Made by a program: the position numbers and the translations under genes
The notes under the pieces: model-generated
Seen by the model: only the letters and a program-made list of their open reading frames with translations
Told to the model about the DNA's origin: nothing
Database searches by the model: none
NCBI GenBank assembly: GCA_963789265.1
Contig: CAWBKB010000005.1
Coordinates: 256,001 to 320,000, forward strand
Direction of reading: 5' to 3'
Length of the DNA stretch: 64,000 nt
Source: an uncultured delta proteobacterium
Lineage (GTDB): Bacteria; Desulfobacterota; Desulfomonilia; Desulfomonilales; Desulfomonilaceae
Shown here: positions 1-64,000 of the stretch, piece by piece
Position numbering within the stretch: the stretch's first letter is position 1
Layout: every line of letters starts with the position of its first letter

Positions 1-74
1 CCACTATAGAAGATTCCCGCACGGCTTCACCGTGGGAAATGACCGGATTGCAGGCCAAGCCTTAGGTACAGGCA

Positions 75-269
75 TTAGCTTTCATCAGGCTTCGGCACAG
101 TGAGACATCGTCCTTTTTCAGAAATTTTGTCCCTGCGCGCACCGGTATGACCCAGAGGATATAAACCAGCTTGCATAGCACAGTATGCGCACATACACTT
201 GTTTTCGCGAGTGTAGACCTCGTTTTCAGAAATCTCTTTGCCGCAATTATTGCACGACGCATGTTCCAT
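75..269 (-). CDS. Small zinc-finger-like protein (64 aa)
   Basis: CNNC ... CAYC (CxxC-x17-CxxC) pattern; purine-rich AGGGG upstream of ATG. Confidence 0.6.
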   Translation of the reverse strand: MEHASCNNCGKEISENEVYTRENKCMCAYCAMQAGLYPLGHTGARRDKISEKGRCLTVPKPDES

Positions 270-408
270 GCTAATTTCCCCCTGTTCATGCTATCAGTCA
301 TTTCCGTTTCTACATATACTTCGCCACGAATCCTCCAGTCAATCAGAATAGTTCCGGTGGTCGCCATCTGACCGAAGCTCCGCGGGTCACCATTATACGC
401 GAGCTCGC

Positions 409-670
409 GTAGGGGGTGGTGAACCGTCCCGCGAAACGCTGGATCCGTGTCGCAGTCATCGAGGACCTCTCTGCTAAGCTTTTGGGGACGACTCCAACGG
501 CATGGTTCCCCTGCGTTCGCACATAGGCGTTAAGATAACAAAGAGTCCTCTGTAATTTCAGTTAGTTGTCCCCCTCCCCTGCCCCCTCCTTTGATGGGAG
601 GGGGATTTTTGAGCGAATCCTCCGCTCTTATCTTAACGCCTATGTGCGTTCGCTGGGTTCACCTCATCCG
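409..670. repeat. Degenerate GTAG-type REP doublet interrupted by a MITE
   Basis: GTAGGGGGTGGTGAACC at 409-425; inverted partner GGTTCACCTCATCC at 656-669. Confidence 0.4.
522..644. mobile_element. 123-bp MITE with IS4-like CAT...ATG ends
   Basis: Perfect 17-bp terminal inverted repeats CATAGGCGTTAAGATAA (522-538) / TTATCTTAACGCCTATG (628-644). Flanking direct repeat TGCGTTCGC(A/T) at 512-521 and 645-654. No ORF. Confidence 0.85.
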
Positions 671-823
671 ATGCACTGGTCGGCCTCCTCTTTCACAGCG
701 GAGTGTAAGGCATTATCTCTGTGTAATTAAATAGTTGAATGCGACGAAAATTTTAGGTTGTCGCCGAATCGGTGGAGAGTGTATAAAGATCGTTCATCCC
801 AAACTCTGCTGATGGAATCATTG

Positions 824-1723
824 ATGAAGATTTTTCGGCATTGCCGCGCTTGGCGGTACGCTCTTCTGGTCGGCGTGGTCGTAACGGCATTTGCCGTGGA
901 AGCAACGGCGAAAGGGACGTCAGATGTCACGCGCGCAAATACCCCCCTTGCGCATACTCGTTCCTGGGTAATGATTGGCCTTTCTCCCGATGGATGCTCG
1001 GGGGGATGCAGGCACGTCTTTTCGGTCATAAAGAAGCTAAGCGGTAATCCCAACGGTATTGTAGTTCACTTCAGCAAGGTGACTCCTGAGTGGCTTGCAG
1101 AGCTTCAGCCCGCGTTTATCATTCTCAGCCCCCAGGGAACACCCTGGTGCCGCTACACCGGCGAAATGGGCGTTTCACTTCAGAATTTCCTCTGGATGCT
1201 GCCTATGGCAGCCGAAGAGATGAATATCCCTATATTGGGTATATGCGGCGGCCATCAAGCGCTGGCGCTGGCATTCGGGGGGAAGGTCGGCCCCATTAGG
1301 GCCGGTGAAGATGATTGCATGCCGTACACTCGAGATCGCCAGGGAGGCGTGGTACCCTTGACACTCCTGGCCCCCGATCCGATCTTCAAGGGTATTGGCA
1401 GTACCATGCGGATTGTGGAGAGCCATTTTGACGAAGTTAAGGTATTACCGCCGGGTTTCGTGTTATTGGCCTCGAACAAACTCAGCCCCAACCAGATCAT
1501 GCGGCACCCTACAAAACCGGTTTACGGAGTTCAGGGGCATCCGGAGTGTTTTTACGGTAGCCATTCCGGGGGGAGAATCTTAATCCGGAACTTTCTTGAG
1601 ATTGCCTTGGCTCACGATCAGGCCCTCAAAAGTGCTCACGCGCCGGCAATGCCAAGACTCCTTTCCTTTTTTGTCCCAGGGATGGGCCTACTGAACAGCT
1701 ACGATGATTCTGAAAGATTTTGA
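824..1723 (+). CDS. Class I glutamine amidotransferase-like protein with predicted signal peptide
   Basis: Nucleophile elbow GICGGHQ, ESHFDEV, catalytic QGHPE; N-terminal basic plus hydrophobic segment ending ATA. Start uncertain (812 or 824). Confidence 0.85.
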   Translation: MKIFRHCRAWRYALLVGVVVTAFAVEATAKGTSDVTRANTPLAHTRSWVMIGLSPDGCSGGCRHVFSVIKKLSGNPNGIVVHFSKVTPEWLAELQPAFIILSPQGTPWCRYTGEMGVSLQNFLWMLPMAAEEMNIPILGICGGHQALALAFGGKVGPIRAGEDDCMPYTRDRQGGVVPLTLLAPDPIFKGIGSTMRIVESHFDEVKVLPPGFVLLASNKLSPNQIMRHPTKPVYGVQGHPECFYGSHSGGRILIRNFLEIALAHDQALKSAHAPAMPRLLSFFVPGMGLLNSYDDSERF

Positions 1724-1791
1724 AAGGCCTATTTCGGGAGATCTTGGAAAGATGCTTCTTGGTAATGACTGTCCGGCAATATGCCGTTGTT

Positions 1792-4389
1792 TTAACTGAA
1801 ACGGCCTTGCAAAAAACCGTTCATGCTCGCGCCCACTCCCTTTAAATATGTGACAATTCTCGGGTGGCCCTCGAAATAAGCTTCCATCAAAGCAGTCCAG
1901 CCGAATTCTGTTTTAGCGTTCACATCAGCGCCCGCGGCCACAAGCTTCCTGACTACTGCCGGCGACCCCGCGGCCGCGGCGACCATCAAGGCTGTCTTGC
2001 CTGTCTTGTCCTTGGCCTGGGGGTCCGCGCCACAGGATAAAAGCAGTTCGACCATTGCAAGCTGCCCCTTGCGAGCAGCCCAGAAGAGGGGAGTATTGCC
2101 GAATTTATTTGTGGCATTGACGTTTGCGCCACGATCGAGAAGCAGCTTCAAGACCTCCCTGCGGCCATTGTAGCAAGCCCAAAACAAAGCGGTATTGCCA
2201 TATTTGGCGTCCCTCGAATTGACGTCTGCTCCTTTTAGCAAAAGCAGACTAACGATCTTGGCATGGTTCCAATATGACGCATCCAGGAGAGCTTTGTCGG
2301 TCTCGTTGCTGCGTCGTGCCGGGTCGGCTCCTCCTGCCAAGAGAGCTTCAGCAGCCTCCGCGCGCCCCAGTCTCAGCGCATAGCCCAAGGCGGTGGTACC
2401 CCGGCTGCTCACCGCATTCGCGTTCGCACCGTGCCGCAAAAGTAGTTCCACCACATTACGGTGCCCCCCGATCGCAGCCGCCATAAGCGGAGTTTTGCCG
2501 GATCTGTTCCGGGCATTAACATCGGCACCCTTGGATAAAAGTAGCTCAACAGGGAGTTGGTGACCCTTTACCGCCGCCCAGAAGAGGCTGGTGTTGCCAT
2601 ATTTGTTATCCCTGGCATGGACATCCGCCCCTCGCGCAAGGAGAAGATCTACGGCTGCGAAATCACCCTTGTAGGAAGCCCAGGATAAGGCGGTAATTCC
2701 GTGTTTCTTGTGGCGAGCATCGACATCCGCCCCCTCGGACAGGAGGAGATCGAGCACTGAGAGGTGTCCTTTCCAGGCAGCCCACAGCACCGGATGCGCT
2801 TCGTGCTTTTCTCGGCCGACAAGGGTAGCGCCCCGCTTCAGGAGAATACGCGCCACATCCGTGTCGCCTCTATCACATGCCCAAAATAGGGCCGTGCAGC
2901 CCGTTCTGCTTCGCGCGTTAGGATATGCGCCCCGGTCCAGGAGGAATTCCACGACTCGGGCCTGGCCCGCTCTAGCCGCCCACAGCAACGGCGTATTTCC
3001 TGCGCGATCCCGCGTATGGACGTCCGATCGTTGGACCAACAGAAGCTTCACCGCCTCAATATGTCCCCTGTATGCCGCCCAGAACAAGGCAGTGCTCTGG
3101 TATCGAATGTCCCTTACGGTGGGATCCGCTCCTCCATTCAGCAGGAGAGCCACTACTTCCTCGTTCCCACTGAACGCAGCCCAAAACAACGGCGTGTGAT
3201 TATTGTTATTTCTCGTATTTGGATGGGCGCCTCGTGCCAATAAGAGCCTCACCATTGTCGCGTGCCCCTTGTAGGATGCCCAGAACAGTGCTGAGTTGCC
3301 ATATTTGCTCCGGCCGTTCACCTCGGCTCCTCTAGCTAGCAGCAGGCTTGCCACAGCGACAGCACCGGCGCCGGCAGCGCAAATCAATGCCGTTTTCTTA
3401 TCTTTGTCACAAGCAGTGACGTCAGCCCCCCATGCCAGAAGTACCTGCACAACCTTCGGACGATTCGCACGGGCAGCTAGAATTAAGGGGGTGACTCCAA
3501 ACAAGTTTCGGACGTCAACAGGGGCCCCCCAAGTGAGCAGAAGCTTCACGACCTCAGTCCGACCTTTGAATGCAGCCCAATGTAAAGGAGTGCTGCCATA
3601 TTTGTTGCGGACTCGAGCATCTGCGCTCCGGAACAAGAGCCGTTCCACCACGGCCAAATGTCCTTTGGAGCACGCCCAGAAAAGAGCGGTACACCCGTAG
3701 TGCGTCTCCTTCACGTTGACATCGGCCCCTCTTTCGAGGAGTAACTCGACCAGTTCAACATCTCCGATTCTTGCCGCGGCAATTAACGGCGTATACCCTT
3801 GTCCGTCTTCTGCATCAATATCCGCGCCTCGATCAAGCAGTAACTCGACCAATTCCGGGTGGCCGGATGTCGAGGCTATAAGCAGTGCGGTCTTGTTGGT
3901 TGTCTCTTTGGCGTGAGGATCCGTCCTCATGTCGAGAAGCAGTTCCACCACTTGTAGGTGCCCTTGCCTGACCGCCCAGGCCAGTGGCGTATTGCCGTCT
4001 CGATCCGCCGAATTGACTTCCGCTCCATGCCCGCACAGTAAGGCTACTGCCTCCGCGTGACCCCAGAGCGCTGCTTTATGAAGCGCCGTGTCCCCATCCT
4101 TATTGGCAACGTTTATCCATCCCCCTCGATCAAGCAGGAGTTGGACTATATGGGCATGACCTGCCAGGGAAGCCTCCATCAGGGCGGAGTTTCCTGAAGC
4201 GTCCGTGGCGTTCACATCCGCGCCGGCATCAAGGAGTAAACTCACGACAGCCTGATGCCCCCCCAGTGAAGCTGCCATCAAAGCCGTACCATCAGTGCGG
4301 TCTGCATTTACATCGACACCTGCGGCAAGGAATTCTTCAACTGCGGCCACGTTGCCGACGCGAGCAGAATGTATGAGTTGTTCCTGCAT
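1792..4389 (-). CDS. Large ankyrin-repeat protein (~865 aa)
   Basis: About 25 tandem G-x-TAL/TPL-xxAA-xxG...LL-xxGADVN repeats covering nearly the whole ORF; start taken at MQEQL. Confidence 0.95.
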   Translation of the reverse strand: MQEQLIHSARVGNVAAVEEFLAAGVDVNADRTDGTALMAASLGGHQAVVSLLLDAGADVNATDASGNSALMEASLAGHAHIVQLLLDRGGWINVANKDGDTALHKAALWGHAEAVALLCGHGAEVNSADRDGNTPLAWAVRQGHLQVVELLLDMRTDPHAKETTNKTALLIASTSGHPELVELLLDRGADIDAEDGQGYTPLIAAARIGDVELVELLLERGADVNVKETHYGCTALFWACSKGHLAVVERLLFRSADARVRNKYGSTPLHWAAFKGRTEVVKLLLTWGAPVDVRNLFGVTPLILAARANRPKVVQVLLAWGADVTACDKDKKTALICAAGAGAVAVASLLLARGAEVNGRSKYGNSALFWASYKGHATMVRLLLARGAHPNTRNNNNHTPLFWAAFSGNEEVVALLLNGGADPTVRDIRYQSTALFWAAYRGHIEAVKLLLVQRSDVHTRDRAGNTPLLWAARAGQARVVEFLLDRGAYPNARSRTGCTALFWACDRGDTDVARILLKRGATLVGREKHEAHPVLWAAWKGHLSVLDLLLSEGADVDARHKKHGITALSWASYKGDFAAVDLLLARGADVHARDNKYGNTSLFWAAVKGHQLPVELLLSKGADVNARNRSGKTPLMAAAIGGHRNVVELLLRHGANANAVSSRGTTALGYALRLGRAEAAEALLAGGADPARRSNETDKALLDASYWNHAKIVSLLLLKGADVNSRDAKYGNTALFWACYNGRREVLKLLLDRGANVNATNKFGNTPLFWAARKGQLAMVELLLSCGADPQAKDKTGKTALMVAAAAGSPAVVRKLVAAGADVNAKTEFGWTALMEAYFEGHPRIVTYLKGVGASMNGFLQGRFS

Positions 4390-4913
4390 GATGCCAATGC
4401 CTTCTATATGCCGCGGTATGCTGAGATTCCGAAGAAACGCTTTAGAGGGGAGCCGGTGCGAGCCGTTTGGAATTGCCAAGTTCCCCTTACAAGGCCGGCC
4501 ATGGAAGAACTCGTCGGTCCCGGAGTGGGGAAGCTCAACTAATCCAACTATTTCTGTTGATTGCACCAAGCCTTTTGTCTTTTGTTGTATTATACCATAA
4601 TTATTTCCATTTTCGTAGATATGACGCACTAGCTACAGCGCGATGTGACTTGTTCACAAACACCATAACATGGTAAAATACTATCCGGTTACCCTTCCTG
4701 ACACCATATCGTCAAGCATAGATGCTTACGAACTTAAACATGGCCGCTAATATTCATCCCGGATGGCCTCTTTCCGGCCGCCGGGTGATTCGGCTCATTT
4801 AAGTATGGCTGCGGGAATCAACATTCGCGGCACAGCTCGCCGCGAAACGCTCGAAGAGCAACAGAATGAGGACCGACCAAAATCACACCTGACATATCAT
4901 ACGGAGGTAGTTC

Positions 4914-6171
4914 ATGGGTGATGAAGAGCGAAAAGTCCTGGTAGTCGGAGGCGGAATAAGCGGGATGACCGCCGCCATTGAAGCCGCCGAAGCCGGAGCG
5001 GAAGCAGTTCTGGTGGAGAAGAACCCTTATTTGGGCGGGCGCGTGGCCCTTCTCAATCAGTACTTTCCCAAGCTGTGTCCCACTAATTGCGGCCTTGAAA
5101 TAAATTTTAGGCGCATCAAACAGAATCCCAGGATAACTTATCACACGCTTGCCGAAGTGGAATCCATCTCGGGGGGTCCAGGTGCCTACGAAGTTACCTT
5201 GCTCCTGAAACCTCGGTACGTGAACGACAATTGCACAGCTTGCGGAAAGTGTTCCGAAGTCTGCGAAACCCGTGTGCCGAATCCTGTCAACTATAATATG
5301 GATACGGTGCCGGCAGCGCACTTGCCCCACTCGATGGCCTTTCCGTTCAAGTACTTACTGGCACCTGAAATCATAGGGACGCCGGAAGCCGGGAAGTGCG
5401 CTGAGGCTTGCGCTTACAGCGCTATAGACCTGGACATGCAGCCCGCGAAGGTCACTTACAATGTCGGCGCGGTCGTGTGGGCCACCGGCTGGGATCCTGT
5501 ACGAGGCCACAAAGGTGGACTATCTCGGCCTGGGAAGAATCCCCAATGTGGTCACAAGCGTCATGTTTGAACGCCTGGCCGCGTACAACGGGCCAACCGG
5601 CGGGAAAATCCTGAGACCATCCGATGGGAAAGAGGTCAAAAGCGTCGCGTTTGTCCAGTGCGCAGGTTCCAGAGACGAAAATCACCTGGCATACTGCTCC
5701 GGGATTTGCTGCCTCGCTTCTTTGAAACAAGCCACGTACATAAGGGAGCAAGTGCCGGAAAGCAAAGCCTTTATCTACTACATCGACGTTCGAGCCATGG
5801 GGAAATACGAAGATTTCTATGTCAAGGTCGACCAGGACGAGAACATAACACTGACCAAGAGCAAAATCGCCAGGATTTCGGAAGATCCTGCATCCGGCGG
5901 GGTTTTGGTCGAAGGCGAAGATATCGGCCAAGGAGCCCAGGTCAAGGAAGTTGTAGATCTAGCGGTCCTGGCGGTGGGCATGGTTCCCGGAACAGCAACC
6001 GTGAAGCCGGCTCTTGAAATGGAATACGACGACTTCGGTTTTGTGACCTCGTCCGGGAACTCGGGGATTGTTCCGGCAGGATGTGTCAAAGCGCCCATGG
6101 AGGTCGCGGCTTCCGTACAAGACGCAACGGCTGCGGCCCTCAAAGCAATTCAGCGGACGATGGGGAGGTAG
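4914..6171 (+). CDS. qmoA: QmoA-type HdrA-family flavoprotein (frameshift near 5499)
   Basis: VVGGGISG FAD motif, EKNPYLGGRVxxLNxYFPKLCP, CAGSRDENHLAYCSGICC. ORFs 4914-5570 and 5461-6171 join at WDP/YEA if one base is removed. SD GGAGG. Confidence 0.88.
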
Positions 6172-6176
6172 TGTTT

Positions 6177-8316
6177 ATGGATCAGAAAATCGGAGTCTAT
6201 ATGTGCTCGGGATGCGGCATCGGAGAATCCATAGACTTGGAAGCCCTCTCCGCAGTTGCCAATGAGTTCAGCATAGCCAAGACTGAGAGCCATCCGGCCC
6301 TTTGCAGCCAAGAAGGGGTCAGCATCATCAGAAAGGACATAGAATCAGGGGCTGTCAACTGCGTGGTGGCCGCGGCATGTTCCGGAAGGGTCAAGACCGA
6401 CGTCTTTGCGTTCGATCCCATGACCACCATACTGGAAAGACTGAATATCAGGGAGCACGTGGCCTGGTGCCAGCCCGCAGGGGCCGAAGACACGCAGATG
6501 ATGGCTGAAGATTACATGCGCATGGCCATAACCAGAGTCGAGAAGACGACGCTGCCCAAACCGTACCAGGAAGCAACAGACAAAACAGTGTTGGTGGTCG
6601 GTGGAGGTGTGTCCGGTCTCCAGGCGTCACTGGATGCCGCTCGTGCCGGCTACAGCGTGATTCTGGTTGAAAAAGAGCCGGAACTTGGCGGACACATGGC
6701 CAAATGGCACAAAACCACACCCGCAAGGCCGCCCTACCAGGAGATCGAAGACATCGCTGTCCAAGAGATCGTCGATCAGGTTAAGGCTGAGAGCAACATC
6801 ACGATCAATACGGGCACAACGATTGAAAAGGTTGCCGGCGCGCCTGGTATGTTTGATGTTACGCTCACCAACGGCGGCGGAACTCATCGCGTGGGCTCTG
6901 TCGTGCTGGCTGCGGGAATGAAGCCTTACGACGCTGCCAAACTTGAGCACCTTTCCTACGGAAAATTCCCGGACATCATTACCAGCGTACAGATGGAAGA
7001 AATGGCCAAGGCCGGGAAGATCACGTGTCCATCCGACGGTTCGGAACCCTCGGTAGTTGCGTTCATTCAGTGCGCGGGCTCTCGCGATCAGAACCACCTG
7101 CCGTATTGCAGCGCGGTTTGCTGCCGGGTCTCCTTGAAACAGGCAGAGTACGTAAAGGAGCAGAACGAGGAAAACAAAGTTGTGGTCTTCTACAAAGACA
7201 TCCGGTCGCCCGAACAGCATGAAGAATTTTATAGGAAAGTGCAGAAGGACGGCGTTGTCTTTGTGAAAACCGACACCTCGAAAGTCGCCATAAGTGAGGG
7301 GACTGAGCGCAAGCTCTCCATCGAGACTATGGACGAGTTGTTAGGCGAGCCTGTGCAGATGCAGGCCGATCTGATAGTCCTGGCGATAGGCATGCAGCCT
7401 GCAGTCTTGGACGATCCGATCCTCAATCTGCAGTACCGCCAAGGACCTGCCTTGCCTGAGTTGAAGTACGGCTTCCCGGACTCGCACTTCGTTTGTTTCC
7501 CGTACGAGACACGGAGAACCGGCATTTATACCGCGGGATGTGTCCGTCAGCCCATGACCTCAACCAGAGCCACAAATGACGGAACCGGTGCAGCTCTTAA
7601 GGCCATTCAGTGCATCGAACAAACCGCTCTGGGAAAAGCCGTTCACCCACGGGCAGGTGATACGTCTTACCCGGAGCTTTTCGTTCAGCGATGCACACAG
7701 TGCAAGCGTTGCACTGAAGAATGCCCGTTCGGTATGTACAACGAGGATGAAAAAGGAACTCCTTTGCCGCATCCCACTCGATGTCGGCGCTGCGGCATCT
7801 GCATGGGTTCCTGTCCCGAGCGTATCATCTCTTTCAATAATTATTCGGTGGATATGATCGGTTCCATGATCAAGTCCATCAATGTGCCTGACGAGTACCG
7901 ATGAGAAACCTCGTATAATTGGATTGATTTGTGAAAACGATGCTTTTCCCGCGCTGGACATGGTAGGGCTCCACAAGCTACAGTACCCGCCGTGGGTGAG
8001 GTTCATCCCGTTGAGGTGTCTGGGCTCCATGAACTTGGTCTGGATTGCGGACGCCCTGTCCAAGGGGATAGATGGGATAGTGCTCTTTGGATGCAAATTT
8101 GGAGACGATTACCAGTGCCACTTTATTCAGGGTAGTGAATTGGCGAACACTCGAATGAGCAAGATAAAGGAGACACTGGACCGGTTGGTCCTTGAATCGG
8201 ACAGGATACGGTTGGAGCAGATTTCTATTGACGATTACTGGAGGATCCCGGAAATCCTGGAGGAGTTCACTGCCAAGCTTGAAGAACTCGGCCCCAATCC
8301 GTACAAAGGTTTTTAG
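6177..8316 (+). CDS. qmoB: QmoB-type HdrA-family protein with ferredoxin and C-terminal MvhD domains (frameshift near 7898)
   Basis: GVYMCSGCGIG, NIREHVAW, GGGVSG, FVCFPYETRRTGIY, CTQCKRCTEECP, CENDAFPALD...RCLGS...GCKFGDDYQCHF. Joins at DEY/DEKP. Confidence 0.9.
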
Positions 8317-8327
8317 AGGAAAGTATA

Positions 8328-9491
8328 ATGGAAACAAGAACACCAGATTTGGATGTTAGCGATGCCATAGTGTACTCCGGAGCTGAAACGCTTTACTGGT
8401 GCATGCAGTGCGGCCTCTGCACAGGGTCTTGTCCCTGGCGCTTGGTACCGGGCGAGGCATCTGAGCAGTTCAACATAAGAATGGTGCAGCGCCTGGGTCA
8501 ACTCGGTCTCGAAGGATTTGAATCGGAGAATTGCCTTTTTGCCTGCACTACGTGCAAGACTTGCGTAGATCGCTGCCCGCGCGGTGTGGACATCATCGGC
8601 AATGTCAGAGGAATGCGCAGCATGATGGCTGAAGTCGGGTCGATACCGCCGAGCCTTAAGCCCATAGCAGGCAGCTTGCACGCCCAGGGGAATCCGTGGT
8701 CCGGAGACCGGAACAAGCGGACCGAGTGGATTAAGGGCGTCGATGTCCCGACGTCTTCGGAAAATACCGAGTATTTCCTCTCCGTGTGCTGCACCTCCTG
8801 TTACGATGTCAGGAGCCAAAAGATCGCCCGCTCGGTTGCTAAAGCGCTCCAGGCGGCGGGGGTGAGTTTCGGAATCATTGGCAACGAGGAGAGTTGCTGC
8901 GGAGAGTCCATTCGGAAGATCGGCGACGAGGAACTCTTCCAAAAGGTGGCCAAATCCAACATAGATCTTTACAACAGCAAAGGCGTGAAAAAGATCATCG
9001 TTACCTCACCTCACTGCCTTTACACATTCAAGAACGAATATCCGGACCTGGGCGGAAAGTGGGAAGTTTTCCACTATACGGAGATTTTGGCTCAGGCGGT
9101 GGCTGAGGGGAAATTGAAACTCTCAGGTGACGCGATCGGTCCTGTAGCCATGCACGATCCGTGCTATTTGGGTCGCCACAACGAGATCTACGATCAGCCC
9201 CGAGAGCTGATCGCGGCCATTCCGGGCTCCGAGGTGAAAGAACTATCGAGGAATCGCAAGAACAGCCTCTGCTGCGGTGGCGGTGGCGGAAGAGTCTGGA
9301 TGGAAACCAAAGCCGGTGAGCGGTTCGCGGAGCTGCGCATTACCGAGGCGATTGAGTCGGGCGCCAAGACTCTGGTTACCGCGTGCCCGTATTGCATCAC
9401 CATGCTCGAAGATTCCTGCAACGTTATGGGGAAATCCGAGGAGCTGAAAGTGATGGAACTATCAGAGCTTATAGCGGAGAAGATCGGTTAA
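8328..9491 (+). CDS. HdrD-like Fe-S oxidoreductase (2x[4Fe-4S] plus two CCG domains)
   Basis: CMQCGLCTGSCP, CTTCKTCVDRCP, ESCCG, HDPCYLGRHN, CCGGGGG, TACPYC; no transmembrane region. Confidence 0.9.
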   Translation: METRTPDLDVSDAIVYSGAETLYWCMQCGLCTGSCPWRLVPGEASEQFNIRMVQRLGQLGLEGFESENCLFACTTCKTCVDRCPRGVDIIGNVRGMRSMMAEVGSIPPSLKPIAGSLHAQGNPWSGDRNKRTEWIKGVDVPTSSENTEYFLSVCCTSCYDVRSQKIARSVAKALQAAGVSFGIIGNEESCCGESIRKIGDEELFQKVAKSNIDLYNSKGVKKIIVTSPHCLYTFKNEYPDLGGKWEVFHYTEILAQAVAEGKLKLSGDAIGPVAMHDPCYLGRHNEIYDQPRELIAAIPGSEVKELSRNRKNSLCCGGGGGRVWMETKAGERFAELRITEAIESGAKTLVTACPYCITMLEDSCNVMGKSEELKVMELSELIAEKIG

Positions 9492-9504
9492 AAGTCTTGT
9501 AAGA

Positions 9505-9776
9505 GTAACCGGGGAGGGACTTTTTGCAACCTCGCGCGACGCGGGGCCTCTCCGGACGCCTCCTCAAAAACTCCTATAATTTGTAGTCTCTGGTGCCTAG
9601 GCTCCCGCCTGGGCACCCAGTATGCCTTCCGGGCTCTGCCTGGCTGTATGCCGAGATCCCGCGATTATTGGAGGCAGAGCCTGGCAACGAGAGAATGTAA
9701 GGGCAGGTTTCAAACCTGCCCCTACCATCAATGCAGTGGGCATCGCAAAGCCCCCGGCTCCTTCTCACAAACTCCT
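9505..9776. repeat. Cluster of REP-like palindromic repeats
   Basis: GGGGAGGGACTTTTTGCAA...CCTCCTCAAAAACTCC; GGCTCTGCCT...AGGCAGAGCC inverted pair; GGGCAGGTTTCAAACCTGCCCCTAC hairpin; lies between convergent genes. Confidence 0.55.
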
Positions 9777-10754
9777 CTAATTCTCACCTCTTATCGAATC
9801 AGTTGCGCAAATCTCAATAGCTCCGACCATATCCGCCGGCAACGGTGAAAAAAACTCCACATATTTCTGACTTCTTGGATGAGTGAAGCCAAGCACCGAC
9901 GCATGAAGCGCCTGCCTGTTGAGCACTTCCAGGGCTCTTAGTGGTCGCGGATCAGCGAGCCCTCCCTTTCCACGCATCTTTCCGTAAACAGGATCTCCCG
10001 CCACCGGCAAGCCGATATGAGCAAGATGAACCCTGATCTGATGCGTCCTACCCGTCTCAGGGTATACTTCAAGAAGTGTCAGGCCGCCAAACCGCTCTTT
10101 TACCCTCCATCTTGTGACCGCGCGGCGGCCCTTTCCTGTAGTGGTGGACATACGTTTTCTCTCCTTGACGTGCCTCCCTATCTCGGCATCGACGAGTCCG
10201 CTCTCCTGGCCCGGATCGCCCCTGACCAATGCCACATACACTCTGCGAATTGAATGAGCCTTGAATTGAGCCGACAGTGCGGCGTGCGCGGCGACCGTCT
10301 TTGCAAAAATCATAACCCCTGATGTGTCTTTATCGAGCCGATGGACCACGCCCCAACGACCCGGCTCGCCTACCTCCTTCATTTCCGGTCTCGTGCTTAT
10401 GAGGACATCCATGAGAGTGTTTGAAGGGCGTCCCGCACCGGGGTGCACGACGAAACCGGGGAGCTTGTCCACCACTATCAGATCCTCGTCCTCGAAAATG
10501 ATTCCAAATGATGGGGCTTCGATCTCGGGACTCGAGGTTGCAATCATTTTCTCAGGGAGAATCTTTATTTCGTCTCCAGGGCTTAGAACCGTGGAAGGGC
10601 TGATTGTACGGCCTCTCACTAGCACTCGGCCGCTCCGAATCATGCGCGCCACCGATGACCGGCTTTGGCTGGTCGCAAGGCAAGCGGCCAGGATCTTGTC
10701 AGCCCGGTCGGGGAGAGCATCTTCAGGGATCACAAATGAAGGCGGAAGGTCCAT
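9777..10754 (-). CDS. rluD: RluA/RluD-family pseudouridine synthase
   Basis: N-terminal S4-like region, VHRLDKDTSG catalytic motif, TGRTHQIRVH, RQALHA. Confidence 0.92.
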   Translation of the reverse strand: MDLPPSFVIPEDALPDRADKILAACLATSQSRSSVARMIRSGRVLVRGRTISPSTVLSPGDEIKILPEKMIATSSPEIEAPSFGIIFEDEDLIVVDKLPGFVVHPGAGRPSNTLMDVLISTRPEMKEVGEPGRWGVVHRLDKDTSGVMIFAKTVAAHAALSAQFKAHSIRRVYVALVRGDPGQESGLVDAEIGRHVKERKRMSTTTGKGRRAVTRWRVKERFGGLTLLEVYPETGRTHQIRVHLAHIGLPVAGDPVYGKMRGKGGLADPRPLRALEVLNRQALHASVLGFTHPRSQKYVEFFSPLPADMVGAIEICATDSIRGEN

Positions 10755-10847
10755 GTATTTACGCTTCTTACAATTTTGGTGAATTCGGCGTCTTTCCGGT
10801 TGGTCGCGCACTTGACTGATATGCTTCAATGCATCATGTCAGTGGAT

Positions 10848-11045
10848 ATGAGAGTAACACTGTATATTGACGACGACCTATTGAAGAAAGCCTCGAATCT
10901 CACCGGTGTCAAGGAGAAAACTTCATTAGTGAGAATGGGCCTGGAAGCACTGATCGCTCGTGGGAGTGCTAGAAGACTTGCCGATCTCCGTGGGACTGAG
11001 AAGGACCTGAAATCTACCCCAAGAAGACGCTATATAAGCGAGTAA
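10848..11045 (+). CDS. vapB: VapB-family antitoxin (orphan)
   Basis: MRVTLYIDDDLLKKASNLTGVKEKTSLVRMGLEALIAR matches the RHH VapB (DUF2191-like) pattern; no PIN toxin downstream. Confidence 0.8.
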   Translation: MRVTLYIDDDLLKKASNLTGVKEKTSLVRMGLEALIARGSARRLADLRGTEKDLKSTPRRRYISE

Positions 11046-11127
11046 GCATGCCACTGGCAGATGGGGCCCAAACTGTCGGCGGAGTGCAGGAATGCTCCTT
11101 TAGTGCCGACGAAACTCTGTCGTCATT

Positions 11128-12558
11128 TTACGCATCGTTGCCGGATGAAGCTCGGTTGAGGGCGTCCCGTATAAGTCTTGGGATCAGCGAGGGCTGATCC
11201 TCCAAGAGGGTTCGGGGGTCTATAAGAACCGTATCGTCCTTGATCAGTGTTATTACCGGTGGAGTGCCCAGTCTGAGACTATGCTCCAAGCGTGCGGCCG
11301 ATATGTCCAGCGGACGAATGGCTACCCGCGGACCGGGGAGGTCTCCCATCGGCAGTGCACCGCCCCCTACTCTACCGATTCCCGGCTCGATGCTTACCTC
11401 AACTCGTGCGCCAACGACTTCGCGTATTGCGTCGGCAAGTTCAGCGGCAGTTTTCGCTAGCTCTGACTCGGACTTGGTTATCATCATCAGCGTTGGGATG
11501 CATGTGCTAGGCCCTTCGGGTCGGGTGTACTCAACGAGCGTGGCTTCCAGACCCGCAAGAGTCAGCTTGTCCATTCTAAGTGCCCGTGCGAGAGGATTTG
11601 TCTGCATCTTCTCGATAAGATCGGCACGACCGGCCAGAATCCCTGCCTGGGGTCCCCCGAGAAGCTTGTCCCCGCTAAAACTTACCACGTTGACGCCTTT
11701 GGCAAGAACATCCTGGACTGTAATTTCTTCCGGTAGGCCGTACGGCGACAGATCCACCAGACATCCGCTACCCAGGTCCATCATCGTGGGAATTCCATAT
11801 TCTTTCCCTATGGCCACCAACTCTCCCAGCTCGACCTCCCGAGTGAATCCCACGATTCGGTAATTGCTGGTGTGCACTTTCAGAATTAATGAGGTGTTTG
11901 CTCCGATTGCCTGAATGTAGTCCTTAGGATGCGTCCTATTGGTTGTGCCAACTTCTTTCAGGATTGCACCCGATTGAGCCATTACGTCAGGTATCCTGAA
12001 AGAGCCTCCGATTTCTATGAGTTCCCCTCTGGAAACTATGACTTCCCGTCCCTCAGCCAGACTAGACAATGCCAGCAAGACCGCAGCCGCATTATTATTG
12101 ACTGCCAGAGCGGCCTCAGCCCCTGTCAATTCCTCCATGAGTTCTCGGAGATGAGCGTTCCTTTCTCCTCTTCGTCCTTCTCCAAGGTTATATTCAAGAT
12201 TGGAATAGGACTGTGCGGCTTCCGATATCTTTTCAGCCACTCTCTTAGACAGAGGAGAACGTCCGAGATTAGTGTGAACGATCACTCCGGTCGCGTTTAT
12301 GACAGTGACGACCTTTGGCCCGACTGTTTCCAGAGCCAGGCGGGATGCCCGCCGAATCAGCGCGGAAATTGAGCAGTCCGCGTGTGATGCCTGACCCTGA
12401 CGGATTTCCTCTCGAAGTTCGTCCAAGGCGCGTCTCACCATCCGCTTGACAATTTCTTGGGAGTATTTCTCCCTGAGAGGCGCCAATTCCGAGGCGGACA
12501 AGAGGCCGTCCACCGAAGGGATCGAGCGAAACAAATCTGTGGCGTGCTCTTCTCCCAT
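11128..12558 (-). CDS. selA: L-seryl-tRNA(Sec) selenium transferase
   Basis: INATGVIVHTNLGRS, VNNNAAAV, SRGELIEIGGSFRIPDVM, EVGTTNRTH, FSGDKLLGGPQAG. Confidence 0.98.
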   Translation of the reverse strand: MGEEHATDLFRSIPSVDGLLSASELAPLREKYSQEIVKRMVRRALDELREEIRQGQASHADCSISALIRRASRLALETVGPKVVTVINATGVIVHTNLGRSPLSKRVAEKISEAAQSYSNLEYNLGEGRRGERNAHLRELMEELTGAEAALAVNNNAAAVLLALSSLAEGREVIVSRGELIEIGGSFRIPDVMAQSGAILKEVGTTNRTHPKDYIQAIGANTSLILKVHTSNYRIVGFTREVELGELVAIGKEYGIPTMMDLGSGCLVDLSPYGLPEEITVQDVLAKGVNVVSFSGDKLLGGPQAGILAGRADLIEKMQTNPLARALRMDKLTLAGLEATLVEYTRPEGPSTCIPTLMMITKSESELAKTAAELADAIREVVGARVEVSIEPGIGRVGGGALPMGDLPGPRVAIRPLDISAARLEHSLRLGTPPVITLIKDDTVLIDPRTLLEDQPSLIPRLIRDALNRASSGNDA

Positions 12559-12573
12559 AGGGAAGTTTCCTAA

Positions 12574-13104
12574 TCAGGACGAGGACTTCAGTTTGAAGGA
12601 ATTGATTGCGCTTTCGAACGCCGGAATGAATGATTTGAAATCCTTAGCCGGTGCCAAAAAGTCAACATCGATCATTTTCTTTTTGGTTATGACCAGCAAG
12701 TGCCAGGTGCGGAGACGTGTAGGATCGTCCGGGGCCTTTTCCTTAGACAACAAGGCATTTCCTCCCTTCACCTGAAGAGTGCGCACCTCTTCCAGGCTTT
12801 TGTCCGCCTCTGCAGCTTTTCGAAGTGCCTTGAAAAGCATATCCCCCGGAGGTGTAAAAAGGTCTCCTACCACCAGGTAAATCTCAGCGGAGCCTTTCTT
12901 CCATTTTAGTATCCCAGACTCGTCGACTGGCTCAGGCGTGAATCCTTCCGGAACTTTCATATCAAAGAACCTTCCTGCCTGCTCTGCAGCGGCGGGTTCT
13001 TGCTTTTTCGAAGCTCCAGACTTTTTCTCAGCCAACGCGGGGGAACAAATTAGAATTGTTGCCAGGCAGAGAATCCAGACTCTTGTCAAGTCAGCACGTC
13101 TCAC
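12574..13104 (-). CDS. Secreted hypothetical protein
   Basis: Signal peptide ending PALA; 176-aa ORF directly upstream of and co-oriented with selA. Confidence 0.75.
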   Translation of the reverse strand: MRRADLTRVWILCLATILICSPALAEKKSGASKKQEPAAAEQAGRFFDMKVPEGFTPEPVDESGILKWKKGSAEIYLVVGDLFTPPGDMLFKALRKAAEADKSLEEVRTLQVKGGNALLSKEKAPDDPTRLRTWHLLVITKKKMIDVDFLAPAKDFKSFIPAFESAINSFKLKSSS

Positions 13105-13181
13105 GTGAATTTCCTCCGTAAGAAATTATACCGCACTCAAGCCCCACACGAGCTGTCGATCTCCGGGAGAATTGACCTTGG

Positions 13182-14555
13182 ATGCGTCGATTGATAGCAT
13201 GGATAAATGTCTGTGTCAAAAGCATCATAACGAGGAAATCACACCTGCCGAAAAACGCCCTGGTAAGAGTTTTAGGTTGCAAGGTAAACCAAGCCGAAGC
13301 CGAAGCTATGGCTCGCGAGCTGGAGAGCTTAGGTTATCGCATTGAAGCTTCGGCCGATGCCCCGGACCTTGTCGTCGTAAACACCTGCTGCGTAACCTCG
13401 AAGGCAGAAGGAAAATCAAGGCGCATGGTCAGCGGTCTGGCGCACAAATTCCCTGGCGCACGGATAATCGTTACCGGCTGCCTTGCAGAAATAAATCCGT
13501 TCTCTTTGGAGAGCGCGGCTCCGGGCGCGATCTTGCTCGGGGCTTTTGCAAAGGATCGTCTAAGGGAGTTCATCGATGAGGTCGCGAATGATGTTGGCGT
13601 TGTAGCGGACAGCGGCGCCTCTCCCTGCACGACATGTGTCGATCGCGGCCCCCGAACGGCGAGGCACAGAGCCAGGGCTTTCTTGAAAGTCCAGGATGGT
13701 TGTTCCCAGTCATGCGCTTACTGCATAGTACCCGCTGCTAGAGGCCCGTCCAGAAGCTTGTCAGTGGATCAGCTCTTGCTCGGCGCACGCGATATGGATT
13801 CCGATGGATTCGCGGAGATAGTGTTAACGGGAGTCCATCTTGGAAGTTACGGCCGGGACTTTCATCCTCCGATGAGCCTTGAAGATTTACTGGAGCGCCT
13901 CCTGGAAAAGTGCCCGTCCGCGCGATTCAGATTGAGTTCCGTGGAACCCCAGGAGATCACTCCCAGCCTGATAGAACTTGTGGCCGGCAACCACAGAGCG
14001 TGCCGGCATTTCCATATTCCGTTACAAAGTGGCGATGACAACATCCTTAGCCGAATGAGAAGGCCGTATGACACCGCGTTCATCCGGCACCTGATAGACA
14101 GCATTTTCGCGCGAGTCCCTCAGACCTGCGTCGGCCTCGACATTATGGTGGGCTTCCCCGGTGAGGACGAAGAATCATTTAGAAGAACTGTGACTCTCAT
14201 TGAAGGATCTGGGGCCGCTTACCTGCATGTGTTCCCGTTTTCTCCCAGGCCCGGAACTCCGGCAGCCTCTTTCGAGCCGCGAGTGCCTGAGGGCATTGCT
14301 CGACGAAGGGCAAAGGAGTTAAGAGTATTATCCCAGACCCTGCGGCACCGTTTCTATGAACGCTTCGTGGGAACTACTTTTTCGGCTGTACGAGAGTCGG
14401 GACCCGACCCCGATACAGGGCTCATTGTCACGAGAACTGACAATTACATACCCGTGCATGTGCGCGGAGCTTCCGCTACTATCCGCAAGCGCACATTTCC
14501 GGTGACGCTGGAACGGGTTGTAGATCAGAAAGTGTTCGGAACGCTTTTAGTTTAA
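13182..14555 (+). CDS. mtaB: tRNA t6A37 methylthiotransferase (radical SAM)
   Basis: LGCKVNQAE, VNTCCVT, RAFLKVQDGCSQSCAYC, HFHIPLQSG, LHVFPFSPRPGT. Start uncertain. Confidence 0.9.
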   Translation: MRRLIAWINVCVKSIITRKSHLPKNALVRVLGCKVNQAEAEAMARELESLGYRIEASADAPDLVVVNTCCVTSKAEGKSRRMVSGLAHKFPGARIIVTGCLAEINPFSLESAAPGAILLGAFAKDRLREFIDEVANDVGVVADSGASPCTTCVDRGPRTARHRARAFLKVQDGCSQSCAYCIVPAARGPSRSLSVDQLLLGARDMDSDGFAEIVLTGVHLGSYGRDFHPPMSLEDLLERLLEKCPSARFRLSSVEPQEITPSLIELVAGNHRACRHFHIPLQSGDDNILSRMRRPYDTAFIRHLIDSIFARVPQTCVGLDIMVGFPGEDEESFRRTVTLIEGSGAAYLHVFPFSPRPGTPAASFEPRVPEGIARRRAKELRVLSQTLRHRFYERFVGTTFSAVRESGPDPDTGLIVTRTDNYIPVHVRGASATIRKRTFPVTLERVVDQKVFGTLLV

Positions 14556-14580
14556 ATTGCGGCTCTTTGATATTCCTGGA

Positions 14581-15028
14581 TCAATCGGAACCGGTCCGTC
14601 CTTCAGCAAATGGGTCGAAGAGAGTCACGTCCTTCATGGCCCCGAACGGGCATACAAGACCACACATACCGCAGGCGACGCATTTCTCCACGTCAAAAAC
14701 GGTCTTCTTATCAGGCTCCGCCACGCTGAGCGCTCCTGTTGGGCATAAGCCGGTACACGCGCCGCAGTGGACGCACTGCTCCTCTTCACGCCAGAACCTT
14801 ATCGGCGAGATATTCGACAACCACGTGATGGTCTTCGAGAAATGCAATTCCCTTCTTCAGGAGGTTCTCATCCCCCCGCAGTTCGAGAAGGATGCGGCCT
14901 TCTCTCCTCGGAAGTATCTTCGCCTCCAGAATATTGAAGACTAGATCGAAGTCTCTGGCAAGTCTGTAAATTACGGGCTTGTACATAATGTCTGATTTGA
15001 ATATGAGCAGAACGTTTTGGGAAGGCAT
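14581..15028 (-). CDS. NIL domain plus 2x[4Fe-4S] ferredoxin, homocysteine-biosynthesis partner (frameshift near 14795)
   Basis: KPVIYRLARDFDLVFNILEAKI (NIL) joins CVHCGACTGLCP...CVACGMCGLVCP if one base is removed at DKV/WRE. Confidence 0.88.
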
Positions 15029-15108
15029 GGTTTGGCCCCTTCTTTTCTATTAGGTTAGTGAAGTCCACTTCAGCAGTGGCACAATTCTATTCAACCGGTG
15101 TGCAGCGA

Positions 15109-15876
15109 TCATGTTCCTATCTTAGGCCCCGGTAACGGGACTAGTTCAACGTCTCCCAATGCGGCTATCTTGTCGGCCAGTATGACAAGTGCCCCGTTCA
15201 CACCGGGTACCTCCATGCCGCACTCGACTGCTTTCTTGAGGTCTCCTGCTTTCTGCACCCTGTTTCCTACTCGTGTAGCCACCGCATCGGCCAGAGGCAC
15301 ATCGCGGGCGACAACGGTAGCCGCGTCTGCGATGCCGAAACTGAGTGACGGACCTACAGTCCCTGACGATGTGCAAATTCCCAGCGGCACTGGAGTAGGT
15401 TCGATCCTAATTCCGATGCGACCGCTGAAAGGTGAATTCCCTGCATACAACCCTACGAGGACAGCTAGATCAACCTTTATGAAGATGTCTCCGCCGTTTT
15501 CTACTATGACTTCCGGAGACAAAGGCAAAAGACCCTTTCCGACAAACTCCGCTACTGCTCCTGCTACCGCAGCCATGGGCCCGGTGCCGGCCTTTTGAGC
15601 CGCTCTGATCATAGAAAGCACGAGAGGAGAATCAGCCGGGTCTTCTTCCAGAGGAACCAGACTCGTGAGAAACTCCGGCCGGCGTGCAATTGCGTTCTTG
15701 ATCTGGGCTCTGCTTTCCCGAATTAACTCCTTGGTCTCCTTTACCAGAGACGAGTGGGCATTCACGTACAGGTCCGTCGTTTCAATCGCAACCCTGAAGG
15801 GCTTGAACCGATCACTATGATCCAAGTTCCGGTAGTTTCTCGGTTCATAGACGGTTGGGGCTATCATAATGGGCAA
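15109..15876 (-). CDS. UPF0280 / ApbE-like protein (COG2122)
   Basis: GPMAAVAGAVAE, VENGGDI, CTSSGTVGPSLSFG, LADAVAT. Confidence 0.92.
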   Translation of the reverse strand: MPIMIAPTVYEPRNYRNLDHSDRFKPFRVAIETTDLYVNAHSSLVKETKELIRESRAQIKNAIARRPEFLTSLVPLEEDPADSPLVLSMIRAAQKAGTGPMAAVAGAVAEFVGKGLLPLSPEVIVENGGDIFIKVDLAVLVGLYAGNSPFSGRIGIRIEPTPVPLGICTSSGTVGPSLSFGIADAATVVARDVPLADAVATRVGNRVQKAGDLKKAVECGMEVPGVNGALVILADKIAALGDVELVPLPGPKIGT

Positions 15877-15882
15877 CTGCCT

Positions 15883-17073
15883 CTAACTCTGAAAAGCCTC
15901 GAAAGGAATCGAAGGGATAGTCTCCTGAGGTTCGCCGAGCAAGAATCGTCCTGAGTTGATCCATTCTTTTAAAATCGTGGCTATTTCACGCGCAGCGGAA
16001 TAACTGGAGAGCGGAGCGGCAGTAATTTTCCGCCCATTCAACGTTATCTCACCGCTCCTGAGCTGGCTGTAAGTGACATAGCTAATTACCGAGCCATCCC
16101 CTTCAGGGTAGCTGCCACCATAGTCAACTACCGGAACGAATATCTCATCATCTGATACTGAGGTAAAACGGGCCATTTCTTCGTTCAAAATCGGGATCGG
16201 GATACCTATTCCAACGTTCAGCGAACACCCATAGCCGGTCAAGGATGCGCCTCGCAGGAATTTTGCCGACATGCCCTTCAGATCGCCGCGCACCGAAATA
16301 GTACCCGCTCCTCCCATAACGACTCCGTTCTGGGACCTTTTTACGGTAGGTGTATGCTGTGTTCCGGCTCCAATCACGTACCCTACGCCTCCTCCGAGGA
16401 ATATCCGCGTGCCTATTCCTATAGTTTTGTAGAGCGGGTCGTTCAGGAGAGGACTCAATTGACCTGATGTCGAATAATTTGCATTCATACATTCAGGCCT
16501 GAGTATGCCCATGTATGTATATATGGTTCTCTTGGAAAGATTTATTGCGCAGTTATAGTTCTGATATGCATTTCTGGGATTAAGAAGCACCGCGTCGGGG
16601 AAGTCCTTTAGCATCATTTTGGATTCGTAAGAGCGCTTTGGATAGCAATCCGTGCCATACGAGGTAGCTTGCAGGAGCACCTCGCGGCCGGCGACCAGAT
16701 CCTCGATCACATGGCCTCCCCCGTATCGGAAGCGGCCCGGGAAAACTTTGTTAAGCGGATCGTCTTCTCTTGTCTGAGTGGCTCCAATATAGCAATCTAC
16801 CGCGGCCACCCCGGCATACGCTTCGACGTTATTGAGATAAACTTTGGAAGCCCTGATTCTAGGTTTCGTGTGACCGAAATTGAGAAAAGCTCCGGATGAG
16901 CACATTATTCCGAACGTTCCAGTCGTCACCACGTCCACTCTTTCCGCCGCTTCCACCGGGCCGGACTCTTTCGCAATGCCGATCATCTCCTCGGCGGTAA
17001 CTACCACCGCTTGGCCTTGCCTGATCTTTTCATTGATCTGGGCAAATGTTTTATTCACGCGAAATTCAGACAT
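15883..17073 (-). CDS. Homocysteine biosynthesis enzyme (L-aspartate semialdehyde sulfurtransferase, DUF39)
   Basis: INEKI..G.AVVVTAEE, VDVVTTGTFGIMCSSGA, YGGGHVIEDL, NPRNAYQNY, LSPLLNDP; no CBS pair. Confidence 0.93.
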   Translation of the reverse strand: MSEFRVNKTFAQINEKIRQGQAVVVTAEEMIGIAKESGPVEAAERVDVVTTGTFGIMCSSGAFLNFGHTKPRIRASKVYLNNVEAYAGVAAVDCYIGATQTREDDPLNKVFPGRFRYGGGHVIEDLVAGREVLLQATSYGTDCYPKRSYESKMMLKDFPDAVLLNPRNAYQNYNCAINLSKRTIYTYMGILRPECMNANYSTSGQLSPLLNDPLYKTIGIGTRIFLGGGVGYVIGAGTQHTPTVKRSQNGVVMGGAGTISVRGDLKGMSAKFLRGASLTGYGCSLNVGIGIPIPILNEEMARFTSVSDDEIFVPVVDYGGSYPEGDGSVISYVTYSQLRSGEITLNGRKITAAPLSSYSAAREIATILKEWINSGRFLLGEPQETIPSIPFEAFQS

Positions 17074-17428
17074 TTGGAACCTCCCCACGGATCTTTTCCG
17101 CATCCGGTCCTGAATATTGAGATTACTCTTTCTGAGTCATTCGGTCAAGAATATCCAAGAACGGGGCAGCAGTACCCCGTAGGCCACCGCACCGGACAAA
17201 CGATATTTTACATTAAAAGTACCGTCGCCGAATAGGTGTTTTTCGCGACATTCTAGTTTTGAATATCCGGTTTATGTGGCACAATCGGTCTGCAACGGAT
17301 GCCCGAAAACGACGCCATCAGACCGGAGGCAACGCGGCTGCCGGACGAGGCTAAATTGCGACTACCCCAAAGATACTTTAGGACCATACATTGCCCGGTT
17401 GCAACCGAGACAAGTCAAGGAGATAGAG

Positions 17429-17791
17429 ATGGATGTCCAAAAGATCATTTTTGATTCCATCCACGAGGCAACGGCGGCCATAGACGGCCTGGGTGCGGAT
17501 AACAGCCAGATGATGGCAACTCGGGCGGTTCACATCAACGTCCTAGTCCGACAAGTGCCGGGTCCCTTAGCCCGGTTTCTGAAAACCGTTTATAACGACA
17601 TCGGGGCCGAGGCGGCAATAAGTCACGATGCATACTTCGACGAGCAAGGAGCCGTCACAGATATGATTGTCATGGGTACCCTTTACCAGCACCGCGAAGT
17701 AAGGCGAATCCTCACGGACAACTCAAAAATTAGACCCTTGCTCGATGCGATCGAGACCGTAGTTGAGAATGCTCCGGAAAGCCGAGAATAG
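17429..17791 (+). CDS. Hypothetical protein resembling the N-terminal extension of long dihydropteroate synthases
   Basis: SD AAGGAG; motifs MATRAVHINV, IGAEAAIS and TDMIVMGTLYQ recall that extension (recognition from memory, not searched). Confidence 0.6.
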   Translation: MDVQKIIFDSIHEATAAIDGLGADNSQMMATRAVHINVLVRQVPGPLARFLKTVYNDIGAEAAISHDAYFDEQGAVTDMIVMGTLYQHREVRRILTDNSKIRPLLDAIETVVENAPESRE

Positions 17792-17925
17792 CGACAGAGC
17801 TAAATACGTATCGTCCCCATATCGGGATGGGGAGTACAGGTATTTCCCGTATTCTTGAATGAGGTGCATTATACCCCGTATCACCAAATCATTCCGAGTG
17901 TCGGTCATTGCTTTAGCGAATCGCT

Positions 17926-19393
17926 TCAATCTTTGGCTCGGGCCATACGTTTCCAAAGACGGGACTTCTTCGCCGATTTTGAAATCTTGCGACCTATCGC
18001 GTTCCCAAGGGCAATCGGCAAGCTGAAGATGAAAACGGGAAATGTCTTAACATCCAGAACGCCGACCCGTATGAGCTTGCTCATCATACGCAAGATCTGC
18101 GCCGGGGAGTAGAATTTTCGGGTTATTTGCTTGCTGATTCGTTTTAGCCCCGGCCGACCGAGGGACTCTGAGTAAACAATGGAATCATCGCCTATGTAGT
18201 ACCCGGGAGTAGCTTCAACGAGATCCCTCAGTGGCGAGTACCTTCTCGATTCGCAGTTTTTGATACGTGATAGAGTCGAGACCCAATTCCTTGGCAAAGA
18301 CAGGGATCTGCATCATCTCTTCTTCAGTTTCGCTCACATTCCCGTAAATGAAGTACCCGTGGTAATAAAACGGATACCGGTGGAATGTCCTAAAGGCCTG
18401 CCTTAGTTTTGCGGTGTCGAACCCCTTGTTGAGTTGTTCCAGAATACGATCCTGAGGAGATTCGATCCCCAGGAGCAACGCCTTGATCCCCGCGCGAACC
18501 GCCATTTCAAGGACGTCCGGGTGTTCGAATATTTCAATTCTGGCCTGAACGATAAACTTCTTTTTTATTCTTTCAGCGACGATTCTCTCACAGATCCTCT
18601 TAGCTCGCTGGGGGTTCACAAAGAAATTTTCATCCGCGATAAGTATCTTATCCGCGGACATCTGCCGCATTTCTTCCATGACTGAATCGATTGAACGAGC
18701 GGAGTAGCTCCGTTTCTGCCCTAAAGGGTTCAAATTGAAAGTACAGAATTTGCAATTATAAGGACAGCCTCGGGACGTGAGTATGATGTCGAACTGCTCG
18801 CTCCGCAAAGTAAGTCCCCCGACGTTCATGTGGTAATCTTGTCGCCTCAGGCCGCGGTCCGGGTATTTGTATTCGTCCACCTCCGGAAGGGGTCGATTTT
18901 CGTTATGCAGTATCCTGTCCCCATCTCGATAGGATATACCCGCTATGTCCTTGAAATCCTTTCCCTGAGCGACCTCTACTATGCTTTCCTCCCCTTCTCC
19001 TCTAACGATGAGATCCACATTGGGACAGGATTCGAAAATTTCCTGGACGCAGTCGGTCGCCTGCTTTCCTCCAACGACTGTGGTAATCGAAGACGGGAGC
19101 GAACTGACAAGTTCGCAAACTTCGCGAAAGTTGTACTCCCAGTTGATGCTTATGCAGAGCAGATCGATTTCTTCCGCGATGAAGCGCCTAAGTTTCTTAG
19201 GGTCCCGGAGGGGGTCCGGAAGCCTCAAATCCAGAAAGGTCAATTTCTTCACTTGGGGGCTGAGTGCAGCGGCTACGTATTCCAGACCGACAGGGGGGAA
19301 CACGGCCAAGCCTAAGGATCCCGAATGGCTATCGCGAAAATAGGGATGAAGACACAGTGCATGCGGATATGAAGTGGTCAAACGCTGTTCCAT
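17926..19393 (-). CDS. Cobalamin-binding radical SAM protein (frameshift near 18241)
   Basis: FPPVGLEYVAA, VRGEGE, TSRGCPYNCKFC, DENF, LGIES; joins at RIEK/YSPL. Confidence 0.88.
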
Positions 19394-19934
19394 CCTCGAC
19401 ATCACAGGAAGCGGATAATGTCCCGAATTCATATTGGCTGAGTATCCGATGGTTCCGTGATGCGTTTCATCTCGGCACCAGGCGATCATTGCTCCGGAGC
19501 GCGGAGACGGTTCGAAAGGGCAAATCTAGAACCGAAGGAAGGTTGTGTCAAGTACAGGTCCATATAACGAGTTACTCACAATTCTGCACGGAGGAAGAGA
19601 CCAATGTAACTGACTTGACATTTTGAGCTTTTGAAGTCGGATTCAGCGATCACGCTCGAAAGTTTATCTTGAAATGATGAAGGGTTGATTCAGCGAGGAG
19701 AGGCATCTTGGAGCGTCCACTAGGGCGCCCCGATTAACCCCTATTTATGAAGCGTCGACCGGCCCGTCAAGATCCTGCCAATCAAACCCCGCTTTTGCGT
19801 AACTTCGCGCACGAGTGGGCTTCGCGCACTGAAATACTGAGTTACTATGGTTGGCAAGCCTGGAGATCGCCGACGCTGTTGGTATCATGGTTACACGAAT
19901 GCAGGCAAATCCCGCGGGACTGAGCAACCGCTTC

Positions 19935-20395
19935 TTAGGGCCGTTTGGCGGAGCGCGTGTCCCTCGGCGGCACTTTTTTCATTACCACTGAGTTGTTGCG
20001 CACCTCAATGCTGGAGTCTACGTCGACCATGGCTTGACGTGGAGAAAGACTTAGGCTGTGCTGGCTATTGAACAGTTTCAGGACTCGGTCCCTGCCCAGG
20101 ATTTCCCGCATTTCCAAACCTATTTCAATGAGTATTCCTTCGCTATTAAAATGGTACATAGCGTAACGAAACAGATTGTCTCCACGGATAATCTCCCCAA
20201 TCTCGTCTCCCATGTCATCATAGGAAAAATGGAGAGGACTTTGTTGCAAAAGGCCCAGGACCTGGCCTTTATTCATTCCCAGCTTGATGTCCCGGTAGCC
20301 TTCGGGGATCTTGGCCTCGGCAGAGGAGAATGCCGCCGCGACGACAATCACGCATAGGATTACAATTGAGCCAGGCGCGCAGTCGCACTATTCAT
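19935..20395 (-). CDS. Secreted hypothetical protein (probable frameshift near 20371)
   Basis: SD GGAGG before ATG 20395; signal peptide restored by adding one base at CCTGG; mature part begins KIPEGYRDIKLGM. Confidence 0.65.
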
Positions 20396-20559
20396 TTAAT
20401 CCTCCGGTATTTGTTTGAATGTTGATTCTATAATACACCATCATAAACCTACATAAAAGTGAAACTTGTAGTCAAGCACAAACTTTGTCGCCGGATGATC
20501 GAGACGACGCTCGTACTGCGCCTCTACCAAACGGCGAAAAAAAGCTCCGTCGATGGAGA

Positions 20560-21591
20560 CTAAAGGGACCCGTCGGATCCTCCTGTTCTATGCAACGCTC
20601 CTGGAAGAGTACGATAAGATGGCATTAGACCCTTATGTCCGGGCGCAGGTGTGCCGCGGTGCAGAAAAGGCCTTTGCAGAAGATTGTTTCGCGCCCCGGG
20701 GCCGGGAAAGCTCCTCGACAAGGCCCTAGCAATGACTTTCTTGATCACATCGACGGGAATTGCAAAGCCTATTCCCACAGATCCACCATTTTCGGATACT
20801 ATGGCTGTGTTTAGCCCAACCACTTGTCCCTCTATGTTCACCAGCGGGCCTCCGGAGTTGCCCTGATTGATTGCCGCATCGGTCTGTATGAAATTTGCAT
20901 AGTGGAGACGCCCGATGTCCGCGGAGCGCCCTTTGGCGCTTACTATCCCGGCCGTGACTGTTTGCGTAAGCCCAAAGGGATTTCCGACCGCCAGCACCCA
21001 GTCCCCCACTTCGAGAGTCCTTGAGTCTCCGAGTCTCGCGACAGGCAGATTTCGCGCGTTGATCTTGATTATCGCCACGTCGGTCTTTGGATCTGAGTAC
21101 ACTACTGCGGCCTTGTACTTCTTTTTGCCTTCGAGCGTCACATAGATCTCATCGGCACCGGCTATAACGTGGCGGTTGGTTACTATATCACCCCTCGGGT
21201 CAATAATGAATCCCGAGCCCAGCCCCTTTTGGCGGAATCGCCTAGTTCCGCCCGGGCCACCGAAAAACTGTTTGAAAAACTGGTCTCCGAAGAATTCTCG
21301 AAACGGACTGTTACGGAAGAAAGGATCCAGGTCAGGCACGGCACCCCGGGCAGTAATAGTGGAAACTGACGAAACGTTGACCACAGAGGGCTTGACAGTT
21401 CGTACAACAGATCTGAAAGCCTGCTGTAAATTCATGAGCCCCCGATTGGGAACGGTCTGGCTTAGTGCAGCGGACGAACCAACTACCGGGAGGATGACCA
21501 TAAATCCCAGAATCAAAGCTTTATTGACGCGATTCAAGTCTGTTTGCCTCAAGCAATGTTTTATGTTGAAAAGAGGGTGATCTGAAAACAT
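20560..21591 (-). CDS. HtrA/DegP-like trypsin serine protease lacking PDZ domains
   Basis: GLGSGFII, TNRHV, TDVAIIK, IQTDAAINQGNSGGPL, GIGFAIP; short low-complexity tail. Confidence 0.9.
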   Translation of the reverse strand: MFSDHPLFNIKHCLRQTDLNRVNKALILGFMVILPVVGSSAALSQTVPNRGLMNLQQAFRSVVRTVKPSVVNVSSVSTITARGAVPDLDPFFRNSPFREFFGDQFFKQFFGGPGGTRRFRQKGLGSGFIIDPRGDIVTNRHVIAGADEIYVTLEGKKKYKAAVVYSDPKTDVAIIKINARNLPVARLGDSRTLEVGDWVLAVGNPFGLTQTVTAGIVSAKGRSADIGRLHYANFIQTDAAINQGNSGGPLVNIEGQVVGLNTAIVSENGGSVGIGFAIPVDVIKKVIARALSRSFPGPGARNNLLQRPFLHRGTPAPGHKGLMPSYRTLPGALHRTGGSDGSL

Positions 21592-21648
21592 TTCTACTCC
21601 TTCGAATATATGAACAGTCGCGGTATTGGATAAACCTCGACCTCGTTC

Positions 21649-24600
21649 CTAGTGATTTATGACTCGCCGCTCCGCTACAGTCTGTCCCAATTGAAATCGG
21701 GCAACACTGTCGGAAAATAGATCTGCTGTATGAGGATGGCAAGTGAAGAACAAAACTTGCACGCCCGTTTCTTCTGCAAATCTTGCGAGAGCGTCGGCAG
21801 TTCGACGTGCCCTCTCAGGATCGAAGTTCACCAGCACATCGTCCATCATCATGGGAATACTGAATTTATCCCTATGGTGCACGTCCAGATGGGCAAGCCT
21901 CATGGAAAGGTAAAGCTGCTCCAGCGTCCCGCGACTTAATTGTTCCTCTTCGATCCTTGTACCATCCTCGCGTTCCACTTTGACGCGATTCCCATCCAAC
22001 GGAAAGAGAACCTTTTCAAACGAACCACCTGTCACGGCGCTGAAGATTTCCGAACTTTGTGCGAGCAGTCTGGGCTGCTTTTCCGATTCGTACATTCTGA
22101 CTGTTCGGCTTAGCAAATCCGACGAGAGCTTGAAAACAATCCATTCCCTGATTCCGTCGCGGAACCGCGCAAGCAGTTCTTCTTTTTCCGCGAGTAGATG
22201 GTCCATTTCGTCTTCGGCCTCCAGAGTCTCGATCTCTTTGGTGAGCATACCGGCCTCTCTGGCGAGACCCTCGGACTCTTCTCTTAGTCGCTGTAAGTCC
22301 TTTGTCAAGGACTCTTCTCTGCGTTTATTCTCAGCCCAATCTTGCGTCTGTAGCTCCATGCGCAGTGCCGCTTCATCTTTCATTTTCAAGCCGGATGTCA
22401 GATTTTCGATGAGAACGCGGCGTTCCTGTTCGATGGTTTTGTGCCTTTCATGCTGTTGGGCAACCTGTCTGAATGATTCTTCATCGTTAACTCTCGCTGC
22501 TTCCATAAGAGCTTGTAGGCGGTTTTCAGCGGCCGTTATCTTCCTTCTCAACGCCTTTAAATTTAGCTCATGCTCCTTAACTCTCTCCACAAGGTCTTTC
22601 TTCTCAGAGAGAGCTTCAGATGCCTCTCTTTCGGCATGACTCCACCGCTCCACTTGATCTACAGGCGAAACATCCGAAGAAAGAAGTCGGCCCATTTTCT
22701 GAGACAACCCTCTCACTAGAACGGCGAACGCCTCCCATTCCTGCTTCAAGATTGCCAACGAGCGTTCTTGTTCGGCTAACTGTCGGGCTTTGCTTTTCAC
22801 TTCACGGAGGCGCTGAACCAATCCCAGCGCGGTTTCGGGCTTCAAACCTCTGCTCAGACCCTTGTCCTCAGCCAAATCGTCCCATTTTCGCTTCAGGGAT
22901 TCAAACTCGCTTTTCGAATCGTCCAGGAGTCTTAGCATCTCGGCGTTCCGGGCGTTCTCCATCTTCAAATCTGCTCTATCGGAATTTAAGCCGTCTTCGA
23001 GGACCCGGCGGCGGCGAAATGATTGCTCGGCAGCCATGGAGCGCCTTTCGGCTTCCAAGACGTCCTTCATGCCCGCATCGGGATCGCCCAACAAATCTCC
23101 AGCGATCTGTCGAAGGTTCTGTCTCAAATCATGGGTCTGCTTAAGGAGCGAACGACGCTCGTTTTCAATTTCCCCGATCTCACGCGTGACATCATCTCTC
23201 TTTGCCAGCAGGGCTTCCCTCTCACTCTGGATGCGGGACCGACGCCGGCGCAACTCAAGGACTTTCGACCCACCAACCAAGATACTGAACAGAATAGTGC
23301 ACGAACCGGTGCCAAACAGAAATAGGGAGATACGGGCCGAACTTAGCCACGCAAATATCAGCATTCCGATGCCGGCTGTAGTGAGCAGCGCAATGAGTGT
23401 CCCAAAGAAGACAGGAGACATTACCGATGCGGGTTCAGTCTCCAACCTCTTCAGCTCTTTATCCAATGCTTCCCGGTCCGACACGAGAAGCCTCGCCTTT
23501 TCGTCTTTGTCGGAAAGACGCTCGTCCAGTCTGTCAATGTTGTTTCGAATCTCCTTCCATTCCTGGAGTCCGTTACGAACGGCAGGCTCAAGATAACCGT
23601 TGCAGAGCGGCATAATCTGGGCCAATTCCCCGGCCTTACGCGCTATCTTCTCTTCCTGCAATTTCAGCCGTTCCGTCGATTCGAGCAGCCGCGTTTCCAG
23701 GCTCGCTATCTTCGATCCAATGTATTGCAGTGAATCCATAAACGTCCGGATTTCTTCTTCCAGAACCAGCGATGGGTCCGATCGGGCGACCCGTTCGCGA
23801 TTCCAACTATTTCCAAAACTCGCAATCTCTTCGTCGAGGCTGCGGTTGGACTGGGCAATGGTGGATTCCAATTGCTGCATTTCCAAGGGCCGGCGGGCCA
23901 GGCTGCCTGCATCGCGAGTGAGCGAGCGGATCGAATCGCCATGCTCCAGAAGCACCGTGTCCGGCTTCAACATACTAAGTTGCTTCCGCAGAAGATCCAG
24001 GCGCTCTTCCAGGGCCGAGGATTCTTGCAAGGCTTCCTGTTTTCCGGCCAGAGCATGTTCCAATCGGGTGACTCCATCCATCGGAAAATCACGTGCATCT
24101 GCAAGCTGCAACGCCTGATTGTCCAAAGAGACCAGCTTTCTCCATTGTTCTTCACAACGGTTGATGTCTGCCAAGTTTTGCAGACAAGCCTCCTTAGTCT
24201 CTATTTCTGCCCCAATTTGGCCGCGCCTATGATCGACCATGGCGAGGTGCGTCTTAAGCTCAGAATATTTTGCCGGTTGTTGAGCGAGCTTATTCAGGCT
24301 TTTGTCCAGCGCGCTCATACGTGATTGAATGACCCAGAGCGAGTCATCCTCTTTCTGGGATTGTTTCATTAGACTTTTCAGGCGCTCGCCCAACTTTTTG
24401 AGGATGTCCAAGGGATTCGCCGCGACCGACCCCAGTGCCGCAGAAACTACTCTACCTCGAAGAGCTTCCTGGTCCAACTGTCGCAACCCCTCCAGATCAA
24501 AAGCAAAAAGCGTTTCGTAGGCACTTCTCTGGACTCCTGAGGCAAACAACGGGACTGTTGCAGCGTCCAACTCGTTCCCCTGTTCGTCTGAAATCGTTAG

Positions 24601-24890
24601 AATCCCCTCCTTGGAACCAGCTTTTTCAGCCCGCTGGATATGGATTTTCGGCCCTTGTCCAATGCGGACGACCACCCGGCCCTTTCGGAGGTACTGTCGA
24701 GGGTCTCATAGTTATTTGTCCTCCCGCTCTTTCTTCTGAAGCCAAAGAGAACGCAGCGCATAAATTCTAAGATTGTGCTCTTTCCCGCTTCGTTTGGGCC
24801 GACAATCACCGTCAGTCCCGGGCGGAGATCACTAATCGTCACCTGCTTACAGGCACCGAAGCTCTCAATAATTATTTCCTGTACCCACAT
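21649..24890 (-). CDS. yhaN: YhaN-like SMC/Rad50-type ATPase (frameshift near 24690)
   Basis: Walker A GPNEAGKST, long coiled coil with two TM segments, LSRGTLEQLYLSMRLA, MDDVLVNFD, FFTCH. Confidence 0.9.
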
Positions 24891-24960
24891 CCCCACCTGT
24901 CCTTATGACCCCTATCTAGGGATTTTGTTTGAGGGCGACGAGTTGAACGCTCATCGCTTT

Positions 24961-26265
24961 TCATGGGCGTTTTTCTCCAGGTTCCATGAACATCCGAGCC
25001 ACGAGATTCGCGGCCTCGTCCACCAACGTTGCAAGGGCCTCAGGGTCATCTTTCAATGCTTCCAGGTTAAGCTGTGGGACGACATAGCGTCTATGCAGCT
25101 TTTTCAAGAGCTCAGCTTGAACACCACTGAGAAGATTGTCTCGCGTGGCGGGATCCTCGGCGGATCGCCGGCACAGGTCGAGAAAGTCGCCCAGAAAGCC
25201 TTCTTCATTTCTCAGGGTTTCCAGATCCGTGAATGATCGAGTCGAATCGCGGATAGATTCGAGAAACACCGGTAGTGGGAGGATTGCCAAGCGTTCACAC
25301 AGCACCTCGAAAAACTCTGCATCCTTATTGGCCATTTTGAGGTCCTGCAGACCGCACTCCCCTGTTAAGTTTAGACGTACCACGAGAGCCCTGACGGTAT
25401 CTGTGTCGGCAGAAGTAAAAGGAGTACTGGAGCAGACCGCCTCGGCAGCTTCCACGAGATCCTCGGAGTTCTGACAATCCGACACATTCAGGTCCATATT
25501 GAGCCAATAAACGGGCGCCAAAGGAACGAACTGTGCAGACGCAGAACCAACGGCATCGGCACTGACCAGATAACAACCACAAGGCCCGCTTTCGTTGATG
25601 TGAGCCCCCTGGCTCGTCCCAGGATACAGAATTAGAGGGTCCTGACATAGGACTTCGCATGAATGAACGTGGCCCAAACACCAAATATCCATCCCCGCGA
25701 TCCTCAGATCTTCCTGAGTGCATGGTGCATAGTTTTCGTGTCCCGATCTCCCAGCGACATTCGTATGCACCACTCCGATGGCTAAATCCACTCCTGGGTC
25801 ACGGTGAAATTTACGTACAAGGTTGTCCGTTGTCACAGTCCTCTCGAAGCTCGCTCCGCAAATCACAACACCATCAGTCTGTTCCACTGTGGCAAGCCGC
25901 ATTCCTTCCGGGCTCGGCCCGAATAGGTGTAGGCCCGGCAAGGTTCGCAAGGACTCGGGAAAACTCTTTAGCGGGTCGTGGTTGCCAACTGCCATGTAAA
26001 CGGGGATACTCGCTTCATAAAGGCGCTCCAGACCGTTTTTAAATGCGACCCTGGCGCGTACCGTAGGGTTTGCCGCGTCAAACACGTCACCGCCAATGGT
26101 CAAAAAATCAACCTTCCGATCGATCGCTGTAGTGACAATCCGGTCCCAGGCGTCGTATCCTGACTTCAAGAAAAGATCTCCCAGTTCCGGACTTGACCGC
26201 CTCAAGCCGGAGAAAGGTCGGCCCAAGTGGATGTCCGCGGCGTGGATGAATCTCAGAGTTGACAT
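24961..26265 (-). CDS. yhaO: YhaO/Mre11/SbcD-like metallophosphoesterase nuclease
   Basis: HAADIHLG, GGDVFD, GNHD, LGHVH, YPGTSQG. Confidence 0.92.
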   Translation of the reverse strand: MSTLRFIHAADIHLGRPFSGLRRSSPELGDLFLKSGYDAWDRIVTTAIDRKVDFLTIGGDVFDAANPTVRARVAFKNGLERLYEASIPVYMAVGNHDPLKSFPESLRTLPGLHLFGPSPEGMRLATVEQTDGVVICGASFERTVTTDNLVRKFHRDPGVDLAIGVVHTNVAGRSGHENYAPCTQEDLRIAGMDIWCLGHVHSCEVLCQDPLILYPGTSQGAHINESGPCGCYLVSADAVGSASAQFVPLAPVYWLNMDLNVSDCQNSEDLVEAAEAVCSSTPFTSADTDTVRALVVRLNLTGECGLQDLKMANKDAEFFEVLCERLAILPLPVFLESIRDSTRSFTDLETLRNEEGFLGDFLDLCRRSAEDPATRDNLLSGVQAELLKKLHRRYVVPQLNLEALKDDPEALATLVDEAANLVARMFMEPGEKRP

Positions 26266-26497
26266 GTTTGGAAGGCTCCGTTTGAGTCTTGTGTCCTGGT
26301 TTGCACAGAGGATCGCCCGTTCCTATATCACATTTGCAGGTCGGACGGTCACTTTTGATTCCAGTGGCTTTGACCCGCCGGCCAACCTGAGCTAATGCTT
26401 GCGACGTGGTAAATAAAGTCTCTGCCGAAAATCTGGGCCCCGGCTGCACATGTTTGCCTGTATTTCGTATAGTAACCATTTAGACAAGGAGTCGATA

Positions 26498-27596
26498 GTG
26501 ATCGCAATCTGGGCGTCTTTGTTGTGTGCGCTGGTCTTTTGTCCGCCGGCACTACTGGCCTCGGACGTTACCGTCGCCGGGGTGGGACCGCGACTAGTTT
26601 TGAGTTTCCCTAAAGACCACGGCAAACACCCTGACTTTCAAACAGAATGGTGGTATTTCACAGGGAATCTGGATTCTGACAAGGATCGTAAATGGGGATT
26701 CCAATTGACTTTTTTTCGCCGAACCTTCGTCAGGACACCCGCACGCAAACTGTCCGCGTGGGCCGTCAGAGATCTATTCCCGGCCCATTTTGCCCTCACG
26801 GACATTTCTAACCGTACCTTCTTCCATTCCGAGCTTCTAACTCGAAAAGGTCCCGGCCTCGCTCACGCGGCCTCTGACGATCTCGATGTGAGCGTCAAAG
26901 ACTGGTATGCGAAAAGACTGAAAAACGAGATACTCATCGCAGCCCGACATCAGAACTATGCCCTGGACCTTCGGCTTGTCCCGGAGAAGCCGGTCGTCCT
27001 CCAAGGCGACGCGGGGTACAGTCAAAAAGGGGACTCCAAAGGTCAAGCTTCCTATTACTACTCTTTCACGAGACTCAAGGCGAAGGGGACTTTAACATTC
27101 AAAGGAAACAGCCACAAGGTCGCAGGACTGGCCTGGATGGACCACGAATTCGGTTCGAGCATGCTTCAGGGCGACCAGAGCGGATGGGATTGGTTCGCTT
27201 TACAGCTTGATGATGGAACTGAAGTCATGGTATTTCACCTGCGAAAGAAGGATAACACCTTTGAGCGATCTTTCGGAACTTTCGGTACCTAAGAAGGGCC
27301 CTGCCATCGACCTGGGGGACGAACCGGTAGCGATTTTGCCTACTGGAACCTGGACTAGCCCTGTGACCAGGGCAGTTTATCCTTCCGGCTGGACCGTGGA
27401 AATCCCCGGTCGCAACATCAGACTTAAGGTTACACCCGCAATTGAAGCCCAAGAGCTTGCCTCGGGATCGCCAATCGGAATCATTTACTGGGAGGGAGCG
27501 GTAATCGTCAAAGGGTTTCGAGATGGAAAGAAAGTTACAGGTCGGGGCTACGCGGAACTCACCGGATATGCTCGTTCAATGAAGGGACGCCTCTGA
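26498..27596 (+). CDS. AttH/CrtC-like lipocalin-fold secreted hydrolase (frameshift near 27284)
   Basis: FPKDHGKHPDFQTEWWYFTGNL, ASYYYS, WMDHEFGS, GWDWF, YWEGAV, GYAELTGY. Confidence 0.88.
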
Positions 27597-27682
27597 AGCC
27601 CGCCCCAGTTCTTGAAATAATTGCTATTGACAGGATGTTGTCTTCTCCTGTAGGGAGAATATGCGGTGGAGGTGAGGAGCAC

Positions 27683-27766
27683 ATGGAGATACTGTTAGTA
27701 GTATCTGTAACAACGGCGGTTCTTTGGCTTGCTTTCGGAAATAAGAAAGACTGGTCGGGAATGTAA
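27683..27766 (+). CDS. Putative 27-aa single-pass membrane microprotein
   Basis: MEILLVVSVTTAVLWLAFGNKKDWSGM; very strong SD GGAGGTGAGGAG; TTGACA at 27626-27631. Confidence 0.5.
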   Translation: MEILLVVSVTTAVLWLAFGNKKDWSGM

Positions 27767-28068
27767 GAGGTCGGCTGGCCGACTGCGTAAACAACTGGAC
27801 CGGAAGTCTCTGTACCAAGGATCTAGATCAGAGGCTTTCGGTCTCTAATTTTACTGCCGCGCTGCCCTAGCGATTGGTCGTTTCATCAAGGAACTATGTT
27901 CGGAAGCGGACGGACGCGTGGCCAGCTACTGACCGGACGCCTGAAACCGGCAATAATCAAGCCGCGTCTCGCGCAACTCATGCCGAAATTGGTGGCGGTT
28001 TGTGAGGAGGGGCGAGAGGATCTCATGTTTGAAAAGATCCTCCCAAGTAGTTCCCCACAGCTTATAGA

Positions 28069-28353
28069 TCACTGATTGGCCGGCATTGGCCTGGAAGAGC
28101 GGTGCCTGGACCTCATAGGTTTGGGCTGCATTTGACCGTACGCAGCCTGGCCGGGATAACCGTAGTATCCGTACCCATAATTGTATCCGTACCCATACCC
28201 CGCATAGGGAGCTGCTCCCGCACTGTAGCTGCTGCCTGCCCCTGACCAGGGGATACCGCAGTTGAATCAACTCGCCCCTGCGGCGAAAGGCACGATTGCG
28301 ATGGCAAAGACAGCCACCACAAGAAATAACCTAACCGGCTTAATCCACTGCAT
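28069..28353 (-). CDS. Candidate secreted Gly/Tyr-rich selenoprotein (94 aa, in-frame UGA at codon 29, UxxC)
   Basis: SD AGGAGG; MQWIKPVRLFLVVAVFAIAIVPFAAGAS-U-FNCGIPWSGAGSSYSAGAAPYAGYGYGYNYGYGYYGYPGQ...; SECIS-like hairpin after the UGA. Confidence 0.65.
28232..28261 (-). promoter_or_regulatory. Candidate bacterial SECIS element
   Basis: CUGC...CCCCU-GGUC-AGGGG...GCAG; apical GGUC loop at +20 to +23 after the UGA at 28269-28267. Confidence 0.6.
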
Positions 28354-28581
28354 CCTTTCCTCCTTCAAAATGACACATGACTAACGGGAGAGTTATATGT
28401 ACCCTACCGGGGGACCTTTGTCATCTTTTTTCTGCCGGCTGCCATCATTCTCGGATATCTTAAAGAATCTGCGCTATTGGTAGAGTTCAACGGCTGCCGC
28501 CTGCGCGCTACCGATTTCAAAGGGCCATTGTCCACTAGTGGACCATGCGTCCGGCAGGCGCCATGACTTCGGCGCCATCAA

Positions 28582-28608
28582 TAAAAAGGGCGACTCGACG
28601 GTCGCCCT
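28582..28608 (-). terminator. Rho-independent terminator
   Basis: AGGGCGAC-CGTCGA-GTCGCCCT followed by TTTT on the minus strand, downstream of the 87-aa gene. Confidence 0.75.
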
Positions 28609-28666
28609 AGCAGCAAATATCATTTGTCAAATTGTGTTTCTCAGCACGCTATCCCAAAGCGTTTAT

Positions 28667-28930
28667 CTACTCTTTTCGGCAGATCTGGTCTTTCAAAGCT
28701 TCAGACGACCAGACCGCCATTGGACCGCACGCGCCGCGAGCGTCTATGCGGCAGCGATAGCCTGTTCTCGTGACTCCCTGCCCATCAAGAGCGTCCCAAC
28801 TGTTCTTGAAATAGCAGCATTCATCATTAAAGCAGACATAATGCGTTTCGCCGCCCCACGATGAATCAATCGGGGTCTTAATCGGATCCATCTCGCTGCC
28901 ACAGTGCGGGCATGTGGGATCTTTGTCCAT
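28667..28930 (-). CDS. Small zinc-ribbon protein (87 aa)
   Basis: CPHCG...YVCFNDECCYF; SD AGGAGG. Confidence 0.8.
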   Translation of the reverse strand: MDKDPTCPHCGSEMDPIKTPIDSSWGGETHYVCFNDECCYFKNSWDALDGQGVTRTGYRCRIDARGACGPMAVWSSEALKDQICRKE

Positions 28931-29163
28931 TTCTTGACCTCCTGCTTGCCCGAAAATGGCATCTGAAGTCTTTCTCGGGCTGTATTTTCACCGATTTGTC
29001 GTTGGATAATTTGCGATGTTTGCTCTGTTCCTTACGCCGAAGGATTCTCGGCCACGCGTTATCCGTCCGGTAGGTGATCTTCTTTTATAAGTAGACCTTT
29101 CTACCCAATAAATCAAGGATCTGCCGCATTGTTGCCCGAGCGTTCGGGAAAAATATCAATGAG

Positions 29164-30258
29164 TCAATCGAACAACCTATATTTTCTGTAGAAGAATGGT
29201 TTGAGGACCTTCAATCCTAATATTGACACGACGGGCTTGATCCATGAACCAATGCGGCTGTTGCTCCCTAAACACCTGCGACAGTATGGGTTGACAAGAC
29301 GACCCCGCCTAAAACCTCTCATTACTCGTTCAAGTTCAGCGCCGGAGAGAATTTCGAGGAGAGATGAATCCTTGAGGCTTCCCAGCGAGGTGCGGCCATC
29401 GAAGTCTACACAGCACAATACCACCTCTCCTGAGTAAAGAATGGCAAAATGGTCCCGCATCCCAAAACAATAGCCGTATGCCGCCTCTACGATGTCTGCT
29501 CCAGAGAAGGCATTACCCCAGTCTGTAAGTACGTAAGTCTCTATGAAGATATTGGGGCTAATCTCAATTACGTTCCATCCGTGAATGCCGATCTTCTTCA
29601 GCCTTTGGGCCAGGTGCCCGGCCGCGCAGCTAGGACCGAGGCGCCGATAAATAATCTGAGCCCATTCTCGGACGGAATTTCTAAGAGCCTTTGAGCTTCC
29701 CATAAAATTGGGGATTCCAAGCTCATCTCGCATCTGTTTTGCGAAAGACGTGGTCATTATACGAATTTTGAAAATAGGAGGCGAAGGTCTGGCTGCACGC
29801 ACGACCAACAGATCCAGTACTCTTGCTCGATAGTCTTCGAAATCCATGCGAGTTCCGCGGGTGGCAAGGAAACTGTCCTCATCAGGAGTTTGCAGGGAAA
29901 TATCTATTTGGTGCAGGTCTCGCTCGGCTAGTGCTTTTATGGTTTGAGGGTTCAGGAGAGCGCCGTTCGTGGTGAGCCCTACCGGCAGATTTCGAGCGCG
30001 AGCATGATCTAGAATGTCAAGAAACCCGGGGTGCAGAAGCGGTTCTCCCATCACGTGAAAAGTTACCTTCTCTGCCAAATCAAGCTCAGAAATCTGATCC
30101 AGAGCAGATCGAGCCAATGCCTCATTCATTACCCCGCGCTTACGCGTCATCATAGAGTCCGGGCAGAACAGACAAGAGAAGTTGCACCTGTTGGTTAACT
30201 CCAGATGTATTCGTTTAAACTTCTTCGGAAGATAAGGCGGTAATTTCTTGTGAGTCAC
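29164..30258 (-). CDS. Radical SAM protein with SPASM/twitch domain
   Basis: ELTNRCNFSCLFC, GEPLLHP, TTNG, GEVVLCCVDFDG, PYCRRC. Confidence 0.9.
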   Translation of the reverse strand: MTHKKLPPYLPKKFKRIHLELTNRCNFSCLFCPDSMMTRKRGVMNEALARSALDQISELDLAEKVTFHVMGEPLLHPGFLDILDHARARNLPVGLTTNGALLNPQTIKALAERDLHQIDISLQTPDEDSFLATRGTRMDFEDYRARVLDLLVVRAARPSPPIFKIRIMTTSFAKQMRDELGIPNFMGSSKALRNSVREWAQIIYRRLGPSCAAGHLAQRLKKIGIHGWNVIEISPNIFIETYVLTDWGNAFSGADIVEAAYGYCFGMRDHFAILYSGEVVLCCVDFDGRTSLGSLKDSSLLEILSGAELERVMRGFRRGRLVNPYCRRCLGSNSRIGSWIKPVVSILGLKVLKPFFYRKYRLFD

Positions 30259-30477
30259 GTACTACCTTTTCTTTGACAGACTATGAATCTTGCTCATCTG
30301 ATAATGGACCCTTGCACTTACATCCGGAAAGAACAAGTATCCGGTTTATTTGAGGATGATCACGGGCGCGAGGATACCCAACGCCTGTCATAGCTCCATT
30401 CCTGTGGCCGGCCCAAGTTTCGCCGGCGCAAAGACAAGTTAGGATTACCCTGTCATGATGTCAAGTTGACCGTCTAA

Positions 30478-30674
30478 TACCAGAGCGCGATCAAACAGTG
30501 AACAGTCAAGGAAATACAGCACGGATCCGACAAAGCCTCCCGCGGAACGCGGGATGGCACCCAGGGCCCGATCCTGATGGGATGTTGGGTGCCACTGACC
30601 TGAGCACCATCATGGCGCCAGGTCAGTGCCGTTTGCTATCGGCCCATTCTCACTTGTTTGAAAGCGAATCGGTA
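30478..30674. mobile_element. ~197-bp MITE-like repeat, copy 1
   Basis: Imperfect TIRs TACCAGAGCGCGATCAAA / TTTGAAAGCGAATCGGTA, flanked by TAA on both sides; homologous inverted copy at 50936-51077. Confidence 0.75.
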
Positions 30675-31066
30675 TAAGAAGTGGCTGCCTAACGCTCAGC
30701 CGGACCGTGAACCGGCTATTGAAGCTGTCCGAAGGTCGTAATCTCTTGCCTGTCTGACGGCCTGCTTTGAGATAAGAGTTCGGTGATGCGCAGGGTTATG
30801 TAATCCCGACAAGTGATCCGTAACTAATGTTTTGTCTTCACGGATAGTTGAACATATTGTAAGCATACAAGCCGCTCTTTTTTTTGCTTGACCCACGTAG
30901 TGACTTCGTGTAAGTAACCTTCGACACTCTATGATGGAGCGTCAGGCACCAAATGATTTTCCAACGAAAAGCCATTTCTTGCCTTGGGGGCGGGAAAACA
31001 AATAACGAATAAAGCAACAGATGAAAACCGGGGCTGGACCTGCTCTTGCGGTAATGGGCCGAGGAA

Positions 31067-32356
31067 ATGTCAATGGACAGAAAGGGCCAACGCACGCTGA
31101 AGGGAAGCGACCGAATTCTTGCCGGGCCCGATATGCTCCCAGAATCTGCGATTGCTTCACAAACAATTGATCTGGACGGCATTTTCACCCGTGATGTGAC
31201 CACATCGGGAAGCTTTGATTTTCGAAAAATCAAGAACGTCACCTTCGGCAAATTATTGGAAGCGATGCCCATACCCACCCTCTTGATTGATGCGGGGCAT
31301 TGCATAGTATTCGCTAACGAAGCGGCAAAGAGGATGGCCAATGACGGCGACACTCTTATTGGGCGCCCGTTTTCATCCCTATTCCCGGACGCGGCCGACA
31401 GCAAACAGGCATTGCAGGAATTGAACAGGATCTTTGCCTGCCGAAGGATCGGTTTGTTTGAAGCCCTTGTGGACATAGACCAAAAGTCCTTCTGGTGCCG
31501 GCTGAATCTACGTTCCATCCGATTCAGAGATTCCCGATTGGCCCTGTCTCTTGTCGAAGACCTGACCGCCGAACGAAAACAACTCATCATAAGCAAGAAG
31601 TATGAGCAATTAGTTGGTGTATTTCCGATTGGTATCGGAGAATTCGCACTAACGCGTCACATATCGTGGAATAGACCTGTATCCGAATTGCTGCACTCTC
31701 TATCAGACGCTAAATTGATTGGAGGCAACGGCGAGTTGGCTAGAATGTGCGGAGCGAACTGTATAGAAGACGTGAGGGGAGTCCGCATGAAAAAGTTGTT
31801 CCCCTTGAACGAGGCTTATACTGAGCAACTGTTCTCCTGGCTAACCGACGGGTGTCCTGTTCGTTCCTTTGAGATAAAAGAAGCCGGATCTGATGGGGTG
31901 ACAAGATACTTTGAAACTACGTTAGTAGGAAATGTGAAAAGTCGATACGTCTTTGGATTCTGGGTCATGAGGCAGGACGTGACGCACCGGAAGGAGGCCG
32001 AGGAAACGCTGCGGAATGCCCGTGACAGACTTGAAGAAAGAGTAAGAGAACGAACTGTTGAACTTTCGAAAATGAACCAAGAATTAAGAGAACAAATTGC
32101 TGAACGCGAAAGGGCTGAAAAGAATTTGTCCGAAATGGTCGAGGAACTGCAAGAGGCGCTGGCAAAAGTGAAGGCATTAAGCGGGCTGTTGCCCATCTGT
32201 TCGTCGTGCAAAAAGATACGCGATGATAAGGGTTACTGGACTCAGGTAGAAGTATATATCCGAAATCATTCAGAAGCTGATTTCGGCCACAGTATTTGCC
32301 CTGACTCCGCGGCAAAGCTTTACCCGGATTTCTATAATGGGGGGGCTTACAAATAA
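31067..32356 (+). CDS. PAS-domain sensor protein with C-terminal Cys/His metal-binding domain
   Basis: PAS motifs (IVFANEAA, VEDLT, QDVTHRK), coiled coil, LPICSSCKKIRDDKGYW...HSICPDS. Confidence 0.85.
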   Translation: MSMDRKGQRTLKGSDRILAGPDMLPESAIASQTIDLDGIFTRDVTTSGSFDFRKIKNVTFGKLLEAMPIPTLLIDAGHCIVFANEAAKRMANDGDTLIGRPFSSLFPDAADSKQALQELNRIFACRRIGLFEALVDIDQKSFWCRLNLRSIRFRDSRLALSLVEDLTAERKQLIISKKYEQLVGVFPIGIGEFALTRHISWNRPVSELLHSLSDAKLIGGNGELARMCGANCIEDVRGVRMKKLFPLNEAYTEQLFSWLTDGCPVRSFEIKEAGSDGVTRYFETTLVGNVKSRYVFGFWVMRQDVTHRKEAEETLRNARDRLEERVRERTVELSKMNQELREQIAERERAEKNLSEMVEELQEALAKVKALSGLLPICSSCKKIRDDKGYWTQVEVYIRNHSEADFGHSICPDSAAKLYPDFYNGGAYK

Positions 32357-32886
32357 TATTCCTCGACGAATGCTTTCCAAAATGCGTGCCGGCTAGCCCC
32401 CAGCGGGATACAGTGAACGAACTTACCCGCGCCGGCAGAGAAAATATGGCTTGTAACATTAGCAATGCCCCTTCCTCTCGCGGCCGCACCCTAACGTGCC
32501 CATGAAGTTCGGCAGCCACGGCACTACTTTCCGTAGATTTTCAGACTGTATCCATCAAATGACCTCGGTCCGGGTGCCTCTCTAATGTCGGCCTGTCATT
32601 TGGTCCTGCTCTCCCTGTCAAAGTCCCTCCAGAAGCTGCGTTCACTTATCTGAAAATACTCCGGGTTGCCCGTTGGAAAATGTAGTGACGGTCACCGGTC
32701 GTGACCTTCATGGATAGACAGAAGCAGGAACAGCCGATTATTTAGTCGCTCCTCTCCACGGTCCGTGATACGGTTGTCCCGTGTACGGGTCTCGGATAGA
32801 CGTCTGCCTCCAGAGCCGGTTGGTCGTTATAGAGGGCGGAACGTGTAGTCGGATCTGGAAGAAAGCACGGTCTGTGAGGGCAAATA

Positions 32887-35169
32887 ATGCGGGAAGTAAT
32901 CTATGCGGTGTTAGTATCGGCCGTTTTTGTTCAGGGAGGAGCGGCCTTCTTGTCGTTGCGCCTGATTCCGCTTACGGGAAAAAAGCTGGCATGGCTCTCT
33001 ATCTCAACAGCTCTGCTTCTCATGTCTCTTCGCAGATCGATAGCGCTCTTTTGGTTCCCTGCGCAAGGATCGTTAAACAGCTCCTACATGTCTGAAGCCT
33101 TCATCACCCTTGCCACTTCGCTTTTGGTGCTCTTGGGAATTTACACGATTCGACCCGTGTTTCAAAGCATGCGAGACTCGAGAGACGCATTGCAACAAGA
33201 AGTCCGGGATCGCAAGCGTGCGGAAGAGGCGTTGCGGAAGAGTGAAAAGATGCTCGGAACTATTTTGGCCGCGTCGCCGGCCGCCATTACCTATGTTGAA
33301 GAAGGAATCGTCAGGTGGACGAATCCGGCTATGCTGACGATGTTCGGGTACCAAAGCTTGGCAGATTGTTTGGGAAAGAAAGCGAAAGATTTTTACCTAT
33401 CGGCGGAGGAATATGAAAGGGTTCTCGCACTCTTTAAGAAAGGCCTGCCTTCACTGACCCCCTTCGAGGATCAAGCTAGATTTCGACGGAAAGACGGCTC
33501 CCTGTTCTATGGCCACTTGAGGGTGAGTCCACTTGACGGCGTGTTCGGCAAGAAAGGCCTGATTTCCAGTATTATGGATGTCTCCGGGCAAATTAAGGCC
33601 CAAGAAGCTTTGCAGGTAAGTGAACAGCAATACAGGAGCCTCTATGAAGAGTCGAAACGTCAGCATGAGCTTTACCGTTCCCTTCTCGATTCATCTCCTG
33701 ATGCCATCGTCATCTACGATATGGAGGGAGGAACCAAGTATGTGAATGACGCGTTCACAAGAGATTTTGGATGGACCGTAGAGGACGTGAAAAATCGAAG
33801 AATCCCCTATCTTCCCGATTCTGAGAGAGAAGCCAGCATCGCTCTTCTCCAAGGCGTCATCGATAAAGGCATCCCTTGCAACGGTTTCGAGACGAAACGG
33901 TATACCAAAGACGGGCGCGTCTTGGATGTTAGTTTGAGTGCGTCCCGCTATTACGACCACGAGGGAAACCCGGGGGGGATGCTCGTTATCGTGTCCGACA
34001 TTACACACCGCAAGTTGCTCGAAGAACAGCTCCGCCAATCTGCAAAGATGGAAGCCATTGGCCAGTTGGCGGGCGGTCTGGCCCACGATTTCAATAATAT
34101 CCTCACAGCCGTGATCGGGTATGCGAACTTGATGTCAAATGATCTACCCAAAGGTCAACCAAACCGAGACAGACTACATTTGATCACCCGTGCCGCAGAA
34201 CGTGCAGCCGATCTCACCCGACAACTGCTTGCCTTCAGTCGTAAGCAGGTGCTGGACATGAAGGTAATGTACCTGGACGAGATAATGGGGGACATGGAGA
34301 GGCTCTTAAAGAGGTTGATCGGAGAGGATATCGATCTCGTCACCGATTTGAACGCGCCTGGGGGGAGAGTCCAGGCCGATCCGGTGCAGATTCAACAGAT
34401 TTTGATGAATCTGGCGGTTAACGCGCGAGACGCCATGAGTGGGGGAGGGCAGTTGACGATAGAAACAGGCAGTGCCTTCCTGGACCAGGATTATGCTCGC
34501 CTGCATCCGGAAGTGCGGCCCGGTCAATACGTGATGTTGGCCGTCAGCGACAATGGCCAGGGCATGAACTCCTCAACCCTCGCAAGAATATTCGAACCCT
34601 TTTTCACCACAAAGGAAAAAGGGGTCGGTACCGGGTTGGGCCTTGCCACGGTCTACGGTATCGTTAAGCAACATCAAGGCCATATCAATGTCTATAGCGA
34701 GCTTGGCCGTGGGACTACGTTCAAAGTCTACCTTCCTTTGGCGGAAGCGTTGCCCGACTCGCCAGCGCAGACCTCGGACCCCGGCCCGAGACCGCATGGA
34801 AAGGAGACAATCCTAGTGGTCGAGGATGAGGAGATCGTGCGTACACTTGCGTGCGAGGCGCTTGGAATACTCGGGTATGTAACTCTCCCCGCTGCCAGCC
34901 CCAGAGAGGCAATAGAGATCTCCAGCACTCACGAAGGCTCTATCCACCTCGTGCTGACCGACGTCGTTCTACCCCAAATGGACGGGCGACGTCTATTCGA
35001 TAGTCTGTCCTCCAAACGACCCGATCTCAAAGTTCTCTATGTATCGGGGTACACGGAGAACTTTATCGTTCATCACGGCGTTCTCGACAACGGACTGAAC
35101 TTCATGGCTAAACCGTTCAATATTGATGACTTGGCAAGGAAAGTCCGTCAGATACTCGATGCTAGTTGA
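32887..35169 (+). CDS. Membrane hybrid sensor histidine kinase (PAS x2, HisKA, HATPase, REC)
   Basis: AGGLAHDFNNIL, NLAVNARDAM, FEPFFTTK, GTGLGLA, ILVVEDE, LTDVVLP, KPF. Confidence 0.95.
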   Translation: MREVIYAVLVSAVFVQGGAAFLSLRLIPLTGKKLAWLSISTALLLMSLRRSIALFWFPAQGSLNSSYMSEAFITLATSLLVLLGIYTIRPVFQSMRDSRDALQQEVRDRKRAEEALRKSEKMLGTILAASPAAITYVEEGIVRWTNPAMLTMFGYQSLADCLGKKAKDFYLSAEEYERVLALFKKGLPSLTPFEDQARFRRKDGSLFYGHLRVSPLDGVFGKKGLISSIMDVSGQIKAQEALQVSEQQYRSLYEESKRQHELYRSLLDSSPDAIVIYDMEGGTKYVNDAFTRDFGWTVEDVKNRRIPYLPDSEREASIALLQGVIDKGIPCNGFETKRYTKDGRVLDVSLSASRYYDHEGNPGGMLVIVSDITHRKLLEEQLRQSAKMEAIGQLAGGLAHDFNNILTAVIGYANLMSNDLPKGQPNRDRLHLITRAAERAADLTRQLLAFSRKQVLDMKVMYLDEIMGDMERLLKRLIGEDIDLVTDLNAPGGRVQADPVQIQQILMNLAVNARDAMSGGGQLTIETGSAFLDQDYARLHPEVRPGQYVMLAVSDNGQGMNSSTLARIFEPFFTTKEKGVGTGLGLATVYGIVKQHQGHINVYSELGRGTTFKVYLPLAEALPDSPAQTSDPGPRPHGKETILVVEDEEIVRTLACEALGILGYVTLPAASPREAIEISSTHEGSIHLVLTDVVLPQMDGRRLFDSLSSKRPDLKVLYVSGYTENFIVHHGVLDNGLNFMAKPFNIDDLARKVRQILDAS

Positions 35170-35300
35170 GGATACCGAGGCGTTTTCGGCCAATCCAGAG
35201 ATGCCAACTCCGGAAGGACTCAACCTTATACCCGGCTTGCGACCTTATACCAATGCGTTGTCGCAAAGGCCAAAACGGCTGACCTTTACGTCTCATTGCT

Positions 35301-36962
35301 TCATTTCTCATCAGCAAATTGGTTCTTGTACGTCATACGCATTTCCCTCTTCAGTATCTTGCCCGTGGGGGTCTTGGGGAGCGCGGTCAGAAAGATCACG
35401 CTTTTTGGACACTTAAATGGGGCAAGTTCTCTCCTGCAAAGGTCCATGATTTCCTGCTCCTTGATAGTCTCTCCCTGCTTAGGAACAACAACTGCCGTGA
35501 CGGCCTCGACCCACTTCGGGTGTGGTAAGCCTACGACGGCAACCTCTTGAACTCGCCTGTCGAGATAGATTGCTTCCTCTACCTCCCGTGTGGCAACGTT
35601 TTCTCCACCGGTCTTCACCATGTCTTTCTTTCTATCAACGACAGCGATGTAACGATCTTCATCCATTGCTCCGATATCCCCGGAATGGAACCAGCCACCC
35701 TTCATGGCCTCTTCGGTCTTGTCCGGATCTTTGTAGTACATAATCATCACGTGCGGTCCTCTGCCGCAGATCTCGCCCGGGACACCAGGTTGATAAATCG
35801 GCTTGCCTTGCTCGTCTTCGAGTCTGGTTTCCATGTTTAATCCGCCCATTCCGGCTGATCCTAGTTTGGTCGTGGCGTCCTTGGCCTTAAGAATAGTGTG
35901 GTACGGCGCCAGTTCAGTTTGCCCGTAGTAATTATAGATCTTAGCCCCCGGCAATCTTTCCAAGATTTCTTTCAGTATCTCGACAGGCATGATAGAGGCA
36001 CCGTAGTAGCATTTTTTGAGGCTCGACAGATCGTACTTTCCAAAATCAGGGTGTCTGAGAATCCCTATCCACACCGTCGGAGGCGCGAAGAACATCGTCG
36101 CTTTGTAATCTTCAATGTTCTTCAGGACTTGTCCAATGTCAGGCCCCATCAAGACATTGGTTCCGCCTACCAGAAAAATGGGGTTCATGAAAACATCCCG
36201 CTGAGCGCAATGGTATATGGGTAAGGCATTTATGCTGACGTCGTCGCTGTCATATTGACCGTCTATGATACATCCCATGTAATGAGCCAACAGAGCCTGA
36301 TTGCTGATAATAACACCCTTAGGTAGAGACTCGGTACCGCTTGTGTAAGTCATCTGGCACGGGTCTTCGATATGGAGGATGGCGGCGGGCTCGTCCTCGG
36401 AATACTCTTTAATCCACACGTCGAAATCTCTAAAACGGTTGCTGATGGGAGGTTTCCCGACACCCTGATTGGACCAAATCAGAGTTTCCACCGTAGGTAT
36501 CTCGTCAAGAATGTCTTTCACGAGGTCATAGAGAGCATCCTCGACTATGAAAACCTTACTTTCGGAGTGATTGATACAATAGGAAATATCCTTGCCGCGG
36601 AGAAGATAGTTGATGGCCAAATATACAGCCCCGATCTTACAACACCCGATCCATGTCAGAACATGATGAATGGTGTTGTGGGCCAATATCGCCACACGGT
36701 CGTACTTGTTCACGCCTAAATCCTTCAGGGCACTGCCTACTCGGTTCGCCTCGTCTTCCATCTCACTGTAAGTGAGGCTCTTATCTTCATAGATAAGGGC
36801 CTTCCTGTCAGGGTAATGATACCGGCTTCGGCGGATCATGTCCGCTATGACCCAGCGATTGCTCCTGTTGTACCTGTTCATGAGGAATTCCAGGTTTTCT
36901 TTGTTTAGAGCGTTGAAATGCTCCATTTCTTCAGCAGTCAACGGCCTGGAGAAGTCCGACAT
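35301..36962 (-). CDS. AMP-forming acyl-CoA synthetase
   Basis: YTSGTESLPKG, YYGQTE, WFHSGDIG, DRKKDMVKTGGENV, LPKTPTGKILK; SD AGGAGG. Confidence 0.93.
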   Translation of the reverse strand: MSDFSRPLTAEEMEHFNALNKENLEFLMNRYNRSNRWVIADMIRRSRYHYPDRKALIYEDKSLTYSEMEDEANRVGSALKDLGVNKYDRVAILAHNTIHHVLTWIGCCKIGAVYLAINYLLRGKDISYCINHSESKVFIVEDALYDLVKDILDEIPTVETLIWSNQGVGKPPISNRFRDFDVWIKEYSEDEPAAILHIEDPCQMTYTSGTESLPKGVIISNQALLAHYMGCIIDGQYDSDDVSINALPIYHCAQRDVFMNPIFLVGGTNVLMGPDIGQVLKNIEDYKATMFFAPPTVWIGILRHPDFGKYDLSSLKKCYYGASIMPVEILKEILERLPGAKIYNYYGQTELAPYHTILKAKDATTKLGSAGMGGLNMETRLEDEQGKPIYQPGVPGEICGRGPHVMIMYYKDPDKTEEAMKGGWFHSGDIGAMDEDRYIAVVDRKKDMVKTGGENVATREVEEAIYLDRRVQEVAVVGLPHPKWVEAVTAVVVPKQGETIKEQEIMDLCRRELAPFKCPKSVIFLTALPKTPTGKILKREMRMTYKNQFADEK

Positions 36963-37324
36963 GGTTGTGCCTCCTATACCTGTTCTCCACGATAATAGAG
37001 AAATGCCTTTTTGCGTTGGTCTTGAATTCCCGGACAATCTTTTCGGCTTTATGGCGGTGGTGAGCTGAAGTGGTCCCTGCGTGTGTCGCCGCTTCGATGA
37101 GTAGGCCGCACCCGGAAGGAGGAGATCGAGAAATCTTTGAAGGCCGGGGCTCGCTTGATCTCTGCGCCTGCATTTTCGGCCGTTTCTTTTTCTTTCTTAG
37201 TAGGAATCTACAGTTCTAATGGAAAAGTTGGTTTCCGACGAGTTGCAGTCGTTACACAAAAGTGCCGCCGCTCCGATCAACAGACGGGCATGCTTCATGA
37301 AAGAGAAATCGTGGAAGACTTTGC

Positions 37325-38479
37325 TCAGAGCGAAATCAAGATGTCGCGCCCCGCGATGAGCCTCATTATCTGATTAGTTCCGGTGTATATTTGTGTGAGT
37401 TTTGCGTCCCGCATCATTCTCTCTACGGGATAATCTTTCATATAACCATAACCTCCCAAAATTTGAACAGCATCCGTGGTAACCCGCATTGCGGTATCGG
37501 AAGCCGTGTACTTGGCCATCGCTGCAAAAGTTCCAGCCCTTTCTTCTTGTCCATCATCGAATAGCCAAGCGGCCTTGTGACTGAGCAATCGTGAGAACTC
37601 CACCGCAGCAGCCATATCGGCCACCATGAACTGAATAGGAGCTAACGCCGCTATCGGCTTACCGAACTGCACTCTTTCCCGAGCATAATTGACCGCCTCA
37701 CCCAAAGCCCCCTGAGCAATACCCACAGCCTGGGACGCACAAAAAAGCCTACTCATTGCCAACGTCTTCATGAGATTGGCAAAACCCCAGCCCTCTTGGC
37801 CGATGAGATTTTCAGCTGGAATTTCCATGTCTTCAAAGAACAGCTCCGAGTTAATGGAACCTCGCATTCCCATCTTGTTTTCATTCTTGCCGTATACAAG
37901 ACCGGGAAGGCCCTTTTCCACGACAAATGCACTGATACCACCGGTTCCCTTTGTGGAATCGGTGTAAGCATACAGCACAAAAAAATCCGCCACCGATCCG
38001 TCTGTTATGAAGCATTTTTGGCCATTTACGAGATACATATCACCTTTGCGCACGGCTTTGGTTCTCATGGAGGCGAGATCGGACCCTGCGAACGGTTCTG
38101 TTGCCGCCAGAGCAGTCAACTGAGGAGATTCACCGGCAAGACGCTGCAAGTACTTCTCTTTAAGAGCTTCGCTCCCGCCATGCAATATCGGCAGCATGCC
38201 ATCGGCCTGAGCAATCAACAGCAATGCTGATGAAGCGCACACCCGTGCGATCTCTTCGAGGATCATCGAAAATAGTATGAAACTTACCTGCACTCCGCCG
38301 TACTGCGCCGGCAAGAGAGCATTCAGAACGCCGTTCTTCGCGAAGGCATCAAGTGAGTGCTGAGGAAATCCAGCCGTCTCGTCCAGTTCCGCAGCCTTCG
38401 GTGCAATCTCCTTTGAAACTATCCTGCGTACGGTTTCGAGAATCATCCGTTGTTCATCATCAAGCTCGAACAAGCGCAA
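37325..38479 (-). CDS. Acyl-CoA dehydrogenase, cyclohex-1-ene-1-carbonyl-CoA dehydrogenase-like
   Basis: ACAD motifs TEP.AGSD and GGYGY; the C-terminal catalytic Glu is replaced (IYTGTNQ); LLLIAQADGMLPI carries an Asp. Confidence 0.8.
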   Translation of the reverse strand: MRLFELDDEQRMILETVRRIVSKEIAPKAAELDETAGFPQHSLDAFAKNGVLNALLPAQYGGVQVSFILFSMILEEIARVCASSALLLIAQADGMLPILHGGSEALKEKYLQRLAGESPQLTALAATEPFAGSDLASMRTKAVRKGDMYLVNGQKCFITDGSVADFFVLYAYTDSTKGTGGISAFVVEKGLPGLVYGKNENKMGMRGSINSELFFEDMEIPAENLIGQEGWGFANLMKTLAMSRLFCASQAVGIAQGALGEAVNYARERVQFGKPIAALAPIQFMVADMAAAVEFSRLLSHKAAWLFDDGQEERAGTFAAMAKYTASDTAMRVTTDAVQILGGYGYMKDYPVERMMRDAKLTQIYTGTNQIMRLIAGRDILISL

Positions 38480-38539
38480 CCTCCGGGAGCCTTAAATGGC
38501 GCGACAGCCAACCCGTGTCGCCTGGAATATCAAGTGGTT

Positions 38540-39547
38540 TCAAATCGTGAAGCCGGCCTCCACGTCGCCGCGCTCATCCTTTTCTAAGTAGTTGGTTACA
38601 TAGTCCGTGACCGCGGCCTCAAGCGTGAAAAACTCATCTTCAAACCCGGCTTTCCGTAACTTCGTTGATTGAGCGCAAGTATAATATTGATATCGCTTTT
38701 CAAGATCATCCGGCATGTCGATATATTCGATGCAAGGTTCCACGCCCAGAGCGGCAAAAATTGCGGAAGCAAGGTCGCGAAAATTCCGCGGCGAACCCGT
38801 ACCCGCGTTGAAAATACCGTTTGTCTCGCGTTTCTCTAGAAAGTGGAGCGTGATGTTCACCGCGTCCTTCACGTATATGAAATCACGGCACTGCTCGCCG
38901 TCTCTGTATTCCGGTTTATAGGATTTGAAGAGCCTCACCTTCCCGGTTTTCTTGGCCTGGAAGTAAGCCCTGATAGCCACGCTTCGCATGTCGCCTTTAT
39001 GATACTCGTTGGGGCCGAACACGTTAAAGTATTTGAGACCCACAGCATTCTGCAGAAAACTTGTTTTGAGAGCCCAAAGGTCGAAAACATGCTTCGAATA
39101 CCCGTACATGTTCAGCGGGCGCAACGATGTAAGTGACTCGTGGGCATCGGAATACCCTTGCTCACCATTTCCGTACGTGGCCGCACTGGACGCGTAAATA
39201 AAACGCAGCCCCTTTTTCCCTGCGTAACGTGACGCCAACTTGCGGGAAAACCAATAGTTGTTCTCCATGAGGTAGTCCGCGTCTTTTTCTGTAGTCGAAC
39301 TACAAGCCCCCATGTGAAATACGGCCCATACGCCTTGGTCAAACATTCCTCGCTCGAGCTTTACGAGGAAATCCTCTTTGTGCTCGTAATCGAGAAATCT
39401 TAAATCAAGCATATTTTTCCACTTGTCGGCTTTTCCAAGACGATCCACGATAAGAATGTTCTCTTCGCCGGATTCATTAAGGGCCCTAACAATGTTGCTG
39501 CCGATGAATCCTGCTCCGCCGGTGACTATGACCAAACCTTTGTTCAC
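38540..39547 (-). CDS. rfaD: ADP-L-glycero-D-manno-heptose 6-epimerase
   Basis: VTGGAGFIGSN, HMGACSSTTE, YASSAATYG, YGYSK, YFNVFGPNEYHKG; GTG start assumed. Confidence 0.95.
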   Translation of the reverse strand: MNKGLVIVTGGAGFIGSNIVRALNESGEENILIVDRLGKADKWKNMLDLRFLDYEHKEDFLVKLERGMFDQGVWAVFHMGACSSTTEKDADYLMENNYWFSRKLASRYAGKKGLRFIYASSAATYGNGEQGYSDAHESLTSLRPLNMYGYSKHVFDLWALKTSFLQNAVGLKYFNVFGPNEYHKGDMRSVAIRAYFQAKKTGKVRLFKSYKPEYRDGEQCRDFIYVKDAVNITLHFLEKRETNGIFNAGTGSPRNFRDLASAIFAALGVEPCIEYIDMPDDLEKRYQYYTCAQSTKLRKAGFEDEFFTLEAAVTDYVTNYLEKDERGDVEAGFTI

Positions 39548-39797
39548 TTTCCAACTCGCCTTGTCTTCCGGAATTGAGTCTCTGGGTTTCGCTTGAAACG
39601 ATACCTTTCTATAACACATATTTCAGCTATTCTTATGCTAAGACGGGTAAAAAACGATCATGCACGCTGCTTTAATAGAGCCCACACAAAAGGTTCCCTA
39701 ACTGCTATTGTAGAACCGGATTCGAAAATTCTCTCTGTCGTCCGAATTATAGGCCACAAAAAGATATGAAAACTAGCAGAAACGGTGGAATCCTCTC

Positions 39798-40761
39798 ATG
39801 AAAGCTCTTGTCTTTGAAGGAAAGCCGGCCCTCCAGGATGTTCCGGTACCCAATCCGCTACCGGGCGAAGCCCTCGTGAAAGTCCGAATGGCAGGAATCT
39901 GCAAAACAGACATCGAGATTGTTCGAGGCTACATGAATTTTCACGGGATTCCGGGACATGAATTCGTCGGGACTGTCAAACGATCTCCCGATCCGCAGCA
40001 GGTGGGTCGCCGCGTGGTTGGGGAAATAAATGCCGGTTGCGGAGATTGCTCCTACTGCCGGAAAGGTTTGCAACGCCACTGCCCTCACAGGACCGTGCTC
40101 GGCATCCTCGGACGTGACGGCGCGATGGCCGAATATCTTACCCTTCCGACATCTAACCTGGTACCTGTGCCCCCAACGCTTTCGGATGAAAAAGCGGTCT
40201 TCACGGAACCCCTGGCTGCTGCGCTTGAAATCCTCGAACAGGTAAAGATACGGCCTGAGGACAGCGTTGCGGTGATCGGGGACGGCAGGCTGGGGCTGCT
40301 CGTCTGCATGGTGCTTCGCCTCACCGGGTGCAACTTGCTCTTGGTCGGGAAGCATCCTGAAAAACTGGAATTCTTTACGCGTATGCACGGATCGTCAATA
40401 ACTTTGGACTCGTTCAGAAGTCGCGAGGGCCGATTCGACGTGGTAGTGGAAGCTTCCGGTCACCCCTCAGGTTGGGAACTCGCGGTACGCCGGGTGAAGC
40501 CCCGGGGAATCATTGTTCTCAAGAGCACCTATCATGGAGGCTTCGATTTCAATCCGGCTCCATTGGTCATTGATGAAATCACCGTTGTGGGTTCGCGATG
40601 CGGGCAGTTCGCCGCAGCCCTGAGGCTGATGGAATCGGGTTCTGGTTGATCCCACTCTCCTGATTTCAGCTACTTTTCTCATGGATCAAGCCGAAGAAGC
40701 TTTCCGGGAGTCTCAGCGGCCCGATAATCTTAAGATTTTGCTAAAGATGGAAGAAATATGA
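39798..40761 (+). CDS. Zinc-dependent MDR alcohol dehydrogenase-like protein (frameshift near 40640)
   Basis: GICKTD, GHEFVG, CGDCSYC...HC, EPLAAA, VIGDGRLG, GSRCG; C-terminus LVDPTLLIS...KILLKM is in the shifted frame. Confidence 0.88.
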
Positions 40762-40845
40762 TCCACAGGAATGCTCTTCAAGAAGGTGCTGATATTTTGC
40801 AGCAATTCGTTACATTGCGGGCACCAGAAAATCATGAGCCCGCAA

Positions 40846-41316
40846 TCAGGGTTGAGCGCTGCTTTGGTTGCGGTCTCTTTCATCGGGGATCAACGTTGGC
40901 ACTATGTCACATATATTGGTCGGATTCGTCGTGTCCTTTCGTTTCCACACCCTAGCCAGGCTATGGAGGCCGGCAAGTTTGCGGGAACCGTGAGCTCGGT
41001 CATCGCGAGAAGGTATGGGCTTACCGGTTACCTCGCCATAAATGGCATTTAGGATCTCCTCAAGGCTGTTAAAGACAGTTTGAACGATCACGGGGTCAAG
41101 CTTAAAATCACCTATCGGCGTGCGCCCCTTTTCCAGAGTATCCTCGGCAATATTGTAGGCTGCAACGACGCTGCGTATTATGTTATTTTTTCGGTGAATC
41201 TCGCGCCAGGCTATCCAGGAAGCGAAAAGCGAGGTCATACCGAAAAGGACGCACATGACGAAAACAATCATATTGAAATACTTAATAGTTATATCGAGCA
41301 AATTCATGTCTTCCAT
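40846..41316 (-). CDS. Hypothetical membrane protein
   Basis: SD GGAGG; one long hydrophobic segment (IVFVMCVLFGMTSLFASWIAW). Confidence 0.65.
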   Translation of the reverse strand: MEDMNLLDITIKYFNMIVFVMCVLFGMTSLFASWIAWREIHRKNNIIRSVVAAYNIAEDTLEKGRTPIGDFKLDPVIVQTVFNSLEEILNAIYGEVTGKPIPSRDDRAHGSRKLAGLHSLARVWKRKDTTNPTNICDIVPTLIPDERDRNQSSAQP

Positions 41317-41586
41317 GAAAAAGTTCCTCCGCTGGTCAAACGACGGATTCCTACGCCTCCGGTCACAGGTGATGCACACCTATCAGGAATAAAGCGCAAC
41401 GTCAAGAAAAGGCAAAGAAAAATGTGGCTTTTTTATTTTTATGATTGAATTATCGAATCTTTTTGCAGATTGGTAGGGATAGGGATTCCCGAATGTAATC
41501 GCCGATTGTTTTCCGGCTCTCCCCAAAACGACGGACCGCAACCTGGCTGTTACGGCCGCGAGCGGGCCCGTCTAATCTTGCTGCGG

Positions 41587-42727
41587 TCAGAAGATCCGGG
41601 ACGCTAGTGGCAGATTTCGGACCAGAAACGCGACAGCGAAACAAAGCGGAACGCCGATGATCGCCGCCAGGCTGAATTTGAGCAGGTGTTCCAGCTCGAT
41701 GTTGCGCAGCGCCAGGCCGAGAAACACGATGACCGGAATGTGGATGACGTAAACCGTATAGGCCTGTCGAGTCAGGAACCGTCCGAACCGTCCCTGATGG
41801 TTGAGGAAGCGACGGAAGAAGGCAATCAGTCCTGAACAAATGCCGAACGAGAAGATGGAATCCCAGAGCGCGTAGATCCCGGACTCCCAGTGTCCTCGGC
41901 CCAAGAAGTTGGCTTTGCCGCTGAGCGCAAGCGGGAGCAGTACCAGTGTTGAGCCGATCGCAAGCACACACCCCACCTTGCCCATCGAGCTCGGCATGTT
42001 GCGAAACCAGTCGCGATGGTAGGCGACGGCACCAATGATAAAGAAGCTCAGGTACTGCGGAAAATAGGCAAGGCTCGGGAAGCCGAGCACCGAATGAGCC
42101 AGTGGCAGCACAGTGCGGACAAGGTAGCTTGCTAATGCCAGTACCTAGGACCGCGGCACCTATCAGTCGATAAGGTGGCAGGGTGGAGTCGCACTTGGGC
42201 CGGAGCGGCCGGTTCTTTGTTGCCAACCGCCACGCGACGTATCCGACATCGATGATAAGCAGCATTGCCACAAACCACATCGGCCCCATGGCGATCAACT
42301 TGGGATATTGCTGCCAGGTGAACGGTGTGGTGATGTGGGTCAACTCGCGTGGCATCCGATAGACCCCGACCCACGCAATCGGGTTGAGCACAAGAGCGTA
42401 AACGACCAACGGAATGCCCAGGCGACGAAACCTTTCCACCAGAAATCGAGTCGGTCCCTTACGGTGGAACGAGCCCGGCGTGAGGTAACCTGAGAGCAGG
42501 AAGAAGAAGCCCATGAAGTGGGCCTGGTTTAGGAGCTGAAACACCACGAGCACCATTGCCGCCCGCGCATCCCGGTACGCGGGCTCCTCGTAGTAAAAGG
42601 GCATGTTAGCCGCGTACATGATGGCCAGATGGTGCAATACCACTAGTGTCGTCAAGGCCACCCTGAGGTGGTCGACGAAGAACAGACGGGTTCCTGCTTC
42701 AAGTGGCGGCGGTGGACTGGTGGCCAT
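41587..42727 (-). CDS. Acyltransferase_3 family (OpgC/MdoC-like) membrane protein (frameshift near 42145)
   Basis: RLFFVDHLRVAL..LVVLHH, MGFFFLLSGY, RRLGIP, GPMWF, AYTVYVIH. Confidence 0.88.
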
Positions 42728-42855
42728 ACGCCGTTTCCCTTACGAGTGGGATACAGGTCCGGAGCAGTACGGCCCCCTGGTAAGAGCTGACTTGAACCCC
42801 ATGTTTTGAGTCCGTAATTGAACCAGGGAAGAGGGGATCTCAATTCAGATGGTGG

Positions 42856-43287
42856 TCATTTTTGCTGTTCTGCGATCTTGTCGATCTCTTCGTCGATGAA
42901 TTTTTTGAATGCGTCACCCGGGGACATTAGTGCCCCCTTTTCCGCTTCAAGGTTGGATGGGCGAATCTTGCAAATCCAGGCAGCGCCGTATGGATCTTCG
43001 TTCATTTTTTCGGGTTCGTCCTCCAAGTCCGTGTTCACCTCCGCGACCTCGCCTGAAACCGGTGCATAAATCCTACCAACCCACTTGCCGGACTCGATAG
43101 AACCATAAGGCTTACCTTGGGTCACTTCGCCCCCCTCTTCAGGCAGATCCACGAATGTGATTTCCCCTGCCTGTTTGGAGATAAACTCAGTGGCACCCGT
43201 GACTACCAGACCGCCTTCCTCTTTCGCCCAGAAGTGATTCTTTTCGTATTGTAGGTCATCAGGGAACACATACCCCTTATGCTCCAT
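42856..43287 (-). CDS. gcvH: Lipoyl-carrier protein, GcvH/LbpA-like
   Basis: H-protein fold: FVDLP, GSIESGKWVG (lipoyl-Lys), APVSGEV.EVN, NEDPYG..W; SD AGGAGG; no gcvT/gcvP nearby. Confidence 0.92.
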   Translation of the reverse strand: MEHKGYVFPDDLQYEKNHFWAKEEGGLVVTGATEFISKQAGEITFVDLPEEGGEVTQGKPYGSIESGKWVGRIYAPVSGEVAEVNTDLEDEPEKMNEDPYGAAWICKIRPSNLEAEKGALMSPGDAFKKFIDEEIDKIAEQQK

Positions 43288-43406
43288 AGCATCCTCCTCT
43301 AAAGCGAAATCGAAATTAAGAAATCGGCCGCAGCACCTTTACAGGAATCACGCGCCTTTGGCATTCCGTCCAGGCTTGTCCGGTTTATCCCGCGGCAATA
43401 TCGGCA

Positions 43407-44282
43407 TCAACCTTCCACGATTTTCAGCAGCTCGGAAGGCTTCACACGGTTCAGCTTGAACCCCAGTTGCTCGGAGGGCAGGCCAAAGGCCAAGCCCAAG
43501 ATTTGCGGATAGTAAACCACCGGCACTTTGAGGTCAAGACCTGCCGCTTTTACGATCTTTTTTTGTTGGCCTTCATACATCACATTGCAAAAGGGGCAAA
43601 CAAGAACGAGCGCGTGAGCTTGGGCGTCGGCCACATCGATCAATTTTGTAACAGCCATCGCATTGGCGACTTCTTCTGATATTCCAAGCAGTCCTCCGCC
43701 GCAGCAGTCCTTAAGCGAGGGATAATTAATTACCTGCGCGCCGGTTGCAGAAATTAGTTCTGTCAGTGTCTTGGGGTCCGAGGCCGAATCAAAGCCGGCT
43801 GTCAACTCAGACGGCTTCAGGTAGTGGCAGCCGTAGTGAGGCGCAAGAATCACACCGGTGAGGGGCCGCGTGACAGCGTCCTTGATCGCTTCCGCGCCTA
43901 CCTCTTCCCACAGCAGCCTCATATAATGGCGAACCCTCACTGGACCTTCATATCGTAGACCAACCTCCTTGAGACTCTTGTTCACTTGTTCTTTTAGCTC
44001 CGGATTGTTATCCAGCGCGTGGGCTGTTTCCGCCAGGGTTCCCGCACAGGCGTTGCATAGAGCGCAGATTTCGACCCCTTCTCTTTCTGCCAGTGCCAGG
44101 TTACGTGCAGCGATCAGCGTCGTTTGATGTACATCCAATGATTTTAGCGGAAATCCACAGCATCCGAAGGCTTCGAGATCCCTGAAGTTAATGCCCAGCG
44201 CGCGTGCAGTCAATCTCGCGGACAATTCATAGTTAAGGTTCCTGACGGGCACGGTGCAACCAAGGTATAAGAGTGCTTCCAT
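43407..44282 (-). CDS. hdrB: Heterodisulfide reductase subunit B
   Basis: YLGCT, GCCGFP, LCNAC, HYGCH, DCCGG, VCPFC (two CCG domains). Confidence 0.93.
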   Translation of the reverse strand: MEALLYLGCTVPVRNLNYELSARLTARALGINFRDLEAFGCCGFPLKSLDVHQTTLIAARNLALAEREGVEICALCNACAGTLAETAHALDNNPELKEQVNKSLKEVGLRYEGPVRVRHYMRLLWEEVGAEAIKDAVTRPLTGVILAPHYGCHYLKPSELTAGFDSASDPKTLTELISATGAQVINYPSLKDCCGGGLLGISEEVANAMAVTKLIDVADAQAHALVLVCPFCNVMYEGQQKKIVKAAGLDLKVPVVYYPQILGLAFGLPSEQLGFKLNRVKPSELLKIVEG

Positions 44283-44365
44283 GAGAACTGTCTTTCATTC
44301 CGCTGCAATTTTTAGCCGCTGGAATCTTATTAAATCGCTTCGGGGGCGAAATAGCCTGCTATCGG

Positions 44366-44830
44366 TTACAGTAGGCGGTTGTAGTCTTCAGGGTGTTCAA
44401 CAAGGGAAGGCAGGCCAAGCTTATTGCGCTTTTCGTTCTCAAACTCACCGACCTCGTAGAGACGGCCATGCTGTTTAAGCAGCGATTTTTGACCCGTCAA
44501 CCCCGGTGGTACACAAGCCTCGGCAGCCGCGAGATTCTTGATCGCGAATATCACCTCGGTGAAGCGCACATTCTGGGGGCACACTTCGTGACACCCGTAG
44601 CAACTGGAGCAAAGCCAAATGAAATCACTCTCCAGCACCTCCTTTTTCATGCCCAGCAACACCATGCGTATGATCTTTCGTGGATCGTACCGTTTGTCTA
44701 CCACATTGATCGGGCACGCCGCGCTGCAAGCTTTGCAGGCAAAACATGCCCTGATGGCCTCACCTCCCGGTTGTTGCGCCACACGATGCTTAAAAGAAGG
44801 GTCGAGCGTATTCAGTTTGATGCGGCTCAT
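44366..44830 (-). CDS. hdrC: Heterodisulfide reductase subunit C
   Basis: CFACKACSAACP, DPRKIIRM, WLCSSCYGCHEVCP. Confidence 0.93.
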   Translation of the reverse strand: MSRIKLNTLDPSFKHRVAQQPGGEAIRACFACKACSAACPINVVDKRYDPRKIIRMVLLGMKKEVLESDFIWLCSSCYGCHEVCPQNVRFTEVIFAIKNLAAAEACVPPGLTGQKSLLKQHGRLYEVGEFENEKRNKLGLPSLVEHPEDYNRLL

Positions 44831-46413
44831 AGTATCGCTCCCCCCATATTGCGGACCGCTTCTACGAGGACGTTGGGGGTATTGCTCGCAATGGGAACGA
44901 ATTTCACTCTGTCCGGGTCCATCCCGATTTCTGTAAGAAACTCTCCCACTTGACCGATTCTGCTCTCGGCAAGCAGGTTACCGTATACCGACGCGCAGTT
45001 CCCTTTGAAGCAGCCGGCGACAATCACCCCTTTAGCACCTGATTCCAATGACTCCCAAATATGGTTCAGGCCGACTGTCCCTGCGCAGGGAACTGTAATG
45101 GATACGAGGTTCTCGCCTAAGCAGTGGCCGACTGACTCCATCGCGGGAGCAGCCGAGCGGGAGCAGAGGAAAACCGCTATTTTGCCACCGGCTCCGGCAT
45201 GGGTCAGGTCCGCTCTGATTCGCTCTAATATCGCGCTTTGAGGTTGTACGGGAGTTAACTTTATTGCTTCCATGGGGCATTCTGCCGCACAAATGCCGCA
45301 ACGAGTGCATGTGGCAATATCCGCTGCTGCTTGTTTACTGAAACTTATCGCCCCATGTGGGCATACGCGCACGCAGGTGAGGCACATCGTACATTTGCCG
45401 GGATCGACCTCCGGAGGGCCTGGAAGTTCCGCGAGCGGCGGTTCGGGGATGGGCCTCTTCAGCGCTCCTACCACTGCCTCGATGTCGCCGCGTATAAGCT
45501 CGGGATCAAAAACTCCACGTGAACCGCCCACAGCGAAGATTCCTGCCTTAGGTGTGTCCACTCCTGCAAACCGTATTGATTCTGGCTTCAGAAATGGAGC
45601 TGCGAACCGCCAAGAAGGAATGGCATTAGAAACCGGCTCCAGAATCGGGGGAGGAAACAACTCTTCGTCCACCACCAGCAGATCCGGCACGAGTTCCATT
45701 TCCGAACCCAACAGTGGATCCAAGAAGCTAATTACCGGTCCATCCGCGCAGCTCTCGAAACATGGCCCTTCGAGGTCGAACTTGAAAAACAACGCACCCT
45801 TCTCTCGGCATTCTCTGTAACGCCTTTCCAGTCCGAAAGCGGCCACCTTGAGGTGGCGCGTGAATACGTATGTCTGCACTTGTCCAAGGCTCTGAAGTTT
45901 TTCTATGGCATCGAGAACTCTTGAAAAAACAGCCGGGTGTGACCCCCCTTCAAGTCCAAGCAGAAAAGCTGCATGGAACCAGTCGCCTGATCGACGCTCA
46001 AGTGTGTTTTCGGTTTGAAGGTCCGCTTCCAGGTCTGACAGGCTGAGAATCTTTCTAGATCGGGCCAGTCCGTATGATTCGTACTTTGGAACGACCGTTG
46101 CCGGCTTCGCCGCGACAATAAAGCCCACCTGTTCTGTCAAACGCCCGCTGCCGGTTCGCAGAGTTACTTCGAATCCGCCTACGAAGCCTTGAACCTCATC
46201 GAGGTCCGCATCCGCTAACAAACGAACCTTTTCGTACAACCCGTCCGAGGAAGCTTTTCCGGCCAGGAGCACATCAAAACCTTCCTCGGCCAATCGCAAA
46301 GCGAGATCTTTGCCTGTTGCATCGCCGCCAAGCACAAGTACGCGCCTGTAAGCTCCGTTCCCCGCCTTGAACTCCCTCGTCAGGAATACCGATCCGGTTA
46401 CCGATGCTTTCAC
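44827..46413 (-). CDS. Degenerate HdrA-like domain plus ferredoxin plus MvhD fusion
   Basis: Eroded FAD motif VLGGDATG; CTMCLTCVRVCP and CTRCGICAAECP; MvhD-like FLC...VPCAG...AGCFKGNCAS. Confidence 0.85.
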   Translation of the reverse strand: MKASVTGSVFLTREFKAGNGAYRRVLVLGGDATGKDLALRLAEEGFDVLLAGKASSDGLYEKVRLLADADLDEVQGFVGGFEVTLRTGSGRLTEQVGFIVAAKPATVVPKYESYGLARSRKILSLSDLEADLQTENTLERRSGDWFHAAFLLGLEGGSHPAVFSRVLDAIEKLQSLGQVQTYVFTRHLKVAAFGLERRYRECREKGALFFKFDLEGPCFESCADGPVISFLDPLLGSEMELVPDLLVVDEELFPPPILEPVSNAIPSWRFAAPFLKPESIRFAGVDTPKAGIFAVGGSRGVFDPELIRGDIEAVVGALKRPIPEPPLAELPGPPEVDPGKCTMCLTCVRVCPHGAISFSKQAAADIATCTRCGICAAECPMEAIKLTPVQPQSAILERIRADLTHAGAGGKIAVFLCSRSAAPAMESVGHCLGENLVSITVPCAGTVGLNHIWESLESGAKGVIVAGCFKGNCASVYGNLLAESRIGQVGEFLTEIGMDPDRVKFVPIASNTPNVLVEAVRNMGGAIL

Positions 46414-47639
46414 TGGTCCTCCCCACGAGAGATCTTGGCAATATATGAGGTAACTTGACCGGCAGTTCGGATCGCATGGGAAACTGTTTCCTCGATGGAT
46501 TTGGGTCCCTGGACAGTTCCGGCAACGAATACTCCGGCGCGACTGGTTGTGACCGCCTCTCCGTTTCCCCCAACGAAGCCGTCCATATTCAAACCCACAC
46601 CAAGCAGATTCCCGAGTGCGGCACTTGAGTGGCTCGGGGAGATGCCCCCACTTAAAACTACAAGATCAAACGATTCTAAGGCCCTCTTGTCATCCGACCC
46701 GTGATAGACCAACTCCGGCTTGCCGTCCAGCGCGGTGCGGATTTCTGACGGAATCGATCGGATCAGCTTCACCTCTTGCTCGGCCTCCTTCAGGCGCTCC
46801 TCGAAGTCACGTTCAAAGGACTGGATATCCATGTAAAACATTGACAGGTCCACCTGAGGAAAGCGAGTTCGCAAAAGACGCGCGAGTCTTAAAGCATAAG
46901 CGCAACAAACGCGTGAACAGTAATTCCGCCCGATTTTGGCGTCTCGACTCCCTACGCACTGAATAAAAGCAATTTTTGCGTTGCCACCTGGATCCCAGCA
47001 GTTCTGTCTAAGTAGCGACTCAAGTTCAAGACCTGTGACAACTCCCGGCACCCGGCCGTACCCGAATCGAGGAGTTTCGGTAGGGTCAGTGGGCTTGAAA
47101 CCGGAGGCCAACACAACTGTTGATGCATGAACGTCAAGGATGTCATGACTCCGATCAAGCTTAACGGCCTCTCGACGGCAAGCATCCCGGCAGGCATGGC
47201 ACGAGGCATCCTGAAACCAAAGGCATCTCTGCTCGTTTATGGCAATAGCGCGATTCCAAGGAGAGCGCAGGAGCGCTCCCGGAACAGGGCAGACAGCCTC
47301 GCACGCTCCGCAATTGTTGCATCTTTCGGGCATTATTAGGAGAGGTCTTCGGGAAATGGTTAGTTGAAAATCTCCAGGCTTGCCTTCGACCTGAAGCAGG
47401 TCCGACTGAAGGAGCACAGTAATCCGGTTCGACAATTGCACTTTATGCAGAATATCTTCCAGGAGACAGGCGCCGCATCGCTCGCATTGATCAGTAGCCT
47501 TGCAGCATAATTGTGCGACATGTCCGCCCGGAAATGCAGCGGTTTCGACGATCACAGACTCCAATCCCAGCCGGGCCAGTTCCCACGCGCACCATAGTCC
47601 GGCTATGCCGCCGCCAAGGATCACTGCGTCTTTCTTCAT
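46410..47639 (-). CDS. hdrA: Short HdrA-family flavoprotein
   Basis: ILGGGIAG, CCKATDQCERCGAC, CNNCGACEAVCP, IQCVGSRD...YCSRVCC, GVFVAG...GPK. Confidence 0.9.
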   Translation of the reverse strand: MKKDAVILGGGIAGLWCAWELARLGLESVIVETAAFPGGHVAQLCCKATDQCERCGACLLEDILHKVQLSNRITVLLQSDLLQVEGKPGDFQLTISRRPLLIMPERCNNCGACEAVCPVPGALLRSPWNRAIAINEQRCLWFQDASCHACRDACRREAVKLDRSHDILDVHASTVVLASGFKPTDPTETPRFGYGRVPGVVTGLELESLLRQNCWDPGGNAKIAFIQCVGSRDAKIGRNYCSRVCCAYALRLARLLRTRFPQVDLSMFYMDIQSFERDFEERLKEAEQEVKLIRSIPSEIRTALDGKPELVYHGSDDKRALESFDLVVLSGGISPSHSSAALGNLLGVGLNMDGFVGGNGEAVTTSRAGVFVAGTVQGPKSIEETVSHAIRTAGQVTSYIAKISRGEDQ

Positions 47640-47805
47640 CGCGTAAGTGCCTTACCACAGCCGAGTCAACCCTGCAGGGAAGCATGGCCGGCTCAGCAGC
47701 TTCACTGTTGCCACAGACGAAATGCCGGCCACGAACCGCCGGAAACGGGAAAGTCCGCCGCCTGGAGCGGTTTGCATGGAGAACACTTACGGAACGGATT
47801 TTCAT
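47636..47805 (-). CDS. Candidate triple-selenocysteine microprotein (~56 aa; one-base frameshift assumed near 47763)
   Basis: ATGA overlaps with both flanking genes. Reconstructed MKIRSVSVLHANRS/QAADFPVSGGSWPAFRLWQQ-U-SC-U-AGHASLQG-U-LGCGKALTR. UGA at 47704-02, 47695-93 and 47668-66. Confidence 0.6.
47643..47693 (-). promoter_or_regulatory. Two candidate SECIS-like hairpins
   Basis: CCC-UGCA-GGG (47679-47670) within an AGCCG...CGGCU stem, loop at +26 and +17 from UGA1 and UGA2; GUAAG-GCA-CUUAC (47655-47643), loop at +16 from UGA3. Confidence 0.5.
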
Positions 47806-48497
47806 CCTTTCCGAGCGGTGTGATCGCCGGCCGATAAAAGTTGATATTCTCTCCGAACTATTTTAGCGGGGTGTGTGCTCCGATCGTTGCATTTGGGCGG
47901 CACGATCTCTTTCAAGAAGTCAAGACGCGATTGGCGTTCTAGCCGAGAAATGATCTGTACCCACGCGCAATCCCTTTGCGGGTCTGTTTCGCACTTGCCG
48001 TTCTTTGGGCCCCCACACGGTCCGTTCAGAAGTCCTTTCGCGCACATCGTTACGGGACAGATGCCGCCGGTGATCCCAAGATAGCACTGATTGCAAGATC
48101 GACAACGCTCGGACCACACGCCGGCCCCTTCGGACACTCCTATGAAGCTGGTGTCCACGCCGGGAAAGACCGGGATGTCGGGATACATCTCGGCGAGGAA
48201 CTGGATGCCGGCCCCGCAAGCCAGGGACACGATCGCGTCAACTTGCGCTACATGATCGCGAAACAACTGTATGAATTCGCGGTCGCATTGGCGTTCCACT
48301 GTAGCCGCTACGGCCTGGAAATTTTTGTTGTCATGCCCTGCGGCAAGTTTAAGACGTGTTGCGAGAATTCCCGCTTCTTTCTCTCCACCTGTTAGGCAAA
48401 CCGCGACGCACGTTCCGCACCCTGCCACGAGAATGCGTGAATAGCCGCGTATCATTTTCTGGATTTCGACAAAGGGTTTGGCTTGAGCAACAATCAC
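47802..48497 (-). CDS. metV: MetV-like (methylene-THF reductase C-terminal domain) Fe-S/Zn protein
   Basis: GCGTCVAVCLTGGEKE, ERQCD, LACGAG, CRSCNQC...GICPVTMCAKGLLNGPCGG...CE...CAW. Confidence 0.9.
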   Translation of the reverse strand: MIVAQAKPFVEIQKMIRGYSRILVAGCGTCVAVCLTGGEKEAGILATRLKLAAGHDNKNFQAVAATVERQCDREFIQLFRDHVAQVDAIVSLACGAGIQFLAEMYPDIPVFPGVDTSFIGVSEGAGVWSERCRSCNQCYLGITGGICPVTMCAKGLLNGPCGGPKNGKCETDPQRDCAWVQIISRLERQSRLDFLKEIVPPKCNDRSTHPAKIVRREYQLLSAGDHTARKG

Positions 48498-48830
48498 GGG
48501 ATCCTCAAGAGGCGGAATCTGGCGAGTTTAAAGGTCTATTAATAGGAATAGCGGAGGCAGCCCAGGGTGTCAAGTACGGAACCGGTCCGGTCCAGGCAAT
48601 CGGTCGCAGGCGAGCACTGTGCCTTGCTCCTGCGTTGCCTGAAATGAAATGTTGCGCTGCTGGTACTCATTCACTCCTCGCAATGACAATCTCTTCCCGC
48701 ACGCAATTGAATGCTTACCGCTGCTGAGCAGGTTTCATTTTTCCGCGCTGAAAATTACTGCGTACAGCGTTCTGCGGGACTCGAGTCGACAACCTGTGCG
48801 ATCGCGAAAATTGGGCGAATACGGATTAAC

Positions 48831-50123
48831 TCAGGAAGCCTTGGCGTGCGGTACCGCGGCCATTTCTGCCCTTCGCTCAAGAGACCGCGGCTTGCGATTG
48901 GTTGGTTCATCGTGGTGCTTTCCGGAATTCGACGCACCCTGATCGGTAGGAATCCAGTCTCTGGCATAGAAGAGAAACGCGAACGCCGGCAACGAAAGGA
49001 AGAAAGTGAAGAAGAAATATTGCGCGTAGCCTACGCGAGTTGCTGCCCATCCGCTAACCGATCCCATAATAATACCCGGTATCTTGAAAAGGGCGGTGAG
49101 TAACGCGTACTGAGTGGCGGAGTACTCTTTCTTGCATACGCTCATTAAGAAGGCCAAAAATGCGGCGGTTCCCAGTCCCGCGCAAAAGGACTCGGCCACT
49201 GATGCGAAGTAGATACCCCAATTACCCGTTTCGGGATAAGCCGCGACCCACGCATAGCTGAGATTAGCACCAGCTTGCCATATTCCAAGGAACCAGAGGC
49301 CGTGAAATATACCGAAGCGAACCATGAAGAGCCCTCCGGCCAATCCCCCTACAATCGTCGCAAGGATTCCCAACGAGCCGGTGATTAGCCCTATTTCAGT
49401 GGTGGACAGGCCCCTATCCAGCCAGAATGGGCGCACCATTGGCCCTAATGCCATGTCTCCGAGCTTGTACAAAAGGATGAAAAGTGCCACCTGCACCAAA
49501 CCCGGTCTACTCAAAAAATCCTTCACCGGGGCCGCCAGGGAGGAAAGCGAAAACTTTGGCCGTTTCACTTCCACCGCGGGGAGTCTAAACGAAACTACGC
49601 TGCATACTGCCAAAATCGTGGCTGCCGTCAGGAAAGTGCTCTTCCATCCGATCCAACCTCCCAGTGCTATAAACAAACCGCCTGCAACCACCATCGCAAC
49701 GCGGTAAGCCGCGATCCTGAAACCATTGGCGATTCCCATTTCAGATGGCTGGAGCAACTCTATAGTGTAAGCATCTACGGCTATGTCCTGCGTGGCTGAC
49801 ATTACTGCAAACGAAAAAATGCAGGTCCAGAGCAAAAATGCGGGATGAGTGGGGTCCAGGGGAATAGTCAGCACCATTAACGCAGCCATGCAGAACTGCG
49901 CGGCCGATATCCAATGGCGCCGTTTTCCCAAAAAATCCACCGCCGGAGCCCAGATGAACTTCAGCGCGTACGGAAGGCTCAACAGGCTCAGCAGACCCAC
50001 GTGCACCAGAGAGATCTTATGGATGCGGAAATATACTGGAAGTGTTTGCTCAATGATTCCGAAGGGAAAACCTTCTGCAAAATACAGCAGCGAAACGAGC
50101 AAGAGTTTTCTATTGAGTTTCAC
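48831..50123 (-). CDS. ampG: AmpG-family MFS permease
   Basis: LYFAEGFPFG, LKFIWAP.VD, SATQDIAVDAY, LLYKLGD, SATQYALL. Confidence 0.9.
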   Translation of the reverse strand: MKLNRKLLLVSLLYFAEGFPFGIIEQTLPVYFRIHKISLVHVGLLSLLSLPYALKFIWAPAVDFLGKRRHWISAAQFCMAALMVLTIPLDPTHPAFLLWTCIFSFAVMSATQDIAVDAYTIELLQPSEMGIANGFRIAAYRVAMVVAGGLFIALGGWIGWKSTFLTAATILAVCSVVSFRLPAVEVKRPKFSLSSLAAPVKDFLSRPGLVQVALFILLYKLGDMALGPMVRPFWLDRGLSTTEIGLITGSLGILATIVGGLAGGLFMVRFGIFHGLWFLGIWQAGANLSYAWVAAYPETGNWGIYFASVAESFCAGLGTAAFLAFLMSVCKKEYSATQYALLTALFKIPGIIMGSVSGWAATRVGYAQYFFFTFFLSLPAFAFLFYARDWIPTDQGASNSGKHHDEPTNRKPRSLERRAEMAAVPHAKAS

Positions 50124-50421
50124 AGTGGCTCCTCTGCTCCATTGTGGGGTAGCCCACCAATTTTGCAGGGGGATAATACAGGAATTTTCACAAAATAAAA
50201 AAGATTTATCATCTTTCAGCTTGAAGGCGTAGCAAATGCCCGGTAATAACTAGGTAAATCATCACAACCATGCTAATGGCACGAAGGATTTCGATGCCCG
50301 ACAACTCTATGAAAGCAAAGCCGGGTGCTCTCCTTTTGCTTCAAACACCTTTCACCTTCCGTACAGGATGCGCTATAATGCTCACCAAGACACCAAGCCA
50401 TGACTGCCAACATCACGGACC

Positions 50422-50862
50422 ATGACTACTAAAGCCACAAGCAGAGTTCTGAGTGCCAAGGAAGCTGTAGAGTCAATTCGTGGATCTTTGTCCAATGCGG
50501 AGTTGATGGAGAGGTTCAAGATCAGTCCTCAAGGTCTTGCGGACCTTATCAAGCAGCTTTTCGAGAAGAAACTCATCTCCGAAGACGACTTGCGCCGACG
50601 AGGAATACGTTTCAAGATAGTGAAGAAACAGTCCCATCCTCAGATCATTCCGCCTCCTCCACCGGAACCTACCGAAGATACAGAAGAATTTCTTGATACA
50701 ATAACCTTAACGGAACTGCTCAGCTTTGTCCCCCCCGGCAAAAAGCCAATTGAGGGGGAAGATGAGCCCACCGAAATCCCGCCACCTGAAGAAACCGCTG
50801 AAGAATTGAATGAAAAGAAAAGTAGATTCAGCATCACCGGTTTTTTCAAGAGAGGCAAGTAA
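50422..50862 (+). CDS. Hypothetical protein with N-terminal HTH-like module and Pro/Glu-rich tail
   Basis: SAKEAVESIRGSLSNAELMERFKISPQGLADLIKQL; TATAAT at 50374 upstream. Confidence 0.75.
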   Translation: MTTKATSRVLSAKEAVESIRGSLSNAELMERFKISPQGLADLIKQLFEKKLISEDDLRRRGIRFKIVKKQSHPQIIPPPPPEPTEDTEEFLDTITLTELLSFVPPGKKPIEGEDEPTEIPPPEETAEELNEKKSRFSITGFFKRGK

Positions 50863-50935
50863 GATCTTTGCTATCGCAATGTCATAGGATACGCCGTGCT
50901 TGTCAGCTCTCTCTGGGGGAGAATGGCATATCTTA

Positions 50936-51077
50936 AACCGATTCGCTTCCCAACAAGTGAGAATGGGCAGATAGCAAACGGCACTGACCTGGCGCCATGA
51001 TGGTGCCTCCCGCGGGACGCGGGAGGCTTTGTCAGATCTGTGCTGTATTTCCTTGATTGTTCACCGTTTGATCGCGC
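50936..51077. mobile_element. MITE-like repeat, copy 2 (inverted, internally deleted, one end lost)
   Basis: Reverse complement aligns with 30485-30674, lacking the 47 bp at 30562-30608. Confidence 0.75.
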
Positions 51078-51221
51078 ATTCCTATGAAAACGTCCTGTTA
51101 CCGACCGGCAATCCCACGTTCCGCGCGGGACGGTCCTACTAACGTTTTCATGTTTCGTTGTAGCTTTCTAGCTATGGGAGTTGGTATTAATTTGCGCTCA
51201 GCTTATCCGGCCTAAGGGAAG

Positions 51222-51644
51222 TCAAGAAAATTCTATTAGCTTGCCGGTTCTGTAGGCAAGAGCCTGGGCCGTTGCGATGAGGTTCCCCTCGGCTTTTTCT
51301 CTCACCTCGCAAAAATATGAGGCAGTACGATTTGTCTTGTGAACTTCTGTTGCCCGTGCCTCGAGCATAGTTCCCGCTTTGGCCGGCGCCGCGTAGGTGA
51401 TACTCACATTGAGCGCCACGGAAAGCACGCCATGGGTGTTGCAGGCTATTTGGAATGCTTCGTCGATCAAAGAAAAAAGGGCTCCACCGTGCGTTGATCC
51501 GAAGATGTTCTCCAAGTCCGGCCTGATAGGCATCCTTACCAGGGAACTGCCCGGCCCGATCTCCACAACTTCCATCCCCAGGAGCCGCCCGTACGGTTCC
51601 AAGCGCGAACGCCTTGTCAGCTCGTCATACAACTTTCCGCTCAT
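51222..51644 (-). CDS. PaaI-family hotdog-fold thioesterase
   Basis: NIFGSTHGGALFSLIDEAF..ACN motif. Confidence 0.9.
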   Translation of the reverse strand: MSGKLYDELTRRSRLEPYGRLLGMEVVEIGPGSSLVRMPIRPDLENIFGSTHGGALFSLIDEAFQIACNTHGVLSVALNVSITYAAPAKAGTMLEARATEVHKTNRTASYFCEVREKAEGNLIATAQALAYRTGKLIEFS

Positions 51645-52380
51645 CCGCTATCTTTCCTATTTCCGCTGGCGTAGGAGGGCTGATGATGATCTGGGAGCCC
51701 AAGAGTCCTAGTGACATCAGCAACTTTGCAAGATCTTCAACAGTCATGTCAAGACGCACAAAATCTTCTACCGGGACAAGCGCGTTGAACCCCGTAGCCG
51801 GAATTGGAGAGTTAGGAACAAACACGAGCAGATATTCCTTTCCATCCTGGAGGCAGTAGCGTCGAGATGATGTCAGAAGCCCCAACATCTTCACATTCCC
51901 TATGCTAATGTGGCCTACGGCACCAAACCTGCCCGCTTGTCCTTTCTTTTCGAATATGTCAACTACCTGCCCCACCCCCGTGTAAATTTTGCCAATGAGG
52001 GGGATTTTGGCAAAGATGGAATTGACAGCTCGATGAATCCTGGCCACCGTAGCGCGGTTCACCAAAAATCCCAGGAGAATGATAAGGAGCACTACGACAA
52101 GGTAGCCCACGATGTAGCCTGGGTACTTGTGGCTGTTCCCAACAATCGTCAGCAAGAACAACCCGAAAGAACTGCTGGGGCCAATAAAGGCGTCGGCAAA
52201 CCTCACGATCCAGCTCACCACGAATACGGTCACTACGAAAGGGCTAAGTGTGGCCACTCCGGTGAGGAAGAATCTTACTACTGTGCTTGCAAATGTCCGC
52301 AACGCGATTTCTCCGTATTCATTCCCTTTGAGGCTTTGCCCAGAGGAAAGAACCCCTGTTCGTCCGGCACATTTTAACAT
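51625..52380 (-). CDS. DUF502 membrane protein
   Basis: FFLTG..TLSP, KIPLIGKIY, VFVPNSPIPATGF, MTVEDLAKLLMSLG. Start uncertain. Confidence 0.85.
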   Translation of the reverse strand: MLKCAGRTGVLSSGQSLKGNEYGEIALRTFASTVVRFFLTGVATLSPFVVTVFVVSWIVRFADAFIGPSSSFGLFLLTIVGNSHKYPGYIVGYLVVVLLIILLGFLVNRATVARIHRAVNSIFAKIPLIGKIYTGVGQVVDIFEKKGQAGRFGAVGHISIGNVKMLGLLTSSRRYCLQDGKEYLLVFVPNSPIPATGFNALVPVEDFVRLDMTVEDLAKLLMSLGLLGSQIIISPPTPAEIGKIADERKVV

Positions 52381-52594
52381 CAGTGAGGGTCAGGAAACGA
52401 AATGACCGGTAGCTCGCCAATGTTCCCCTCATAATCTATCACTCGGCAAGGAACCGCGCTATAATAGATTATCATATTCCTACACCCCGACAGGTAACGG
52501 CATGGCTTTGCCCTGTAAGCCCGTCTGAGGGGTTTTTTGTTCTGCTCAGGGGGAACTTTCAGACAAAGTGCGCCTGGGTTGAGCCGCAGCGCGA

Positions 52595-52756
52595 CTACGC
52601 CGATTCGTGGGGTTGAACGATACGATAGGCGCCCACATGTGCGGGATCTTTGACAGGACCTCGGAGCCTCGGGCGGTTGCTCGTTTCCGTCCGGACACAG
52701 CTCAGATAGCCTATCAAAAGAAAGAAGATCACCAGTCCTATTCCCAGGACAATCAT
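52595..52756 (-). CDS. Putative small membrane-anchored protein (53 aa)
   Basis: MIVLGIGLVIFFLLIGYLSC hydrophobic N-terminus. Confidence 0.45.
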   Translation of the reverse strand: MIVLGIGLVIFFLLIGYLSCVRTETSNRPRLRGPVKDPAHVGAYRIVQPHESA

Positions 52757-53448
52757 GACCCAATCTCGCTCGGTCCTGGTGTCACTGAGTCTTGGTGTTC
52801 TTTTGCCTTTAGCTGTCGCGCTCACTCCTGACCCCGTTTCTGAAGGTTGCTTGATTATACAGTATGTCACTGTGCCTGTCATTCGTTGAAGATCAAATGG
52901 ACGCGTGCATCAGTCTCTAGAAACACAGGCTCTTTGTGCCGGAGTCCTCATGAAATTCGCGACGCCCTGTACTTACAGGCTAGGGGGCCGATTTGCAATT
53001 ACCAGAATCCCTGCGTACAATAACAAATGTACTTAGCAATGATACCGACTCGTTTGCACGAATGATAATTCATCACATCGGCTCGTTCATTACGGAAGGA
53101 TGTGTACGACGTGGTCAGGTTGAATGGTTTGCTACGGAGGAGATTCGTCCGAAGCGCCGGCCAGCCCCGCTCGTGGCAGGGTTACACATTTGACAGCGTA
53201 TTAATATGGGGATATTTCTTGTCACACGGAATTTAGAAGGCACGAGGAGATTTGCATGACCGGGTATACGGCCGTTTAGTTGCGTAGCCCTGCGCAACCC
53301 CGGTAAATCGATTGCAGCAAAGTCCGGGCACGGAATCGAGTATTTGCGAAGAATGCTTCATTTCAATTCATGAACAAAGGGAACTCCCCGGCCATCCCAA
53401 CTCATTCCGGATCCTTTTTGCGGTCCACGAACAAATAAGGAGGACGAC

Positions 53449-55622
<2,174 letters not shown>

Positions 55623-55647
55623 CTGAACGAAGAATCAACTTACCCCG

Positions 55648-55680
55648 AAAAAAAGAAAGCCCAACCGTAGGGGTCGAGCT
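55648..55680 (-). terminator. Probable rho-independent terminator
   Basis: AGCTCGACC-CCTAC-GGTTGGGCT followed by TTCTTTTTT on the minus strand. Confidence 0.55.
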
Positions 55681-55855
55681 GGGAGACGCCGTTAGACGGC
55701 CGGGCTCATGGAAACATAATGGCCGGTGAACTCGCGAGGGAACTTTGGCTTCGTCTCAAAAAGGCTCCGGAGATTCTAGGTTTGTCATTTGCGCGCAACT
55801 CCGGACTTGACGATGGTTGTTCTCTGCTAATTCACCGGCCGACAAGATACTGCAA

Positions 55856-56947
55856 TCAGAAGATGAAGCCGAATTCGAAGAATCCTCCATCTAGAGTGTT
55901 TTCGAAGACGAAGTTTGACTCCGACCTGTTCAGATTTACGTAGCGGTACCCGCCCTTCACGTAGCCCCAGCGACCCACGTTTAGGGGTATTGTGTACCGT
56001 CCGCCTAGCTCAACATCCCAACCCGCAGCGTCGTCGAGAAAAATGGCGGCCCCTTTGCAGTCGGAAGAGAAGGACCCGCAATTCCATGTACTCATGAGAC
56101 ATTTCTGGAACTCCAACCCAACCATGGCCGAATTGGTACCCTCGCTGAATGTACTCGCTCCGTAGCCGCAGGAGGCGCATAGTGCGTTGATTTTGTCGTC
56201 CACGTGCACCCAGCCCGCTGATATGCTTACCCTGGATACACAGGTTTGTATGGGAGTGTATACAAGTGCCAGCGTATTATAGTCGTGTATCCACTCTGTC
56301 TGAATCTGTTGCCCAAAGGTGAAGATCTGGTTGCCAAAGACGAAATATCCTAGGGAATTATTGGGCACCGTCACTTGTCCGCCTCCGTGCATGTCAAAAC
56401 CAAGCACGGTGTACTGAATTCCCCAGTTGGGCCGGAACTGGTACAGGGCGCTGAACTCGCCTATAGTCTGATTGGTCGGCAGTGCCAGTTGATCGGTCAG
56501 GGTGGGCCAGGTTGCGCTGTCATCAGTGGCAAAGTTAGCGTAGTACTGCGAGTATCGCGGCCACGCGATCCTACCCCGCACGTGTGCGAAAAGCGCACCT
56601 ACGCCTATTTCCCACTGCCCCGGTCTTGGGGTTGCGAGATGACAAGGAGGCCTGCCGCAGGCAAATGGGACACATGGAGGACAAGCAGGGGGTTTCACTT
56701 TGGTGATCATCCCCATAGGACGTCGCGGTAGGCGAGGGATAGCGGCAGGAGCGGCCATCGGCCTGGACATGTAAGCGGCGGATTTGGCTTTACGAGCGAC
56801 TACGGTCGGAGCGCTGCTAACCTGGTTGGGCTTGAGCAGCATATCCAGAGATTCATTAGGTCCCGCGGCCCATGAAGCGTTCAGGGAAATGATTGAAATG
56901 AGAACAACTAGACATACCAACGGCGTAGAAGGTATTCTTCTCAACAT
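55856..56947 (-). CDS. Secreted, probable outer-membrane beta-barrel protein
   Basis: Signal peptide, Pro/Cys-rich linker, alternating aromatic beta-strands, C-terminal DGGFFEFGFIF. Confidence 0.7.
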   Translation of the reverse strand: MLRRIPSTPLVCLVVLISIISLNASWAAGPNESLDMLLKPNQVSSAPTVVARKAKSAAYMSRPMAAPAAIPRLPRRPMGMITKVKPPACPPCVPFACGRPPCHLATPRPGQWEIGVGALFAHVRGRIAWPRYSQYYANFATDDSATWPTLTDQLALPTNQTIGEFSALYQFRPNWGIQYTVLGFDMHGGGQVTVPNNSLGYFVFGNQIFTFGQQIQTEWIHDYNTLALVYTPIQTCVSRVSISAGWVHVDDKINALCASCGYGASTFSEGTNSAMVGLEFQKCLMSTWNCGSFSSDCKGAAIFLDDAAGWDVELGGRYTIPLNVGRWGYVKGGYRYVNLNRSESNFVFENTLDGGFFEFGFIF

Positions 56948-57365
56948 ACCCTTCCTCCCAGCTCAAAATGTTGGATATTGCTTTAATATCAAACTAAAAT
57001 GCATGTCAAGAAAAAAGTGAACGATTTTTCAATAATTTGACTTGATTTGCGAGAAAGAGGTAGATGCGATGTCTTATGTTACTTTAATTACACGATATTT
57101 TCCAGACACGCTGTACTTCGCTCCTCTCAGGAAATCTGGGCCAATCTCCCATGAACTTGGGCCTTCCCTTGACAGGCTCCCGCGAATCATATATCGCTAT
57201 CCCGGCAATAAACCTGGGCAAAATGATGGTCCCCCTTTTCGGGAAGCCCGCTTCGACTTCCGGCCCAGTTCGGAGCTTTACAAAGAAAAATGTCTAAGGA
57301 TATTAGTGGAGAAATGCTATATGCTGAGGCTTAATCTCGAACTCTTCGGCTTTGCGCGCACCATT

Positions 57366-58854
57366 ATGAACTACTTACTTGGCCGGGATTCTTCTCTTCA
57401 GCGAGACCATTTTCACCACTGCAGGCTCTGGAGCCTGGTTTTCACGCTTGGCATTCTTTTCGCGGCGACGGCCTGGGCGGCACCGGAGGCTCCCCCTCTA
57501 AATGCGCAACTCGAACCGATAATCAAACGCGACCTTCCGCTCAACTGCGCGCTGACCTTACAGATGGTCGATCTTGAATCCGGTCGCGTACTTATGGAGA
57601 AGAACCCTGACCTCGCCCTTGTTCCAGCCTCCACTATGAAGGTGATTACAAGCGCGGCAGCTTTGAAAACACTCAAGCCCAATTTCACCTTCGTGACGGA
57701 GGTCCTGGCCGATGGTGTTCGCGGCGGGTCGGTAGGCAATCTCTTTGTCAAGGGTTCGGGAGACCCCTACCTAGTAAGTGAGCAACTTTTTGCACTGACT
57801 CGGGGGTTGAAGGATAAGGGGCTTCAGGAAATTCGAGGAAACATAGTTTTAGATGACTCGTATTTTCGGCCCGAGCCCCCCCTGGACGAAAATGAAAAAC
57901 TCGGAACTAGATCCTACCATGCGCCTTATGGCGCATTATCTTTGAATTTCAATTCAATTAAGTTGCTGGTCCAGCCTGGTGCCCACCCAGGGCAAGATGC
58001 GCAGATATCTCTGGATCCGGTATCGGAGTATTCGATCGTCAAGGCAAAGGTCAAAACGATCAAAGGGAGCAAATCGGCCCAGGTAGAGATAACCAGGCGA
58101 GCCACCCGAGACGGACATGAAATTATTCGGCTTGATGGAGTGATTGGCGTGCAGGCCCCAGTATGGAGACGTTATGTCAACGTTGCACAGCCCAGTTTGT
58201 ACTTCGGCGAGGTATTTAAAGAATTTTTGCTTCGAGAAGGAATCAGGGTAATCGGCAAGGTAGAGCGCGGTAGAGTTCCGCAGTCAGCCGGTTTGTACTA
58301 TGAATTCAATTCTCTCCCGCTGGGACAGATCGTATATTGGCTGGACAAGTTCAGCAATAATTTCATGGCCGAACAGATCGCCATGGCAATGGGCGCGAAA
58401 GAGCATAGCGCGCCTGGGACACGAGAAAAGGGCCTTGCGGTGATTCGAAAGTATCTCCTCTCATGTGCCGTGCCCGAAGCAAACTTCTCCCTGAGTGAGG
58501 CCAGCGGGCTTTCCCGAAGCAATCGCGTGAGTGCATCCACGCTCGTTCATGTACTGATCGCAGCTTCCCGAGATTTTTCTTACAACGCCGAGTACACGGC
58601 TTCGTTCGGGGTGGCGGGAGTTGACGGTACGCTCAAAACGAAATTTACCGATCCGGAAATGAAAAGACGAATTCGGGCAAAAACCGGGACTCTTAGAGGA
58701 GTCAATGCTCTCGCGGGGTACGGGCTTTCCGCTTCAGGCAGAAACCTTCGCCTTCGCCGTCATAGTGAACAGCCTTGAAAAAGGAACCGGTCTCATCGAT
58801 TACGGTGATAGAATAGTTGGTGCAATCATGAAGTTGCCCGCTTTCCGCAAATGA
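57366..58854 (+). CDS. dacB: D-Ala-D-Ala carboxypeptidase/endopeptidase PBP4 (frameshift near 58744)
   Basis: PASTMK (SxxK), GSGDP, SNN (SxN), SGLSR, AKTGTL; tail TFAFAVIVNS is in the shifted frame. Confidence 0.92.
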
Positions 58855-58931
58855 ACGAGCTTGAACGGCTTAATCTGGAGGAACTACAAAAGGGAAAGCT
58901 TTCATGACAAGGGGACGTGCCGAAACAGACT

Positions 58932-60269
58932 TCACTCGACCTTCTTTCCCACGAGCGAATGCTTCAAACCTCGACTTATCTTCACTTCCACGAGATCTCC
59001 TTCTCGGAGATCGTTCGTCGGCTCCAAATTCACTACCTTGTTCGTACGCGTGCGGCCAAAGGGTTGAGCTGTTTTAGGTTTGAACCCTTCGATGAGAACC
59101 TCTTCCATCGTGCCTTCCGCCACCAAGTGATAATCCTCGGTTATCCGGTCCTGAAGCGCGTGAACTCTTGACAAGCGCTCAGCCTTCACTTCTTCGGGAA
59201 CTTGGCCCGGCAGGTTACGGGCCGCTGTCTCTGGTCTGACGGAATACTTGAACGAAAAGATCTGATCGAACCGTATCTGCTCCAAGGCTGCGAGGGTCCC
59301 GGAAAAATCCTCTTCAGTCTCACCGGGGAAGCCGACGATCATGTCCGCAGTAACAGCAACCGATGGGATTGCTTCCCGCAACAGGCTAATCTTATTCAGG
59401 TAGTCGGCAAGGGTGTAACCCCTTTTCATTGCGCGCAGGATCCTGTCGGAACCGCTTTGTAGAGGAAGATGGATGTGTTCGCATACCGATTTCAGACGGG
59501 CCATGACGGATACCAAATCAGCATTGAAGTCACGAGGGTGGGATGTGGTGAACCGAATCCTCTGAAGGCCCTGGATGCCGTCCAACTCTGTCAGGAGACG
59601 AGCAAATGAGTTGCCTCCTCGTCGTAGATCATTGCCGTACACGTTCACGTTTTGTCCGAGCAGGGTGACCTCCCGGACGCCCTTTGCAACCAGAGCATTG
59701 ATTTCCTCTATGACCTCATCCGCCGGACGGCTCTGTTCGGGCCCGCGAGTGAAGGGCACGACGCAGTACGAACAGAAGTTCGAACAACCCTGCATTATCG
59801 TCACGTACGAACAAACATGGCTGGAGCCTTTGCAGGGCGCGGGAAAATGCAGAGAATCCATATTCGAGTGGAATTCGGTGAGCGCGAAGCGTTCGCGGGC
59901 GTTGTTCACGCGGTCTAACACTGAGGGCAAATCCGCAATGCAATGGGTTCCGAGAACTGCATCGAGGTGGCTTACCTTTTTGAGCAGCTTATCCTTTTCC
60001 TGTTGGGCCACACATCCGGTGACCACGGTCACCATTCCGGGATTCTTCAACTTCAGGGGCTTCAATTTTCCGAGAGCGCTATATAGCTTGTGTTCTGCTT
60101 TTTCCCTTATGGAACAGGTGTTGACGACTACCACTTCGGCGCCTTCCGGGGACGATGCCTCCGTCAGGCCGAGCTTTTCCAGCATCGCGGCCATCTTTTC
60201 AGAGTCGTGCTCGTTCATCTGACAACCATAGGTTTCGATGTAAAAAGTCCCTTTAGACACTCTATTCAC
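58932..60269 (-). CDS. miaB: tRNA i6A37 methylthiotransferase
   Basis: TYGCQMNEHDSE, NTCSIREKAE, MQGCSNFCSYCVVPFTRG, LLGQNVN, FTTSHP, TRAM domain. Confidence 0.96.
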   Translation of the reverse strand: MNRVSKGTFYIETYGCQMNEHDSEKMAAMLEKLGLTEASSPEGAEVVVVNTCSIREKAEHKLYSALGKLKPLKLKNPGMVTVVTGCVAQQEKDKLLKKVSHLDAVLGTHCIADLPSVLDRVNNARERFALTEFHSNMDSLHFPAPCKGSSHVCSYVTIMQGCSNFCSYCVVPFTRGPEQSRPADEVIEEINALVAKGVREVTLLGQNVNVYGNDLRRGGNSFARLLTELDGIQGLQRIRFTTSHPRDFNADLVSVMARLKSVCEHIHLPLQSGSDRILRAMKRGYTLADYLNKISLLREAIPSVAVTADMIVGFPGETEEDFSGTLAALEQIRFDQIFSFKYSVRPETAARNLPGQVPEEVKAERLSRVHALQDRITEDYHLVAEGTMEEVLIEGFKPKTAQPFGRTRTNKVVNLEPTNDLREGDLVEVKISRGLKHSLVGKKVE

Positions 60270-60520
60270 CGATGTCTACAGATTTCTCTCGGGCGTTTGC
60301 CCGTGCATATCAACAAACTTCAGACCTCAACCTTTAGCACAGGGTCCCCAATATGAATAGACTTGACTTAATTCTTGAGTACGAGGAAGAGCGGCTGAAT
60401 GCTCGTCAAACGCCGCGTGCGAAAATTTTGCACTCCAAGTGTGTCGACATGTGCCGTGATCGCGGTGCCGCTAGCGTCGGTCGCACTCGGCCGAATAATG
60501 CAAGCTGCCTGAAATCCAGG

Positions 60521-60552
60521 CAAAAAAATAGCCCTCCTTTTGCGGGAGAGCT
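60521..60552 (-). terminator. Probable rho-independent terminator downstream of mdh
   Basis: AGCTCTCC-CGCAAAA-GGAGGGCT followed by ATTTTTTT on the minus strand. Confidence 0.6.
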
Positions 60553-60670
60553 GAGGGTATGGTTAAAGGAGTCGTTATTCACTCTTATCTTAAGCAAGTC
60601 TTGTGCCAAAGTCAAGAGACCTGCGGCCGGCTTTATGACCGCTCACTTGCTCGGGACATCTTCGAGTTTA

Positions 60671-60812
60671 TGTCATTGCGAGGAGTCAATGGTGGGATAG
60701 GCTTCCAGCCTGTCCATTATGGATGACGGGCAGGATGCCCGTCCCACCGGCAATCTACGTCGTTGAAGGAAAAGATTGCTTCGTCCCGCGGGACGCAGGA
60801 CTCGCAATGACA
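60671..60812. repeat. Nested REP-like repeats
   Basis: TGTCATTGCGAG...CTCGCAATGACA inverted ends enclose a GGTGGGA(T)AGGC...GCCCGTCCCACC doublet; a half copy CTCCTCGCAATGACA occurs near 48674-48688. Confidence 0.65.
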
Positions 60813-60912
60813 ACTCTTGCCGCCAGTAACTAAAGGATTACCCGGCTTATGAATTTCTATTCGCAGCGGTCGTTCACAAGCGTGTCCTTTCCGATCCCGT
60901 AACTTCGAAAAG

Positions 60913-61848
60913 CTACAAAAGTTGGTCCACTTCTTTCACCAAGTTCTTGACTGCTTGGACGGATTGTTCGAAAGCTGACCGCTCCTGCGCGTTTAGTTCC
61001 AATTCCACGACTCTTTCCACGCCGGCCGATCCGAGGATGGCCGGCGCCCCGACAAATATCCCCTTTTCGCCGAACTCGCCGTCCAGATATGCTGCAACAG
61101 GTAAGAGTCTCTTCTTGTCCAGCAGAATCGACCGGGCCATCTCTACTGCCGATGCGCCGGGAGCATAGGACGCGCTTCCCGTTTTCAGTAGATTGACGAT
61201 TTCCGCGCCACCTTGCCGAGTTCTCTGAACGATCTCCTCGAGCCTCTCCGCGGTGACAAAGTTGGTTACCGGGATCCCGCCGACGAAGCAATAGCGCGTG
61301 AGAGGCACCATAGAGTCTCCGTGTCCCCCCAGGACCAGCGTGTGGACATCTTCAACCGACACCCCGATTTCCGCTGCCAGGAAGCTCCTAAATCGGGCCG
61401 TGTCCAAAACTCCCGCCATGCCGGCTATTCGTCTGGGATGGAAATGTGATTTTTTCCACGCGGTGTATACCATTGCATCCAGCGGGTTGGAGACTATGAT
61501 CAATATGGCGTTCGGGGAATACGTGGCAACCTTCTCTGCAACATCGCCCACTATCTTGACATTCGTTTTGAGAAGATCATCTCGGCTCATACCGGGCTTT
61601 CTGGCAATCCCTGCGGTAATTATTGCCAGATCGCTCCCTTGGGTCGCTTCGTAATCATTTGTGCCGGTTACAGTAGTATCGCGTCCCAGCACCGGCGTGG
61701 CCTCGAATATATCGAGCCCCTTGCCCTGCGGAATTCCTTCGAGGATATCCACCAGCACTACATCGCCCAACTCCTGGGCCGACACATAGGCGGCAACCGA
61801 TGCTCCGACGTTGCCGGCACCCACGACGGTAATCTTCTTTTTAGGCAT
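60913..61848 (-). CDS. mdh: Malate dehydrogenase (LDH-like)
   Basis: [41 protein letters not shown]. Confidence 0.96.
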
Positions 61849-61883
61849 CAACCTAACCTCCCATGAAAGTTTTGAATTCAGTT

Positions 61884-62429
61884 TTAGAACTTGTCATACA
61901 TAGACCTATGAATCCGAGGGACAAGATCCCTGATCATTCGAGAGATCGCCAGACGTCTGTTTGTCAGAGTGCCGCTGATGGAATCGGTGACGTTGTACGA
62001 ATAAGAAGCCGACAGATCCTTTTTCCAGAGAATTTTCTTGGGCTCGACTCTTTCCAGAACGCAATTCACCCTTAGAGTACCTATTCTGGTCAGTTCCTTT
62101 CCATCTGCCCTGTACATGGATGCCATGTCCTCATACGAGGCAATTACCGTCTTGAGAGTTACGTCGCCTCCACTTCTTACCGGCTTGAGCCGAGTACCCA
62201 ATGCGAATTCATCCCGAAGGTCATTGGTGAGCTCCGTTTCTATTCCCGTTATGGTTGTCTTATTCAGTGCGCTTTCCACCACAATGGTCTTCAAGTTTGG
62301 AGAGAAGGGAGTTTCTCCCTGTATCCCGCTGAAATGATACCCGCAGCCTGCTGCGAGCAAGAAGACCGACAACGACAACCCGAGCCGAATGGTGCGAAAT
62401 CTTTTCCTATTGCAGGCAGATCCCGTCAT
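61884..62429 (-). CDS. lptE: LptE-family lipoprotein
   Basis: Lipobox AAGC followed by GYHF; conserved position downstream of leuS. Confidence 0.8.
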
Positions 62430-62707
62430 AAGGTTAATTGCTTCAATGGATTTTGTTAGCTTGGTTATCCATCGCGGTTCTCCCTGAGGCGTAAAAGACG
62501 CCTTCCAATGAGAGACAGATCAGACTCATCCCGGATCAGCGGTTGACAATGCCGTTGACGGGTTCGGCGCTCTTATACCAAATCCCCGCAGTCACATTTT
62601 GAAGGATTGGCTACCGCCGAATTAGCTCACGATTCGTTTAAGTTAGGCTGCGTACGTTTAATCCGCAGCCACAGATCTCTTACCAGGGTCCGTTCGGGAA
62701 AGAACGG

Positions 62708-64000
62708 TTACACCACCAAGTTCAAGAGTTTTCCAGGAACTAGAACTGTCTTGCGGACCTGTTTTCCGGCAATAAACTTGCCGACGTTGCCTTCTGCCAT
62801 GGCCGCCTCATTGATTTCATCTTCGGAAGCGTCTGCGGAAACCGTGATCTCGCCGCGCTTCTTGCCGTTAACTTGCACGACGATAACCATCTGGTCCTGC
62901 TCGAGAAGCGTGGGATCGAACGATGGCCACGATACACGAACCAGCCCCGGTTCCTCCCCGAGGACTTCCCATAGTTCTTCTGCTATGTGGGGCACAAAAG
63001 GCGAAAGAAGCATCACTACCGCTCGAACAGCCTCATGCATAGCTGCGGCTACGTCCGGAAGCCTATCCACCTCTTCAGAGGTGACTCTACCTAGCTCGTT
63101 GGTCATTTCCATGACCGCCGCAACCGCAGTATTGAAATGGAAGCGGCTCTGTATGTCCTCGGTCACCTTTTTAATGGTTTTGTGCGTGAGTCTCCGAATA
63201 GATTTGGCCCGGTCGCCCTCTTTTAGAGGACTCTGAGTAAGTCTCAGATGCTTGTACTCGTGTACCAAGCTCCATACTCTTCCCAGAAAGCGATAAGCGC
63301 CTTCCACGCCTTCGGAAGTCCATTCCAGATCTCGTTCCGGTGGGGCGGCAAACAGGCAGAAAAGCCGTACGGTGTCTGCTCCGTAATGGTTTATCAGGTC
63401 CTCGGGATCAACCACGTTGCCTTTGGACTTCGACATCTTCGCGCCGTCTTTAATGACCATCCCCTGGGTGAGAAGATTCGTGAAGGGCTCGTCGCTCCTC
63501 TTGATCTTCATGTCTCTAAGGACTTTGGTAAAGAAGCGTGAATAGAGCAAATGGAGAATCGCGTGCTCTATCCCGCCTATGTATTGGTCCACTGGAAGCC
63601 AATATTGATCTGCTTTGGGATCGATTATTCCTTTGTCGTAACGAGGACACGCGTAGCGATCAAAGTACCACGAGGATTCCACAAAGGTGTCCATTGTGTC
63701 CGTATCCCGCCGCGCAGGTTTCCCGCATTTGGGACACTTGACTTCCACCCACCACTTGAGATCCGGCAACGGGGATCTCCCGCTCTCGGGAAAATCAATA
63801 TCAATTGGCAGCACAACCGGAAGGTCCTCGTCCGGTACCGGAACAACACCGCAGGCTGGGCAGTGAATGATCGGAATCGGCGCCCCCCAGTATCGCTGCC
63901 GGGAGATTCCCCAATCGCGAATACGATAATTAATCGTCAACCCGCCTTTGCCCATAGCGTGGAGCTTGTCAGCGATCGCCTTCTTGGCTTTCTCATTGTC
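62708..64000 (-). CDS. leuS: Leucine--tRNA ligase (3' part; truncated by window edge)
   Basis: RDWGISRQRYWGAPIP, DTMDTF.ESSWY, YIGGIEHA, KMSKS, VQVNGK.RG. Confidence 0.98.
   Translation of the reverse strand, partial: DNEKAKKAIADKLHAMGKGGLTINYRIRDWGISRQRYWGAPIPIIHCPACGVVPVPDEDLPVVLPIDIDFPESGRSPLPDLKWWVEVKCPKCGKPARRDTDTMDTFVESSWYFDRYACPRYDKGIIDPKADQYWLPVDQYIGGIEHAILHLLYSRFFTKVLRDMKIKRSDEPFTNLLTQGMVIKDGAKMSKSKGNVVDPEDLINHYGADTVRLFCLFAAPPERDLEWTSEGVEGAYRFLGRVWSLVHEYKHLRLTQSPLKEGDRAKSIRRLTHKTIKKVTEDIQSRFHFNTAVAAVMEMTNELGRVTSEEVDRLPDVAAAMHEAVRAVVMLLSPFVPHIAEELWEVLGEEPGLVRVSWPSFDPTLLEQDQMVIVVQVNGKKRGEITVSADASEDEINEAAMAEGNVGKFIAGKQVRKTVLVPGKLLNLVV

Follow-up and report, generated by a model that had tools for sequence, protein, structure and literature searches.

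The question raised by this locus is whether an in-frame TGA codon, placed just past a predicted signal peptide, ends a bare leader or encodes selenocysteine (Sec) in an exported protein and, if the latter, what such a protein might do. The locus lies in a 64,000-nucleotide window (the whole stretch of DNA that was analysed) from the genome of an uncultured member of the Desulfomonilaceae. As judged from its open frame and its homologues, the whole gene occupies 28069..28353 on the minus strand, as do all other features of the locus given below on that strand, and has 94 codons, of which codon 29 is an internal TGA, ahead of a final TGA stop (28071-28069); its ATG start codon is at 28353. A sequence-only reading of the window had reported an AGGAGG Shine-Dalgarno (SD) site, a leader ending in A-G-A, the sequence S-[TGA]-F-N-C and 65 further open codons. 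All of these are present, on the minus strand, which that reading did not state. The SD site is at 28359..28364, and GGAG-type sites are also found 5' of most members of the family described here. The frame runs MQWIKPVRLFLVVAVFAIAIVPFAAGAS-[TGA 28269-28267]-FNCGIPWSGAG..., with 65 codons that contain GY repeats and then a TGA; the 65-codon stretch past the internal TGA includes GYGYGYNYGYGYYGYP.

Comparative evidence makes it close to certain that the UGA is recoded as Sec at codon 29. A family profile built from 17 members was searched against 70 genomes of the host family and matched 67 rows in 50 of them, comprising 58 TGA loci, seven Cys loci, the tail of one frameshifted copy and one unrelated peptide. 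At the site itself, where the sequence-only reading had looked to orthologues to decide between UGA or Cys and Trp, 58 loci from 49 genomes have TGA at the same column, seven have Cys, and none of the family loci in the 70 genomes has TGG. One of the seven Cys loci is offset by a residue, the seventh Cys copy sits in the source genome itself, and database proteins P0007-P0010 are also Cys homologues. L039 was collapsed with L038, leaving 57 distinct TGA loci, and the 63 distinct stored loci are made up of 42 with UxxC, 15 with UC and six with Cys; L074 (G064:C286, another Gly/Tyr/Cys peptide), the tail half of the frameshifted L072 and duplicate loci were left out. L072 (G006:C19) and L070 (G061:C18) are Sec copies frameshifted in their Gly/Tyr repeats, through error or decay.

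In a blind test, the third base of the codon was left free (TGN, 12 nucleotides, SECIS core) and membership was assigned with the TGN column masked. Among the matches listed from genomes, which are largely the same genomes as in the profile search, members read TGA in 20 of 20 cases and non-members TGG in 37 of 100; in metagenomes, 16 of 18 members read TGA, and in the other two the TGA lies one codon further 5'; 23 of 59 non-members read TGG. Contigs of two public runs (X1 and X4) span 28267-28269, the letters that the sequence-only reading had wished to see checked, and show no differing letter; both runs belong to one study, possibly including the source sample. Past the SECIS, pN/pS is 0.26 across 21 disjoint pairs, and third positions account for 257 of the 453 changes; the ratio is biased down by the picking of pairs on amino-acid identity (65-98%). 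On this evidence of purifying selection, the stretch read through past the UGA is a selected protein.

There would be no selenoprotein if the TGA were a sequencing error or the mark of a TGG-to-TGA pseudogene, if the genome used genetic code 4, or if a short leader peptide were followed by non-coding RNA. Such explanations are suggested by a W at the site in three database proteins (P0002, P0004 and P0006) and by several split genes in the window, because of which the assembly may contain errors; however, the contig that encodes P0004 (L263) reads TGA at the site, so that its W is a gene-caller's code-4 reading (P0002 and P0006 are known as protein only), and with a TGA kept in 49 genomes, Cys as its substitute, a SECIS that goes with the codon and purifying selection on the sequence past it, they are barely credible. 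Trp or code 4 at the site is ruled out by the TGA/Cys columns of the family, the L263 DNA and stop usage, as TGA terminates 777 of 1466 long open frames of the source genome and is its commonest stop; the genome is therefore not code 4. The split genes, a CrtC-like lipocalin (26450-27596), GltX (54337-55622) and an HdrA-like gene (4914-7904), each lie over overlapping frames, possibly through assembly indels.

The hairpin that follows the UGA has the form first described, CCCCU-GGUC-AGGGG, with its upper stem-loop at 28252-28239 and its loop at 28247-28244, starting at +20, such that 19 nt separate the UGA and the loop. Folding predicts a lower helix that extends it (about 28261-28229). The bacterial SECIS consensus given in the legend to Fig. 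2A of PMC13188914 has a G-containing apical loop at a spacing of 16-37 nt, and across the family a GG-loop hairpin is found 16-22 nt 3' of the TGA. When this consensus was applied to perfect stems only, with a cut-off of -7.5 kcal/mol, it was passed by 47 of 57 TGA copies and none of six Cys copies, against a background of 172 passes among 5000 random TGAs (3.4%); the conservation of the hairpin, on which the sequence-only reading had staked its proposal, is thus borne out. The perfect stem of the window copy, at -6.7 kcal/mol, falls narrowly short of the cut-off and reaches -10.9 with the lower helix. Taken alone, the window hairpin has no extra stability relative to shuffled sequences (z 0.73, 0.13 and -0.27), and for longer pieces of it 103-154 of 200 shuffles fold equally well; as far as sequence can tell, it is above chance only via its conservation. 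On the alignment, 90.8% of cells in the stem are paired and two-sided changes occur in nine cells (0 of 500 shuffles), figures which kinship among the sequences inflates, and all slid registers are worse than the actual one.

It is this RNA element, rather than the peptide, that shows the strongest conservation. Of the 33 copies that read SWSG, all use TCC for the first Ser and 32 use TCA for the second; Ser codons elsewhere are evenly spread. Cys copies with near-identical leaders and tails swap the SECIS stretch, for example for SGIGQSNG. The fixed Ser codons and the replaced stretch suggest that the peptide PSWSGG is largely an imprint of the RNA element. L024 (G064:C120), a Cys copy nested among Sec copies, has a decayed hairpin, CGC-CGGUCA-GCG, where the SECIS stood.

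The source genome is equipped for selenocysteine insertion. The selA gene, noted earlier as lying inside the window, is indeed there at 11128..12558 on the minus strand (Pfam SelA, E 6e-152), outside the locus proper and as support in trans; selB, selD (with its own in-frame TGA) and the tRNA-Sec(UCA) are elsewhere in the genome, so that selA, selB, selC and selD are all present. Across the host family, selA is found in 69 of 70 genomes, the search giving no match in G018 (99% complete), which carries a TGA copy. The genes of the source genome which we take, from their motifs, to be reference selenoproteins (selD, HdrA, two FdhA and Trx-like) are followed at 17-24 nt by comparable hairpins, that of one FdhA having an AGGUC loop 18 nt past its UGA. 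Trx-like frames at G000 C3:305109, C3:418639, C6:321022 and C1:1934023 have U-x-x-C and SECIS-like hairpins, and three of these four share an F-x-N-P-x-U motif. The locus resembles SelB/SECIS selenoproteins of the E. coli fdhF type in its in-frame UGA, G-containing apical loop, Sec/Cys homologue pairs and UxxC, but differs from them in being an exported, low-complexity peptide without a domain, with Sec at mature position +2 and a variable Sec-Cys spacing.

The gene is likely to form its own transcript, as it lies between a promoter-like motif and a 3' hairpin. The putative sigma-70-type promoter (28396..28424) reads ATGACA-17 nt-TACATA, with an A-tract just 5'. A motif of this kind, which was defined post hoc, precedes the start codon by 66-74 nt in 34 of the 63 members, compared with 31 of 1617 other SD-ATG sites of the source genome; a strict consensus promoter scan made no call at 28396..28424. 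Past the stop, the hairpin at 28001..28059 is terminator-like or stabilising and has no U tract, a terminator scan made no call there, and similar hairpins are found 3' of most of the 30 members folded.

The family was found only in the Desulfomonilaceae among the genomes searched, and some of the named records in which members occur bear the title Desulfomonilaceae. The sister family (52 genomes) gave a single weak match and the rest of the phylum (393 other genomes) another, with the best 12 candidates scored per genome; both were rejected on inspection. Three candidates, G040/L015, G434 and G504, were set aside as members since they have no leader, no Cys/Sec head and no ORF, respectively. 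A BLAST search for paralogues in the source genome gave nothing clear, and the profile search recovered its Cys paralogue (L307). In a Sec/Cys self-search across the whole genome, antisense frames overwhelmed the output, and for a candidate that came from it (L309) no family was found.

Pfam has no family over the cut-off for these sequences, NCBIfam gave no match at E<=0.1 for 12 members, and a PDB sequence search gave 0 matches. When compared by description, none of the 119 prokaryotic selenoprotein families in Table 1 of the 2026 catalogue (PMC13188914) is described likewise. A description of the family was not found in the available text of the literature, including deep-Sep, BSepDB and the Haft and Gwadz preprint; other recent candidate lists or supplements could contain it. 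Searches of protein libraries yielded nothing beyond Cys forms, forms misread with W, a single truncated form and look-alikes by composition, the available names being 'hypothetical protein', and the Cys homologue P0008 retrieved only unnamed clusters from the ESM Atlas, at about 0.82. Selenobacteriocin (TIGR04081), KCU-star (NF033934) and SaoC (NF040734) are likewise small or exported, have Sec beside Cys and are often truncated in databases, but their Sec is C-terminal where here it is N-terminal, and the present family has no conserved operon and no NCBIfam match. With orthologues that have TGA or Cys and never TGG, and a hairpin that is conserved, the core of the earlier proposal, an exported and undescribed selenoprotein, has stood up: by its sequences this is a real family of selenoproteins, restricted to one lineage and unusual in its domain-less build, and apparently an undescribed one.

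Up to the stop, the product is a 28-residue leader, and the gene is therefore dropped, truncated (P0015) or read with Trp (P0004). Public gene calls misread the family in these ways, with Trp at the UGA in P0002, P0004 and P0006 (the DNA of P0004 being TGA) and truncation at the UGA in P0015.

The encoded chain begins with a predicted Sec/SPase I signal peptide (residues 1-27, 28273..28353) that ends in A-G-A, assigned by simple rules, as was its cleavage, and by the helix in an AlphaFold model. In each of the 57 Sec copies the leader has a basic N-region and a hydrophobic 11-mer of 2.2 KD or more; small residues occupy positions -3/-1, in the pattern A-x-A in 33 copies. The inferred Sec (28267..28269) would be residue +2 of the predicted mature chain. 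A Gly/Ser/Tyr-rich, low-complexity segment (28135..28242, with GY repeats at 28200-28153) follows and is predicted to be disordered; past the leader, the family is composed of 15.6% Gly, 14.9% Ser and 12.1% Tyr. In the AlphaFold model the leader is the sole helix, mean pLDDT is 53 and about 39-52 in the Gly/Ser/Tyr segment, and no fold is predicted, the model being too poor for a fold search. The chain ends in a basic Lys/Arg/Pro-rich tail (28072..28122); in 50 short Sec copies the last 22 residues contain at least four Lys and Arg, with a mean of 6.5. Five Sec copies (L062, L069, L071, L075 and L076) are long variants of 133-195 residues, all with UC, and end in a common motif, [LF]-G-x-x-x-W, which may be a membrane or sorting signal.

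A Cys partner is present in every Sec copy; in the window it is Cys32 of U-F-N-C (28258..28260). The UxxC claimed earlier as a classic redox motif is present there and in 42 Sec copies, but its identity as a thioredoxin-type motif is doubtful, because the partner is at +3 in those 42 copies and at +1 (UC) in 15 of 57, and Cys copies have CxxC or CxC. Such free exchange among UxxC, UC, CxxC and CxC, in a chain predicted to be unfolded, speaks against an active site of the thioredoxin type and favours a flexible N-terminal pair of selenol and thiol. Unlike thioredoxin-fold UxxC oxidoreductases, the family has no match in the PDB or, over the cut-off, in Pfam, lacks a predicted fold and varies in its U/C spacing.

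What such a peptide does is best considered alongside its genomic neighbourhood. The window copy and most Sec copies are solitary, with neighbours that differ from genus to genus. Genes for ArsR, ACR3, ArsC, ArsM or ExtKL lie within 6 kb of five of seven Cys copies and three of 57 Sec copies, compared with 1.9% of the source genome length; four rows of this comparison fell on the locus of a near-identical neighbour, and L070 is for that reason not counted as an arsenic-island copy. Among the 32 Sec copies flanked by 2.5 kb or more on each side, none has ars or ExtKL genes nearby. In a poorly resolved tree the copies found in islands cluster into roughly two groups of relatives and therefore represent few independent events. 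The Cys paralogue L307 (G000:C1:2355830-2356084, minus strand) reads SEA-G-C-A-C-G-G-A-C, has no SECIS and lies in an island with ACR3, ArsR-like, ArsC-like, ABC exporter and CoA-disulfide-reductase-like genes.

The reading that we tentatively prefer, at a little under an even chance, is that the Sec mini-protein, predicted to be exported and unstructured, scavenges or buffers arsenite, soft metals or polysulfide/sulfane sulfur in the periplasm by means of its selenol and thiol. The ars and ExtKL island copies, together with the variable Sec-Cys spacing, favour it over a sulfur-globule coat or an enzyme, since a spacing that switches is easier to reconcile with chelation or scavenging than with a folded active site. 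In the first step, SelB would almost certainly read the hairpin 19 nt past the UGA and place Sec at codon 29, as comparison of homologues indicates. Signal peptidase would then very probably cut after residue 27, exposing NH2-Ser-Sec-Phe-Asn-Cys on a flexible chain of 67 residues. Whether the N-terminal amine/selenol/thiol cluster would go on to bind or reduce soft electrophiles stoichiometrically is evenly balanced. The Gly/Tyr segment might serve as a tether or self-association module, whilst the basic tail might hold the peptide to anionic envelope components. If selenium were absent only the bare signal peptide would be made, and the product would therefore be selenium-gated. A scavenger of this kind would work like the bufferins or a metallothionein head and be a member of neither. 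Bufferins, MNIO-modified copper-buffering RiPPs, are similarly small exported Cys peptides, proposed to buffer periplasmic soft metals; the present family differs in that it uses Sec and has no MNIO in the genome, no predicted fold and no match to their sequence family.

A structural coat of the envelope or of granules, in which a Gly/Tyr layer is cross-linked through Sec/Cys or bonded to S/Se deposits, is unlikely. Like the sulfur globule proteins SgpA/B/C (PF17228), the peptide is small and Gly/Tyr-rich with a predicted signal peptide, a conserved promoter of its own would suit housekeeping expression, and the source genome has about seven more small exported Gly/Tyr-rich ORFs. Weak Pfam matches are to SGP in two of 17 members (best E 0.02) and Chorion_1 in five of 17 (best E 2e-5). 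The SGP matches are, however, under the cut-off, the Sec/Cys pair and basic tail set the peptide apart, and Sec is unnecessary for a structural role. The host also has DsrD, a marker of reductive sulfate reducers and not of globule-forming oxidisers. SgpA-C, keratin-like coats in the periplasm, are extremely hydrophobic in the account of PMC10386293; the mature chain here is, by contrast, polar and basic. Of the earlier suggestion that the peptide binds metal or coats S/Se deposits, gene context fits the metal half better, and the link to sulfur globules is compositional only. The other Gly/Tyr-rich ORFs are at G000 C1:850213, C1:2137872, C3:653014, C5:478358, C6:389738, C6:303128 and C8:84901; several are Cys-rich, and two were scanned and have no Pfam family.

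Rather less probable is a catalytic sulfur or electron shuttle that serves the periplasmic polysulfide reductase ExtKL/MccSep via a selenenylsulfide or selenopersulfide. ExtKL lies directly 5', on the same strand, of five loci in four genomes (L049, L050, L060, L064 and L009), and PMC13510729, where MccSep is shown to be a periplasmic polysulfide reductase, leaves further sulfur-transfer components open in the part available. ExtKL/MccSep (NF040886) is, like the peptide, a periplasmic selenoprotein of the same hosts, but is unrelated to it in sequence. Against such a shuttle, the source genome has no ExtKL over the cut-off, only 40 of 70 family genomes have it, it adjoins only one of 57 Sec copies, and the spacing of the motif is variable.

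That the peptide is a selenium store or status gauge, cheap, abundant and exported, which keeps Sec in reserve or is produced only in the presence of selenium, is very unlikely. A conserved promoter, a strong SD site, a stop product that is only a signal peptide and a SECIS more conserved than the peptide would suit it; a single Sec per chain is nevertheless poor storage, and Cys forms arose more than once (at least two label changes are forced by supported branches) with the partner Cys kept.

Least probable of the functional readings, and only faintly so, is a RiPP precursor modified in the manner of bufferins, Sec-exported Cys peptides that can be RiPPs according to the available text of bioRxiv 2024.03.18.585515, by an MNIO or by the radical SAM/SPASM enzyme encoded 0.8 kb 5' on the same strand (29164-30258): this gene and that of the Ogr/Delta-like zinc-finger protein between (28667-28930) recur only in the window's genus, g1 (five loci), and DUF692 (PF05114) MNIO is absent from the source genome (the control being positive), so that the reading is weak; moreover, no NCBIfam maturase family reached its cut-off and there is no selenobacteriocin (TIGR04081) match.

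A wider proposal joins several of these elements, and is improbable to much the same degree as the shuttle: domain-less, selenium-gated secreted selenopeptides, with a Sec/Cys head on a self-assembling Gly/Tyr chain, might form a periplasmic matrix that traps arsenic and polysulfide and passes sulfur to ExtKL/MccSep.

Set against the current catalogue, the family represents a new selenoprotein architecture, one that lacks a folded domain, carries its Sec at the tip of a chain predicted to be exported and has a motif that appears mainly to spell the SECIS, and it exposes a blind spot in annotation. Natural swaps between Sec and Cys and between UxxC and UC, in a chain of 67 residues that can be synthesised, make the benefit of Sec over Cys directly testable. 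For the sulfate reducers that carry it, the selenopeptide is a candidate for an unknown periplasmic sulfur or arsenic carrier, and the selenium-armed matrix, if true, would be a non-enzymatic, materials role for bacterial selenocysteine.

Follow-up and report, generated by a model that had tools for sequence, protein, structure and literature searches.

HdrABC-like genes are widespread among sulfate reducers, syntrophs, and acetogens without CoM-S-S-CoB synthesis, and we know of no established substrate for the HdrB site in those bacteria. One variant, sHdr, has the gene order hdrC1B1A-hyp-hdrC2B2. According to the cited account, sHdr needs the lipoate-binding protein LbpA, a precedent for pairing an Hdr-type enzyme with a lipoyl protein (PMC6067878). 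A second system is the MetFV-HdrABC-MvhD methylene-tetrahydrofolate (methylene-THF) reductase of Moorella thermoacetica and Sporomusa ovata (Mock et al. 2014, as cited in PMC8760232, PMC6085437, and PMC9430772). As reported for S. ovata, interactions of MetV with HdrA and with MetF were seen in pull-downs, and the Hdr-type methylene-THF reductase system did not respond to free lipoate or dihydrolipoate, protein-bound lipoate not being included in that account (PMC9430772). Oppinger et al. weighed whether GcvH partners MetVF and thought this improbable (PMC8760232). The general idea has thus appeared in print for GcvH with MetVF (PMC8760232) and, in archaea, for GcvH with HdrB (PMC9723716). Our literature searches found no description of an Hdr cluster with a dedicated GcvH-like carrier of the kind presented here, and within those searches the statement of the first-pass annotation that this combination had not been characterized is borne out.

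Gene content, domains, and cofactor motifs

We analyzed a 64,000-nt stretch of DNA (the window) from a sulfate-reducer-like bacterium, in which open reading frames (ORFs) and Pfam matches delimited six co-oriented genes on the minus strand at 42856-48497, namely, those for a MetV-like protein, HdrA1, HdrA2/MvhD, HdrC, HdrB, and a GcvH-like protein. Seven genes had been counted in the first-pass annotation; six of them were recovered, and the seventh, a selenopeptide gene, dropped out for want of a coherent ORF. The first five had also been described as joined by 4-bp overlaps, which we found at only two junctions, hdrA1/hdrA2D (46410-46413) and hdrA2D/hdrC (44827-44830); the remaining spacers measure 162 nt (metV-hdrA1), 83 nt (hdrC-hdrB), and 119 nt (hdrB-gcvH). 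The cluster does end, as proposed, in an H-protein gene (GcvH-like, 42856-43287, PF01597), and the reported lack of metF, gcvT/P/L, and hydrogenase genes agrees with the Pfam search: in the ORFs scanned (ca. 29 to 60 kb of the window), none was assigned to metF, gcvT/P, lpd, or a hydrogenase. TusA, DsrE, and rhodanese domains were likewise not found among these ORFs.

HdrA1 (46410-47639, minus strand, 409 amino acids [aa]; Pfam Pyr_redox_2 and Fer4) is a flavoprotein of the thioredoxin-reductase fold with a GGGIAG dinucleotide motif and an inserted ferredoxin domain. It aligns with residues 142-556 of a solved HdrA (8rvv_A; E value, 2.7e-62) and lacks the N-terminal and C-terminal domains of the methanogen protein. 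The HdrA2/MvhD fusion (44827-46413, minus strand, 528 aa; two Fer4 domains plus FlpD) has an HdrA-like fold with a degenerate dinucleotide motif (GGDATG) and no inserted ferredoxin domain, followed by a C-terminal 2x[4Fe-4S] ferredoxin domain (Fer4 at 334-388) and a fused MvhD (FlpD at 412-524); it could be aligned with HdrA (432-642) and with MvhD chains. Across relatives, the dinucleotide motif reads GGDxxG in most aligned Desulfomonilaceae sequences and GxGxxA in Desulfarculaceae. HdrC (44366-44830, minus strand, 154 aa) has two [4Fe-4S] motifs and matches Fer4_8/Fer4_17 in Pfam, its score against TIGR03290 (93.8 bits) lying under the cutoff of 160. HdrB (43407-44282, minus strand, 291 aa) contains two PF02754 stretches with two complete CCG cysteine motifs and is colinear with a solved methanogen HdrB across 4-287 (9sfi_C; E value, 5e-59). 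Its cysteines C9, C41, C42, C76, C79, C152, C193, C194, C229, and C232 were invariant in 35 orthologues.

A distinct GcvH subfamily with conserved linkage to HdrB

The GcvH-like lipoyl carrier (42856-43287, minus strand, 143 aa) is preceded by a strong AGAGGAGG Shine-Dalgarno sequence, matches PF01597 (129.9 bits; E value, 6e-38), and passes the cutoff of the NCBIfam gcvH equivalog (122.9 versus 115.85). Its best solved relatives are all GcvH, and K68, which aligns with the lipoyl lysine of the pea and M. tuberculosis H proteins, is invariant in 35 orthologues together with the motif ESGKWVGR. Identity to the canonical GcvH of the same genome, in which the motif reads ESVKAVS, is 40%. Given that a canonical gcvT-gcvH-gcvPA-gcvPB operon is found on another contig (L068) and that an invariant ESGKWVGR motif and a C-terminal extension set the Hdr-linked clade apart, the carrier is probably not the glycine cleavage H protein; by these sequence characters, it is a separate GcvH subfamily. 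In other families, the same clade adjoins other CCG-domain proteins, either a GlcD-FeS-CCG fusion or an HdrD-like protein.

We surveyed 20 Desulfomonilaceae loci from 20 genomes and found all six genes in order in 16 of them; two of the others were cut by contig ends, one lacked MetV, and one lacked both MetV and the adjacent GcvH. A wider survey took in the best 80 of 474 loci with the carrier-type GcvH (Desulfomonilaceae/-ales and Desulfarculaceae, including Desulfocarbo indianensis SCBM), with counts made by available flank. Among these best 80, HdrB was located upstream of gcvH in 71/75 loci (70 by script plus L189, with a 647-nt gap), while HdrC was present in 70/74, HdrA2/MvhD in 57/67, and HdrA1 in 52/61. 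The gene order, on which the first-pass annotation had made its proposal depend, is thus conserved. Five of the best 80 loci had HdrC-HdrB-GcvH without upstream HdrA1/HdrA2D, and in the two annotated ones (L158 and L160), the neighbors were unrelated genes, which points to HdrCB-GcvH as a putative core unit. Carrier-type GcvH without HdrCB within 10 kb was found in 4/75 of the best 80 loci (L138, L150, L153, and L155), and in one genome (G020), hdrB and the carrier gcvH were on different contigs. The clusters of some relatives also have a GlcD-FeS-CCG fusion.

Along the same lines, in one set of 401 genomes sampled from the phylum (identity thresholds of at least 53% for HdrB and at least 58% for the GcvH type), the same 26 genomes held both proteins, and the two genes were adjacent by coordinates in 24 of these 26. 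Neither HdrB nor the carrier-type GcvH occurred in six genomes representing a sister family within the same class. All of these counts span related genomes, which are not independent samples; as sequence evidence, they support the view that the Hdr genes and the GcvH-like gene form a conserved unit.

The metV-hdrA1 spacer and a possible C1-folate link

The first-pass annotation had placed in the metV-hdrA1 spacer (47640-47801, minus strand, 162 nt) a small Sec peptide (U-x-x-U) acting as a diselenide microcarrier for HdrB. The motif TGA-AGC-TGC-TGA does occur there, and in-frame TGA codons were found inside several HdrA-like matches of related genomes, which leaves room for selenocysteine use in the group. 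However, the frame of the motif has no ATG, GTG, or TTG start after the preceding stop, and it differs from the frame of the ATGA at the metV stop. The ATG at 47805 opens a 104-aa ORF that had no Pfam match and whose frame runs into hdrA1; from this ATG, the TGA that overlaps the start of hdrA1 lies at a distance not divisible by three. The closest relative (L029) has TGA-TAA-TAG-TGA at the position of the motif, which is not kept in four other genomes of the genus, where non-triplet indels break the frame, and in other Desulfomonilaceae members the whole spacer is only ca. 36 to 70 nt long. The genus alignment showed a conserved block (GACTTTCCCG ... CGGCGGT) and no conserved ORF. Covariation gave no support to a predicted RNA structure of the spacer (term, +0.87), and no Rfam family matched it. 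With the start, the TGA-x-x-TGA motif, and the end in different frames and with TAA/TAG in the closest relative, the selenopeptide gene was rejected and is already refuted at the sequence level. Since there is no coherent or conserved ORF, the diselenide microcarrier is not supported, and we give it practically no credence.

The MetV-like FeS protein (47802-48497, minus strand, 231 aa) starts with GTG, has GAGGA 5 nt upstream, and matches PF12225 over profile positions 1-92 of 95 (117.6 bits; E value, 2e-34). Its identity across related clusters is 66 to 93%, and a sequence search gave no solved relative. The genome holds four MetV homologues, of which the three besides the cluster copy adjoin MetF. 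Four MetF homologues could also be located, although all of them map outside the cluster; neither the cluster nor the window ORFs scanned gave a match to PF02219 (MetF), and no MetF remnant was detected in the metV-hdrA1 spacer by tblastn (best E value, 0.015). Among 59 related loci drawn from the best 80 of 474, MetV was present in 30 and missing in 29. Given that about half of the related clusters do without it, MetV is, on this distribution, an accessory rather than a core part of the cluster. The C1-folate link claimed in the first-pass annotation, which we take as tentative, gains something from the metF homologue that lies between metV and hdrA1 in 4 of these 59 loci and loses by the host genus, which has MetV and, in all six genomes (as in most related loci), no metF in the cluster.

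Proposed complex, alternatives, and comparison with known systems

Conservation of the Hdr genes and the H-protein-like gene as a unit makes the action of HdrB on a lipoyl disulfide, one of the two substrates suggested in the first-pass annotation, the best-supported reading (HdrB with GcvH in 71/75 of the best 80 of 474 loci and both in the same 26/401 genomes). We lean, with slightly better than even confidence, toward an Hdr-type complex in which the lipoyl arm of the dedicated carrier is what HdrB acts on. The product of the locus would be a soluble heterodisulfide-reductase-type iron-sulfur flavoprotein complex, with HdrA1 as the FAD-carrying subunit and HdrA2/MvhD as an additional HdrA-like subunit that, judging by its dinucleotide motif, may have lost flavin binding. 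Since HdrA2/MvhD would supply the C-terminal ferredoxin domain and the fused [2Fe-2S] MvhD module, HdrA1 and HdrA2/MvhD together would resemble half of a methanogen HdrA dimer. HdrC would wire HdrB to HdrA1, the two CCG (noncubane cluster) motifs would form the thiol/disulfide site of HdrB, and the substrate would be the lipoate dithiolane on K68 of the carrier encoded directly downstream. Bound to its protein, this carrier would shuttle two electrons, much as CoM-S-S-CoB serves methanogen Hdr. MetV is likely a third port docked at the MvhD domain; in MetVF reductases, it is the FeS adaptor that passes electrons on to MetF. In relatives with metF between metV and hdrA1, this port would be methylene-/methyl-tetrahydrofolate; in the host genus, the flavoenzyme partner of MetV is not in the cluster and would be supplied in trans or be absent. 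What the sequences show is the gene content with its domains and cofactor motifs, a GcvH subfamily of its own, and the conservation of linkage and co-occurrence; we infer that the subunits form a complex, that HdrB uses lipoyl-GcvH as its substrate, that electrons are bifurcated, and which way they flow. The sHdr-LbpA precedent and the S. ovata pull-downs with MetV speak for this reading as well.

The midpoint potential given for lipoate, -325 mV (PMC8760232), is probably much below what would be expected for a "high-potential" HdrB acceptor and would count against the scheme. The 119-nt spacer ahead of gcvH, the split in G020, and the 4/75 loci without HdrCB (best 80 of 474) also count against the lipoyl-carrier reading, as do the negative result with free lipoate and dihydrolipoate in S. 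ovata (PMC9430772) and the view of Oppinger et al. on GcvH and MetVF (PMC8760232).

Protein-bound lipoate is a testable candidate for the disulfide partner of nonmethanogen Hdr-type enzymes, and a small lipoyl protein co-inherited with HdrCB offers a concrete partner to test, as the lipoylated carrier and not free lipoate. If the reading is true, Hdr enzymes would have a further, third type of substrate in addition to the methanogen heterodisulfide and sulfur-loaded LbpA, and lipoate would gain an electron-shuttle role in anaerobic energy metabolism. More tentatively, and with the balance somewhat against it, carrier-bound lipoate might be the physiological thiol/disulfide substrate of nonmethanogenic HdrB/HdrD-type (CCG) enzymes in anaerobic bacteria generally, a shuttle from dehydrogenases (GlcD-FeS-CCG fusions and MetVF) to HdrA modules with flavin-based electron bifurcation. 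The Hdr-type methylene-THF reductase might then have its missing second partner in it too.

GcvH has a lipoyl-relay role in Bacillus, and the carrier could be a gcvH paralogue in ordinary lipoate metabolism (glycine cleavage or lipoyl relay) that is downstream of hdrB by chance. It does pass the GcvH family thresholds, and it could be expressed separately, given the 119-nt spacer and a strong ribosome-binding site of its own. We consider this very unlikely, set against the canonical gcvTHP operon elsewhere in the genome, the adjacency to HdrB in 71/75 of the best 80 of 474 loci across at least two orders, the strict co-occurrence in 26/26 genomes of the phylum sample, and the distinct and invariant lipoyl-lysine motif. 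A narrower version of the lipoyl-disulfide reading, for this genome, would be a Moorella-type methylene-THF reductase with MetF encoded elsewhere and lipoyl-GcvH as the second redox partner, a partner left unnamed in the cited accounts (PMC8760232 and PMC9430772). Every subunit except MetF is present, metF lies between metV and hdrA1 in the four related loci mentioned above, and one locus of the genome (L073) combines MvhD, MetV, and MetF without Hdr. Nevertheless, it seems unlikely, as the cluster lacks MetF in all six genomes of the genus and in most related loci, MetV is missing in 29/59, the orphan MetF-like gene is only 22 to 25% identical to the cluster-type MetF, and the other three MetF genes are each paired with their own MetV.

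In a reading modeled on sHdr-LbpA, the dihydrolipoate of the carrier would bear sulfane sulfur (persulfide) that the HdrB-type site would process, e.g., in sulfur disproportionation or sulfite formation, instead of only shuttling electrons. This partnership, from sulfur oxidation, is the only genetically established one between Hdr and a lipoyl protein in the cited account (PMC6067878), and the hosts are, by their names, sulfur-cycling Thermodesulfobacteriota. We find it improbable here: the cluster has a single HdrB/HdrC pair instead of two, the window ORFs scanned gave no TusA, DsrE, or rhodanese domain, and the carrier scores above the NCBIfam cutoff as GcvH, while MvhD, the ferredoxin domains, and MetV, together with MetF and GlcD-type dehydrogenases in relatives, point to carbon/electron metabolism.

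With the glycine cleavage H protein, the carrier shares the GCV_H fold and the lipoyl-lysine position (PF01597; K68 aligned), but there is no gcvT/P near its gene, and the canonical operon has its own GcvH. The present hosts are named Desulfomonilaceae and Desulfarculaceae, not methanogens, and to our knowledge, bacteria of this type have no CoM-S-S-CoB. Methanogen HdrABC-MvhAGD (5odc, 8rvu, and 9sfi) has in common with the cluster a colinear HdrB with both CCG motifs, HdrC, the HdrA flavin domain, and MvhD. In contrast, the cluster lacks a hydrogenase, and the full domain set of methanogen HdrA is not seen, since no N-terminal domain was found and the C-terminal ferredoxin domain is on HdrA2/MvhD, its functions being divided over two proteins.

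As described in the cited accounts, the Moorella/Sporomusa MetFV-HdrABC-MvhD clusters also combine MetV, HdrA, MvhD, HdrC, and HdrB homologues in one co-oriented cluster, and a few relatives of the present cluster have MetF between metV and hdrA. Here, however, MetF is absent, and HdrA is divided over two subunits, one of the flavin type and one that is degenerate and fused to MvhD. A GcvH-like carrier follows hdrB, whereas, compared by description, none is named in those accounts (PMC8760232, PMC6085437, and PMC9430772). Along similar lines, the sHdr-LbpA systems of Hyphomicrobium denitrificans and others (PMC6067878, PMC10332631, and PMC11094781) couple an Hdr-type complex genetically to a dedicated GcvH-homologous lipoate-binding protein that is not the glycine cleavage H protein. 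As described, they have two HdrBC pairs and no MvhD, unlike the single HdrBC pair, MvhD, ferredoxin domains, and MetV found here; they also carry the sulfur transferases DsrE, TusA, and rhodaneses (PMC11094781), none of which was seen among the ORFs at ca. 29 to 60 kb, and often their own lipoate-assembly genes. By profile scores against the NCBIfam gcvH equivalog, the present carrier is probably nearer to GcvH. Finally, the Ehe/HdrA2B2C2-GcvH system of Culexarchaeia (PMC9723716) is, in the cited description, archaeal, tied to a membrane [NiFe] hydrogenase, and devoid of MetV; likewise based on genomes only, it shares with the cluster described here the proposal that a GcvH associated with HdrB holds the disulfide on which HdrB would act.

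Layout and conservation of the cluster

Six minus-strand genes lie between positions 42856 and 48497 of the window, encoding a MetV-like protein (47802 to 48497; PF12225, 117.6 bits), the 409-aa HdrA1 (46410 to 47639), a 528-aa fusion of an HdrA-like protein with MvhD (HdrA2/MvhD; 44827 to 46413; two Fer4 motifs and FlpD at residues 412 to 524), HdrC (44366 to 44830), HdrB (43407 to 44282; two CCG stretches), and a GcvH-like protein (42856 to 43287; PF01597, 129.9 bits), which agrees with the H-protein that the first-pass annotation had placed at the cluster end. That annotation described a co-oriented operon of seven genes, the first five chained by 4-bp overlaps. The six genes are real, but the seventh, a selenopeptide gene, is unsupported, and 4-bp overlaps were found at two junctions only (46410 to 46413 and 44827 to 44830), the remaining spacers being 162, 83, and 119 nt long. 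Promoter and terminator scans gave counts at the level of shuffled sequences (5 versus 4.9 and 10 versus 9.8) and are therefore uninformative about a separate transcription of gcvH. The cluster is flanked by an MFS transporter upstream and an acyltransferase_3 ORF downstream. Among the ORFs scanned with Pfam at ca. 29 to 60 kb of the window, MetF, GcvT/P, Lpd, hydrogenase, formate dehydrogenase, and sulfur transferase were not found, in line with the earlier claim that metF, gcvT/P/L, and hydrogenase genes are absent.

The family match of the acyltransferase_3 ORF (41450 to 42727) is confined to the first ca. 176 residues, and a glutamyl-tRNA synthetase homologue (54337 to 55622) is divided into two overlapping ORFs, with the catalytic domain at 54337 to 55140 and the anticodon domain at 55131 to 55622; both are likely frameshifts or assembly indels. 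Split tblastn matches were also obtained for the hdrA genes of several related MAG loci.

The cluster is real and conserved, and the window holds one of its many instances. Across 20 genomes of Desulfomonilaceae, all six genes were found in the same order at 16 of 20 loci; two exceptions were at contig ends, one was without MetV, and one was without MetV and had GcvH on another contig. HdrC, HdrB, GcvH, and MetV were 66 to 95% identical across these loci, with both HdrA-like proteins dropping to 35 to 48%. Scanning one genome per species with the carrier alignment gave 474 loci, in partial overlap with the 20-locus set, and the best 80, which we examined, belonged to Desulfomonilaceae/Desulfomonilales and Desulfarculaceae, including Desulfocarbo indianensis SCBM. 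Counting among these 80 only the loci with sufficient flank, HdrB was upstream of gcvH in 71/75 (one at a 647-nt gap), HdrC in 70/74, HdrA2/MvhD in 57/67, HdrA1 in 52/61, and MetV in 30/59, while a GlcD-FeS-CCG fusion lay directly 3' of the carrier in 15/63. Five of the best 80 loci had HdrC-HdrB-GcvH without upstream HdrA1 or HdrA2/MvhD (with unrelated neighbors in two annotated ones), and in four, no Hdr gene lay within 10 kb of the carrier. Members of this carrier clade in another family were found beside an HdrD-like protein or a GlcD-CCG fusion, or divergent from HdrC-HdrB-HdrL-MvhD. Within a sample of 401 genomes of the phylum, 26 encoded HdrB at an identity of at least 53%, and the same 26 held the carrier at an identity of at least 58%, the two being adjacent by coordinates in 24; six genomes of a sister family had neither. 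Given that related genomes are not independent, these counts describe lineages, not events.

Some loci showed other neighbors. Two without Hdr (L138:7704-9599 and L150:6701-9719) encode, directly upstream of the carrier, a protein of 630 to 640 aa that found no Pfam or NCBIfam match and may be a further partner. It is accompanied in L150 by a Zn-alcohol-dehydrogenase ORF, and the same domains lie in the C-terminal third of a 942-aa ORF upstream of metV in another related locus (L037:69-2897). In one related cluster, hdrC and hdrB are separated by an inserted gene for a REP-associated tyrosine transposase (L110:7971-8585).

The metV-hdrA1 spacer and the MetF question

The supposed selenocysteine peptide, proposed as a diselenide microcarrier, was ruled out by reading the three frames of the spacer and aligning it across six genomes of the genus. 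An ATG at 47805 overlaps the metV stop and starts an ORF of 104 aa, which runs into hdrA1 out of frame and for which no family match was found. A different frame contains the TGA-AGC-TGC-TGA motif; this frame has no ATG, GTG, or TTG after the preceding stop and ends in the TGA overlapping the hdrA1 start. The ATG and that TGA thus lie in differing frames, so the two ATGA junctions are not connected by any single one. L029, the closest relative (proteins 85 to 95% identical), has TGA-TAA-TAG-TGA at the same place, and another four genomes of the genus do not preserve the motif, their spacer alignment requiring nontriplet indels. In other Desulfomonilaceae, the spacer is reduced to as little as about 36 to 70 nt.

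A conserved block, GACTTTCCCG...CGGCGGT, is present in the spacer of the window (47640 to 47801) and of five sister genomes (L029, L030, L032, L034, and L048). Three of the six genomes, all sisters, have an ORF of 26 codons over it that begins at the ATGA; this ORF is frameshifted in a fourth, broken in L029, and runs on in the window. A structured RNA gained no support: the covariation term of the RNAalifold fold was positive (+0.87), and no Rfam family was found across the window. A tblastn search of the spacer for a MetF remnant, using two cluster-type MetF proteins and an orphan MetF-like one, gave a best E value of 0.015 over 30 residues and thus lent no support to one.

The host genome has four MetV and four MetF homologues. 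Three form MetV-MetF pairs (loci L073 to L075), one as MvhD-MetV-MetF, another with a 1,050-aa NuoF/GltD-type fusion beside formate dehydrogenase genes, and the third followed by glutamate synthase-like genes; the fourth MetV is the cluster copy, and no solved relative of MetV was found by sequence. The fourth MetF-like protein (L075:15557-16438) is a divergent orphan beside formate dehydrogenase, rejected as a displaced cluster MetF because its identity to the MetF of related clusters is only 22 to 25%. The link to C1-folate chemistry suggested by the first-pass annotation finds weak support here: a MetF homologue lies between metV and hdrA1 in 4/59 of the best 80 loci with enough flank, but the window cluster is without one, and so without the gene that would connect it to folate chemistry, as is the cluster throughout this genus. 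Where present, for example in L037 and L110 (MTHFR, 57.5 and 46.1 bits; 37% identical to a host-genome MetF), the cluster has all subunits of the Hdr-type methylene-tetrahydrofolate reductase plus the carrier. In a quick MetV tree (disregarding the row own_L074, which came from a MetF frame), the MetF-linked cluster MetVs were placed next to the MetF-linked paralogues of the host (SH-aLRT, 91 to 92; long branches), a hint, too weak to rely on, that MetF may have been lost from the cluster.

Hdr subunits, lipoyl proteins, and a candidate mechanism

HdrB is colinear with the solved methanogen HdrB (residues 4 to 287 versus 4 to 289; E value, 5e-59), and the ten cysteines of both CCG motifs are invariant among 35 orthologues. 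The alignment of HdrA1 spans residues 142 to 556 of the solved HdrA, that is, the flavin domain and the inserted ferredoxin domain, without the N- and C-terminal domains, while the HdrA2/MvhD fusion aligns to HdrA residues 432 to 642 plus MvhD. The dinucleotide motif of HdrA2 reads GGDATG versus GGGVAG in the solved HdrA; its Asp is retained in most Desulfomonilaceae sequences, and those of Desulfarculaceae have GxGxxA. Residues 86 to 184 of the fusion contain no cysteine. We infer a HdrA1-HdrA2/MvhD heterodimer in which the flavin, the path to HdrC-HdrB, the C-terminal ferredoxin domain, and the MvhD [2Fe-2S] module each occur once.

The host genome has seven GCV_H matches, including a canonical gcvT-gcvH-gcvPA-gcvPB operon on another contig. 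The Hdr-linked GcvH is 40% identical to the canonical one, reads ESGKWVGR around the lipoyl lysine versus ESVKAVS, and has a C-terminal extension. A third paralogue (150 aa) belongs to a co-oriented run in the same genome (L070, G000:C1:2360000-2379000; ca. 7674 to 14161) with an ArsR-type regulator, a 113-aa ORF, a pair of DGC-domain proteins, a 497-aa Lpd-like flavoprotein, a 292-aa radical-SAM protein, and an LplA/B-type ligase. This run has the appearance of a distinct lipoyl-protein module equipped with assembly genes of its own. Two more ORFs (L071:6481-7377 and L072:5964-7040; 298 and 358 aa, counted from the first possible start) have a weak GCV_H match in the C-terminal half, and no family match was found for their long N-terminal stretches. 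In Desulfarculaceae-family genomes, a more distant copy (L120:9817-11798 and L122:2434-4412; 50 to 52% identical by tblastn) adjoins a large LplA-type ligase fusion and a PLP-dependent decarboxylase-like gene, a different lipoyl-protein context.

HdrC-HdrB and the GcvH-like protein would act as one functional unit, with the CCG site of HdrB reducing or oxidizing the lipoyl dithiolane, the HdrA1-HdrA2/MvhD pair serving as a flavin-based module, and MetV as an optional third port. Of the two substrates first put forward for HdrB, the diselenide has no coherent ORF, and action on the lipoyl disulfide is the reading best supported by gene content and conserved linkage. A terminal HdrB acceptor would be expected to have a higher potential than that reported for lipoate, -325 mV (PMC8760232, excerpt), a value that fits better a mid-potential shuttle or confurcation.

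Comparison with known Hdr systems

In the full text of the open papers searched, no Hdr-GcvH unit was described in Desulfobacterota, which agrees with the first-pass remark that no characterization of the combination was known; as far as this literature goes, the putative Hdr-lipoyl-carrier partnership is a variation on the known Hdr systems that had not been described before. The Moorella/Sporomusa MetFV-HdrABC-MvhD complex has five subunit types in common with the window cluster. According to excerpts of PMC9430772, the second partner of that reductase is unknown, free lipoate and dihydrolipoate had no effect when tested in S. ovata, and "proteinogenic dithiols" were raised as a possibility; excerpts of Oppinger et al. 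(PMC8760232) consider GcvH as a partner of MetVF and judge it unlikely. The partnership proposed here turns an old open question into a testable one. A GcvH-HdrB link was proposed from genomes of Culexarchaeia (PMC9723716, excerpt). The precedent of an Hdr-type complex requiring a GcvH homologue is sHdr-LbpA (PMC6067878, excerpt), from which the window cluster differs in two defining features: it has one HdrBC pair rather than two, and no sulfur transferase was found among the ORFs scanned at ca. 29 to 60 kb of the window.
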